Counted from the stretch's first letter, positions 1 to 64,000 are shown. The stretch is 64,000 bases of DNA from Adineta vaga (GCA_021613535.1 CP075493.1:13330001-13394000); one strand, 5' to 3'. Notes: generated from the sequence alone by a model not told the origin. Numbers and translations: made by a program.

Positions 1-774
1 TATGATATGCATCAACCAATGAGGATATGTTGCGTAACATGAAGCAATAATATTGTTCGTTACAATTCTTCCCTCAAATGTCAATGGAGCATAAGCATAA
101 TCATCAACATTCGTACTTTCTCGTATTTCAATCACCTTAACCATTTGATGAAGTAAAGTGGAATAAACAAAGTCTCCTGCTGAAACGTCACGAGCAAAAC
201 GATACTGTTCGCTTTCGTCATGAGATCTACGCACAAGTATGGAATGTGTTGGTGTTAGACGAAGTGGATGGCTTCGATTTTCATTACAATGTATTTCCAT
301 AAATGATATCGATGAACGATAATGACGAAAAATTGCTAATACAGCACTTGATTTGTGAGAATCGATACGAACTTGTTCTCCTACTCGTAGATTGTGCAAA
401 GGAACTTGAATCCCACTTTCAAGTGTGACCATCGTTTTTGAAGAGAAACATGGTGTAGTTGTAGTTCTAGCTGTTGTTGTAGTAGTAGTAGTAGTAGTTG
501 TTGTTGTAGTTGTTGTGCTAAAGACGGATTTGATCATATTAAACACTAGACCAAATAGCGTTATTAGCAAAATTGATAGTAACACAATACACAAAAGACG
601 TCTTATGAAGATCTTCGATCTTTCAGATTGTTCACGCTGTTGTATGTTTTGTGGATAAATGCCGACGGTTGTATTGGCATATTCTGTTTGAGGATGATTA
701 TCAGATATACAATCGTTTCGAATTAAAGGTGTGTATTCCTCTTTTTGTCGGATATTCGGTAATCGACGAATATT
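1..774 (-). CDS. TM + Thr-rich linker + Hedgehog-type Hint (Hog) exon, open to the window edge
   Basis: After a TTTCAG acceptor the frame reads NIRRLPN...KIFIRRLLCIVLLSILLITLFGLVF (TM), poly-T, PCFSSKTMVTL (Hint block A), LRLTPTHS (block B TxxH), then continues towards the window edge. Confidence 0.85.
472..516 (-). repeat. ACN trinucleotide run encoding 15 Thr
   Basis: The (GTA/GTT)n run on the + strand is in frame with the Hint exon. Confidence 0.9.
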
Positions 775-1056
775 CTGAAAAAAGAATGATTTCATATAAC
801 ACATTGGTGGAAAACGCCCAAAGTCATCTTTTCAGGATTATGGAATTTTGAAAAGAATAGTGATGATGGAGATTACTACTGTTTATCTTTAGTCCCTTAT
901 GTGTCAGTTCTTGCTTTCATGCAAAGATATTTTTCGGTGCGATAAAAACATTCTTATACAAAACACAATACTTACAGTTGTGAAAATCATGTCATCCTCA
1001 CTATCATCATCGCTGAATGGACGATTCAATGATGTTTTTAATCCATTGTTTTCAAT

Positions 1057-1467
1057 TTAACGACAAGGTCGTCCCAAATCACGACACTTCTGACACAAAC
1101 TTTCATTATGTGTTCCATTTGGATTCATAGCATTCAATACATTCTTATATTGTGATTTGTGCCTGTCAATACATTTTTGATCTTCCCAGTCACCAGGATC
1201 TCGTGGGTGAATTAACACCGATGAATTGCAGTTTTCGCACGATAACCCTAAATCGGAATGACATGAATGCCACATCATGTGACAATCGTCACAAATATAG
1301 ACGAAATTCTTGGAAAGATTCGTTGGATAAACTAATGTATTACATTGTTTACAATTTTGACCATGATTGTCCCATGCTTTGGTACTCTTCCATCGTCGTC
1401 CACAATGAGAACATTGGAAATTTCCATACTGTGGACGAGTTTTAAGAAGTGTATCATTCGTAAGCAT
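1057..1467 (-). CDS. 3CxxC-type zinc finger protein (ZAR1/RTP/ZCCHC24-like); this copy has TAA directly after the finger
   Basis: YGNFQCSHCGRRWKS..AW...GQNCKQC...P...HNESLCQKCRDLGRPCR. TAA at 1057-1059 replaces the GAA found in the other copy. Confidence 0.8.
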   Translation of the reverse strand: MLTNDTLLKTRPQYGNFQCSHCGRRWKSTKAWDNHGQNCKQCNTLVYPTNLSKNFVYICDDCHMMWHSCHSDLGLSCENCNSSVLIHPRDPGDWEDQKCIDRHKSQYKNVLNAMNPNGTHNESLCQKCRDLGRPCR

Positions 1468-2113
1468 TGCTTGTTGTTTTTCTTTCAAACGCGTGGTTGT
1501 ACTTACCGTTCACGATGTGAGCACAAGTTAGACTGCGTGACAAACGAAGAACATTTTCGTAAGCTGTACGGTTCGATAAAGAAAAAAGAAAAGCAAAATA
1601 TTGGAGAAAACATGGTAGAATGGGAAAAGAAAGAAAAAAAAGTGTTAACAGAACGTGAGACAAAATATAGAAAGAAAGATTGTCAGAATAGATGACACAT
1701 GTACTATTATACACGAAGTATTTTTCATCTGTAAAATCATCAGATGAATAAATATCAAAAATTTGATTCCACCTCAAACTATGTATTTGGATAATAATAC
1801 GAATAAAACTCTTTTTCTTTTTTCCTATTTGTGAGTTACAGATAGATTAATCTTTCCATCCGTACTTTTCTCTACCATTCAACCACAAAAAAGGAATGAA
1901 AAGAAAAAACAGAACGTCGACACATTTTTATACAGATTTATATTTTACTAGATTCATATGAATCTATTGATATTCTAGCATCGAGTAAACAGTATTAAGA
2001 AACTATCATAGTGCGTGCTTAAACAAATACTATGCTCGATTAACTTTTATTCATAGCGGTTCATAGTTTGATTTCAATTATATAAAAAGTAAGACGACGT
2101 TCATGATTGCTTT

Positions 2114-3567
2114 TTAGGCGATTTCGAACCTTTGAATTCGATTATTTGATCTATCAGCAACGTATAAATATTTTTCATCATTATCCATAGTAACAGTCGT
2201 TGGACTTTTGAGAAGAAATGGACTATTACCAGCTGTACCATCACAGGCACCTTTACAGAAATAGAAGACAAGTTATAGTATATAGAAGATAAGATAGATG
2301 AATCATTTTCTATTCATTACCTGCGATGGTTATTCCTTCAGAACAACCGAGACACCATCGTACAATTCGATTATTGGTTGTATCTGCTATATAGAGTGTC
2401 TGATTTTTTTTTGAAAGATAAATTCCACATGGGCCATTCAGTTGCCTAATTAATAATATAGAAAGAATATTTTATTTAGTTCATCTATCTTTTGAAACTT
2501 ACGTTGGTCCAATGCCAGCACTATTGCCTCCAGCTACAATCGTACCATTGGTTGAACCAAATGAGAATCGAAGAACTCGATGATTGAATGTATCTGCTAC
2601 ATAATAAACTCCTTCCGATTCATCCAAAACAATATCTTGTGGCTTAAATAGATGTTGAGTACCGTTACCTGATACATTCTGTTTCACCAGCTATCACCAC
2701 ACCCAAAGTAATGTTTGCCGCCCAAAACATAATACGGTTATAACTAGTGTCGGCAACGTAAAAGTTACCGTTTGAATCCAGAGTAAAAGATCCGGATTTG
2801 CCGAATTGTGTCAAATTTGCGCCACATGAAGGACTGAATAGAATGCTTTTTGTCAACGAACCATTATAATATCGTGTCATCTGACAACGATCACAATCAA
2901 TAACATACAAATTCAAGTAAGAACTATCGAAATACGCTCTTCGAGAATACAAACTCCCACTACTAGGTGCTACTTTTTTGCCGGTGGTTGCATTCGTAGA
3001 TACATAAAGTACTCGGTTATTCGTATTATCTGCAATCAACATCGAATTATCACTGTTGATGGTAATACCCCAAGGTGCGTTTAAAGTAGACAGTGAACTA
3101 CCTGCAGTTCCATTTTCAAGTCCAAATACTGTTGTACCCATGAGATATGGATACACTAAAATAAAAAAAGGTGACAGTAGATGAAAGTTTTGTTTCTCTT
3201 TCTTACCTGATATACAAACCGGAGCCGTTGTCACATCAGAACTATCAGTAGTTGATTGTTCAGTCTCTTTCGGTAATGATGGTAATTGAAAAAAGTAAAA
3301 TGTACTATTTCGATCAATCATCCATGAATAGTTCACATGAGTCAAAGATAAGTTGGAAAAAAATTCACAAGTATTATTGGAAAAGGAATTGAATGCAGAT
3401 ATATTTGTTGATGATATCATTACGCAAACACATTCTTGACTTGTACCATTCATCACAGTTACAGATGAAGAAATCGAAGGAAGACTAAGAAAAACATTCG
3501 ATATCATTCCAACTTGAATAGTATGAACATCATGTAGAATAAAACTTAGAATCAACCAATATTTCAT
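2114..3567 (-). CDS. Secreted NHL-repeat beta-propeller protein with N-terminal Cys (PAN/apple-like) module; apparent frameshift near 2680
   Basis: Signal peptide and NHL motifs (LNAPWGI..IADNTNNRV; YVADTFNHRV; LYIADTTNNRI; LYVADRSNNRIQRF). Introns at 3156-3206, about 2447-2502 and about 2255-2320. Frame change at IAGET/NVSGNG. Confidence 0.85.
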
Positions 3568-4063
3568 TTGTTAAAATGAATTTTTGTTGTATAAAATGTA
3601 AATTGAAGACAAGATGAATATTATATAGTATAAGAACTTTTCTTTTCTTTTATTGTCAATTAAAATAAGTGTGATGAAAATTTATGCCCACATAAGAAAA
3701 GAGAAAAGATACAGAGCTATTAAACTGTCATTTACAGTTTAGAGAAAAACTATTCTATTCAGTGCTATCTATCGAAACAAGTATTTATGATGGGAAAAAT
3801 AGAGTTATTAGTATATATTTTCTTGCTATCGAATCGGTGCAAACCATTTTATAAATAATCATAAATTCTGCTTGAAGATGTTCCATTATGTTTTTGAAAT
3901 AAGCATTAGTGTAGGCATGAATCTTAAAGAAAGTAATAACGACTCATATTGTTCATCTCAAGATTGCATCCATCAAAAAGAGTTCATTTGAATATAACAA
4001 TTGGAAAATAGGTGAGAGTAAAAAAGTAAAAGCATATATTATGTTCATCATATTTTTCATGAC

Positions 4064-5142
4064 TCAATTTTTTATATAAAGATCGTATTCCAAAGAGCGC
4101 ATAAATTCGCTTTTGAACTCGTATTTAATATCGACATTGAATGCAATAAAAAATGGTGATGCTCCAAAACGTTGAATTTTTTCGAAACCATTATTTCTAA
4201 TATCTCGTGTCCACCAATGAAGATGAAGAAAGATCCGATTCAATTTATTGTTTGATGCCAATGTAAGTTTCCACCAATTTGGACTAAGGAATTTGTCGCG
4301 ATTAGCATAGCAATCATTAAAACGAATATGAAAATTGAATGCACATAGATTAGGACAGCAGGGTAAGAAAAGTTCCAAAAATGTGCTCGAAGTTTCTTTT
4401 TCGTAAAAATTATCTTCGCCTAAATGAAGTTTTTTCAGTAATGGAAGACCTATTCGAATTCGATCAGGTAATACTACTACATTTTCTTCTGATGGATAAT
4501 TGTATAGTATTGAGGAAAAGGAATGAAGGTGAGTGCATTGATTCAATAGTTGAATAGCCAAATGAAAAGGAAGTTTATTCACGTGCACATGACGAAGAAA
4601 TGGAAAATTAAATGTACAAATATTTTCGGTAATTTGTACTTCTTGTTCAAATACATTTCCATGCAGATGTAAATGTTGAAGAAAAGGGCAATATTGTCGA
4701 AAAATAATCGTTGTAAACTCGTTCGTACATCTGCAATTCTCATCATAATTACCATCAATAATGAAGGATTTAAGAGTCGAAAATGAACGAAAATATTTTG
4801 CAATATTCAATGATTCATCGTATGGATAATCATATGTTAATCGAAAATGTTGAAGTTGTTTGAATTCATCTAAAGGAAATTCCTATAGCAATTAACAATT
4901 TCACAATAGAATATTTTTTAGGAGATATAATTTACTTTAAAACACAAATAAATTCTGTCTGATTGATTAATTAAATAACTTGAATACACTGAAAGAATTT
5001 TAATACACATAAGTAGTTGATTGATTCGTTTATTTAAACCATAGAATGTCGAAAAAAGATTGATCCAATCAAGATAATCAAACATTTCCAGCCAAATTTC
5101 ATTCGCTAAATCTTCAATACTCGATCGTCTTTCGACTGACAT
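4064..5142 (-). CDS. F-box/LRR-like protein (2 exons)
   Basis: The N-terminal SSIEDLANEIWLEMFDYL...FYGLNKRINQLL is F-box-like. The second exon has LxxLxL repeats (LQHLHL, LRHVHV, LKKLHL). Confidence 0.75.
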
Positions 5143-5517
5143 TGTTTTTCTCAATCAAATATCTGCAAGTATGAAATATGGAATAAACCAACATAGGCGA
5201 TACACTCTCGACGGTTGGTAATTCTCTGCTGCTTTTATATTTTTCATATAATTGGAATCTACATAAGACGTCAACAGTGTGCAAGAAGAAAAATTCGTCT
5301 GTAGAATTTTACAATCGAAGGTATGAGTCTTTTAGAGGAGTGAGAACAAAAGAAAATATTTCAGCAAGATATACAAAAACATGTGCATCATCTTAACGCT
5401 ATCAAAGGCAAATATTGACGTCTAACAGAATTAGAGATCGTATTCGAGTAATTCTCAATTTAAAAAGAAAACAGACATTTTATTGAATAAATTCAAACAG
5501 TAATGCAAAACAGAGAA

Positions 5518-5955
5518 TTAACCATATTTAAAAATGAAGGATAAAGCAACAATCACGATCCATTTTGAAAATAAAGGATGAATTGTAGATAAATCACCAT
5601 TGTTGATTCCTTGTTTATTACATAAATCCGTTTTACAACATGTCATGTTCATATAGACAGTTGTCTGATTCTGCATCATCCAACAAGCATCTGTCGTTGT
5701 CAACGAATAAATCCATTTTGTAACCTTATAATAGTTTTCAAGCATATTGCATTTCTTTGTGTTGTCATTGCATACATATCGACAGCTAGAACAAATGCAA
5801 CCTGTAGTAGCGTTACATAGAGTAGGATCAATAGATAAATCCATGGTGCCCACAAAAGCACGACCACTTCTTGAAACGACAGTTGAGTAGCATCTAAGGG
5901 AATAAATATATGGAATAATAATGATTAAAGTAACAATATGATAGACTGAAAACAT
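5518..5955 (-). CDS. Ly6/uPAR (three-finger)-like, probably GPI-anchored protein
   Basis: Signal peptide, LRCY start, CCKTDLCN end motif and a hydrophobic C-terminal tail. Confidence 0.75.
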   Translation of the reverse strand: MFSVYHIVTLIIIIPYIYSLRCYSTVVSRSGRAFVGTMDLSIDPTLCNATTGCICSSCRYVCNDNTKKCNMLENYYKVTKWIYSLTTTDACWMMQNQTTVYMNMTCCKTDLCNKQGINNGDLSTIHPLFSKWIVIVALSFIFKYG

Positions 5956-7230
5956 TTTTGTTGCGTATAGTGAATGCAATAAACAGAAATATTCATCTAC
6001 ATGTTATATGATTTAATTATTAATTGTGTTATGCTTCAGTTCTTTGATGAGAAAGAAAAAACGATCGCCCACGAAAATGAATGTGTAATTATGGCACGTG
6101 AAGTATATTTTACTGTTTACATTCGAAAAAGCTAGAAAATATCAATACTCATTAAACATCATTTATATAATAATGAAAAATGCAATGAACAATTGTATTC
6201 AAGACACAAATATACGCACATGGTTTTTCTTATCAATATTAAATGTTATTCATTTGCAATCAGATTCAATCTTAGTTTTTTTTGCGTATAATTTCACCGT
6301 AAACTAACCATGAAGAAGAAAATAGTGCTAAATGTTATAAGAGAGCTGACGCAATTTTCACACTCGCTCAAAGCATACGATACTTTACGTAGCGATCAGT
6401 CCAAGAAATAAAAATTCTCTATTATCATCTAGACGTCCATAACACTCCTCACAATATGTGATTCTCTAAAGGAAAGAGTTTCAGGTCATAATGTTCTGAT
6501 TCATTTTTTCTGGTATTTAAAGAAACACTTCCTAGTAGGAAACTATTAGAAATCTATCGGAAATATATCAATACACACTTCATACTCCGCGCCTCTTTCC
6601 TCCTTTTTGTTGTGGCTATGCTGTTGTAAAGTATTCCTTTGAATTATATTAGAAATAACAGAGAAAGACATCGTACCGGTTATTTTTAAATGCGATCAAT
6701 TCATGAAGTTTTCTCTCGCTGCAAATATAACTTTTCTCAGAAAAATGACTGACGTGAGCATGTTTGATTCTTAAGAAGTTAAAAGAAAAAACAAATACTG
6801 TTTTGAATAACAAGAAATCATCGATAAAAGATGAAAAGAAGAAAAACCTCGTTGATGACAACAAACTAAAAGTTTGTAGATGTTGTTTTTTTTTCTTTTC
6901 TGCGAGATATGACCAAATTTAAAAGAAAAAAGGAGACATTTTCAAACAACGACAGTTATTCACTAAAAACTCGAAGTGAGTAGACGCGTTTTTGTTTTGT
7001 TTTTATATTCAGCAATGGTATATAGTCGTTAATAAACATTTCACTGCGAAATTATCTGAATATAATTACTACAAGCAACAAGCAAAAAAAGAATTCTGAA
7101 TGAAACATTTCAAACGATTTTTGTTAATAAACATATGTATTATTCTAATCTTTATTGCTATTTTTCTTGCTTACAAGAATATGAATCGAGTTTTTTAGCG
7201 ATAGTATCTAGTTTTCATTGATTTAGACAG

Positions 7231-10200
7231 ATGTCAGGAGCAACGGAGGTCGAACAATTGAAACCGTGTGTTGTGAAAATTATGGAATTAGTTAAAGAAT
7301 GCTTGGATAAGGTCAAGTCAACGACTACAACCGATGATAAACATTTTCAAAATTCTCTGTTAAATAATAACATTTATACTTTCACATTAAATAATGAAGA
7401 AATCAATCTGTTGGATAAATTAACATATGATATTCAAACTGCAATCATTCATTTCCTACCACATTTATCATCAAATTGTATTAGTTATTTATTCGATTTT
7501 CTTCATACTTATCATTACGATTCGAAACAAAAGAAATTCATATCATCATTATCAATAGATTTTTTACATTCATTTCTTTATGAATTAAAAGGTTTATTAT
7601 CCGCACCATTGGCATTTACAGCTGCCTTTGATGGTCGAATTGATATTGTAAAAAGTTTTCTCAAAGAATATCCAACATATAAAGATAAGTCAGGCTTATG
7701 GGAAACAACATTATTATATTCCGCTGCACGAAATAACCATTTCGATCTTGTAAGATATCTTATTGAAGAAGCATATTGTTCTGTTAATGCACAAAATCAA
7801 TGTGATGTAGATTTTGCCTTAGCAACAGGAAATCCGCAAACGTATAAACCTCGACCAACGGCTGGTTCCACAGCTCTTCATGGTGCTTGTTTTAATAAAC
7901 ATTTGACTGTTGTTAAATATCTTACTGAACATGGAGCTGATTATTTCATTCGTAATCAAGCTCTTGAAACTCCTATACAAAATGGTGAACAAAAGCCTGA
8001 AATAAAGAAGTTCTTTCAAGATTATCTCATTCTTTCTTATACGGATCAACCACCACCAGCAATATTACCTGATCGACCAATTCTAGATGATGAACAACGT
8101 CCACTATGTAATTGTATGTGGGAATATAAACCGTTTCAAGATCCTAAATGGTATAAATTTACATATGCAGAAGCAATGGAATTACATAAAGTTTTATTAC
8201 CTTCAAAAGAATTTCAACCGCAAGTTTATTTAAATCCAAGCAAAGGACTTTATAGCGTGTCAATGGTTGAATTTCTTCGATCTGGAAGACATCAAGATGA
8301 TCCACAAAAGAATATGGCTTGGATTCGTTGTCGTGGTTCAAGTATTCTGAATTTTGATTGCTTTGCCATTTGGCAACTTATGCTTATTCAACATGAACAA
8401 GTCGATAAAGATACAAAAACATTTCCATCATTAAAAATCTCACAATTTCCCAATATGTTTAATAGTCGTTTTAAACTTCAATTAAATACTTGGTATCAAT
8501 GTGATTCTAAGACAAGTTCACTCATCGAAAATTCCATGAATTATCGAAGAAAAATATCTTCAATTGACATTCCATATGTTGGAAATGATTTAAAATTGAA
8601 TTTACAAACATTCGAAATTTCCAACGAGAAGAAAAGCATCTCCGGATATCTTCGTTGGATTCCACAATTGATATCAGCTAATGAAACTAATCATCAAAAG
8701 ATTGTCTATGTCGATAATTATCAACTCAATGCAAGTATTCAACCAACTCCTTTAACAACAAAACGTTTAAAAGAAGTTTCTCAAACAGATAATTCAAAAA
8801 ATCAAGATGAAAATAATGAAAATAGTTTAGATATTCTTATACCAACATTTGGAACAGGAAATGATGATGAAGATGATGATGACATTATGGAAGCTTCGAA
8901 TATTAAAATATCCGTAAGTAACGAGAGACAAAACTATCTAACATGTTTTGTTGACAAAAATTTTAGACAACATCGAAAAGTTTTGATACTTGGAGTGTAA
9001 ACGATCTTACTGAAGAAATTGCAGCGAATTCATTCCACTTGGGTCCTCGGAAAAATTCTACACAAATTCGTGAAGATTCCGAAGTATCATTCGACGATTA
9101 TTTCAATGAAAAAGTTGGAAATGTTAGTCAATTAACATTCGTTGAAAGAATAAATTCGTCTCAAAAAGATCAACTTATTATAGATTCTATTGCTAAATTA
9201 CAATCACAAATGCAAGATCCGAAATTTAAAACTGAAGTAGAACATTTATTTAAAGAAATGAAAACAATCGATTATGATAATATTGAAATGATTCTTGTTA
9301 AAAACTTTCTCTTTATTAATCTAAGATACATTATCAGTTATCTCAAAGCGAAACATCCAATCTTTAAATCTTCTCTCGATATACCGAATATTATTATTAC
9401 AGAGAAAACAAATGTTTATTGTATTTCATTTACAGGTTTGAATGTTCATCATGATGAATTCAAACGTATTCTACGACAAATGAAATTCTTATTGAATCTT
9501 ATTCAATCCGCAAAAACATACTATCAACAACAATTAAACAATACATATGAATCCATTAATCATATCATTACAAAACAGATTTATCCTTCATCCGATTGGA
9601 TATCCTATACGAAATCTTATCAAGATTTATTGAAAATGAAAATCAATGAATTTCTTCATTCATTCGATGAATATTTACTAAAAGAATCGAAATCAATCTT
9701 TGAACAAATGATAACGGAACCTTCGTTTCAAGCATGGGTTCAATTACAAAAATTAACTGATAGATATTTGAAGAAAAAACAATTAAAACCTGAATTACAA
9801 ATAATTAAACATGAAGCACTTGATCAATTCATCAAACAACATGTTCTATCCGAACGATCGAAATTTGAAACGAAACCAACAACAAAATCTTTACAAACAA
9901 TGGTGGAATTTATTGATAAAACCAAAAAACAATTTCAAACAAATCCATTGTATAATGGATGTGATCTCGAGCAATTTCGTTATATTCCAATCATATTGCA
10001 AAGAATCATCATATATTATCGATGTTTTCTTCTACAATTACCGTTATATGAATCATCAAAAGATTTATTGGACAAAATTGAAAAAAATACAGTTATTACA
10101 ATTGCAACAGCATCTGGATTAGGTAAATCAAGTTTACTACCACCATTACTCATTGCTGAAGGTTATGATAAAGTTATTGTGACACAACCTCGTCGTTTAC

Positions 10201-13200
10201 TTTGTACATCGATTTGTAATCGTGTAAATGAAACGATGACAATTAATAAGGATCAAATGAAATTGGCTGGATGGGCTGCGAATAGTGTAGAATACAATGT
10301 TAAAGGTCGAGTTTTATATTTAACAGACAGTTTATTGAAAGAACGTTTGTTGTACGATGAAAATTTTCTTACCAACGAATTGGAAGTCTCGAAATTGATC
10401 GTGTTCATTCTTGATGAAATTCATGAACAATCAATTAATATTGATCTTTGTTTAGCATTAATGATTCGTCTTCTTACAGAAAAACCACAAATTCAATCGA
10501 AAATAAAAGTGATTGTTTCATCATCAACATTAGATTCATCGATACCGAAATTAATTCTTCAATTTCCTCAAATCAAGTTCGATGAATTTCAATTACCTAC
10601 ATTAGGATCAATATATCCAATTACAAAATTTGCTCGACCAAATGAAAATATTCTCGATTTAGTCCAAGAATTATGTAAGAAACGTGAACGTGATGAACAA
10701 ATCCTATGTTTTGTTAGTAATATACTCGAAGTCTATCAATATTGTCGTCTTCTTGAAGAAATTAGTCGTGGAACAATGCGTGCATTTCCATTAATTCCAT
10801 CTCAATCAGTTCATGATCAACAACTGAATATTAAACGAGGAAATATATTCTTTGCTACACATATTGCTGAAACATCTTTAACATTTCCATCATTAACTTA
10901 TGTTATTGATACGGGAATGGTCGATATTCCGATCTATGATCTTGACAAGAAACAGACGATTACAAGGAAAATTCAAATATCACAATCAATCATTAAACAA
11001 CGAATAGGAAGACTTGGACGAACAAGACCAGGTGAATATTATTCATTGTATGAGTTTAAAGTTGATCAAAATAAATATCCCAGAGCACAAATACAACAAA
11101 TAGAATTAGTTTATCTCGAATTTTTAATAAGAAAATCGAGTATTAAACAAGGACTTTCTTATTTGAATAAATTTCTTCCAAATCCATTGAATCCACAAGC
11201 AATTACAGGAGCGATCGATGAATTAAAAAGACTAAGTAAGATAATTCATCTGCCAAGTTCTTACTTGACTTGTTCGTCTTAGATCTTCTGGATTCTCAGG
11301 AAAAATTTACAACGATAGGTATTGCTATTTCAAAATTACCTAATTTTGGTTCAATTTCCATGTCAAAATCAGTGCTTTCAGCTTTAAATGAGAATAAATG
11401 TGGTCGCGATTTAATTGTTCTTTCATCAATTTTAAATGTTTTGAGTACATCAGCGATATTAAAATCAATACCAAATTCAATGAAACGACCTGAAGGAGAT
11501 TTTATGACTTTATTAAATGTTCTAAATGAAATTCTTTTAATTAAAGAAAGTGTTCGTGCTGAACAATTTCAATTAGCAAAAGTATGTGAAGCAAAAAATC
11601 TTATGTCAATCTTACATATTCTAAAACAAGCATTGAAACGTTATGAAAATTTAGAAAAATCCTTCAATCTCTCCGATGAGTATCGAGAGAAAGCACATGT
11701 TACAAGTAATAATTGGAAGTCTATTGCCAAATCTTTATTACATGGCTATGAAGATCATGTTTTTATTTGTATGAAAGAATTATGTGGTCGAACTCATCTT
11801 TTTACTCGTTATTATTCTCTTAAAACAGATGTAGCTATTTTAGATTCTCATTCAACTTTTTCTTCTACACCTGCTTCATTAATTATTGCTCGTGATATAA
11901 GTTATTCATCAGCACTTGAAGAAAAAGCTATTCTATCATTTGTTGGAGAAATTAAATCCAATTGGATTGAATATCAATTAACAAGGGAATTACGTTTGGA
12001 AACGAAAGAAGAGGAATTCTTAACAAAAAATAATATTCTCGCAAATGTTCAACAAATATTTCCAAATGTACGAATACGTTTGAATAATCATATTTTAAAT
12101 TTAGAAGGGCTTGCTAGTGTGGTTCTTAATGCTGAACTTGACCTTTTACGACAATTAATCAGTGAAGATAGATGTAAATTCGTGAATTTCTTTAAAACCA
12201 ACGAAAAAGCTGATTATGAACGTATGCAACGAAATCTGGAAAGTGTTTCGAAAATGCCACAAATTTTTAGTTCAATGATACAACGTTGGCAAGATCAATA
12301 TCAAATGAAAATAACTGTTAATAATAATTCTTTTACTACAGAATGTGAAATCATCATTGAAGGACGACTATCAAAAATTGGACCAGTAAAAAGCGAATGT
12401 CGATCTTTTAATGGATGGTTAAAAGAATGTGCAGTTATTCGACATCCCAATGCTGGTAACAGTATACCATAATCACGTTTTATTTCTTCTTCATAGGTTT
12501 CTATTTTCATGTTTAAGGTGTTCCACCACGTATTCTTAAACCACAAATGCGTCATAATTGTCTTGATATAGAAGAGAAAATTTCGCGTGTTACTGATAGT
12601 AAACGAACATCGATGGAATTATGGAAAAGTTTAACAGGTTCAAAAGCAACACGTGAAAGTCGAATGGAAGTAGTGGCATGGATCGCTGTGTGTCAATTTG
12701 ATTGTCGATTAGAAGGTGGTTTTGTTCGTGATTGGATTGTAGGAAATCATACGGGTCGACCAAGTGGAGATCCATTATCATGGATCATATATGATAAAAA
12801 TAAATCGAATCCTCCTATTCCTGAAATGAATAAGGCATTAATTCCGTCCGATCTTGATTGTCACTTACCATTACATAAATATTTTGATATTGATCTCTTT
12901 TGTCATTATTTACGAAAATATGAAATTGATTGTAAAGTTTATCGAGGAAATTGGCGTTATGTTTTATTAATCGATGCAAATCGTAAAAGTGGAGCATTTA
13001 CAATGGATTTAATTGAACCTCATGTTGCATTAACACATGATCGGATTGATTTTGATGTTGGTGATTTATCGTTAGAAAAAGATTATACAAAAGAATTAGG
13101 TATGAGAGTTGATATACAAAATAAACCCTACTCAATTGAATTAGAAACAATTGTTGACAATATAAAAAATAAACGATTTCAAATATTACGGCCTATTGAC

Positions 13201-13915
13201 GATTTAATTAAAGAACGAATCGATAAAATGAAAAGTCGAGGCTGGACACAACGCGGACAACCATTATCAGTTATTCCAGATCCACCACAAAAATATAATG
13301 CAGTTCTTGTTCCTCTGCCAGAATCGACTGCATTATATAAATCATTAGTACAACAAATGACTTCATCTATTAGTAAATCCGTACAAGTTATCTCAATTGA
13401 ACAAATTCGAAATCCATTAGTTGAAGATGCGTATATATCAATGAAACAATTAATTCAAAAACAACGAGCAGATCAAAATCCAAATGAACGAGAATTATTT
13501 CATGGAACGAGTGGTGAAGCTATTGATGGAATATTAAATGATGGTTATGATAATCGTTATTGGGGAACAAAATATTCGAAAGGAAATTGGGGTAAGAAAA
13601 GAAACGAGAATTTCTCCAATCATAGTGGTAAATTTGATTTTCTTAGGTTATGGTGCTTATTTTGCAGAAAATCCACTCCTTTCACATGCTTTTACTTCAC
13701 CTGACCCAACAGATCAAACACGTGTTATGTATTATAATAAAGTATTATTGGGAAATGAATGGATACTTGAAAAAGTAGATAAAGATTTGATGTCTACTCC
13801 AAAAGGTTATCATTCGACGCATGGAAAGTTTCCTGGACAACCAGACTCGGATGAGTTTATTGTCTACTGTTATGGACAAGCTTTACCACATTTGAAAATA
13901 CTTTATAAAGCTTAA
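7231..13915 (+). CDS. ~2155-aa multidomain protein: ankyrin repeats, WWE-like domains, DEAH-box helicase, KH-like region, class II nucleotidyltransferase, PARP catalytic domain. Exons 7231-8913, 8967-11235, 11283-12455, 12518-13591, 13647-13915
   Basis: Five ORFs are joined in frame by four GT-AG introns (6468 nt in total). Motifs: TLLYSAARNNH/TALHGAC (ANK); WEYK...W (WWE); SGLGKS, TQPRR, DEIHE, SST, ATHIAETSLT, QRIGRLGR (helicase); GGFVRD...DLD...RIDFD (NTase); LFHGT, GYGAYFA, DEFIVY (PARP). Confidence 0.9.
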
Positions 13916-13964
13916 CTTCATTCATTTATATTTCAGAACTAAATGCTTATATGACACTTCAGTG

Positions 13965-13970
13965 AATAAA
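13965..13970 (+). terminator. Probable polyadenylation signal of the helicase-NTase-PARP gene
   Basis: AATAAA 50 nt after the stop codon; weak evidence in AT-rich DNA. Confidence 0.45.
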
Positions 13971-16465
13971 TTGTCATCAGACTATGTAAAGATAACTTAT
14001 TCATTTCTTATCGTAATTGATTCATCATATAACCTGACATTAAATAATTAACGCTTCTTTATGATAATTTTGACATAGATCATCGTTATCAATTTTATGA
14101 TAGTAAGTTTGATCAATGAAATTAAAACACCTCGCTATATGACGATGTTCTAACTCGCTTACACCGTTGGTGCAAAAATCATGTTTCTAAGATAGCACTA
14201 GGCTATTCATTTATAGTGCTTAACAAAAACTCACACCAGATTCGAATTTTCTATAAAATAATCATACTGTATTCGCACCTTATCATTGGATTAATACCTG
14301 AAGTGCGGAACAGCAAGAGAGCAAATAAACAATCTATTCTTTCAAAAATATTCTTTTTATTTCAGCAATAGTACACCTCTTTCAGACTAATAAATTAAAA
14401 TCAAACTCGAGTTGACTTTATTAGTAATAGTATAGTTAAATAATACTTCTTTTCATTGTAGAATAAATAAATGGTAGTTCTTCTGATGGAGATCAAATAC
14501 GTGAGGTACAATTTGATGACAATTAGACCGAAATAAAGACCATGTTTAAGAAGCAGAACCAGTTTAATCTCAGCAATTGCCTATACGTGGCAAAGATATT
14601 TACAATTTCCATTATATTATATTATATTAGTATGAATCATGTTTCGACACTATTTATCTTTTAATTTACAATGAATTAGATATGTGATCTGTATCAGTAC
14701 CGACCTATACTCAAAATAATGAAAAGTGAATGTGTTACAACTTGTTACTATGATGAAATCTTGCAACGAGCCTCAGACATTATCTTTATATTTTTATAGT
14801 AAGAATAATGTATCAAAATTAGTTAGTATTGATTTAAGTTACATACTTAAACAACATCGGTCGAAACAATTCTTCTATATATTAATAACAACGATATCGA
14901 TTTTAACTATTTACCTTACTATGTGTTGAAAACTTATTATAAACTGTAACACTCTCGAATATTAATAATTTACGTGTCATATCTACTGTTCAAGAATCGT
15001 TTAACCGCGATTAATTTTGAGACAATCTGAATTTGCGCTACGATATCATCGCAATAATGCTGTGTGATACCAAGATTATGTTTTTACGAATTCCAACCGA
15101 AGGCGTTTCAAAATTAATAGTTTACCGATTAATTCCAGTGTCATTTAAATTCACGCAAAAAATAGATATATTCAAATCTTCCAAAAATGTTTGGATTCGT
15201 TTTATGAGATAATGATATGGATATTGATGAGTGCACACTATCCACTATCGTTTTATCAAGAATGTTGTGTTTTTCTGAACTATTTACTGACCAATAAGCT
15301 GCCAAAAAGAATATAAATTCCCAGTTATTCGATCATCTTATACAGAACAAAGTGTACTACCTAGTACTATGCAGAAAAAGTGGAACAGCAGTTATACGAC
15401 ATCGTACTTTCAACATTGATGACGTTCTTTTTCAATCAAGTGAAGATTTTGGTCAACTAATGATGCCAGGTTATAAGTTATAGGTGGACAAATCAATCAA
15501 TAATATAATATTAAATTGTACATCAAAACAATACAGCATGAAAATGAATGTTTCGTGATTTTGTTGCATCCATTTTATCCTTTATCTGTTTCGTTTTACC
15601 TATTATATGTTGATTTATTTTCAGGTCTATCAAATATAAGTTATATAAGTTACAAAAAAATAAATAAATGATCTTGAATATGTTGTAGACGATATGATTC
15701 TTCTTATATTTTTCTATGTTATAGTAGTCATACGGCAGTACAGTCTATGGTTCGCATGCCTATATCCCACATAATAAAGTTAGTCGTACACACACATTAA
15801 TACCCTTTTCAAATGTATATATAGACGTAGCGACTCAAATTCATTTTTAAAATACAATCAGTCATACTTTTCAAGGTGTTTGGGATTAGTTAGTTTTACA
15901 AAAGCAAAAACTGGACCTCTTTGTACTTCGATCGAATAATATCTATAGAATAGCATTGAATTTATTCTTTTTTTGGAATCATTCAGCTTATACAAAACCA
16001 AATAATGAGTCGTCTGAGCAAGAACAAAATCGGTGTTGATATGCTTGCCACACACACACATAAACGCTCACCCAAATCCACAGTCTCATCTACCCATCTC
16101 ATTCATTTCGTAGTGATGTTCTCATTAATCATCAAGTAAGTGCGTGCTTTTCATTCTTTGTTTCTATCGGCTGCCAATGACGCAACCTATGAAATAATTC
16201 ATTGCCCGTCAATAGTTTATGTGCATCATAAAGCCTTTTTTATGTCTTCACAGCTAAACGCATTAAATGTTGTTTTCTTTATCTTGATTCTTTATTTCTG
16301 TTTCTATGCAGTAAACTCTCCGATAACACGCCAACAGATAAACACATGAAAACGAAGAGAAAGAAAGAAGTCGAAAGCGGCCGTTTTTTCATTTTTTCCG
16401 TCAGGTCTTGCGAGAATATTTGTTACAAAAGAGTGTTTTAATAGCGCATTAATTCAGCTCAGAAA

Positions 16466-17530
16466 ATGCTCAGTGGCACGGGTGCAGATTCGATTGAAAC
16501 AAGAACGGCCATGGTACGAATGATGCAAGCAATGAGACCATCTAAGAACGGAAGAATCAGCACTGGCAAGAGTATGCTCGCGCGGCGTTCCGACACAGTA
16601 CGCGATGTTGTGTTCACAAATGACACTTTATTTCCCTCTTTCAGTAATCTACCGATTTCTGGAAATGAACGCAGTCTACGAACTCATTACCGAGAGGGCT
16701 GCTTTAATACATACTTACCTATCCGTGCTTGGTTTTTTCTCGCAGAGATCACTAACCCAATTGATATTGCCGTTAAAAAAAATCAGCAGTATATCCTGGT
16801 GCGCGATATCGATGGGAGAGATAATATACGGGTTATGTTTCACAATAAATCAGCAAAAAACATGGCATTTGATTATACACTCCTCATACAAGGATATACA
16901 GTATGTATTCGTTTTGCTAGCCGCCAACAAAATGATTCCGATGTGGAAATCGATGAAAATTATAAGAAAATATACATATTTCCTACTGCTCTTCAAGTAT
17001 TACTAACAACAATGTCGGATGAAATCAATAATCATGTTCCTCTTCGACCCTGGGTTAGACCAAGCGATGCACAGATATTAGCTCATTGTATCAATAAAAC
17101 AGCGCATAAATTGCACTATGAACCTCCGGCACCGAATCATTGTTGGAATTGTAAAATGATGCCGACTAGTGATAGTGATTCAAAGTTGATGAAATGTGTT
17201 CGCTGCATGACCGCCTTGTATTGCGGTAAACTCTGCCAGACTGAGCACTGGACTGCTAGTCATAAACGTTGCTGCAAGTCCTACAAAGTTTACTTCTCTA
17301 TGCTTCAGGAAGTCAAAGAAACGCTGAATAATATGGCGAAATACTTGTTTGAGTTTGTTAGCACCGACGAGGAGGATGGCGGCGACGAGAATGATGAGGA
17401 CGAGGAGGAGGGCGACGACGAGAGTGAGGAGGACGACGATGAGAATGATGAGGAGAAGAAAAAAGAAGAAGATCGGTGTGATAAGAAACAAAAAGTTGGT
17501 GAAATGACTTCTGTTATAATATCTGAATGA
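16466..17530 (+). CDS. MYND zinc finger protein with acidic C-terminal tail (intronless)
   Basis: CWNC...LMKCVRCMTALYCGKLCQTEHW..SHKRCC is a MYND pattern, followed by a D/E tract. Confidence 0.85.
   Translation: MLSGTGADSIETRTAMVRMMQAMRPSKNGRISTGKSMLARRSDTVRDVVFTNDTLFPSFSNLPISGNERSLRTHYREGCFNTYLPIRAWFFLAEITNPIDIAVKKNQQYILVRDIDGRDNIRVMFHNKSAKNMAFDYTLLIQGYTVCIRFASRQQNDSDVEIDENYKKIYIFPTALQVLLTTMSDEINNHVPLRPWVRPSDAQILAHCINKTAHKLHYEPPAPNHCWNCKMMPTSDSDSKLMKCVRCMTALYCGKLCQTEHWTASHKRCCKSYKVYFSMLQEVKETLNNMAKYLFEFVSTDEEDGGDENDEDEEEGDDESEEDDDENDEEKKKEEDRCDKKQKVGEMTSVIISE
17366..17472 (+). repeat. GC-rich (GAN)n low-complexity tract encoding poly-Asp/Glu
   Basis: Runs of gacgaggaggatggcggcgacgag... Confidence 0.85.
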
Positions 17531-17863
17531 TGTTCCAAGCAGCATGACTTACACGAAATAAGAAAAGTTTAGAATAATGCTTACTAGGAATGATAAATTT
17601 TTCGAATATAAACGAAAAAATTGAACTATTTAATTGTTAAAAAAAGACTTGAATAATTAAATAAAAAATTGAACAGTTGAATTGAACTTTGTAGCATGAC
17701 ACTATACTGAACTTATATTAGTTGGACTGCAGATACGATCCGCACATGTGATAATAAGATGAGGCTAACTCGGTTATTTCATTTTTAAAACAGTCATATA
17801 TAAAACGAATATAAAAGTTCTACTGTCAGTATGATTTCAAAGTACAATATGTTTTTTTCTAAA

Positions 17864-20563
17864 TTATTCAATAAAACCATGAAAAAATAAAATAACTGAA
17901 AATAACAAGAAAAATAAGATTAGTTTTACAGAATCAATGATCATAAATAATATAGTACGGCGTTTCAATTTCGAAATCATTCGTTTGATTTCGAATAATT
18001 TAACTAAGTGAGGATGATCTTGAGTTAATGTTTGCTCATAGATATGAGAAGACATCGTTAAGTATTTCTCTGCTTGACTATAATCTGATTTTCTATTCAA
18101 ATAAAATAATGCGAGATTTTTGTATGACAATGCCAGATCTGGATGATCAGAAGATAAAACTTTTTTCCATATTTTCAATGTTTGTTCATGATAATTTTGG
18201 CATAGATCATTGTCATCGATTTTATGACAATGAACTTGACCAATCAAATCCAAACATTTTGCTACATCGCGTTGTTCTATATCAGAGAACATGTTCTTGT
18301 AAATAGTCAATGCTTGTGTAAAATAATTCAATGCTAAATCGAGATTGAATAAATCCAAATAAACTTCACCTATATTTTTCAATGTATATGCCATATCAAT
18401 ATGATTCATCATATTCGCCTTTTCGATTAACTGAATAACTATTTCATATTGTTTTAAAGCTTGTGAATAATTTTTTTGTCGGTAAAAACATTTCCCAATA
18501 TTATTAATGGTTATTCCCATATCAATATAGTTATCCTCATTATTTAAAACTTTTCGAGCTATATCTAAACTTTGTTTGAAATATTTCATTGCTTCTACAT
18601 ATTGACACATTTTATAATAACATTTACCAATATTATTTATGTCTGTACTTAAAAATATGTGGTTGTTGGTAGGATAAAGTTTTTTATGATTTACATATGA
18701 CTTCTTCTGATAAAATAACGCTTGATTATAACGCCCCATATGATAATAAATCATACACATATTATTATAGTATTCACTTCGATCAGGATGGTCTTGAGGT
18801 ACGAAGTTTTCGATATATTCATACGATTTTTCGACATATTCCAGAGCCAAATTGTCTTGTCCTTTGTTATAATATGTTACACCGATTCTTCCAAGTATAC
18901 AACAAATAAGTCTTTGATTATTAGGATCATTCTCAACCATATGTAATCCTTTGAAATAATAGTCCAACGCAGTATCAAATTTGCTCTGACGATCATACAA
19001 TGAACCTATATAGGCTAATATTCTTCCATGTTTGTTGTTTGATGGTGGCTGGACTTGAAGACATAAATCAAGTGCAGATTCCAAATGTCTTCGGCCTAAT
19101 TCATGTTGTGTTAAACCAGTTAATGCACGTCCTAATCCTAGGTGAATATCGATTAAAGTCGAAGTATCTTTCTCATGTGGGTCGGATAACAAGTTTTCGA
19201 AGTAATAACGACATTTAAGATATTCTCCCATATCGTAAAGTAAACCACCAAATAAAACAAAGCTATCTGCTTCATCACTATTCATTTCTTTTCGTTTAAA
19301 ATCAAGATATTCTTTGGCAATATCTGCACCTTTAGAAGATGGACTCATTTGACAAATCCAATAGTTATATCTGTCATCATAAGAAACACTTTCAATTTCG
19401 AAAACTGTTCCAAGATCAAATAAGAATTCTTGTTCATCTTCAAATTGACTATAATCTGTAATATTTGCTACAATAGTTGATGGATGCAAACTTGTATCAT
19501 AATTTATTTCAAAAATAATCGATTGTAAATAACTATCATTGACATTCGAGTGAACATTATCAATACCAGCATACATTTCTGCTACTTTTTGATTTTTACT
19601 CGTTGAAAGATATCCATTCGTTGATATTAGATGACCAATACTGTCTTTTAAACGATCGATTTCATCTTGTTTTTGTTTTGTTCCTCGATAAAGTTTTATC
19701 GATTGATAATATTCTAAAACTGTTTTATGAATAGCATCTAATTGAGTACATAAATCAATTAGATAGAAACGATATGTATACAAGGATTCGACATCTTCTG
19801 TTCGTAAAGCTTTATTGATTAATTTGTATACAAAACAATCTTTTGTATACCATCTGATTGTGTTTTTGGTTGAATATTCTTTATCAAATTGGTCGATTTT
19901 TTCTAATTCTTTTTTATTTCCACGATAATAAAGACGACATTTCTGAAGCATTTCTTCTTTCGCATTTTGATCATTACTTGGCATTTTTTGTAAAACTTCT
20001 TTTAATAATTGATGCCAAATAAATGATCCTGATTCTTTCAATAGATTTCGTATTGATCGTTGACTTTGATTACATACATTAAAAATATCCATTTGTTGTT
20101 CAGCTAGTTGAATATTTTTTTGAAGACTTCTAATTAAACTATGCTGTTCAGTAAATATATCAACAATTTTATCATACACACTATTTTCCACCAATAACTT
20201 TTCATATTTGAGTTTATTCACACAAAATACAAAGATACTATCAATTTGACGTAGATTATGTATTTCTGATAATAAAATATGTGCATCATTACCCGATACA
20301 ATGAGAAAGATCTTTTCCGATTTGGTTGATTTAATAAATTGTAAACACTCATCCAATTCAGTAAAAAATAAAACATAATCATTGATTTCTCTGAGTCGAT
20401 TCTTTGTTAACTGAATATCTGGTAAATTCAATTTTATATTTCGATCAAACCATAATAGTGTAATACTTTCTTTATTTTCACGACATATTGTCCAATTTTC
20501 GTCCATCTCTATAAGCGTTTGTTCATTAGTAAAACGTTTTAACTCACAGGAATCCGATGCCAT
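17864..20563 (-). CDS. ADP-ribosyltransferase (R-S-E, exotoxin-like) + TPR array, with N-terminal receiver-like domain and C-terminal TM (intronless)
   Basis: WYT.DCFVYKLINKALR, LYRG, GYLSTS and EDEQEFLF ART motifs; about 10 TPRs (NNIGKCYY...A..YF); hydrophobic tail. Start placed at the ATG at 20563. Confidence 0.9.
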   Translation of the reverse strand: MASDSCELKRFTNEQTLIEMDENWTICRENKESITLLWFDRNIKLNLPDIQLTKNRLREINDYVLFFTELDECLQFIKSTKSEKIFLIVSGNDAHILLSEIHNLRQIDSIFVFCVNKLKYEKLLVENSVYDKIVDIFTEQHSLIRSLQKNIQLAEQQMDIFNVCNQSQRSIRNLLKESGSFIWHQLLKEVLQKMPSNDQNAKEEMLQKCRLYYRGNKKELEKIDQFDKEYSTKNTIRWYTKDCFVYKLINKALRTEDVESLYTYRFYLIDLCTQLDAIHKTVLEYYQSIKLYRGTKQKQDEIDRLKDSIGHLISTNGYLSTSKNQKVAEMYAGIDNVHSNVNDSYLQSIIFEINYDTSLHPSTIVANITDYSQFEDEQEFLFDLGTVFEIESVSYDDRYNYWICQMSPSSKGADIAKEYLDFKRKEMNSDEADSFVLFGGLLYDMGEYLKCRYYFENLLSDPHEKDTSTLIDIHLGLGRALTGLTQHELGRRHLESALDLCLQVQPPSNNKHGRILAYIGSLYDRQSKFDTALDYYFKGLHMVENDPNNQRLICCILGRIGVTYYNKGQDNLALEYVEKSYEYIENFVPQDHPDRSEYYNNMCMIYYHMGRYNQALFYQKKSYVNHKKLYPTNNHIFLSTDINNIGKCYYKMCQYVEAMKYFKQSLDIARKVLNNEDNYIDMGITINNIGKCFYRQKNYSQALKQYEIVIQLIEKANMMNHIDMAYTLKNIGEVYLDLFNLDLALNYFTQALTIYKNMFSDIEQRDVAKCLDLIGQVHCHKIDDNDLCQNYHEQTLKIWKKVLSSDHPDLALSYKNLALFYLNRKSDYSQAEKYLTMSSHIYEQTLTQDHPHLVKLFEIKRMISKLKRRTILFMIIDSVKLILFFLLFSVILFFHGFIE

Positions 20564-21277
20564 TGATACAAAATAGAATATTTCTTTTCGGTATAGTCTT
20601 TTATATTTCGTAATCTGTTGGTTTTTTTCCAAGTTAGAAATATCAAAAATAGTTCTTCATCTCACTTCCGTTTACTCATACTATTAAGGTTATACAACGC
20701 AGTGTTTTGGTGTAGTACGTGTGAATAATCAAAGCTGACGAGAAATAACTGATTCAGAAATAACAAGAAAAAACAATATTGTGATGCACATAATCATATT
20801 TCATTGTCAATCGTAAAAAAAATATTTTCGAAAAAACAAATGAAAGCGAAACCATACATTAGACTAAATGGAGAGGAGAAATAAAGAATACATCACCATA
20901 GGCTCACATTTGTGTTTTTATTATTCTTTCTATTCAACAAAATAAATATGACTCAAAGAAATAATCATCAAGTGGCGTGAACTATAGATTATGTGATTAA
21001 CCCAAAACAGAAGAAAAAGAGCAACGAAAACTAAAAAGAGCAACTAAACGCGCCGATATTAAATTGAATAGAATCTCTCTCTCATGGCTATAAAGAAAAA
21101 AAACTTCTCAAGTTACTAACTAAATGTGAGTGCAAGTGCTAAGATTGAGTTTGTATACACTCATACCTTCTCATCGACATATCTTGGATAAAAGAAACGA
21201 AGACAATACAATTGCTTGTCTGTAATATATTTTCATTTTTTTCTCAATTAACATAGGAAAAGATCAATAAACAATTT

Positions 21278-21529
21278 CTATTTATCAAAACGTTTATCTG
21301 TCAATAGCTTTTTGGCTTTTTTTGCACTGGCATCACCAGATTTAGCAGCCTTCTCTATGTCTTCAAGCGTTGCACCAAGCCATTGACCAGGAAACTCTTG
21401 TTTTATACTTCCTTTCTTTTTTTCTCCAATGATTTGTTCGGCAGTTTTTGCTAAAACTAAGCTAACAGCCAATCCACCGAATAGTGTAACAAGAGCTTCC
21501 CAACCAAGAGGAATTGCCATTGCTGCCAT
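21278..21529 (-). CDS. 83-aa protein: hydrophobic N-terminal helix + basic C-terminal domain resembling bacterial RHS/polymorphic toxin tips
   Basis: Clean ATG-TAG ORF, GC-richer than its flanks. The C-terminal part is KKGSIKQEFPGQWL..TLEDIEKAAKSGD..AKKAKKLL.D.RFDK. The family resemblance is from recall only. Confidence 0.65.
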   Translation of the reverse strand: MAAMAIPLGWEALVTLFGGLAVSLVLAKTAEQIIGEKKKGSIKQEFPGQWLGATLEDIEKAAKSGDASAKKAKKLLTDKRFDK

Positions 21530-22686
21530 GAATAAATGTTGTAGGGTTGAATAGAAACAAACGAAGACAATAATTGTAAAACTGTGCTCGTCCTATTGTT
21601 TTTATAATTGTGCCTCTCCCGATAAGGGGGAATTATTTTAGTTACCAACATACGTTGTTCTTTGATATATATATATATATATATGAGTCATCATTTTTGT
21701 TGGAAGAATTACATATATTAATCATAGAAAGAATTCTCATGCTCCGAATTTCAATCATACACAAAGGCTTATAAAATGATTCTGAATCTGAGTAGTGATG
21801 ACGATTAGAGGAAAGAATTATATTTACACACGCACACACACATTGGCATGTATTGATTCCTTTTACTTTATTTAAAATCATGGAATTTTTTGAATAATCG
21901 ATATGAATGGTAATTAGTAATAAATTCTTTTTCAATTCTTTTCCATCTATATATCTCTGATGGATTTTATAGTCGTAGTTGAAAATTTACTCTTGCTTAT
22001 ATGTAATGTTCTCAATTGTCTCATTTGTGCCAATTCTTTTGATAAACTAGTTAATTTGTTTAAGATTTCGATTGAAACATTCCAATGTTTTATTAAGTGT
22101 TCCTATGTCTGATGGTATATGGAATTGATTTGAGAATAAATAACGAATTTGTTTCAGTGAACTAATAATACTTATATCAACAAGAGTGTTTCCACCTACA
22201 CCCCACCCTGTGAAGTTTGATTCATTTTTTATAAGAAAAAGAATAGATTATGACACTTTTCTGCATCGAAAAAGATTAGTAGCTATTTCATTAAAAACAA
22301 TACAATAAGTGTTAAAAGTATAAATTGAAGTACATACAATATTTTCGTCAATATTTAAAAGAAAGAAACAATTGAATGCATATATATATACACACGTAGT
22401 AAAGCAGATTTTGTCCGAAATGTAGTCGTTTGTTGTATTGATCTGGATTTTTCTATTTTGTATTGCATGATGTATCCTAGTGAAAGTTCGATATGATAAG
22501 TACTCTTATGCAGTAACATCTTGGATATGATTTTGTTTGCCTTCAGGTGGTAAAATGTGTTCTTGACTTTCTGTAAAAAACATAATCCGAATTTCAACAT
22601 TTCATAAGAGCCTTGCGCAAGAGTGATGTAATATGATCGATACAACGAAAAATAAATCATTTATAGTCTTTGTTAAAACACAAGTA

Positions 22687-24162
22687 ATGAGTCAAGGAAA
22701 AGTTCAGATGCGTATGACGATTATTGGCAATACTGGTTCAGGTAGAAAAACGATGGCCCATCGATTGATAAACACGCTCGGTAGTCCTAAAGTAAGACAA
22801 GTTTTTATTGCTCTATTTATATAGAATTATATAAATGATTTCTATTGCTGCACATATTCGATTTCAAAGCAACAAATTGCAACTGACATCAAACCTAATA
22901 AATTTGAGACTTCAAAATATTGTATCACTATTGTCGAACCACCTGGTCATCGTGATTTCATCAAAAGTAGCATTACACTACCTACGCAAGTAGGTCGATT
23001 ACTCTTACCTATGTGGTTTCAAAAGAAGGAGCGCTTATTTACTGTTTATTCTTTTAGACCAATTGTGCCGTGCTGATAGTATCTGCACATATCGATGAAT
23101 TCCAAAGTAGTATGTCTAGGGATGGTTTAACGCGTGAACAGATTCTTCTATCTTACACTATGGGTATAAGACAACTTATTGTTGCAGTAAATAAGATGGA
23201 TACTGAAGATGTGTCTTATGCTGAAGATCGTTTCGATAAAATCAAAACTGAATTACTTAGCTACATTATAAAAGTTGGCTATAAACCAGAGCATGTTATA
23301 ATCCTGCCAATGTCAATTCGACATGACGATAATTTATTTCAGCCGTCGGACAAGATGTCTTGGTTCAAGGGTTTTACTCTGTTGGAAGCTCTCAATGCTG
23401 TTACTGTACCAGAACAACTACGCGATAAACCATTTCGTTTACCCATACAAGATGTTTTTAACATAAGGGGAGTTGGTACAATAATTGTCGGTCGAGTTGA
23501 GTCAGGTGTGCTGAGACCAAATATGATCGTCACGTTCACTCCATCGAATATTACAACTACAGTTCAATCGATCGAAATGCATCATGAATCTTTAGAAGGT
23601 GAACATCCTTTTTCTTGATCAAGGAAATACATCCTAATTATTTGTAGAGGCTCAACCCGGCGACAGCATCGGTTTTAATGTGAATGACATTAGTGTGAAA
23701 GGATTGCGACGTGGTTTTGTCTGTTCAGATGCACGAAATGATACAGCTCAAATAACTACAAGTTTTATTGCTAAAGTGAGAACACATATTTCAAGTTTTC
23801 TCAAAACAATCAATTATATATATTGCTAACATTTATCTTATTCATTTTAGATTATTGTGATCAATGATTCAAGCGAGATTACCCAAGATTATGTTGCTAG
23901 GCTTCATTGTCATACAGCTCGAATTGACTGCCGATTCGTTGAATTATTGGAAAAGATCGATCGAATTACAAACAAAACCCTTGAAATAGGTCCAAAATAT
24001 CTCAAATTAGGTGAAGCTGCAATCGTGAAAATAGTTCTGCTCAAACCTGTCTGCTTGGAAAAGTTCGAACAATATCCAACTTTAGGTCGATTTGCCATAC
24101 ATGATATAAAACATGTTATAGCTGTCGGAACCATTAAAGAAGTCGAAAAACTAAATGGGTGA
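22687..24162 (+). CDS. Divergent elongation factor 1-alpha-like paralogue with degenerate GTPase motifs (5 exons: 22687-22791, 22870-22989, 23058-23598, ~23649-23775, 23851-24162)
   Basis: FETSKY.ITIVEPPGHRDFIK, TREQILL.YTMGIRQLIVAVNKMD, DKPFRLPIQDV..I.GVGT..VGRVESG, SIEMHHESL, LGRFAI. The P-loop reads GNTGSGRK. Confidence 0.9.
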
Positions 24163-25207
24163 GATTACAACTATCAACATTCAATAAGCATTCATCTTTA
24201 AAATGTACACTAAACGTTTTTTAAATAATCTCGAACTGCCTTCCTGACAGTTTCTCTTTTATACTAAACCGTTTTAATTTACGCATGTCGCTACTACAAT
24301 CGAGTTTAACATCCCATATGTCGTTTAGACCGAAAACATCATCTCTCAACTCGGCTAAACATGTTTTATTTAATAAAGTAATTTGTCTATAAACTACCCA
24401 TTAATATGCATTAGAAATTTTACCGAACATTGACGCCAAAGCTTTTCTTGCAATACCAGTATTAAACGATATCCATTTTTATTTCTCTAAAAAGCTATAT
24501 AGCCGAAAACAAAGCAATTACTTTCACATTTGTATAGGACAGTACATATTAGTAAAATTGAGTCGAACTAATTCCGACAACAGGATTTATTGTACTAAAT
24601 AACATCTACAACTATGCATTATTTATTTGAATCATTCGACTCACCAACTAAGTTGTCTACTATTTTGTTTGATCACAAGGAATATTTCGGTTTAAAGACT
24701 TGGAAATGTGATAATTAAAAAAATTTCAGAAGTAAAATTGGTACGCTAATTTCAATGATCGCAGTAATGAAACATCTGTATCTGTTATATGTACAGTCTC
24801 ATTAGGAGGTTTGGTATACTAGATTAGCATTGGATAGAATTGGATTAGACCACTTTATCTAACTTTTTGTAATTACTCTTGTTAAACATGTACTACAGCT
24901 CTATTTTCATTTTTATAACGTCAAGATTCGGCAATAAGTCATTCACATTGATAGATTTAAGTTCTCTGCCGAGTGCATGACGCAGAACAAAAATGTTCGA
25001 TGAGAATTGCGCATATTCTCACACATGCTTCTTTATATCATATTAACGAGAATGTCTATCTTGCAAATATACGACAGGAAAGCTAATGCTAATCGTTGTT
25101 ATTATTTGCCTTTTGATATAAGTATTTATATCCATTTGTTCACTAGTTCTTTTGCAGTTCTCTCGCTGGATTCTTTTTCTTAAAAACATCATTACCTATA
25201 GTAGAAT

Positions 25208-28200
25208 ATGGATTGTTTTCGTAGATTCAAACATCATTTATTGACTTTGAATCTTTTCGAAAATGCTAATACACATATCAATGAACTCCAAGCATCAATT
25301 GAACGTCTAACAACTCGTATTTATCTTGCTGTAGTATTGATTTTACTTACAATTTTTACAATCTATCTTTCATTTACTATTGAAACAAAAACTTATACCA
25401 TTGAAAAGCCTTCGCAAGCAAAGTACGAACTACTTCAAGAAAATTATTCATCATCACTCGAATGTCCTTGTTCAACTGTGACGATTCCACATCGAGAATT
25501 TCTATCTATTTCACCTATTTATCATGAAGTTTGCTCAAGTATTTTCGTCTCAAATGTATGGTTGACATCTTTACATAATATTAATCGAACGCGCTACTAT
25601 CAGCTGGATTTTCGAGCAAATGGTATTTCAATATTTCAACTTTTACGTACATTATGTGATTGGAACAAGCGCAATAATCAGATTGCATTGAATCAATTCG
25701 AGAGCACTCTTTTTATTTCTCCTTGTGTTTTATCACCCAAAGATTTTGCGGATAAAACTGCCTCGATATTAACAAATGTTGATCGAACATTCGTTAGGCA
25801 ACATATTCAAACATTACATGTTGTTCAAGAAAGCATGGAAGCTAATCAACTGGTACCAGCTGTTCAGACAACAGGAGTGTTACAGTTATTTTTCGATGGT
25901 CAAATTCGTCTTGTAAATGGTATTTGGAAAGATTTCTGCTGGTGTCCTCAGTATGTAAATTGTATAGACAGGATGGGACTCTACGATGATCTATTCAGTT
26001 TTCAATCAAATGGTATCTATGATGGTGATATTTCGGCACATGTGAATCTACAAGGTTTTATTACTGGTTGTTATACATTACGTGCTCTAATGTATTCGAC
26101 TCTCGAATGTCTCTATAATCAATCTTGTGTTGATCTTTTGGATCAGACAAATAATTCGTATTACAAAGCACTCACTAGAGACAAGAATACATCTACCAGT
26201 TTTTCTGATTCGGAAATGATAATTTCAGGCGATTATTTTATCTTATCTTGGCAAAAAAATAGACAATATTCTGATTATTACAAAATGTGTGCGCCAATAA
26301 ACTGTCGATACACAATTGCGCAGCATGCAGATACTTTTCATATATTGACAAATTTATTCAGTGTGTACGGAGGATTGGTAATAGTATGTCAATTTATAGT
26401 TCCATTGATTGTCAGAAAAATTCGGATATGGTGGACACAACGAGATGCACAACCTGCAACTAGAGAAGATGAAGGTATAAAAAATCTTTTCAAAAATTTC
26501 AGATATATTGAAGATTTGCTTTTCTTTGTAGTAATACCAATTCGAACTCAATTATTTCGTGTATGTCTAATTCTTCGTTCCACTCTCATTGAACTTAATG
26601 TTTTCGATGATATTATTCCTTCTCTTGATCCTCATGAAATTTACAACGGCCGTCTTGCTACTCGTATCTACATTGTTTGCTTTATCCTTATCGCTGTACC
26701 ATTATTGCTTGTTAATTTATTAACGATACGACTTCGCATGGACACCATTGAGAATCCATCGGAATTGACTTTCGAACAACTTCATGCTATTTATAATAAT
26801 TCTCTTCAATGTCCTTGCTCAGATATTGCTATGCCTTATCATGAGTTTAGTAACATCATCTACAAAATACATTCAATATGTAATGGTAGTCATTTTATCA
26901 AGTTCGATTGGTTTGTTAACTTTCCAATGATTATGAAACCTCAATTTACAATTTTGAATAGCATCTGTGAACGATCTCGCACTGCGGTAGATTTAGCTAC
27001 TGCTACATTTACATCATTAGAATTGATAACAGGACATGCATTATCACGCGAATTACTCAATACACAAGTACGTGCAGTATTTTATCAATTGAAAGCACAA
27101 ACACGAGTGGAACTTGTAACAGCAATTCAATTGAATCGAATTTTAACGTATAGTAATAAATTAATGAGAAGATATAATGTTCAAACATATCATTCACCGC
27201 AACACATTGAAACTCTTCTTAGTTCGAATAATAATAATAATAATAATAGTACATGTCACTGTGTGTTGACGCCACAGTGTATCATAGAAATAGTTCCATC
27301 ATTTTACAGAGGATGTTATGCCGTCGATGCTATTTTACTATCAACTCTCGACTGCTTTTATACTGCCGATTGTATTACTTTAATCGAATCATTTCGAATT
27401 CCGTCTATCATAGAATTAACATGTAATGCAACAGCTTTGAATCCGAATGAAACTCGATTTTTACCAAATACGACCATAGAATCGTTGCTCAATGAGTTAA
27501 TGTTAGAATTATGGGATATTCATATTAATTATACGAGTTATTACAAAAAGTGTAATCCAATCAGTTGTACTTATTCATATAAAAAACCGTACGATATATT
27601 TTCTGTACTAATTCTATTGCTTGGTTTATTCAGTGGTTTGAATGTTATATTGAAAATTCTTGTTCCATTTATTGTTAAAACTATTCGAAATTGTCTTTTT
27701 CATGGACGAATCAATTTCAATTTCAAGGCAAAACTTCTAGTATGGAATACTTTTCCTACTTACGCATCTCAACGAGGTGATATCAATCAATTGTATACAG
27801 AAAAACTTGCAACACGAATCTATGCACTAGCTTTCATTGTAAGTTTTGTCATAACAGCTGTATATAAAACAGCAACAGCACCAACGAAGAATGACATCAT
27901 ATACAATCCAACGCTAGCAACATTTGAACAATTACAAAAAAGATATGGAACAACTGTGAAGTGTCCATGCAAGGAAATTAGCATCAACTGTATAAGTAGT
28001 CAGATCTATATGGAATCTAATTTGAGTTTTTATTTTATAGATGGATCATTTGTTTCGATTTCACCTGCTTTTCATCAAGTTTGCTCGAGTTATTTGACTT
28101 CTCCTTCATGGTTATCGTTTCTTTTCAAATATTCTAATTCAACGAATAACTATCTCTTCATTCTATCTCAGTTTCAATTTCTCACGTACGTTTGTCAAAT

Positions 28201-28954
28201 AACGAATCCATTTGCTCTCAATGTCGTCTTTACTTTTACGAATGATTCATTTATTTCACCACAAACAATCGTAGAAACAACACTACGCTCGGAAGTTTCA
28301 TCTTTAATGTTGAGATTTCTCTTGACTACATCTAAATATATTGCTGAAATGATTGACTTTATTCAAGGACTTATACATGGTAGTGGTATTCTATCAGCAT
28401 TACATACGAATTGGAAATTAATTTTGAATGATCTAGATAATGTGACTATTCACACTGATCCAATTTCCTATGGAAACTGTTCCTGTGGTATATATGCTTC
28501 ATGCACACAAGTAACTGAAATTCCTGGTCTACTCATTGGTTGTTATCCCTCATCAGCAATGATGCAATCGACACTCGAATGTTTCTACAATGAAACATGT
28601 ATTTCGTTATTTTTTGGAGCGAATCAATGGCCATTACTTAATGTAAATAGTCGATCGCGTTTTTCATCATTCCATACAGTGAAATCGATTATTGATCAAT
28701 TGATGATTGATGAATGGAAGAATCATACTAATTATACGTTGTATTATGAGAAATGTGCTCCAACTTCGTGTAGTTTTTCGTATTCAGAGCGATTCAGCTT
28801 TGCTTATATGATGCTCACATTAACTAGTCTTTATGGAGGCCTGACGATGGTTTTACGTTTCATTGTTTATTATTCCGTAAAATACGGTCGAAATTTTTCT
28901 CGTCATGGACATAGAGTACGACGAGTGGATGTAAATGAAAATTATATTAGCTAA
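25208..28954 (+). CDS. Large multi-pass membrane protein with three tandem Cys-rich extracellular repeat units (bdelloid-expanded family); probable in-frame introns 26475-26531 and 27990-28040
   Basis: Three repeats of TRIY-TM...L.CPC...H.VCS...GCY...STLEC.YN..C...YY..C.P..C.Y-TM-GGL. Confidence 0.85.
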   Translation: MDCFRRFKHHLLTLNLFENANTHINELQASIERLTTRIYLAVVLILLTIFTIYLSFTIETKTYTIEKPSQAKYELLQENYSSSLECPCSTVTIPHREFLSISPIYHEVCSSIFVSNVWLTSLHNINRTRYYQLDFRANGISIFQLLRTLCDWNKRNNQIALNQFESTLFISPCVLSPKDFADKTASILTNVDRTFVRQHIQTLHVVQESMEANQLVPAVQTTGVLQLFFDGQIRLVNGIWKDFCWCPQYVNCIDRMGLYDDLFSFQSNGIYDGDISAHVNLQGFITGCYTLRALMYSTLECLYNQSCVDLLDQTNNSYYKALTRDKNTSTSFSDSEMIISGDYFILSWQKNRQYSDYYKMCAPINCRYTIAQHADTFHILTNLFSVYGGLVIVCQFIVPLIVRKIRIWWTQRDAQPATREDEGIKNLFKNFRYIEDLLFFVVIPIRTQLFRVCLILRSTLIELNVFDDIIPSLDPHEIYNGRLATRIYIVCFILIAVPLLLVNLLTIRLRMDTIENPSELTFEQLHAIYNNSLQCPCSDIAMPYHEFSNIIYKIHSICNGSHFIKFDWFVNFPMIMKPQFTILNSICERSRTAVDLATATFTSLELITGHALSRELLNTQVRAVFYQLKAQTRVELVTAIQLNRILTYSNKLMRRYNVQTYHSPQHIETLLSSNNNNNNNSTCHCVLTPQCIIEIVPSFYRGCYAVDAILLSTLDCFYTADCITLIESFRIPSIIELTCNATALNPNETRFLPNTTIESLLNELMLELWDIHINYTSYYKKCNPISCTYSYKKPYDIFSVLILLLGLFSGLNVILKILVPFIVKTIRNCLFHGRINFNFKAKLLVWNTFPTYASQRGDINQLYTEKLATRIYALAFIVSFVITAVYKTATAPTKNDIIYNPTLATFEQLQKRYGTTVKCPCKEISINCISSQIYMESNLSFYFIDGSFVSISPAFHQVCSSYLTSPSWLSFLFKYSNSTNNYLFILSQFQFLTYVCQITNPFALNVVFTFTNDSFISPQTIVETTLRSEVSSLMLRFLLTTSKYIAEMIDFIQGLIHGSGILSALHTNWKLILNDLDNVTIHTDPISYGNCSCGIYASCTQVTEIPGLLIGCYPSSAMMQSTLECFYNETCISLFFGANQWPLLNVNSRSRFSSFHTVKSIIDQLMIDEWKNHTNYTLYYEKCAPTSCSFSYSERFSFAYMMLTLTSLYGGLTMVLRFIVYYSVKYGRNFSRHGHRVRRVDVNENYIS

Positions 28955-29026
28955 AGGATACAATTATGCATATACTCTCTGATAAAAAAAACGTATCATT
29001 CAAAAAATTAAATATTATTCACATGT

Positions 29027-29813
29027 TTACAGATAGTAATCATAAATAATGAATTTAACCCATGCAATCCATGATGGACTAGATATTGAATTCAAATGAA
29101 GAAATTGTATTCCAATTAATGGTGGATTATAAGTTATATTGATCCACTGTCCTGAACTTGTCACACCACTTATATTTGTTGCTAAAGTGAGATGATTCAG
29201 GTCAGAGCCAACATATAAATGATGTTCTGTGTTACCACTAGGAGATTGAGCAATCCTTAAGCATACATAATAAATATTATAGACTCCAGGAAGTTCGAGT
29301 TGAATATATTGTGGAGCATTGCCACCCGAATTAAAATATGTTCCATCACTTGAATTAGGTCGATCAACAAGACCATCACCTTGAGCTGTTGGTGAGCCTG
29401 CAGAAGCTAAATAATTGGAGGCAGTGACGACAGCAAAACTTGATATAGGTAATTCTAGAATAAAATCAAAACAATGAAAATTCTAAGTTACTCTGAGGAT
29501 AATTATGACAGGATTAAATACTTGTTATCGATAATGTCGTTTGATTGATAAATATCAATGAAGAATTTTGATTAGATTTAATATATATTGTAGTACGATT
29601 ATTATCAAATAATTGACAACTCTGATTCATTGAGAAATAATTTAAAACCGATATTATTCCATTAAATTTTATCATTTCACATGTACATTTTTCACGAGAT
29701 GTATTATATAAAATAGTTTTTATATTTCCAATCATGATATAATCCTCTATTTTACCAATAGTCGCACAATTCACGACAGAAAATAACGAGAAAACAATGA
29801 ATATATAAAACAT
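29027..29813 (-). CDS. Secreted protein: PAN/apple-like Cys module + F5/8 type C (discoidin/CBM32-like) domain, 2 exons
   Basis: Exon 1 has a signal peptide plus C.CEM...LNYF..NQSCQLF. Exon 2 (about 29455-29027, absent from the ORF track) reads FNSGGNAPQYIQLEL...IAQSPSGNTEH...SPSWIAW. Confidence 0.7.
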
Positions 29814-31445
29814 AATGCCAGAGTTGTTAAGTAAATTATGTTAGTAGTTTTCTTTTTTCTCTCATTTTTGAAAAGATCTTTTCTATTTCTTTTTCTCTTC
29901 ATTAATATTTAATTACGTCAAAAACGCATCCATATGTGTACACAGTACTATACTATTGACATAAATCACATAAATATTATGTTCTTTTTTCTAAATCATT
30001 ACCAATAAAACAATTAAATTTTTCTTTTTTTTCTCGATCGATGTGAATATGAAAATGGTAAACTCGATTACATTCTCAAGAGAGAAAACATCAATGAAAA
30101 ACTCAGATGCTGATTACAACCGAATGCAACGCCATCTTTTCTTTCTAACTCGATGTGTAAGATGAATAAGACAATTTCTTTTCGATTATTACCAATGTCA
30201 CTAAACTTGCAATTTCTTCTATGAATAGCTTATTATATATATATACAAATGGTTGGTTAGATCACTTCACATTATCTCTCTAGTAATTTTTGTGACACAT
30301 TATTTCGTGATAGTTTAGTTAAAAAATTTTGGCTACTCTTTAAACTACACTATATTTGGAATGTCAAAGCGGACCTTCACCCGTCAGAATGTGTTAATTT
30401 ATTTACAAGCTCTGCTTTATTCGAAGTAGATTATAGAAAAATGAATATCTTTTGCTCTAATAAATGCATATCAATCTAATATGAGTATGGCTGATAAAAT
30501 GGCGAATGAAGAGAAAGAAAATATTTAACGATTAAAATATATGAGTAAAAAATAATTTTATGAAATGAAAATTGAGTATAAATCGAAACCACAGTAATTT
30601 AAGAGAAAACGAGTTCATGCGAAAGACAGTCAATCTTTATTTTCGATTTGATATTCTTTGCCATAACATAAAATAATTATTCTGAGAGTCTAATAAGATT
30701 ACAACTATTATTTTTATAACAAAGACATAATGTATCAACTCTTTACTAAATACCACAGAGCTTTTTTTTTGTTTTTAGGTAAACTAAAAGACTACCTTGC
30801 ATTTTGAATTAGCAAATGACTGAAGTGATTTTTTTTCTCATCTTGACGTGAAGCTAGCATGACGGATTTATGTGAGTTATAGTTATATTTAAAAGCCTTT
30901 AGTATTATTGCTAATTCTATGTTTGTCCCATAAAGATTCCATTATTGCATATCAACTTATTTTATCCATTGATTGTTGAAGTATTTGAGTAGAGGTCTGA
31001 GTGCATTTCAACAAATAAACAGATTGGATGACGCAAACTATTTAGTCTAAATACGCTTCAATCAATTTATCGCAGTGACCTCTGATGAATTAATTATTTT
31101 TTCTTCGATATTTGTTTTCGTTCGGTCTTTTCCCATCACATCTAATATGATGTGATAGAATTAAATACAGCAGAAAAACATGAATTATACCGTTATTTTA
31201 TAATAAAAGCATTGCAAATATACTTTTATTGCACTTTTATGTACGTGCGTAAATGCATATTACTGATGTATATAAATACACGTTTTCTCCCATTATGATC
31301 TCTTCTTCATTATAAAGATTCATTCCTATGATGCGTCTATTCTTTTTCTTGCATAGAAACGTTTGATAATTATTAAATTTCTCTTGTTATTTGTTTTTTT
31401 CCGTGTAGAATTGATTACACGTTGTTTGAAGTATCACTAGTGAAG

Positions 31446-32416
31446 ATGTCATTACCATATCTTGGTCAACAATTAACAATTTATATTAGTTCATTTCTTG
31501 TTATTGCTGGAGTCATTGGAAATGGTATCAATATATTAGTATTTGCAAGTAGTCGTTCTTATCGTACAACTCCGTGTACATTTTATTTTCTTATTGGGTC
31601 CATTTTGAATATTATTTACATAATGATAAATCTTGTTTCTCGCATTGTTATATCAGGTGCAGAAGTGGATCTAACTCGAACATCAATCGCTTGGTGTAAA
31701 ATGCGAAATTGGTCTTTGGCAACGATAAGCTTATTCAGTTTGAGTTGTGCATGTTTAGCAACAATCGATCAATTTTTCGCAACATCGCATAGTGCATTTA
31801 TTCGTCGTTTAAGCAATATTAAATGGGCACATCGACTCGCTATCATAATAATTATTGTCTGGTTTTGTCATGGTATTCCTTTTTTAATATATTTCGATAT
31901 TTCACCCATTACGAATACGTGCAGAAGTACTAATCCTGCTTTTACTCTTTATTTTCCGTCGATATATATTCTTACTCTTAATTGCATCATACCTGTTTTA
32001 ATAATGATTGTTTTCGGTTATCTTTCTTATCGTAATATTCGTTTGATACGAGCACTTGCTGATCAACAAGCTAATCGTCAATTAACTAAAATGATTTTAA
32101 TTCAAACAGTACTCGTTGTAATTAGTTATGTACAATATGGAATTAATGGCGCATATACTATAATGACATCTGGAATGAGCAACAAAGATCAAAATCGAAT
32201 ACAGATTGAAAATTTTGCTGCAACATTGGCTAATCTTATGTGTTATTTATACTTTTCGGTAGAGTACAGTTTGATTTATAGTTAATTTAAAAGTAAATCG
32301 TTTTATTTTAGGGAACTTGTTATGTATTTTTAATTTCATCGAGTCGTTTTCGTCGAAAAGTCAAAAAAAAATTATATTTTTGGCAAATGACAAATGAAAT
32401 TAATCCGGGTGTATAG
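31446..32416 (+). CDS. Rhodopsin-like (class A) orphan GPCR, 2 exons
   Basis: Seven hydrophobic segments; GVIGN.INI.VF, WCK.R, LATIDQF. Exon 2 (32312-32416) reads GTCYVFLISSSRFRR. Confidence 0.88.
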
Positions 32417-33465
32417 ATAGAGAACAAACAAATTCTCTTCATTTTGAATTAATTTATTCACAAGCATATGAAAATATTAATTTTTAACTTGACAATATTG
32501 TTAAAGGATGATAATTATCATCCTCTAGATAGTTATATCTTCATTCTATACATATGTTTTCTTTTCGTTCTTTTTTTCTGTTCTTCACAGATTCAAATAC
32601 GTTCGCATATGTTTTCTGTTCTTTTACCATATGTTGTACATATGATGACATACTTTATATTATCCTTTACATTTCATCATCATTTCGTCTTTATTCATTC
32701 TCATTCCAGCGTATTATATCTTTGTTCACATTCATTTCATTATCTTTTTTTTTTTTGATGAATTTCATCATTCATTTCCATTGTTCGTCGCAGTATATAA
32801 AGTTCTGATTTCTTTGCAATAAATCATCACTCACCATCTACCGTCATCTTCACTTTCTCTATCTTCGAGTGACACGCATACAAAAACGTCTGTATTTTCA
32901 AACACATTCTATTTCCGATAAACAATTTCCTTTGTTTATAAACAGAAGAAAGCGTCAAACTCATTATGATGTTTGAACTATAGTTTTAACGTTGAACGAA
33001 TGATTATGTCCTATTTCATCGTAAGCGAGAAAAGAAACTGTGTGTAATTTTTAACAATAAAATCATAACTCATTTTCTTGGGAAAATCTACAGGAAACAA
33101 GATGTTTTAAAGAAAAAACTCATTATTTCAAAGAATACTTTTGAAAAATTATGATTATTCTTAACAAAGAGATGAAAAAAATACGCTTTGAATTTATTTC
33201 AGGTTTAATAAAGAGAAAATGAACCTAAATGTTGACACATCTCTCACACTTTTCAAATTCAGTTCATTTTAGTGTTTATTATTCTGAATTTCTTTGAATT
33301 AGGTTTGCCGCTTACCGATAGTAAATTGTTTCAAGTTCAAATATCTTGCAATTAACGAACTTCAACAAATGCGAATATTGAATTTTATTTGAAATTTAGA
33401 CTGATCCAAATTGTTTGGCATCAATAGCGATTGATTAATAATACCAAAGATATTCATCTCATAAG

Positions 33466-34752
33466 TATGTCATCATGTGTACCTTTTAGTGGCGTATTTT
33501 GGTCAACTTTTTGATGAATTGCGACAGAGAGCTAGACAGTTTTTGCAAAATTTAAATCTTTTTCAATCTATATCACCCACCACGGATCACTATGAACTTC
33601 GAACTCAATGAATATCAACCAGATTATTCATTATTTTGTTAGTCGTGTCACTTTTCATCTTGAGTTTATATAATACTCTGATACAAGTTACAAAAACATT
33701 CAGAACTCTGTCACCTACTCGTACACAATATGTTGAGTTGTATTTGAAGTATCTAATGACACTCTCGTGTCCATGCCAGAGAGTTTCAATTGGTTACGAG
33801 AATATTATGAATATCAGTTATATTATTCATCAAGTGTGTGAAAGTATTTTTGTAACCCAGAAATGGAGTGATTATCTTATTTTAAAGCATCGATCAAGAA
33901 TTCTATTTACTGAAGATTTTCAATGGACAGCTCCATATACATTTCAAGCATTAAGTATGTATTGTCAGCTTATTTCTGAAAGAATATCATATAGTTTTAA
34001 ACAATTTTATTCAAATCAATATGTTATTGGCAATGTTATACCACAAGAACTGTTCGATTTTCAAATTACAGCAATGGTAAAACAATTCAGATCAACAATG
34101 ACAAATAATTTTTTGTTGTCTTTATCGATGATTCGAGATACAACTCAAGCTAATCAATTACTTTCTAATTTTATCCGATCGAAACAAAGATGCACTTGCA
34201 CATTCACGTTTTTATTCTGATTGCTTGTGCAGTACCTCATCGACATGTATTTATCAAACGTCTTTCTACTTTTTTCCCGATACTATAAAAAATATTCTCC
34301 ATTCCTGGCTTTTATGCAGGATGTTACACAATTGAATCTTTACTTCAATCGACTCTCGAATGTTTCCATCAACATACTTGTATCGATCAGATTTTATCAT
34401 TTTAGAATCCACCACTGACCTTTCTCGTTACTCATCCTCGCAATTCATCATTATCAAATAGATATTCTCAATATTCAACAGTTGAAGAACTTGTCAACGA
34501 ATTAATGATTGAAAAATGGCAGTTCACTAGTGTCTATGATCAGTTTTATTCCGAATGCAATCCTCGAGAATGTGTTGATAGTTATGAACAAGAAATGGTT
34601 TCATTTATATTGTGACAAGTGTAATTAGTCTTGTTGGCGGTTTAATAACAGTTCTGAAGATTGTTGTGCCATTTTCAGTTAAAGTTATTCTATATTGTGT
34701 TGAAAAATGTCGAGCAAGAGTTCGTCCAAACACAATGGTTGTGCTTCATTGA
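33466..34752 (+). pseudogene. Disrupted single-unit paralogue of the 25208-28954 Cys-rich TM family
   Basis: [25 protein letters not shown] and GGL motifs. In-frame TGA at 33609-33611 and several frameshifts after about 34170. Confidence 0.8.
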
Positions 34753-35229
34753 TGTTCCTGAAGGATCTTGGTATGAATGGAATAGAATTACTTGACTAAA
34801 TACATATTTATCGTTAATAACCTTTCTTTTGAATATTGTATGTTCGAGACATACGGGGTGTAGATGCGAAGGTGAATTTTTATACTGTTACAGAGAAAAA
34901 TTCGAACAATCCTGATTACCATTCTTATCCATGTATTTCATTCTATTCACGGCCTTATGTTTTGTTTTGTGAAATCACGTGCTTATTTGTCATTGAAGAG
35001 GTGCGATATTGTTAATAAAAAATATAAAATGAAATTCATGTAACTGTATTAGAATACATATGCCACAACAACAATCAATTAAATTGATTTCTTCAATGCA
35101 GTGTGAACACATGGTTTTTTTTTGTTCTTCGAATGAAAATAGGAATTGTTTTTTATAAAATTGATGGCTTTAATAGAATTGTAAATTTTCAGTGAGAACA
35201 CTTTCATACTTGGTGAATAGGAAAAAAGT

Positions 35230-36024
35230 ATGATTATTGTGCTTACGGCACTCATAGCTTGTATTATTTTATCAACAGAAGGTTTGATTATCTATTTGTC
35301 CCTAGTTAAATCTTTTATGAAATAAATACTTTTACAGGACAAACTACGGAGCCACCCAATTACGTTTGCAATGAGCATGATAATTCCGTCGAATTTACAA
35401 CGTCTTCGTCAAATCATTCGGCATGGGATTTGACATCGAATTGCTTTTTACAAGAGTATCAAAAATGCTCACATACTAATAATAGTTGTCGTTCACTATC
35501 AACACCCTGCTTCGACTATCTTACAGTTAATAATACGATTTATAGAACACCCGCCATTCTATGCTCAATTTTGGTACCATGTGACAATATTACCTATACT
35601 TGTGCATCAACTACTTCTGTATGTGTGGTGAACTCATGCTGCTCACCACGAACAGTATGCTTACCATTATTTCTAACGAATTTCTGTACACCATGTAGGC
35701 GTACTGTATTGAAAAATGAATTATAATTTCAATTGTTTCTTTGTTGAAGGTCAATTGACTTATTCATTTTATGAAGGTCAGACAGTTAATCTTGCGTGTG
35801 CAAATTCGATGACACTCAATATTCTGAACGCATTTTTCGGCGTTCTTTCTTGCGTTAACTGCGCTTGTGGATATTGTCATTGTGGAAACATGAATGTCAC
35901 ATCAACGATCGGTTCTCGCTGTGCAGGTCTTGCATCATGCTCATTTACTGCAGATAGATTCACACTTGGTGATCCATGCTACGGCTATCACAAAGTTTTT
36001 CAGGTTACATTCGTCTGCAGTTAA
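35230..36024 (+). CDS. Secreted Cys-rich protein with C-terminal SUEL/rhamnose-binding-type lectin domain (3 exons)
   Basis: Signal-peptide exon at 35230; EGQTVNLAC...ILNAFFG...RCAGLASCSF...GDPCYGYHK.FQVTFVC. Confidence 0.8.
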
Positions 36025-36719
36025 AAACAGAAAATAATTTTATTTTAGATTTTATATAAAATCAATTTTGTCACATTACTATTCCTTTAAAAAGTGAGAT
36101 ATATCCTACAATGACGCTATAAGATCTGAATTTGTCATATATTAAAATTATTTAAGAGTCCGAATTATCTAGAAGAAAAAAATTCATAAATTTTGAAATT
36201 AGCGATATATTTATATTAGTGGTAATCAATTGTGATTCTGAACTTTTAATATAGTTCGAAACATATTACATGTATCATACTTGGATTATTTACATTTCTC
36301 TCATAAGTGTTTTCTTTACAATTCATGAAATCGTGTGCTTTGAATATTATGTCGGAGAGAAGAAATTCTCTGTTCTGCATGGCTATGTACAACGTTTTAA
36401 AAAACAATTAATTATTATCATCGTAGCTAGTAACGTCGTAGATTATGTTAATAACAAATGAAATGTTGACAATAAATACGTTTTTTCTGTATATCTGAAA
36501 ATATTAATTATTTCCACTCATGCCACGGGAAAATTTCATCTATCGATAAAACAGAAATATATCAGTGTTGATTCAATGATGATAAACGAGATCTCATCAA
36601 TCTTGAGAGAAAATATACACTATATTAACCAACGCGAAAAACAATATCTATAGAAGATTATTTCATTCATTTTCGATATATACATTACTCAATACTTTTG
36701 AAATTGACGAGCAAACGAA

Positions 36720-38457
36720 ATGCTGCGTGTGACATCAATAGCTTTCATATTATTTGTAACTTTACCGTTATTCTCAACGTATACCCTCCGATATGATGAA
36801 TCTACATACTGCCAAGCTATAGAAGGTTTTGAGTGCAAATGCACAGATTATCGTATAACATGTACCAATGAACATCAATTGTCATTACCAATAAAGATTC
36901 TAGACGATGTAAAACACAATTATCAATCTGTCGAAGTGAATATAATGGCTCCATCATATGACATTGTTGTCGATGATCGTACATTTGAAACGATCAAACA
37001 ACTATACAGTGCTGATGCAAATGCGCTACAATTTCGTATTGAATTCGAAAAATTTACTGCACTTAACTTCATATCACCGGGATTTTCAAATCAGTGTTTC
37101 CAGATAATTTATCCAAAAACACTACCAAACATTTGGTAAAATACAACTAATTTTTTCAATCATTTATTTTCTTTCATTTACCAATTTTAGGCCATGAAAA
37201 TTTATAATCTGGAGGTGGAACCAAATGATCATGAGCATTTATTTCAAAATTTGCATGTTGATTCATTCGAAGTTTATTTCTTATATCCACTTCGTGGCAC
37301 ATTTCAACAATTGTTCGATGGTGCAAATATCAAATATTTACGTTTAACTGGTGGCGAAATTCGTTCGGATGTTTCACAACCATTCACAGGCATTATTCAT
37401 CGTTTAGAAATAGCGAAACAAGCTAGCACGCTAAGCGTACAAAATTTTCCTGTCTATCCAGCACATGAAATGATCATCAATGCATTTTATGTTATGGACT
37501 TTAATAGCGAACATCCATCGAATTATAAAAACTTAGCTGAGTTGCATGTTCATAGTTTGGATCAAATTCCAGCCAATGCTTTTCAAGACTATCCAAATAT
37601 TCGTACTTTATCAATTTCCAGTGAAAAAGCTATTGATCTTCGTGCATTAGATGGTTTGAAAAATTTAGAAGAACTTATAATCAAAGATGGACCAGTAAAT
37701 TTAGAACTGTGAAACAATTTACCTAAATTAAAAGAATTTCAAATGAATATAGAAAAATTAGATGACAAAAATCAATGTAAATTAATTGAAAACGTAGCAA
37801 ACGGACAGTTTGCCGTACGAGGTAAATACCAAACTAGATAAAACGAATTCGAATCATTCATTTCTCTTTCTAGCGATTTCAAATTATGAAGAATGTAATT
37901 GTATAATTGTCTATTTGAATGTTATTCAGGGCGAAACACCATGTGATGTCGAACATTGTGAACAATCATCATGTGCAGTAATTAAAAACAATTATGATGC
38001 AGAAACCCATACATTTAAAATACCATTGCCTATTCTACGTTCTGATGGTACAAATGCATTGTGTGAACGTAAACAACAAGTATATTATACACCATATCAA
38101 ATACCACAGGAAGATCGAAATAAATTTGAAAATGGTACGGCAAAAGTAGAAGAACCACAATTACAAGATGAATGGAAAATACCTATGAATACTAACAATC
38201 CAGAAGAATCTTCCATTACAAGAAGTATGTTAAATATACACACACTGTAATGAAAGTTGTCGAAATGTTTTATTAAACCAATTGTGTTATTTTTAGATCA
38301 ACCAGAAGAAATTGATAAAGAAAAACTCTCACAAAAGACGACAGAGAACCTCAATGAAATACAGAATTTAGCTCGAATTATAAAAGTACTTGCCGATAAA
38401 ATACAAGAGCTAACACAAAATGATCATTTAGATACACGGATGGAAAATATCGATTGA
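36720..38457 (+). pseudogene. Secreted LRR-type protein, disrupted
   Basis: Signal peptide, C.C..Y.I.C cap and IPANAF..YPNIRTLSI/ALDGLKNLEELII LRRs. Frameshift near 37085; in-frame TGA at 37710-37712 with coding-like sequence continuing after it. Confidence 0.7.
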
Positions 38458-38828
38458 TCACAAGAAGAAGTATATTATAAGCTTTTAAAAACAAAATGCC
38501 CTTTTTTCCCTTTCTATTATCTTCTGATGCTATCATATATTCATTGCCTTTTCTTATCCTAAGAGTTTATTCTTGAATCCTTTAATCTGCTTTTGCTTCT
38601 TTGACGTGTTAAAAACACAAAACTGTCATTTTTAAAAGTTCCCTCGATTAAAAAAATATGCTTCCGTATGCCTATTCGATACATAGATCAAAACGAAAGA
38701 TGATCTGTGTTATAGTGATGGAAACAATTGGGCTTAACAAATTTGAAGTTAGTAATTTTAGATTCTTGAATCTCTTTGTTGATACAGGACTCTTTTTTTT
38801 CTAAACAGCTAAAGGATCGATAATATTC

Positions 38829-39807
38829 TTATATGCTAAATGATTTAGTAGATCTTTTCTGATGTTTTTGCAACATTAGTTTTCGATGTTTCTCGGAATA
38901 GGCAAGTGGCAAATATCGAGATAGATTGAGTTGATGCGCGGCTTCTTCAAGAAAAGCATAACGATATTCGTAGTGTCCCGGTTGATTCGATATGGCGTTA
39001 TGAGTGGTAAATCTCGATGGTGTGATTGATTGAGAAAAATAGGAATCGATGAACCGTTTGACAAATATAAATAAACGAGACCAAAAAAAATATCTTCACC
39101 ATTCCAATGGGTTTTATTTCGAAAAGTGTTCTTTTTAATGAAGGGTATCATGAGTGGAGCAAAGCGAAAAAACTTATGGCACAATGAACGATCAATAAGT
39201 ATTGCACGTGTCAAACAGATAAGATTTGATTGTTTGTCGAAGTCCGATTTTTGTTTCTTGAACCATCTGTGCGTCCAAAATGTTGGAAACATACAGGCTG
39301 AGCTTTGTTTACTTGCACTGCCATGAAACGACGAATATCTGGATACGAAAGCAACAGATCATCATCTAACAAAAGAACGCGATGATGCCAAGCTTCGTAA
39401 GCACATGCATGAAAACGTACAGCCACACCCCATTCATCTGAAATCGAGTAGTTAACTATAAGTCGTACTTTTGGATGTGAGTACGTAAAAGTTGAAGAAG
39501 GATTCGCCATAATGACAACAATATCTCCCACTTTATCGAAGTTGACGAGAGTTTGAAGAATTATCTTGACATTATTGGGTCGCAACCAGTTGATTATTAT
39601 CACAGATATTTGATGATTGCGGTCATCATTGAATGTATTGTTAATAATTGAGCTTAAATTCTTTTCTGCAAATAAACTACTCTTCCAAGACAGATGCTGT
39701 AAATATGTCGTACATAAAATACTCATACTGACGACCATTAATAAGAGAATGAAATGCATCTGAAGTGTCCAGAAGCGTTGATCTTTGAATAAAAATAATA
39801 ATCGCAT
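38829..39807 (-). pseudogene. GT-A fold glycosyltransferase (GT64/EXTL2-like), type II membrane, two frameshifts
   Basis: TM anchor, SVIIINW.RP, RF..C, VLLLDDD, NGEDIFF, then PGHYEYR in a third frame. Frame breaks near 39320 and 38985. Confidence 0.7.
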
Positions 39808-40046
39808 CGATATTTTTCATCAGAGTAATCAATATTTGCACGAAAGTAATTTCTTATGAATTTTTTTCACATCTATGTATAAATAGATTATAGTTTTTAT
39901 CTAAAACATATTATATTGATGATTAGTGATAAATTATAATAAATGAAATCTAGTAATTTGACAGATCAAGTTTATATGTGAAAAATACTGCAATAACTAA
40001 CTATACGTAATTTATTTACCGTCATTGCGATAATCAATACATACGT

Positions 40047-41504
40047 TTACTCCTTCAAGATTTTTTTTGTTGACCACACTAACCATTTTTGAGAACAAGT
40101 TAATGGTCCATTCATAATTTGTTTCGTCAGTGTCATATAATCTTTCAATGAGCAGTAATTCGTTGTCACGTTAGCTGTTGTAACATGATCGACCAACAGT
40201 TGTTTATATCTGTTTAGTATTAGCTTTATGTACAGTTTTGCGGCTGATCTTGATAGATATTTTCCTTGGAAATGTATTCCGGATTGCACTATTCTTTGCA
40301 TATGTTCATCATTTTGTCTTGCCCAAAGAACTTTCTTACGAAGATCTTGCAAATTAATATCGATTGGAACGTAATGTATGTAGGGAATTAGCAATGGATC
40401 TAACCAACGTTTCCAAATAGATTTCTGACTGAAGAAAACAGATCCTGAACCAATTATATGCCCTTTACGAGCTGAACCAGCTGAACCATCAATATCAAGA
40501 ATATATTTGTATGCCGATTGTTCTTCAAATGACATAAACGGAACACGAGTAATATTTGTTTGTGCTTCTATTTCTTCTGTGGTCGGTGGATGATCATTCA
40601 ATCCTTGACGTTTTTTTCGTTTCCCATACACAAATGGAGGTATATCCCAATCTAAATGATTGAATTCTGTAATGCCGATATCCATAACGTCTGAATTCAT
40701 CATAGATAGTTTTACGGCTTTGACACGAGTACATGAAAACCAATTGTTCGAATGAAAATTGTAGCAATCTGCTTTACCTCGAAATAGAGCAAGTTCTTTT
40801 TTCTGCTTCCAAGACACTAAGTGTGAATTATTAGGCCATCTATAAGTACCATGCGAGCCAAACTGCATGGTATCTGGTAAGAGTAAATCTGAATGAAAAT
40901 CACTGGTCATAAATGTAAACACAGGTAGCCCATGTGCAATTGCATGTGAATGAAGAGCTGAACAAGGTCCATGTAGAATTAGAATGAAATCAACACCATC
41001 TGCTGTTGACTTCCAATCATCGAAATATCCTTCCACTATCATTTCCCCTAATATCTGCATAAATGTTGCAAGACGCTGATTAAGATATCTGTAAGGTACG
41101 CGTGTAAGCTGTCGGTACAGTAGGTGTTTTCCACGTTGAACAATTCGAATTCGAACACCTAAATTGGTATTTGCTCCAATAAATTCCATAGCATTGAGTG
41201 AGTCTTGTGTGATCCGAAAATAACCTTGTCCAGGTTGTTGTTCATCAGTGTTATATGATGGTACACCAAAATAGGGTTCAAGTTGAGTAGTTATCATGTT
41301 CGAAAATGCTGCCTCTACTGTTTGAGTATCTTCATAATCTAGTGCATGAAGAAAGTCCATCTGGTCTTTAGTAGAACGAAGAGAGTAACATGCGCTACGA
41401 TTTCTATCGGCATATAGTACTGCTGTCAAAATAGCACCACAGACAAAGACACCAATCAGTACTATCCATTGAAGAAATGATTGAAGTAGAATCCGGCGTA
41501 TCAT
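40047..41504 (-). CDS. Glycosyltransferase family 90 (CAP10/POGLUT/KDELC-like), intronless type II membrane protein
   Basis: W..KK..ALFRG, YKYILDIDG, SGSVFF, LIPYIHYVP, WA..ND motifs; N-terminal TM. Confidence 0.88.
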   Translation of the reverse strand: MIRRILLQSFLQWIVLIGVFVCGAILTAVLYADRNRSACYSLRSTKDQMDFLHALDYEDTQTVEAAFSNMITTQLEPYFGVPSYNTDEQQPGQGYFRITQDSLNAMEFIGANTNLGVRIRIVQRGKHLLYRQLTRVPYRYLNQRLATFMQILGEMIVEGYFDDWKSTADGVDFILILHGPCSALHSHAIAHGLPVFTFMTSDFHSDLLLPDTMQFGSHGTYRWPNNSHLVSWKQKKELALFRGKADCYNFHSNNWFSCTRVKAVKLSMMNSDVMDIGITEFNHLDWDIPPFVYGKRKKRQGLNDHPPTTEEIEAQTNITRVPFMSFEEQSAYKYILDIDGSAGSARKGHIIGSGSVFFSQKSIWKRWLDPLLIPYIHYVPIDINLQDLRKKVLWARQNDEHMQRIVQSGIHFQGKYLSRSAAKLYIKLILNRYKQLLVDHVTTANVTTNYCSLKDYMTLTKQIMNGPLTCSQKWLVWSTKKILKE

Positions 41505-43329
41505 GAGCCTATAAGATAAAAAAAAAATTATTTCACCATTCGATACAGCGATCGTAATACATTCGTCACTATTTTTCTAGCAATATAGGAGCTCGACAAT
41601 TACATTTCGCAATCGAAAGACAATAAACGAGTTAGTTTCATTTTATTCTGGAGCGGACTCGTCGAAGTGCATAAGAGTTCTCTGCAAGTTTAATCAAATT
41701 TATAACTTTAAATAGATTAGAGCAGTCTTTTTTTATCGTATGTTTTATATTCCATCTTTTCTTACTTACTTAGCCTTTCTAAAAGAATAAATCATACCAA
41801 AAAGTTTGCCGGTCAAGTTGCAACTATGTAAAAATGTAGTATTCTTTGGCATAAAAAAGAATTTATTTTATGATTTTTTTCTCGTCTTATAATTTATTCT
41901 TTCTATTTGATAGAGATTCATATATGACATTGTGAAATGAATTTTATGCAAATAAAACATGTGCAAACATTAGACTGGTGAAATGCAACAAAATAATAAT
42001 ATTAGTTACCGAGATCTTTTAATGAATGCTCCTAAATTTTGAATTTTATCCCATATAATTGCTGAGGACGACTCTATAGAACTCAACTGTTAAATTATAC
42101 GATCTACATAATGAATTGAAGAATAATTACTTTTTCTATACATTCAATTCAACGTGTTTGACGACTAATTATAAATAAAACTTCAGCTAAATGCAATTGT
42201 CTTGAAAGTTTTGTCAGAACGGGTAAAATACACATATTAATTCTTTGCTTTTCTTTTTTCGGAGAGAGATAAATAATTGTTAATGTTTGAGTTATGATTT
42301 GTAGTAAAAAGAAAGAATAAAGTCGAAGAAAATCACATCATTTATTCAGTTAAGTGTATTTACTTGCATAAATGCTGAAATTATGAGTAAACGATAGATC
42401 AGTATACAATGCAAATATAAACACGTTTAGAAAATGTCCAAAATCTTATATATATAATTCAATTCTAATTGATTACTGTTAAATTTCATTTGTGAATCCA
42501 CATTGTGTAAAGAATTATATTTTATTATCTTTTAAATTGGCGTATTTCATTTTCTCTACTGTTCAAACTCACTCTTCAATATTAGAAAAATGACGATAAT
42601 GAAAGTTTCTTCCATTTTTGTTCGACTTTATTTATGAGTATTGTATTTCATCGATTCATATATGAAAGTCATAATTATTTTCCTTCGCCCAAAAAAAAAG
42701 TACTTCTTTATCAAATAGCATCAAAATCATATATTTTTACGTATATTCAAAAACATTTGATGACTTGAAAAATGACTATTTCTTTTCAAAATCATGCATT
42801 CATCTTATAGTTAATAAAAATTGTGTTAATAAATAGAAGAAATTTTTTTGGTTTAACTTGCATTGTTCATAATGTTATTTATTGGTAAATTCTATTTATG
42901 CTTATTTCTGTTCATTTTTGAGCAAATATCAGGTAAATAATTCAAGATGGAATCTCGCAATATATTTGCAAAAATTCAGTCCACAAAATAGAAAATCTAT
43001 TTTGATTATGAAATCTACATATAGTCCATGTACGTATGTAGAATGAATACAAGTCATGTATTTCTAAGTGACATCAGTAGGTTATTATTCGGATTCATAA
43101 AAAGAATGTTGATCTTTGTTTATGCTTTATAAAACTATGACTATATCTCAATCATTGTATGAGAAAATTATAATCTTTGAAAAATCAGATAGAAATTCGT
43201 TGAATAGATTTAGAAGTCTTGTGAGTGGAACTATTGATCTTTGGGTATAATGGCGTACCTGTGGAGTCCAATTACTTCTACGAAATATTTAAATCCATAT
43301 AATTATCTATGTATTCACTTTTATTTCTC

Positions 43330-44140
43330 AGCTCTTTCCTACAATCTATATTCCAAATCAAGACAGTGGACAAATCATTATTTAATTTGAAGCGAATACA
43401 ACATCAACAAGAACTACTTTCGATAATTTATTCAATTCTACAAGTCTATTCGTAACAACAACAGATGAGAATTATATTGATACATTTTATTCAATTGGTG
43501 GAATTAGTAAAATAACATTAAATTCTACAATAATTTCAGTTATCTCACGATTGTTGCCGAAACAGGTACTGCTAAATCAACATCGACGACTCTTCATATT
43601 ATCCTCGTGGGATATTTATCGACGTTAATTCGAATTTGTGCATTGCAGATTATGGAAATAGCCGAATTCAAAAATTTGGCCTTCTTTCTAATTCATATAG
43701 TAAGTTAAAGAAGAATTTATTGAGCTTAAATTTATCTCAAATATCATACCAACAGATTCCGTCCATACACCGTCGACAGCTACGTGCAATATTACTGTGA
43801 CAACAACAACAGTTATTGTAAATTGTCAAAGTTACAAGGCATCATGGAATAAACATTGTTATTATTTGGATGGCACTGTCGGTAATTGTATAACTGGTTC
43901 TAGCAAAGCAAAGAATGCCGTTTTAAAATGTATTAATTCTCTTTTTGCTGGAAAACCTTATCGAAGTACAATATCGAATAATTGTTGTGTCTGAACGGCA
44001 GATACATATCAATGTTTTGGATTCAATTCAAATTGTAATTCAGCTGGGCCTCTTACAACAGGACCAGTATTGAATGGTTCTGGTTGCTTTAACTTACAGA
44101 AACGTGTTTCGCAATAACGAACGTTTTGCGGTGGTAACTG
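43330..44140 (+). pseudogene. Decayed NHL-fragment + Cys-rich C-terminal domain gene
   Basis: An IADYGNSRIQKF NHL remnant, then WNKHCYYLDG...SNNCCV*TADTYQCFG..CNSAGP with TGA at 43992 and a further TAA near 44114. Confidence 0.6.
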
Positions 44141-44898
44141 AAATGACAAACTTATTCCCAAAATATGTTAAAAAAACATGAATGATATAAAACTATCAAA
44201 ATTCAACGTTCTTTTCTCTTCTATTATTTACTTAACTTCTTTTGCAAGACATTTCGATCTGTAACATACAGTTTTATTTTGTCAATTAATAAATAATATT
44301 TTTCTTACAATGCAATAAATCAAAACGTTTTAAAAATACTACTAAATTATCATTTTAAACTCGCCTATATTGTTACCCGAGATTTAGATTATATATATAT
44401 AAAGGAAAAGACAAAAAAGAAAATCATTCGATTATCAACTTTGTTTTTCAAGATTTGATTGTTAATAAAATCAGGAATGAATTTCTTGACTTGACAATAC
44501 AATTTTCGAAGGTGGTACTCAAATATTCAAGTCTTTAGTAACGTATTTGATTAAATGTCCATGATGTCTCGTGTGTGTTTGAGAGAAAGAAAAATAAGAC
44601 GGATTATGTACGTCATTTTTGTTCTTCCATTTGATTGACGTAAATGTGCAACAATAAAAAACGACCCTGTGGGATGCACATACGATACTATGACAACACG
44701 GCAAAAGCATTTCTGTTTCGCCTGATTATTTCGTTATTTGACATACAAAAAAAATATGACGTCACACTTTACCTACGCATGTTTAAATTATATATATAAT
44801 CTAAAAAAAATTCTCTTTACTCATTCTGAATATTTTGTGTTTACGTTCGATCACAGAAAATTAAGAATTAATCACGAGAAGCGCAGCAACAATCGATC

Positions 44899-45218
44899 AT
44901 GGAAGGAACAATGACTCGAGTTTCTGGTTCAATTCCCGTACAATGTGTCTGTTGGAATTGCAAAAAACAGATAGTTACACGTACTGAAAAGAAAAATGGT
45001 CTTGTCACATGGCTCGGTTGTGGTGGTTTAATTCTATTTGGTTGTGTTTTTGGTTGTTGTTTGATTCCATTCTGTGTTGATGCGTGCAAGGTTAGATAAA
45101 TTCTTCTTAAATTTATAATCAATATATTGAGTAAAACTTTTTTTTGAAATCTTTATAGGATACAATACATATGTGTCCCAACTGCAACACCATCCTTGGT
45201 GAGGACAAACTACTTTAA
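44899..45218 (+). CDS. LITAF-domain protein (exons 44899-45090, 45159-45218; 5' end uncertain)
   Basis: PVQCVCWNC...VTR....G..TW..C......GC..GCCLIPFCVDACK|DTIHMCPNC. Confidence 0.88.
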
Positions 45219-45352
45219 TGTAAACAGTTTGAACAGCATTAAATACGAATATTTTTTTCGATGTTTTATTTATTATAACCAAACAATAAAGAATATAAAT
45301 ATTAGATTTCTCTATTATTTACGTACCTATCTCTCTTTGATTTGTTGCACCA

Positions 45353-45610
45353 TTAGGTGTCAAACAAACCATAGGATACTTCATTAGATGAATCATACGT
45401 TGTTGATCGTAAATTAGGTAATGATCCAACAGTAAAAAATGTTATTAACATTACATAGAGATGAGTTAGACGTCGCGCTTTGAATCGTTTGTTGTGCATA
45501 ATATTTTTTTGCCATAAAGTACGTAAAAGAAAAACGATACTTGAAATAATCATAGTGAAAGGAGGAACTATTTCATGTACAATGACATTAAAGCGAAAAA
45601 GTGTTGCGCC
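45353..45610 (-). pseudogene. GPCR TM5-TM6-like fragment
   Basis: HEIVPPFTMIISSIVFLLRTLWQK...RRLT..YVMLI.FF...LP, with no full gene model around it. Confidence 0.4.
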
Positions 45611-46355
45611 TTTTTAAAAGCGCATGGAGAGAAAGCTGATCGAGTCAAATGATTGAAATTATTCGTACATGATGATAAATAAATAAAATAATGAATAAAA
45701 AATCGTTTTGTTTTGTTTGCTATAAATTGATCATCCCCAACAGATCAACATGTATCATCGTTTCTTTTTCATGGTAACCAACGAAGAATTCATTTTACAG
45801 TAGTGATTATCAACTAAAAAAGAACTTACACTTTACTGCTCTTTGTACATTATGTATAAACTTGTTGCTCATCTATTTTTAACATATTCTATTCAAATAA
45901 TTATAAACTAAAGACTTCAAAATCTATATAACACTTTCTCTATATCATCGATATCTTGTGACATATTTTTTATGTACGAATATTGCCTTTCCAGTTTATT
46001 TGGTATGAGCAGTTATATCCATGTTTCACCCGTAATCAGTTTCGACTAGTTTCAGGAATTCGATTACTCGATCAAATACGACATATACCAAATATTAATC
46101 AGATTCTATTGCTGATATTCTTCCAATAAGGCAAATCAGTAAAGACAGCTTTTTATAAATATAAAAATCCGAACATATCTTCCACAATAAATATCAATAT
46201 ACTATTCTCTCTCGAATTCATCACTTCCTTTTACATCAGAGTAGAAACATATTTCAAAAGGTTTTTATTCTCGAGTACAAAATATCGTTTAACATATCAT
46301 TATGATTAAAATATGTTCACAAGCAAAATAAGAATTCGTGGCGACTTTTTCCGAA

Positions 46356-46795
46356 ATTACTTTTTTCCATATTCAAGAGCTTCAGCTTTTGCTTCACCAA
46401 TGGCATTGCAAGCAGTTCTGAGAGCTGAACTTGGACCACTATATGAACATGGCCAGCTGCCGTCTGGTTTTCCACTTGCATCAAGCTTTGTACAGTCACC
46501 GAGATGTTTGCATATTGCTTTCGTTCAATTCAACACTACATCTTAGACATTTGCGAGTTGATTCTGATCCACCCATTGAAACTGAATTGTTACTTGTCGA
46601 ACATGCAATATGATGTACTTATATACAAAAGTATTCGCCTGTGTATTGTTGTTGTTGTCGATTGGAAAATGCAAACTTAACTGAATTCTTTTCTTAGTCG
46701 ATGAATGACCATACGTTGAAGAATGAAAAAAGATAAAACAGAGCAAAAATATGTGCTATATTTTGTGTATAGATGTGAAAAAGCCCATGTTCATC
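46356..46795 (-). pseudogene. Degraded small Cys-rich, probably secreted protein gene
   Basis: Coding-like segments in different frames (ACSTSNNSVSMGGSESTRKCLRC; CKHLGDCTKLDASGKPDGSWPCSYSGPSSALRTACNAIG...GKK*). Confidence 0.4.
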
Positions 46796-48379
46796 ATCGA
46801 AAATGTGTATCTGTCTGGTTTATAATCATCACTCGGCTTTTCCCGTAAATGAATAGCATAAAATTCCAATGACTTTCTTTTATCTGCCGCATATTTTTAT
46901 ATGGGAAAAGAAAGAGTGGAAGAGCTAGTGTTGTAGTGAATATACCAAGCGATAGAGAACAATTTCGTTGGTATATAAGGAGTCTCGCAATAGTGGATAT
47001 TTTCGAGAACGTAATCATTAATTATTAAGCAAAAAAAGATCAATGACGGGTAAGTCTAATAGAGTAAATGCATGCTGTATATAAAAATGTTTACATTCTA
47101 ACTGAGTTTTTGTTTATAATTGTTCAGATCCAAAAGGTAAAAATATCAACGAGGACAAAAGCTTTTATCAATGGCTTTTTTCAAAGAAACTTCCAGTTCG
47201 TACATGCCCTCATTGTAGTGTTCAAATGCCTGAACATGAAATGTTACAACATGTGAAGATGTGCTATAGTGATAGTTACAGTGCATCCAATGATGGATAT
47301 CATGGTCAATATCGTGGTTCAGTAGCACAGGTGAATGGCGTAATACACGAATTAGGGTGGTAGAAATGACCATGTAGATGAAAATAAGTATTTTGATAAA
47401 AGTTCATAAATCCATTATTAGATGCAGAAGTGAAACAGATAAAGCATTGTTTGTCCTTTTTCTATTGTCGTACTTGTTTTTCTTTCCATGATTGGTCTAT
47501 GTCGAGATAAAATTATAATTTCAATAAAAATGATGAATATATATATATATATAGGCTAAACAAATATTTAGGATATAATAAGGGCGTGAGTGTGGTTGGT
47601 AAAAACAGCATGCGCATAAATTACTCAACTTACTTCCGCCCATTGAATACTGCAACAAATGCGATATTCTTGTCATAAATTATGGTGATAGCAGTCTCAT
47701 GGTTCTATTAGCTTCTTAAAACAAATTCACAACCTTATTCTTTTCGTTCAATAAGGAATGCGAATCAAGGAGACTATATGATTTATTTTGATCTTTCCCA
47801 ATAGTTCACCTCAAATAGTTCTGACTGTATCATATATTCCATATTTTTGTTACATGTCGATGTGAAACGACTTATGAAACTGTTTCTAAGCAGATCAGAA
47901 ACATGTGTGCGCCACATTTGCTCGAAGACAAATCGCAAGCAACTATAGAATAGTTTATTCCAAATCTGAGACATCAAACATAATCAATATCCATACGATT
48001 CTTGTATTTTTCTTTGTACATTTAATTATTGTATATTCTCATTTTGAATGTTTTTCTTCTCGACTTCGATGAATCATCTCGTCATTTAAAGGTAGCTTAA
48101 TCCTTATAATAGATTTTCTTCGAAATTTTATCGAGAGTTCGTATTCAGTTGATAATCAGACACGAAATTCAGTTTTTATTTTAATTTTTGAATATCAATA
48201 CTGTTTACAGGTCTGATATTAGATATTATGCAACACAATCAGGTATCCTAAATTCATTTACGAAATAATAAACGAAAATCTTAAGTTATTTATTGAAATG
48301 ATGCAGTACAGAAGAGAAATGAAAATGATTGTAGAGCATTCAAGATGCTGCTTCTTCTTTTTATTGAGTTGCAACACAT

Positions 48380-49060
48380 ATTCTAGAATTCTATCAACAT
48401 AAAAAGAACTACTCATCAATGGTAGAATACAATTTCATTTTAACTGTTCATTTTTTAATAAAACTTCAAATTCTTCTATAGTACGAAATTTTCCACCAAA
48501 AAGAACAAACGTATGTAAATCCGACATTTCCGTCGACAAATTATCTTGGTTCACGCCGCTCGCTGTAGTATTAATAAAATCAATAATTAATAAATGTTTT
48601 CCAATTTGCATTATTTTTGACGACAATTTTTCAATAGAATTCAAACTTCATTATCAGTTAAATCTATAAAAATATGAGATAAAATATAAATGTCGCCACC
48701 CAGAAATATTAATCGATCCGCGTTATTGGCTTATCTAAATCTTGCAAATTAATCGATCGTATTCGTAACATGAGGTAAATCGTATAAAATATCTTTTAAA
48801 TATGTATATTTGCTTAATAAGTGAAGAACTAACTCACCAGTACGGTCGCCAACGTCAACAATAGAACTAGCATGAAGAAAACTATCATAAGTTTTCACGA
48901 ATTTCTCATGTCGTGGTGTAGATATCATACATTCATTGAATAGACTACTTGCCTGAGAATGTTCTCCGAGATATTGATAAAAATTCATTTGATACAAACG
49001 ATCAAATGATGATTGACCAGTTGTAATTCAATCGAATAAAGGGCCCCATGTACATATGTA
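48380..49060 (-). pseudogene. SAM-dependent O-methyltransferase (COMT/Methyltransf_2, bacterial-like) pseudogene
   Basis: TTGQSSFD, FYQYL, LFNECM, IVDVGDRTG, ILYDLPHV, DIYILSHI, LLIID, GGKFRTIEEF..LL, with stops and frameshifts. Confidence 0.8.
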
Positions 49061-49554
49061 AATTCAGATGATCGTAAAGATTTGGTGTCTAATAGTCTTT
49101 ATTTGAATCCATAATAGTCAATGATTCATAATGCTTTTGTTCGTTACGTATGATCGAAGACAGTAATAATGCGCATATCTATCCATCGTCGGCCATTATT
49201 TTTTTCTTTTAATTTTTTACTCGTATTACTATCCTACTACACAGTTTGAGGTGGAATCAAATTTTTGATATTTATTCATCTGATGATTTTACAGATGAAA
49301 AATACTTCGTGTATAATAGTACATGTGTCATCTATTCTGACAATTTTTCTTTCTATGTTTTGTCTCACATTCTGTTGACGCTTTTTTTCTTTCTTTTCCC
49401 ATCCCACCATATTTTCTCCAATATTTTGCTTTTCTTTTTTCTTTATCGAACCGTACAGCTTACGAAAATATTCTTCGTTTGTCACGCAGTCTAACTTGTG
49501 CTTACATCGTGAACGGTAATTAGAAGCACGCGTTTGAAAGAAAAACAACAAGCA

Positions 49555-50046
49555 ATGTTTACGAATGATACACTTCTTAAAACTCGTCCACAGTATGGAA
49601 ATTTCCAATGTTCTCATTGTGGACGACGATGGAAGAGTACCAAAGCATGGGACAATCATGGTCAAAACTGTAAACAATGTGATACATTAGTTTATCCAAC
49701 GAATCTTTCCAAGAATTTTGTCTATATTTGTGACGATTGTCACATGATGTGGCATTCATGTCATTCCGATTTAGGGTTATCATGCGAAAACTGCAATTCA
49801 TCGGTGTTAATTCATCCGCGAGATCCTGATGACTGGGAAGATCAAAAATTTATTAACATGCACAAATCACAATATAAGGATGTATTGAATGCTATGAATC
49901 CAAATGGAACACATAATGAAAGTTTGTGTCAGAAGTGTCGTGATTTGGGACGACCTTGTCGAGAAATTGAAAACCATGGATTAAAAAAATCATTGAATCG
50001 TCCATTCAGCGATGATGATAGTGAGGATGACATGATTTTCGCAACT
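49555..50046 (+). CDS. 3CxxC zinc finger exon (open copy), ending at a GTAAGT donor at 50047
   Basis: Same finger as 1057-1467 but reading through (CREIENH...MIFAT) to a phase-0 donor. Confidence 0.8.
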
Positions 50047-50248
50047 GTAAGTATTGTGTTTTGTATAATAATGTTTTTATCGCACCGAAAAATATCTTTG
50101 CATGAAAGCAAGCACTGACACATAGAGGACTAAGGATAAACAGTAGTAATCTCCATCATCACTATTCTTTTCAAAATTCCATAATCCTGAAAAGATGACT
50201 TCGGGCGTTTTCCATTAGTGTGTTATGTGAAATCATTCTTTTTTTCAG

Positions 50249-51167
50249 AATAATCGTCGATTACCGAATATCCCACAAAAAGAGGAATACAAACCTTTAA
50301 TTCGAAACGTTTGTATATCTGATAATCATCCTCAAATAGAATATGCCAATACAACCGTCGGCATTTATCCACAAAACATAGAACAGCGTGAACAATCTAA
50401 AAGATCGAAGCTTCATAAGACGTCTTTTGTGTATTGTATTACTAGCAATTTTACTAATAACGCTATTTGGTCTAGTGTTTAATATAATCAAATCCGTCTT
50501 TAGCACAACAACTACAACAACAACAACTACTACTACTACTACTACTACAACAACAGCTAGACCTAAAACTACACCATGTTTTTCTTCAGAAACGATGGTC
50601 ACACTTGAAAATGGGATTCAAGTTCCTTTGCACAATCTACGAGTAGGAGAACAAGTTCGTATCGATTCTCACAAATCAAGTGCTGTATTAGCAATTTTTC
50701 GTCATTATCGTTCATCGATATCATTTATGGAAATACATTGTAATGAAAATCGAAGCCAACCACTTCGTCTAACACCAACACATTCCATACTTGTGCGTAG
50801 ATCTCATGACGAAAGCGAACAATATCGTTTTGCTCGTGATGTTTCAGCAGGAGACTTTGTTTATTCCACTTTGCTTCATCAAATGATTAAGGTGATTGAA
50901 ATACGAGAAAGTACGAATGTTGATGATTATGCTTATGCTCCATTGACATTTGAGGGAAGAATTGTAACAAATAATATTATTGCTTCATGTTACGCAACAT
51001 ATCCGCATTGGTTGATGCATATAATAATGACACCACTTCGTTGGTGGTATTGGCTTTTAATTGAATTAGAACAAGACTATTTGCATGCATTGAGCACATC
51101 GTTTTGTGTACAATGTGTCGACTCGTATTTACAATTACTTCTTGTTGTAACTACTTTTATTGTTTGA
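50249..51167 (+). CDS. TM + 17-Thr linker + Hint/Hog autoprocessing exon; 2-nt deletion at 50410/50411 relative to the left copy shifts the frame
   Basis: PCF, LTPTH, YAPLT.EG.IV.NNI.ASCY and an SRR-like H..MH....PLR segment. The sequence is GAAGCTTC here vs GAAGATCTTC in the left copy. Confidence 0.8.
50505..50555 (+). repeat. ACN trinucleotide run encoding 17 Thr
   Basis: (ACA/ACT)17; the left copy has 15. Confidence 0.9.
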
Positions 51168-51376
51168 CAATAAACAACAAGATTAACTTATATTTACAGT
51201 TACATCCTTATAATACATCTACTAAGATTTGGAACTATATTTCTCATATTGTAGTATGTCTTCTCGCACAGTATTATTTATTAATAATAATAATAAAAGT
51301 AGAATGTTATTACAGTAAAACATTCGTAGAAGACTTATTGTTTGAAAAAAAAAAGATTTATTTTTTTGTTTTCTTT

Positions 51377-51646
51377 TCAATTATTTGCTTGTAATAATGC
51401 TAGTTGTTCCTGTTCTTTATTCCATTGAGCAATACTAGCATGAAGAGCATCCCAATCAATGTTTATTGGAAAAACAATGGGTTGTACTGGACATGGTGGA
51501 AATATGCATATAAGTGACATTCCACCAGGAGCAGTCAAACCACTGAGATCAATTGGACCACGACGCATACGTTGATGTTGAGGAAATGCTGTTGATAATG
51601 CAACAACAAGCATGATGATGGAAATAATTGTAACGATGAAACGCAT
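51377..51646 (-). CDS. Small secreted prepropeptide (89 aa)
   Basis: Signal peptide, RMRR convertase site and a mature part with CIFPPC and a helical tail. A TATA-like element lies upstream near 51760. Confidence 0.75.
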   Translation of the reverse strand: MRFIVTIISIIMLVVALSTAFPQHQRMRRGPIDLSGLTAPGGMSLICIFPPCPVQPIVFPINIDWDALHASIAQWNKEQEQLALLQANN

Positions 51647-52630
51647 ATTGAAAAGAGTGTATGCAAGAAGAAAGTGAATAAATGAAGAGGATGATAGAAT
51701 CAGTAATGAATGTATGTGACTTTGATCAGATGTGAGAGAGAGAAAAAAAAAGATATAAGGTATATAGGCATCGGTGAAAACATGATTTGAAACATCGATA
51801 TGTTATCAGAAGCACATTTTAAGTGCATGAAGAATACTTAGATGAAACTAAAAATGCCGTATCGATATAAATTATTTGATTGCTTGTGATTCGTGATTAT
51901 AACTAATAATCAAAACAAATTTGTACTGAAAGAATTGAAATAGTTTTTAGTGACGCAATTATGTTCATATAGTTTTAGTTTTCACATTCATCCTAAGACC
52001 AACTATTAAGGAGAACAGAACATTAATGTCTCGAGTACGATGGTTGAAATTAATGTATAAAAAATCGGTACAGTAAGAGAAATAAAGAAAATAGAGTACT
52101 TGAATTTTGCAGTAGACGTTGTAAATATTGTCATGCACAACACTACAGAAGAGAAAAAGTAAAAATAAACAGTTTGCGACGTACGGTTTCCTTGTTTATA
52201 TATGAATATCTTTCGATTCATATTTATCTAATATTTTTTACATCAATTCTAAAAGAAATACTGACTTCATCTTAGTCTATTACATATCAATATAGTTAGC
52301 TAGTTCGAAAAGACACGCCGGCAAACAAGAGTAAAATTCTCTGCGTATAAGTTTTTCTTACACAACATCACAAGAACTATAGAAAAAAGCGGTGTACTAA
52401 ATCAATAAACTGTTTTTCACTTAAAACTAACAATAACTTCGTCGTTATTCTTAAAAACATTCATGATGTACAACCTACGCAACCTCAAGATCTATTCAAA
52501 TGAATGATGTATTTGCAAAACATCTATTTTCTTTTCTTCTAATCGGTTTTATGTAAATAAATTTTTTTCCTTGTACTATTTAATCGTCAATTATTTCACT
52601 GAAAATCATTCTATTGCAATTGTAGATAAC

Positions 52631-55193
52631 ATGAAACATATACCGTCTCATCTTATCTTTCTAGCAACTTTCCTATCGATCACATATAGTAGTCATTTTC
52701 GTGGTGGTACCATTACATGGTAAGTTAAATTCATATCGGAGATTTTCATAATTTTAAAATTGTTTTGTACAGGCGTCCTTGGAATAATACACCGTCGGGT
52801 AGCACAGTCAGTATCTTGTTTCGTCAACGATATTCATGGCGTCGCTTGAGTGTTCCATGTTACGATTCAACTATATCATCGAAAGGTTTAATAGGTAGTG
52901 GTAGTTGTACTTGTGTCTCTGGACCTTGCCCGACATGGTCTGCAATGAGTACATCAACACATTGTACTGATTATAGTTCTATTTTGGATGTTAGTTCTGG
53001 TGAAAGATACGAACTGCGAACAATTCCATTGAACATGTCATTCAGTATTGCTTTTCCTAGTGGCGATTGGTTTGCAAATCTTGCTAAAGGTGGTAATAGT
53101 GTATGGCGTATTACGAATCGTGTAAGCACCTTTTTTCGACCTGATGGTTATTTGAATTCTAGTCCAGTTGCTGTCACTTTGCCTATTATCTACAAAGAAA
53201 TCAATATTCAACACGTACATGTGATTCAAATGTCTGATTTTGATGGTACAGATACATTAAAATGTCGTTGGTCTAATGGATCAACAAATACTATCAATGG
53301 CTTTGATGAATGTGGTGGTGTGTGTAATGGTGTACTAATTTCTAATCTTATTGAAGAAAATTGTACAATTGTGTTTACACTAACAGTATCAGGACAATAT
53401 TCAGCAGTTGCTCTTCAAATTGAAGATTATTACAATGATTCTCAAATAGTACCAATGAGTTCTGTTCCACTTCAACTTCTGTTTTATGGCTATACAAAAC
53501 CATCGGGTTGTTCAACACCACCAGAAATCATTGGTGCTCGACCAAATCGAGGTAAATTAAGACTTCATATAATGCAATCTTTCAACAAGTATAACTCTTC
53601 ATTTTGTTACCTTGTATTGGTATACGTGATAATGTAAACATGACAGATACCGTTATCGTCCAAGTGCATTGTAGTGGATCAACTATCACCGATTTTGTTA
53701 GTAGTTCTCCTGTGGGCATGATAAAGAGTCCCATACTCAATCCAAGTCCAAGTGAGTACATTCGATGTACTCTATTCTGTTTGTCTACAGATTTATGTAT
53801 CTCTTTCAATTATAGATATCTATCATCTTGTTGTTAGCTGGATTCCCACATCTGATCAATATGGTCCGCAACCGTTTTGTGTTGGCGCTGTTGATAGCAA
53901 CAGTCTACAATCTATTCAATGGTGCATCACATATTTAGTTGGTTTTGAATCACCTCAAGTGATTAAACCACAAGTTGTACAAGGTTCAGCTTCACCAGTT
54001 TGTACCATCTTTAAAAATCATACTGTTTTCTCTATTCAAAGTAAGAGTTCTTTTTCTTTTTAAATTTCCAAATAGAGATATTTCGAAGAAAAAAAGTCGA
54101 CTAATATCAATATGCTTCATTTTATTCGTAGCTACAAGATCAGTCAATCGTCCAACACGTAATGGTACATTTATTTATTTCTGGAATGCTAGTGCTGGTG
54201 GTACACTTGTTCGAAAATTCGATTGTGGTTGGGAATCAGAAGTGACATACACAGGTTTTACTACGATAATCCGTTTTCCTACTGCACCATGGACTGAAGG
54301 ACATTTCTTCTATGTTACAATGGATGGTGGTATGAATGATAAAAGTTTTTCTTCTATTTTAGTAATTAAACATATTTTTAATTGATCTCTCTAAGGTGTT
54401 GCTAGTGGAACAGACTTCTGTGGTAAGTAACTGTCTATCACCGATAGTCATTGAGAGAAACATAGTATTTTAGGTCCTGAATCTGATGCTATAACTAGTA
54501 ATACCTTTTGGATATTTAACATTTGGAATCCAGCAGTATCATCGACAACAACAACAACGACCACTCCCTTCACAACAGTTACAGTCACGACAAAGCCAAC
54601 ATCAACTACAAGTATTAATACACTCGTAAGTTCATTGAATATTTTTCTTCTCATCTTACCCATTTTGAACGTTGATTTAGCTGACAACAACTGGTATTGT
54701 AATAACAACAACAGTTCCTCTAACTACTATCCTAACGACTACAACTACAACAATTGCAACGACAGTTGGTAAGATTCTTCATAAACGAGTTTATAGAGCA
54801 CTTTTTTAATTAATACGCAATTAAATATATTGTCTTCATATCTATGTATAGTTGCTTTGTATATTTTTAGCTTCTACAAGCGCTGGTTCAACTCTATCAT
54901 CGGCAACTACAGAGTCAACAGTGGCTATTATGTATCCAAAGGACTTCGTAAGTTTCAAATTGAATATAATCGATTTCTTCAATATACTGTATGTCTCTAT
55001 ACATACATTATAGAAAGATGCATGCAAACAACCGATTATAATTCTAACTGTTGCCACGATGGCTATTATGGCTCCCATACAAGCCTTAACAATGTATGCT
55101 GCATTTACAAAATTTTCGAGCATGTTCAATCCATTACATACGAATGTTAAAATCAGACACAAACAAAGAATGAGAAAAGTTATGCCTCATTGA
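52631..55193 (+). CDS. Multi-exon type I membrane adhesion-like protein with N-terminal SHFRGGTITW domain, Ig-like domains and Thr-rich stalk
   Basis: Signal peptide + SHFRGGTITW, NSSPV, D.DG.D.L.CRW, VALQIED; Thr-rich exons; C-terminal hydrophobic segment. Many GT-AG introns; the exact exon chain was not fully resolved. Confidence 0.75.
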
Positions 55194-55800
55194 ATATACG
55201 AGTGAAATTAGAATGGTTCCTACATTAATCCAGAATCTTTTTTTTTGTATTTGTTGATGTGCCTAATCAAAAGCTTGACTATATACGTCATAATCATTGT
55301 CTTTTTTCTTCTCTAATCTCGAATAAAACCTATATATAAAAAGTACTCTTTTTGTTGTGCGATGAGAAGAAGTATGGTAACATAGTTTTATATCAGAATC
55401 TTTTTTGATCAGTATTTAACTTTCATGTTAAAGCTACAGTGACTACATCTAAAAAAAAAGGATCGTTACCATCAAGGTTGTTCTTTTTCGTTCTATTGAT
55501 CTGAAGTGTAGAATAGTAAACAAGGTCATCGTCTCTGATTTTTTATTCAAACTAGAAAGAGAACGCATGGTATGAGTCAATGTGTTTTTAGATAGACAGA
55601 AAAATTATTTTGTACAGTAATGGGACATTTCCCAGATCGAAGCAAAACAACTTTCACGTCATGTATCTTGTTGTGTTGTTGTTGTTTAACCAATATTTGG
55701 CAACATGATGTAATTGAAGCATGGATATAAAAGTGGACAAGAACCACCATTCAAGTATTCGTCTCTCTTCATTCATCATTTATTCCTAATACGATCGATC

Positions 55801-56834
55801 ATGAAATTCGCTGTGATTCTCTTCTGTTTAACATTTATATATTGCAGTTATGGAAAACAGTATCTATGTGATTCTACAGCTAAATGTGGTTGTTCACACA
55901 AATCTCCAGTACTCAAAAGAATCATTAGTAGAGAGCTCAATACCGAAAGCTATTGGAGATGGGTTGTTAGTATCAAACATGTGAATCAATTTACTTGTGG
56001 TGGATCGATCTTATCAAATTCATGGATTCTTACATCAGCTACTTGTGTCAATATAATACCTCCTCAATATTTATCCATCTCTGCTGGATCAAATAATATT
56101 CAATTTGGTAAACAGATACGTTCAGCAGCTAAGATTATTATACATCCAAAATTTAACAGTACTGATAATACCAATGACATTGCTTTGATTCATTTGGAAA
56201 CACCATTAGATATGGATGATCTATCTGTAGCATCAATATGTTTACCATCTCAAACATCAAAAAGTTATTCTCAAGAAATTTCATCCGTGAGTTTTTTTTT
56301 CGTTTTCTAATCATATATAATTCTTTTATGACCTTTCAGTTAATATCAGTCGGATGGGGAGTATCACATGGATTGACAGTAGTAAGTCCTAATGAGAAAG
56401 GATATGGAATACTTCGAGAAATACCAGTGAGAGCTGTTTCAAATGATGATGAAGAATGTAAATCATTGATTCATGATAATACAGCACAACTGTGTGCCCA
56501 AGTAGATAATTCACAACAAGGTAAAAACCAGACAATTTTATTTACTAAATATTCGAAGAAATCAATGTTTTTATATGTTCATTTAGATACTTGTGCAGGC
56601 GATGCAGGCAATCCATTAATGATGTACACATCAAGCAGACAATGGACTGTTGTTGGACTTGTTTCATATGGGATAGGATGTGATGGGTAAGTATTATGAA
56701 AGAAAAAATAAATACGAAAACATCCTCTCTTCTTTTTTAGTACATATCCTAGTGTTTATACACGTGTATCTAACTATTTGGACTGGATCAAATCGAACGT
56801 TGAAGATGCCATTGTCATCAGCACGAAAAAATAG
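55801..56834 (+). CDS. Secreted trypsin-family serine protease homologue, catalytically dead (4 exons)
   Basis: CGGSILSNSWILTSATC (His lost), NDIALI (Asp kept), DTCAGDAGNPL (Ser lost), VSYGIGC, VYTRVS.YLDWI. Confidence 0.88.
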
Positions 56835-57425
56835 ACGAAATTGTCGACTGTAGTACTTCATCGCACATAAACTTCGTACTTTTTGTTTTCCATTCTATGT
56901 ACATTCTTCTCTTTCTTATATAATTATTCTTTTTTCCTTTTTTTCTTCAAATAAACTATTTATTTTTAAACTAATACGCTGTTGCACCTTACTAAGAGAA
57001 ATATCACAAATGGCATCGTTAGTTTCATACTCTAGGATATTTCGTATGCGTAGCAGTTTATCCGATTCTTCATCGTATCGAGAAGAAACGCGATGGAAAT
57101 ATGAGCGTCGTGCGAAATTGATTAACTGACTTACCTTTACCTACGCCATCACATACACTCCTTGTATTTCATTTTGTCTCAAATTGTCAACACAATGGAC
57201 AGATTTCGAAAGTAAATATCAATGGATCAGCATTATTTTACTAAGAATATTGACTCGATATATTCGAACGGAGGAGATTAATGTGATATGATCTTTTTTA
57301 ATAAATGTTTTATTTTCTTTTTCTTTTGGATTTATATAATACGTCAATCCTGATAAACGAACGAGAATTACTTCACAAAATATCCTGTTCTGCAGATTCT
57401 TCCTTCAATATTCAAACTCAATCAA

Positions 57426-58538
57426 ATGATTCGAACATATTTCGCTGTCACTATTGTACTCATCAAACTTGTTGTTTGTTTATCGTCATCGAACAATAAT
57501 CTTACAGCGACAAAAACCATCGAAATTCGTCCTGGAATTACATATGAATATCTTTATGTCAAAGCTATCAATAATAAACCAACTCTCTTATTTCTTCATG
57601 GGTTTCCTTCATCTTATCATTCGTGGCGTCATCAAACTAACTATTTTTCACAACAAGGTTACGGATGTCTCGTACCTAACTTAATGGGCTATGGAAAAAC
57701 TTATTCTCCATCAAACGACAATGAATACAATAGTAAAGCAATGATCGATCATCTCATGATTTTACTCGACCGTGTTGGTCTTAGTAATTCATCCGTTTTC
57801 GTTATTGGACATGACTGGGGTGCACGAACAGCGAGTCGATTTGTTTTGTATCATCCTGAACGAACAATCAGTGCTATACTTCTTAGTGTTGCTTATAGTC
57901 CACCAGTGAAATTTAATTTAAGCCTCGCTCTTCAACAATCTCTACAAGTAAATGGTTATGAAAGTATTGGATATTGGGAATTCTTTCAAGCGAATGATGC
58001 AGCAGACATTATTGAGAGAAATGTCGATAGTTTTATTGATCTTCTCTTTGCTAGTAATACAACACTTTCAAAAACAGATTTTGCTCCAGTTAATAAAGTT
58101 CGACAGTGGTTAACCAATGGAAAACGAACAAATCGATCTTTATACATGACACAAGATGACTATTCTACAGTTCGTGCATATCTTTCTGCGGGAATGCAAC
58201 AAAAATTGAATTGGTTCAAAGCAGTAATTGCTAATGTCGATTGGAATTATGAGAAAACGCTTAATGCAACAGTACAACGACCTGTACTTTATATTGGAGG
58301 TAGTAAAGATTATATCGGTATTATTGGTGCTGCTGAGCGACAAAAGAATTATATTAAAAATCTAGAAATAGTCGAAGTTGACACTGGTCATTGGGTAATG
58401 GAAGAAAAACCAAATGATGTCAATCGAGAGATTGATCGTTGGATTAAGAAAATTATGACACACAACTCTGCTACGACTTCTTTTCTATTGAAATCCTATA
58501 TCTATTCTCTTATTCTGTATTTGATTTTAATCATTTAA
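57426..58538 (+). CDS. Epoxide hydrolase-like alpha/beta hydrolase with signal peptide and hydrophobic C-tail (intronless)
   Basis: LHGFP, GYG, IGHDWG (Asp nucleophile), GGSKD, TGHWV (His). Confidence 0.9.
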   Translation: MIRTYFAVTIVLIKLVVCLSSSNNNLTATKTIEIRPGITYEYLYVKAINNKPTLLFLHGFPSSYHSWRHQTNYFSQQGYGCLVPNLMGYGKTYSPSNDNEYNSKAMIDHLMILLDRVGLSNSSVFVIGHDWGARTASRFVLYHPERTISAILLSVAYSPPVKFNLSLALQQSLQVNGYESIGYWEFFQANDAADIIERNVDSFIDLLFASNTTLSKTDFAPVNKVRQWLTNGKRTNRSLYMTQDDYSTVRAYLSAGMQQKLNWFKAVIANVDWNYEKTLNATVQRPVLYIGGSKDYIGIIGAAERQKNYIKNLEIVEVDTGHWVMEEKPNDVNREIDRWIKKIMTHNSATTSFLLKSYIYSLILYLILII

Positions 58539-59317
58539 ATAAAGTTCGTCATAATATGATTCTATTACTACAACACCAATTAAGAATACAAATTCAGTAT
58601 ATTTCTTCTTCAATTCGAATCAATCAGAATGAGAAATACATTTCTCTAGCGATTTGAATTGCGAACGAATTATTGCTAGTAAATTTCATCACATATTCAA
58701 TGGTCATCGTAGAAGAGTTTCTCATCAATTTTAACATGGCTACAAATGTTTCTCTCTCTTCCTAAAAATAACTTAATGTCTGCAAATCGTTTAAACGGTG
58801 AGTGAAACTGAGCATAATAAATGAATAGAATAATAATGATAGAGAGAAAAACAATGTTGCGCACCATAGTCGTGATTTAACACATCGATTCAATCGTTCG
58901 AGAAGAATAGATGAAATACAAAACGATCGTTTACCCTGTTCGATGCGATAGAATGAAATAAACTAGGATGAAAAACAAAAAAGCATACTTATTTACATTC
59001 TTTCGATACAATGAATCGAGAAGAAAAATAGCACAACAAAAATACACTAGTGAACGTGATCAAACGAAACTTTGTTCTTTTTTCACAGGAAAAAGAAGAA
59101 AAACGTCATTCTATTCACATTTACGTATATAAACAATCCACGACTTGGTAACACATGAGTTTATTTTCATAGAAAGTCTATCATTCTTTTTCACTAGAAG
59201 TTCGAAAAACAAACAAATTAAACAAGGGGTATGCGTATATTTGTAGGTATTTTTTAAATTTGTATTATGAACAGGAAAACCTTGGGAAAATAAAAAGTCG
59301 ATCGTGTTTTATCTGAA

Positions 59318-60514
59318 ATGGGATGCACATGTAGTAAATGCGATTGCTCTACTTGCTGTTGTTGTTGTTGTGAAGATGATCTTGTACCACAACAACAACA
59401 GTTGTCATCGTACCACGAACATCCCATGCCTACGAATACAAAAATCCTTAAATCTATGCCACAAGGACCTGCTGCTATAGAACGTATGAAAAAATTTGGT
59501 ATTACTACACGTAATGTTTCGAAATTAACCGATGGTTATCAAAACGAAACAGTTACATCGCTTGAAGATGCTTTGAAATTTTTTAATCGTAAACTTGTTT
59601 ATCTACCTGAATCTATCAAAAAAGCGAAAGAAAAATGTAATCGAAAAAAATATAATCTTACTCATGATGAATCAGCTGCGATCTATCTCTATTCAATGGC
59701 ACGAAAACCAACATCATTTTTTGATGAATTGCAACGAGATTCGATTCAGGAGAACGTGCACAACTTTTACCATGGTTTAAATATTTAAAATTATTGAAAA
59801 ATGCATATGATAAATTACCTTATGCAAAATCAGAAATTTTGCAAGGAGGAGAAATTTCTGGGAAACTAGAAGAGAGTATCACGTCAAATGCCAAACCTGA
59901 CAGTTCTCATTTCGGTTCACATTCCCAATCTGACAGTTCATCTTTTAGTTCACAATCCAAATTATATTATTCTTCTCTTGGTTCCGCTTCGCTATCAATT
60001 GCTGAAATAAATACAAATCTGCTTGGACCGGGAACTTTTCTTAGTTATGAATCGTTAAGTGGCAAAGATATTAGTGATTTTACAGAAGGTAACATACCTG
60101 AATTTTTGATTTGGCCAGGAACGAAATTAAGTATAGCTAAAATAATGAAACAGCAAGCTGATGGTTCAATAGTTATACATTTAACAACGAAACTTCGTAA
60201 GTAAATCTTGTGTAATCTAAAATTAGCAACTGAAATATTTGCTTATTTATTCTTTAGCTCTACCGAAACCAATAGACGAAGTATTAGAACCTGAAAGACA
60301 CTTTGTTTGTCAAAATAATAATTGTCGCTATGCTTGTCGTGGAAATCATAAAACAAATCATTGTTATGGCTTTGCATCTATTGACCACAAGTGTGAACAT
60401 CATTGTGTACATATAAACGAATGTTTGATATGTGGTGATAATGAATCGAAATTACGCGAATGTAATCAATGTAAACATTGCTTTTGTGATAGATGTTGTC
60501 TTCAATACTTATGA
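59318..60514 (+). pseudogene. Lipid-anchored (MGC.C..CCCCC) degenerate ART-domain protein with C-terminal Cys/His-rich module; frameshift near 59740
   Basis: SLEDAL...LTHDESAAIYLYS, then in a shifted frame PWFKYLKLL..AYDKLP...GKDISDF....EFLIWPGT. The last exon is Cys/His-rich. Confidence 0.7.
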
Positions 60515-61364
60515 ACGGATAATTTTTAAAGTTTTCCATAATAAATAAATATGTATCTCTCATCAATTCAGCAGAGAAGTAGGTTATAACTATAATGTTA
60601 TATGATTATGTACTATTGTTCGAAGTGATCTGATCAGATATCGACATTTGTCCATTATTGTTAATAAAAGGTTGCTGTATGACGAGCACTACCATCTTCA
60701 TAGGTTTTCATCTCGTTGATTTGGTATGACAAAAAACATGATGATGATTCAACGACGTTGTAAACTTCGATGTTACTTTTTTGTTACTATAATTATCTTT
60801 CGTATATGCGTCTCGTTCCTATGCATACTTTTCAAACAAAAATAAAATTGACGATTAAGAATGATTTTAGATTTATCTTTTTGTCTCTATTATAATGTGT
60901 ATAGAACAATCAAAATACTTTAGATATTATAGGACTTATGTTCTGGTTATTTACCCTTCTCTTATCACACATAATATATATTAAGCAAACTGCATTTGTT
61001 GATAAACATCGAGTCATTTCATTCGTTTACCTGTGTGATTCAAAGAACAATGTTTGGTTTTTTCCCTTCAGGTAGTAAATAGATAATATCCACAGTATGA
61101 CTGAATCGTTGTGTATAAATGTCTGAAATTTTTTGTCTGAAATAATTTGACAAGTAGTTAGGAGTAAGTAGAGCACATTCATTTCATCAATTCTATTTAG
61201 CATTGATCTATTTGAAGAAGACTTCATCTAGTCTTTTTTTGTATTCTTTTTCTCAAACGTAGAACAACTTAACATGTTGACAATGTACAATATTCTTCAT
61301 AAAGACGATAAATAATAGAAACATGCATTGTAGTTCGATTTAATGCTTGAATTTTCTATAGATA

Positions 61365-63321
61365 ATGCATCGAAGTATTTTCTGCACGACAGGAACGATT
61401 GTACGTACATATCGTTCCGCATTCGCCAGTTATTCAACACTTGGAAATTGGTTTTCATCTAAGATAAGGAACCAGGATGGTTTCTTTAGTAAAAAACAAA
61501 AGAGTACGGTAGAAAATAACATGTTTACAAAAGGTAATAAAAATATATATAAAGCTTTATGTATTATACATTGTATGATGGAACTAATCATTTATTTTTC
61601 GTTTAAATGAAGATGTAAAAGCAAAGCAGCAATCACCCAGCAATGTATTCGAAAATCGCGTTCCATTCACTGCAACTCCAGATTTAATTTCAAATCAATC
61701 GATAAGTGTTGCAGATTTTATTCCTAATTTTACAGCTAAATCTCAACCAATACCAACCTCTAATTCATCCTCAAAACTATTATGCTTGACGAATGAAATA
61801 AAAAATGCATCACAGTTAACAAGCGAACATTGGACATATATATTTAAAACATGTAATCTTGGTAAAGGATTATTTACTAATGAATTGAAACCAAAACATA
61901 GTCATAGATCATCCATTCAATTGAAAGACAATGCAGAACCAGAAACCATTATCTATGATACTTCAAATATCGATGCACGTGTAACTTACACCGAACGAAG
62001 TAAATTATTCGTTGAAAATAAATTCAATGAAATGGACACAAACTTTTCATGCCCATTTGTTTCCTTTTCTCATACGAACGAGAAAAACGAAAAAGTAACT
62101 GGTAACTCTTCAAAGAGCCACTTATTTACAACCTGTATGTGGAATTTTCCGCGTGTTTCAATTAAATTAGACAGTCGTAGTGTTGAGCCGACGGACGTAT
62201 TTTTACATGATATAGACAGTATATTAAGTTTACCAATGGAAGATCAGTATGACAAATTTGTAACGTTATTTTCAATCTATGGACATTCTATTGCAACTGA
62301 ACTAATAATTGGAGGACAATTATATCATACGGATATGCGAGAAAAGAAAGATTCCGTAAATCTTTTAGAACATATAGAAGAACGAAAGCAAGAATTTCGA
62401 ACAGCTCTAAATCCAATCACTGTATCAACTGAGACATTCGTGACAGTCAAGGCAAATGCTGATACAGGTATAAAAACTGAAGCGAAATCTAGAAAAGAAG
62501 ACAATCGGCAAATAGTGAATACAATTTTTCAAGCAACTGGCGGTGACACATTAAAGTGTCAAAATCCAAGTGAATGGGTTTCAACAATTCAAGATTTCCT
62601 TAACTGGCGAGTTATCAAAATTGATGAAGTATTACCGCTCTATAAAATATTAGACAGCCAACGGCAATGTAAAATCGAATCTGTATTATATCGACATCAG
62701 TCAAAAGCGATTGTATCAGACAACAAACCGATGAGAGACGAAACAAGCATCCTCACACCTACACCTTCAACACCACCAACAACTGTTGGAACAAAATTGC
62801 CTATAATGAGTATAGGAATTGTCAGCAAGTATTCCGGGACACCAAAGGGATATCAATGTATTACAAAAGGTAAATATATATTTGTCATAACTTATTTCTT
62901 TATCTAATATCTGTTTGAAGTTTATGGTGATAATGTTAATACCGCCTGTTTGGCACCGTATTCGTTTTGGCGACGTAAAGATCGCTACTTGTGCATAAGA
63001 CATGTTTCTTCTCTCACTGATCATCGTATTCCTGTATTAGAAGATATTTTGTTGATGGAAAAAAGTGATGTACCGCCGATAAACTATCAGCCACTATCGT
63101 TAACTATTGATAGAGAACAAATAGCTACATGGAAAACAATGATTTATATAAAAATGACTGCACTTGAATCATGCACAAATTGTATTTATGATATTATATT
63201 TTTAACTTCTCTGGAAAAGCGTCCAGAAAGTTATACACACATTGGCGAAATAGCTGGTTTAAAAATGTGTATTCAGCGAGGTGATATTCCATCTCTTAGA
63301 CGAGATATACAACATAATTGA
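61365..63321 (+). CDS. MACPF pore-forming domain fused to MABP (MVB12-associated beta-prism) domain, ~608 aa; exons 61365-61533, 61613-62869, 62921-63321
   Basis: F..LFSIYGHSIATELIIGGQL MACPF signature, GGD and W..T....NWRVI. The C-terminus LPIMSIGIV....TPKGY.CI...RYLC...IYDII.L...P..YT.IGEI.GL.MC is MABP-like. The introns join the exons in frame. Confidence 0.82.
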
Positions 63322-64000
63322 GTGTATTTTTTTACATTATAAATAAAGAATAAAAGTTACAATCGAGCATTCGAGTGTTTTTCCAAAACATTTCTTCTAT
63401 ATGCGAATATTCAGTTATTTTAAGGATGTGGGTGCAGTGTTCATTTATCATCTACACAGATATCGTCACACTTTAAAGATTAAAGAGAGACGACAGCCGA
63501 ATAATTCTATGTTTTATTGTCAAATACAATAATGACTTGAGTATAATAGCTGAAACAGAAGAATGGAGATATTAAAGCAAGACACACTCCTAAAAATTAC
63601 TGCTGTTTTTCTGAGTAATCCGTTCTATTCGAATTATCTAAACTGTGAGTATAGAGTTAAAAACAATCGAAACAAACGATGACCTTGTGGATTAAAAAAC
63701 ATCTAGAAATATAATTACTCACTCACTTTGAAATTAGTGCGCAAGATTTGCACAATACAAGCACTCTATCAAAATAAATAGGAAGAGAAATCAACTATAT
63801 ACATGAGTTATCGATCATTCCTTACCTTTGTATAGATCTTCATTGAGCTCATCTAATCTCTCTAAAGCATTACTGAAACCCTAAATGATTCATATTTCAT
63901 TCGATCCACGAACGAAATATGTTCATTTTAACAAACCTGTGGTTCATTTCTAATCTTTTTTCGATATGCTTTCACCATTTCTTGTTGACGTTCAGAACCT

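Follow-up and report, generated by a model that had tools for sequence, protein, structure and literature searches.

Enzymes that resemble parts of the protein described here are known from several systems. The vertebrate antiviral mono-ADP-ribosyltransferases PARP12, ZAP (PARP13) and PARP14 have WWE-type modules upstream of a PARP domain, with a KH-type fold on the same chain in PARP14; the catalytic glutamate of the PARP triad is replaced in PARP12 and PARP14 and missing from ZAP. DEAH/RHA helicases such as DHX36, DHX9/MLE, YTHDC2 and HrpA have in common a core and winged-helix (WH), ratchet and OB domains. Helicases of this group load onto single-stranded 3' tails and translocate in the 3'-to-5' direction, and YTHDC2 also carries ankyrin (ANK) repeats. 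Class II tRNA nucleotidyltransferases (NTases) are marked by the motif set GGxVRD..DxD..RxDF, which is their signature and not that of the CD-NTases. TRAMP (Trf4/5, Mtr4, Air1/2), which serves nuclear RNA surveillance, couples a non-canonical 3'-end NTase to an RNA helicase that runs 3' to 5', together with small modules that bind RNA.

The product of I4U23_004378, a gene of the bdelloid rotifer Adineta vaga, can be compared with each of these. Like PARP12, ZAP and PARP14 it has WWE-type modules upstream of a PARP domain, a KH-type fold on the same chain and a similar RNA-binding context, but it lacks CCCH fingers and macrodomains, keeps the catalytic Glu (H-Y-E), and adds a full DEAH helicase and an NTase head. 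With the DEAH/RHA helicases it shares the core and the WH, ratchet and OB domains, although its ANK repeats are N-terminal and not inserted in the core. The likeness to TRAMP is a functional analogy only, since TRAMP is a complex of three proteins whose helicase is Ski2-like, whose NTase is of the Cid1/Trf4 type (3nyb, Z 3.4) and which has neither PARP nor WWE. In the literature searched we found no described protein joining a DEAH helicase, a class II NTase and a PARP, consistent with the original prediction's statement that no characterised protein combines them, and no DEAH/RHA helicase with a C-terminal NTase or PARP.

I4U23_004378 is a single real, transcribed five-exon gene. It lies in a window of 64,000 nucleotides, from whose first base all coordinates are counted, and its 2155-aa GenBank product, a 'hypothetical protein' (P0017, used here for residue numbers), is identical to the five-exon model for 7231-13915. 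The frame is kept across four introns, all GT..AG and 47-62 nt long, and comprises 2155 codons. All five exon translations are found in P0017 and in order (1-561, 562-1317, 1319-1708, 1710-2066 and 2068-2155), so the public annotation is the same gene model, and the four canonical introns and single frame proposed earlier are borne out. The features of the gene are as follows.

7231..8913, + strand: exon 1, codons 1-561; an open reading frame whose translation matches P0017 1-561 exactly
7618..7980, + strand: ankyrin repeats, residues ~130-250 (Pfam Ank_2 E 3.9e-15, Ank E 1.4e-12)
8098..8730, + strand: two tandem WWE-like modules, residues ~290-500 (Pfam WWE sub-threshold)
8914..8966, + strand: intron 1, 53 nt, GTAAGT..TTTTAG
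8967..11235, + strand: exon 2, codons 562-1318 (of the last codon, the first base only)
10038..11235, + strand: DEAH/RHA helicase core, RecA1 and RecA2 (phmmer against PDB; Pfam DEAD and Helicase_C)
11236..11282, + strand: intron 2, 47 nt, GT..AG
11283..12455, + strand: exon 3, codons 1318-1709
11285..11968, + strand: winged-helix, ratchet (HA2) and OB-fold domains of DEAH/RHA helicases (AF2 model, VIA, Foldseek)
11966..12169, + strand: KH type I-like fold, residues 228-295 of exon 3 (VIA)
12182..12454, + strand: second alpha/beta module, helix-helix-strand-strand-helix by predicted secondary structure
12456..12517, + strand: intron 3, 62 nt, GT..AG
12518..13591, + strand: exon 4, codons 1709-2067; NTase head and N-terminal half of PARP
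12637..13269, + strand: class II-type NTase head (GGFVRD 12715-12732, DLD 12850-12858, R-I-D-F-D 13042-13056)
13315..13591, + strand: PARP catalytic domain, N-terminal half (Pfam PARP; His of the triad in HGT, codon 13501-13503)
13592..13646, + strand: intron 4, 55 nt, GT..AG, splitting the PARP domain
13647..13915, + strand: exon 5, C-terminal half of the PARP catalytic domain (Tyr in GAYFA, codon 13658-13660; Glu in DEFIVY, codon 13853-13855); stop TAA at 13913-13915

The original prediction had named RNA evidence at the four junctions as a check on the model, and spliced contigs supply it for introns 2, 3 and 4. The joints of introns 3 and 4 occur in spliced contigs of runs X1, X2 and X11, from two studies, and that of intron 2 (11235|11283) in run X1 only; we take these runs to be RNA from their spliced joints, the run types being guesses. 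The deep DNA run X9, used as a control, is unspliced at introns 2, 3 and 4. Intron 1 lies outside the RNA contig coverage, and its basis is the canonical splice sites, the public annotation and colinearity with a paralogue (L017:1998-8333) that is intron-free and runs uninterrupted for 2111 codons, colinear from ANK to PARP (exons 1-4).

After an N-terminal stretch, exon 1 encodes the ankyrin repeats, the pair of WWE-like modules and a linker that is acidic and of low complexity; exon 2 then encodes a region of ~350 residues with no Pfam match and the DEAH/RHA helicase core. The helicase is followed by a KH-like fold that lacks GXXG, another small alpha/beta module, the class II-type NTase head and finally PARP. 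Every helicase, NTase and PARP motif quoted in the original prediction is present in the translations, and the anatomy it gave to one gene (ANK, DEAH helicase, class II-type NTase head, PARP) agrees with the Pfam, sequence and fold matches. The WWE call is credible at the level of the family, with Pfam WWE matching 22 of the 33 homologous segments (E up to 1, best 5e-5), but is weak in I4U23_004378 itself, with E values of 0.04-0.13 for PF02825 and 14.7 bits against the Pfam cut-off of 21.1. The two modules are W/E/R-rich, with W/E/R positions invariant across the family, and from these sequence features the assignment appears weak for this protein and credible for the family.

The helicase core (residues 357-756 of exon 2) matches Prp22, Prp16, HrpA and DHX8 with E 3e-27 to 1e-23 by phmmer against PDB, and carries motifs I SGLGKS, Ia TQPRR, II DEIH, III SST, V THIAETSLT and VI QRIGRLGR. 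Its C-terminal part was recognised in the AF2 model of exon 3 (pLDDT 90.8), where residues 1-228/290 match the DHX8 helicase-associated domain (3i4u) with VIA Z 21.1, HrpA with 19.9 and Prp43 with 19.4, and Prp22 in Foldseek with E 6e-9; the Pfam HA2 and OB models gave no match to I4U23_004378. On this model the DEAH/RHA helicase is complete (RecA1/2, WH, ratchet and OB) and its activity is a predicted one. Beyond it, the KH domain proposed earlier is upheld as a fold, with VIA Z 9.6 to PCBP1 KH1 (69 aligned, rmsd 2.5), 9.1 to MEX3C KH2 and 8.9 to the PNPase KH, and with many Vigilin, KSRP and FUBP KH domains also among the matches. The nucleic-acid-binding GXXG loop, however, is absent from the fold, the loop between helices 240-248 and 251-258 reading K-N-N-I, and Pfam KH has no match in I4U23_004378. 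The second alpha/beta module is spanned only by an N4BP1 tandem-KH alignment (Z 7.8, poor rmsd) and may possibly be another KH-like unit.

The original prediction that the GGFVRD region is the head of a class II-type Pol-beta NTase is confirmed by fold. In its AF2 model (pLDDT 93.8, pTM 0.91) the best VIA matches are 3wfo (Z 9.5, 170 aligned, rmsd 3.8), 3aql (9.1) and 3h37 (8.9), followed by further class II enzymes at Z 7.8, 7.3, 7.0 (1miv) and 6.2 (2la3, 'CCA-adding enzyme head domain'). Class II CCA/PAP heads make up 8 of the 10 best VIA matches (Z 9.5-5.1), FAM46/TENT5 poly(A) polymerases the other two, and the remaining NTase families reach Z 5 or less. The top Foldseek matches are all Pol-beta NTases with probability 1.0, at a TM of only 0.37-0.44. 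Recognition is by fold only: the sequence of the region gave no significant match in Pfam or PDB, a family profile of the NTase searched against PDB found nothing, Pfam PF01743 (PolyA_pol head) has no match in I4U23_004378 at E up to 1, and the PolyA_pol profile matches 1 of 40 family members (E 0.062).

With class II tRNA NTases and PAP I the head has in common the helix of GGxVRD and the metal ligands of DxD, and possibly motif B, in an R-x-D-F-x-x-N-like form. In exon 4, GGFVRD occupies residues 66-71 and DLD residues 111-113; across 40 relatives G66, F68, R70, D71 and D113 are invariant and D111 and D177 are kept in at least 90%, as is, in almost all of them, the acidic residue of F-T-x-[DE]-L-I-E-P. 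Most members have an insert of ~35 residues between GGxVRD and DxD, while one (P0192) keeps the canonical 10-residue spacing. R-I-D-F-D may be the counterpart of motif B of the class II enzymes, which is of the RRDFTINA type. It reads R-I-D-F-D-V-G-D in I4U23_004378, where the family consensus is x-D-F-D-V-N-N-L and relatives have D-F-D-V-[NS]-N. Unlike the class II enzymes, the head sits inside a giant protein, ends ~60 residues past motif B and runs directly into PARP without neck, body or tail domains; in the VIA alignments it pairs with no more than roughly the first 200 residues of enzymes that are 390-520 residues long, and EDxxR (motif D, nucleotide selection) is absent from the translation of the region. 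The head could instead be a binding module or an enzyme that uses a non-RNA acceptor.

Outside the family, the nearest neighbours of the NTase domain are proteins of giant viruses (Nucleocytoviricota) and phage Gad2-like NTases. Foldseek against BFVD gave E 3e-7 to Moumouvirus, Klosneuvirus and Tupanvirus proteins; in the Atlas a Nucleocytoviricota cluster reached TM 0.61 and Gad2-like clusters TM 0.53 and 0.45, and by language-model features Gad2-like clusters scored 0.95 (181 of 256 features shared). The viral proteins differ, however, in being only 9-22% identical, and they are either short or have RING, F-box or BTB domains as fusion partners, with neither helicase nor PARP among these. 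No close relatives turned up when IMG/VR was scanned for them, the Gad2 family PF26128 has no match in I4U23_004378 or the 40 relatives, and Pfam DUF5769 matches 29 of 40 members below threshold.

Intron 4 splits the PARP domain, and its two halves are therefore scored separately by Pfam PARP (PF00644), at 24.1 and 26.8 bits (E 4e-6 for the exon 5 half); PF00644 is also present in the precomputed annotation of P0017. Taken whole, the domain is closest in sequence to PARP12 (E 4e-13), then to PARP10, PARP14 and PARP15, to 5e-8. The intact H-Y-E triad of the original prediction was recovered as H2037, Y2071 and E2136, and among 47 family members the His is kept in 47, the Tyr in 47 and the Glu in 46. 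In the alignment with PARP12 the His and Tyr fall in matching columns. The corresponding motif of PARP1 is E-Y-I-V-Y, by which the Glu is presumably placed opposite PARP1 E988. Judged by these residues the PARP of I4U23_004378 is apparently active.

I4U23_004378 belongs to an old family of many copies that have this domain order. The order helicase-NTase-PARP was found at ~12 loci in the A. vaga genome and in all bdelloid genera sampled, with 79 clusters in Adineta, Rotaria and Didymodactylos, and the family tree has at least 7 subclades, each with Adineta and Rotaria members. Distant homologues in an MMETSP transcript and in eukaryote-like environmental contigs keep the same order.

Taking the parts together, we infer a role in RNA defence in which the protein would act on RNA 3' ends. 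The helicase would load on a 3' single-stranded RNA tail and travel in the 3'-to-5' direction. The NTase head fused to it keeps its catalytic carboxylates and would extend the RNA 3' end with untemplated nucleotides; such tailing would create or lengthen the helicase's own loading site, much as TRAMP does through its separate Trf4 and Mtr4 subunits and bacterial PAP I in RNA decay. The PARP domain may next transfer ADP-ribose to the protein itself, to its partners or to the ends of nucleic acids, with the WWE-like modules reading ADP-ribose-type ligands. The original prediction proposed a function of this kind, in which the protein would sense or unwind RNA, tail it or make a signal, and ADP-ribosylate targets with WWE feedback. 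Since the family is multi-copy and diversifying, the most likely role is RNA surveillance directed at viruses or transposons, and we hold the chances that this account of the protein is correct to be evenly balanced. A wider version we put forward tentatively, and consider doubtful: that this is a single-chain enzyme of RNA surveillance or immunity, ancient in eukaryotes and present in rotifers and in the distant eukaryote-like sequences, which tails the 3' end of foreign or aberrant RNA, loads and unwinds, and then attaches ADP-ribose to the RNA end or to proteins bound there for its own WWE modules to read, its NTase sharing ancestry with those of giant viruses and the phage Gad2-like group. 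If true, the protein would be a one-chain counterpart of TRAMP plus ZAP/PARP12.

Another way to view the protein is as a factor in PAR signalling and genome maintenance, with PARP and WWE serving the bdelloid DNA-damage response to desiccation and radiation, the helicase resolving R-loops or other structures in nucleic acids and the NTase head accessory. The H-Y-E triad is the form typical of poly-ADP-ribose-forming PARPs, which speaks for this. Transcriptome papers on A. vaga also place PARP genes and the GO term protein ADP-ribosylation in stress-responsive sets, the gene ids there not being mapped to I4U23_004378 (PMC12220480). However, the PARP sequence is nearest the PARP12/10/14/15 clade and not PARP1-3, Pfam found no DNA-binding, BRCT or zinc-finger DNA-break modules, and the nearest relatives of the helicase are RNA helicases, so that we consider a genome-maintenance role unlikely.

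The pattern of variation bears on whether this copy, on chromosome 1, is a drifting paralogue of a functional family, perhaps partly inactive. Its terminal branch is three times longer than that of its closest orthologue, from A. steineri (0.39 against 0.13). Allelic or strain differences in the coding sequence number 39, 22 of them synonymous (pN/pS ~0.2), and are unevenly spread, with 13 nonsynonymous and 3 synonymous in codons 562-1193 but 4 and 16 in codons 1550-2093. The long branch and the near-neutral amino-acid variation of the helicase half could reflect relaxed constraint and not diversifying selection. Drift would also suit motif V, which reads T-H-I-A-E-T where the canonical form, like the other haplotype or strain, has Asn, and the G-D found in place of [NS]-N beside NTase motif B. 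Yet the frame of 2155 codons is intact, the splice sites are all canonical, the transcripts are correctly spliced and the catalytic residues of helicase, NTase and PARP are all present; the NTase-PARP half shows a strong synonymous excess, and an immune gene would likewise show a fast-evolving sensor half. A drifting copy is, we conclude, distinctly unlikely.

The fold of the NTase head also allows a tRNA-directed, toxin-like effector, in which a CCA-type head, once triggered by the helicase or sensor part, would alter tRNA 3' ends in the manner of MenT or AbiEii and stop translation in an infected cell, with PARP as a second effector. Its best fold matches are indeed tRNA 3'-end enzymes, the MenT/TglT and AbiEii NTases occur lower in the fold lists (Z 3.8-5.0, TM 0.45), and phage Gad2-like NTases are nearest by language-model features; but the likeness to MenT and AbiEii is much weaker than that to the CCA/PAP heads, and the head has no tRNA-binding body or tail domain, which makes such an effector very unlikely. 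Alternatively, in one of the options named by the original prediction, RNA sensing might prompt the head to produce an oligonucleotide signal, cyclic or linear, as cGAS/CD-NTases or OAS do, and its Pol-beta superfamily fold and immune-like multidomain context would suit a second-messenger synthase. That option is weakened because the cGAS, CD-NTase and OAS folds match with VIA Z 3.6-4.1 (Cv-cGLR1 4.1, CdnD02 3.9, OAS2 3.6) against 7-9.5 for the CCA/PAP heads, and the motif set is that of the class II enzymes. We regard signalling as highly improbable, and a role in 3'-end tailing would fit the modelled NTase fold better.

Lastly, that two or more neighbouring genes were wrongly fused through inferred introns is scarcely tenable, for although intron 1 has no read support and no one contig spans the whole transcript, junctions 2-4 are present in spliced contigs, the intron-free paralogue holds all the parts in its one frame, dozens of relatives of 2000-2300 residues share the domain order, and the distant homologues are single ORFs on transcript-like contigs.

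The gene encoding the ANK-WWE-like-helicase-NTase-PARP protein (GenBank I4U23_004378) reads from the sequence as five exons, which sum to 2155 codons and are separated by introns that all run GT..AG and keep the frame:

7231-8913, forward strand: exon 1, followed by intron 1 (53 nt)
8967-11235, forward strand: exon 2, followed by intron 2 (47 nt)
11283-12455, forward strand: exon 3, followed by intron 3 (62 nt)
12518-13591, forward strand: exon 4, followed by intron 4 (55 nt)
13647-13915, forward strand: exon 5

The window is AT-rich (~30% G+C) and sits at C1:13,330,001-13,394,000 in a six-contig assembly of 100.8 Mb. We queried the exons singly and ran the whole-protein steps on the database entry returned by the paralogue query, 'hypothetical protein I4U23_004378 [Adineta vaga]' (P0017, 2155 aa), which is identical to the model. 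The five exon translations map to its residues 1-561, 562-1317, 1319-1708, 1710-2066 and 2068-2155; since all are contained in it, the public annotation and the five-exon model of the original prediction agree.

We used contigs from four public runs, compared against 8500-13950, as a check on splicing. Run X9 (~100x) is contiguous over introns 2-4 with zero joints, and therefore behaves as DNA. Contigs in X1 and X2, from one study, and in X11, from another, precisely omit 12456-12517 and 13592-13646, and those of X1 likewise omit 11236-11282. Thus, the junctions joining the helicase to exon 3, exon 3 to the NTase and the two halves of the PARP domain are used in RNA, the RNA nature of these three runs being deduced from the spliced joints themselves and no one contig reaching from end to end of the gene. 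The predicted single frame over four junctions accordingly stands in spliced contigs for junctions 2-4, which their coverage reaches; intron 1 lies outside it. A stop codon at 8998-9000 could end a candidate isoform made up of ANK and WWE alone. Contigs from all four runs, the DNA run included, depart from the reference past ~8809, within an acidic low-complexity linker, probably through an allelic indel or a divergent haplotype.

The whole fusion is independently supported by an intron-free paralogue on C5 (L017:1998-8333), an unbroken ORF of 2111 codons with Ank, DEAD, Helicase_C and PARP domains. It is colinear with exons 1 to 4 (44%, 40%, 43% and 57% identity, respectively), and the alignment is gap-free over the exon 2/3 and exon 3/4 junctions. 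At the intron 1 junction it omits only a diverged low-complexity linker of ~111 residues here and 125 in the paralogue. The weakest rival, that the gene is an annotation artefact, was rejected in the form of a mis-fused model, because junctions 2-4 are spliced in contigs and the paralogue carries the fusion in one unbroken ORF. We conclude that this is one expressed gene.

Within the protein, ankyrin repeats occupy residues 130-250 (Pfam, E 4e-15). Residues ~290-500 form two W/E/R-rich modules. In the chromosome 1 copy these score only E 0.04-0.13 against Pfam WWE, but 22 of 33 homologous segments match it (best 5e-5); we term them WWE-like, a plausible assignment. Residues 1-130 and 562-918 gave zero Pfam matches. 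The helicase core has the full DEAH motif set and matches Prp22, Prp16, HrpA and DHX8 at E 3e-27 to 1e-23. In the predicted structure of exon 3 (pLDDT 90.8), residues 1-228 form a DEAH/RHA WH-ratchet-OB unit (Z 21.1, 19.9, 19.4; Foldseek E 6e-9), residues 228-295 adopt a KH fold of type I (Z 9.6-8) and residues 300-390 are modelled as a further alpha/beta module. The KH-like fold has no GXXG, the loop at the expected site being K-N-N-I. The entire PARP domain, which intron 4 divides, is best matched by PARP12 (E 4e-13), then by PARP14, PARP10, PARP15 and the tankyrases. Its triad is H-Y-E, which sets it apart from PARP12 and PARP14. Across 47 family members the His and Tyr are present in all and the Glu, within E-[YF]-I-V-Y, in 46; this Glu is E2136 of P0017.

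The NTase region gave only chance-level or sub-threshold matches by sequence in Pfam, PHROGs, NCBIfam and PDB phmmer/hmmsearch searches (DUF5769 at E 8e-4, phrog_1614 'nucleotidyltransferase' at E 0.15-0.19 and beta-lactamase noise), and none of the papers searched mentions 'DUF5769'. HMMER, run exhaustively over 1.84 billion representatives, returned just 162 relatives at E <= 0.001; the domain family is therefore small. In an alignment of 40 copies (numbered within the exon 4 translation), the invariant positions are G66, F68, R70 and D71 of GGFVRD together with D113. At least 90% of copies keep D177 (R-x-D-F-D) and the leading Asp of DxD, D111, and the acidic position of F-T-x-[DE]-L-I-E-P-H is conserved in nearly every row. 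D111 and D113 correspond to D1820 and D1822 of P0017. Spacing from GG to DxD is canonically short in one distant member, P0192 from SRR24210337, whereas the others have an insert of ~35 residues; the chromosome 1 copy has G-D after D-F-D-V, where its relatives have [NS]-N.

AlphaFold2 with this alignment gave an NTase model of high confidence (pLDDT 93.8, pTM 0.91), for which the top Foldseek matches in the PDB were all Pol-beta NTases (FAM46C, class II tRNA NTases, CCA-adding enzyme, Cid1, TUT7, GLD-2). VIA, which is independent of Foldseek, puts class II heads first (3wfo Z 9.5, 3aql 9.1, 3h37 8.9, 4wby 7.8, with 9kma 7.3, 1miv 7.0 and 2la3 6.2), and FAM46B at 8.9. The class II head of the original prediction is thus borne out in fold and motifs and for the head alone: the region falls outside Pfam class II membership and lacks the neck, body and tail domains and the EDxxR motif. 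MenT, LinB, ANT, cGLR, CdnD and OAS all scored <=5, and a CD-NTase identity was rejected on the low scores of cGLR, CdnD and OAS. The closest neighbours outside the family are giant-virus proteins (BFVD E 3e-7, Atlas TM 0.61) and phage Gad2-like NTases; searching the viral contigs of IMG/VR with the family alignment turned up zero relatives.

The gene belongs to an old family that is present in many copies and whose domain order is conserved. There are ~12 NTase-domain loci in the A. vaga genome, and named relatives are exclusively bdelloid (Adineta vaga, A. ricciae, A. steineri, Rotaria species and Didymodactylos). In a FastTree tree of the helicase-to-NTase region (53 rows), the chromosome 1 copy falls in a nine-member, 100%-supported subclade with A. 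steineri, A. ricciae, a pair of A. vaga genes on C4 and four Rotaria proteins; Didymodactylos is sister to it. Adineta and Rotaria are mixed in at least six further subclades, and diversification of the family therefore predates the split between these genera. The chromosome 4 paralogues share ~60% protein identity with this copy, a distance at which synonymous sites are saturated. Two C4 copies form an inverted pair ~20 kb apart (9886565-9887344, forward, and 9905907-9906685, reverse; L002, L008, L012), probably encoding proteins P0014 and P0060, which the tree, with terminal branches of 0.002 and 0.016, shows as near-identical; the arrangement suggests that an inverted duplication or gene conversion took place recently. 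Other NTase-domain copies are likely pseudogenised by in-frame stops or frame changes (C6:36566-37329, L013, L015, L016; C3:18819394-18820119, L011), one of them just 36 kb off a contig end.

Distant members, 22-38% identical over the same regions, come from one MMETSP transcript (P0120) and otherwise from environmental or Logan contigs; two also retain ANK. The helicase-NTase-PARP order is conserved over them and over at least seven old bdelloid subfamilies, which argues, from sequence, that the three activities operate jointly. Two environmental proteins, P0144 and P0077, have a WW upstream of the helicase and end directly after the NTase with PARP absent, so the helicase-NTase pair can occur PARP-free. 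The distant helicase-NTase-PARP homologue P0113 lies on an environmental contig of 36 kb and is followed, ~550 nt downstream, by a gene for a WWE + Exo_endo_phos nuclease/phosphatase (L020:16446-18473, forward), a further WWE-linked enzyme adjoining a family member.

Another way to view the gene is through its variation. The 40 best-supported differences between reference and contigs, a small, tool-selected subset, comprise 22 synonymous, 17 nonsynonymous and one intronic (pN/pS ~0.2 overall). Codons 562-1193 (pre-helicase and helicase) hold 13 nonsynonymous and 3 synonymous differences, whereas codons 1550-2093 (the KH-like module through the NTase to PARP) hold 4 and 16. This indicates that the enzymatic C-terminus is constrained and the N-terminal or helicase half fast-changing. 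A rival reading is that the chromosome 1 copy is a drifting paralogue; its terminal branch is long (0.39 versus 0.13), and the constraint is to be set beside that. At codon 1193 (window 10860), in helicase motif V, contigs from X1, X9 and X11 have Asn instead of the reference His, giving the canonical T-N-I-A-E-T.

DEAH/RHA helicases require a 3' single-stranded tail. The fused CCA/PAP-type head could supply one, by a tail-then-unwind logic analogous to that of TRAMP and bacterial PAP I-dependent decay, while the PARP domain would add ADP-ribose marks to proteins or RNA ends and the WWE-like modules would read them. The copy number and variation pattern fit a role in policing aberrant RNA or RNA of viruses and transposons, and we consider it evenly poised whether this mechanism and role together hold. 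Three rivals to RNA surveillance are much less likely. The protein may be a genome-maintenance PAR factor. It may be a tRNA-directed toxin-like effector, with tRNA NTases among the structural matches and MenT low in them, or a nucleotide-signal synthase, against which the low OAS and cGLR scores speak.

The individual domains are all of known kinds, and their catalytic motifs are intact. Our literature search on the architecture found no protein or paper uniting a DEAH/RHA helicase with both a class II-type NTase head and a PARP, and helicase fusions go unmentioned in a survey of PARP systems from all of life (PMC4245714). If the proposed mechanism is true, RNA 3'-end tailing and ADP-ribosylation would be linked within one enzyme, the PARP-based antiviral repertoire would gain an invertebrate and perhaps also a protist branch, and the function of the nearest structural kin, the many uncharacterised NTases of giant viruses and phages, would become easier to approach. 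The confidently modelled NTase-PARP fragment (residues ~1710-2155, ~450 residues) is a tractable target for biochemistry.

Other genes in the window are as follows:

2665-3567, reverse strand: NHL-repeat protein
16466-17530, forward strand: MYND zinc finger protein
17864-20632, reverse strand: 922-codon ORF, R-S-E-type ADP-ribosyltransferase (ADPrib_exo_Tox E 8e-8, ART E 2e-5), then many TPR_12 repeats (E 1e-48)
25208-28954, forward strand: unbroken 1248-codon ORF, zero Pfam matches at E <= 0.001
40047-41504, reverse strand: family 90 glycosyltransferase
57426-58538, forward strand: alpha/beta hydrolase
61786-62907, forward strand: ORF with a MACPF/perforin-like domain (MACPF_1 E 1e-22)

The NHL-repeat, MYND, glycosyltransferase and hydrolase neighbours give no sign of being grouped by function with the PARP gene in the manner of an operon. 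The MACPF ORF is a candidate pore-forming, immune-type or horizontally acquired gene. The ADP-ribosyltransferase-TPR ORF starts 4 kb past the PARP gene, in its downstream direction but on the other strand, and adds a second NAD+-using enzyme that is unrelated to the first.
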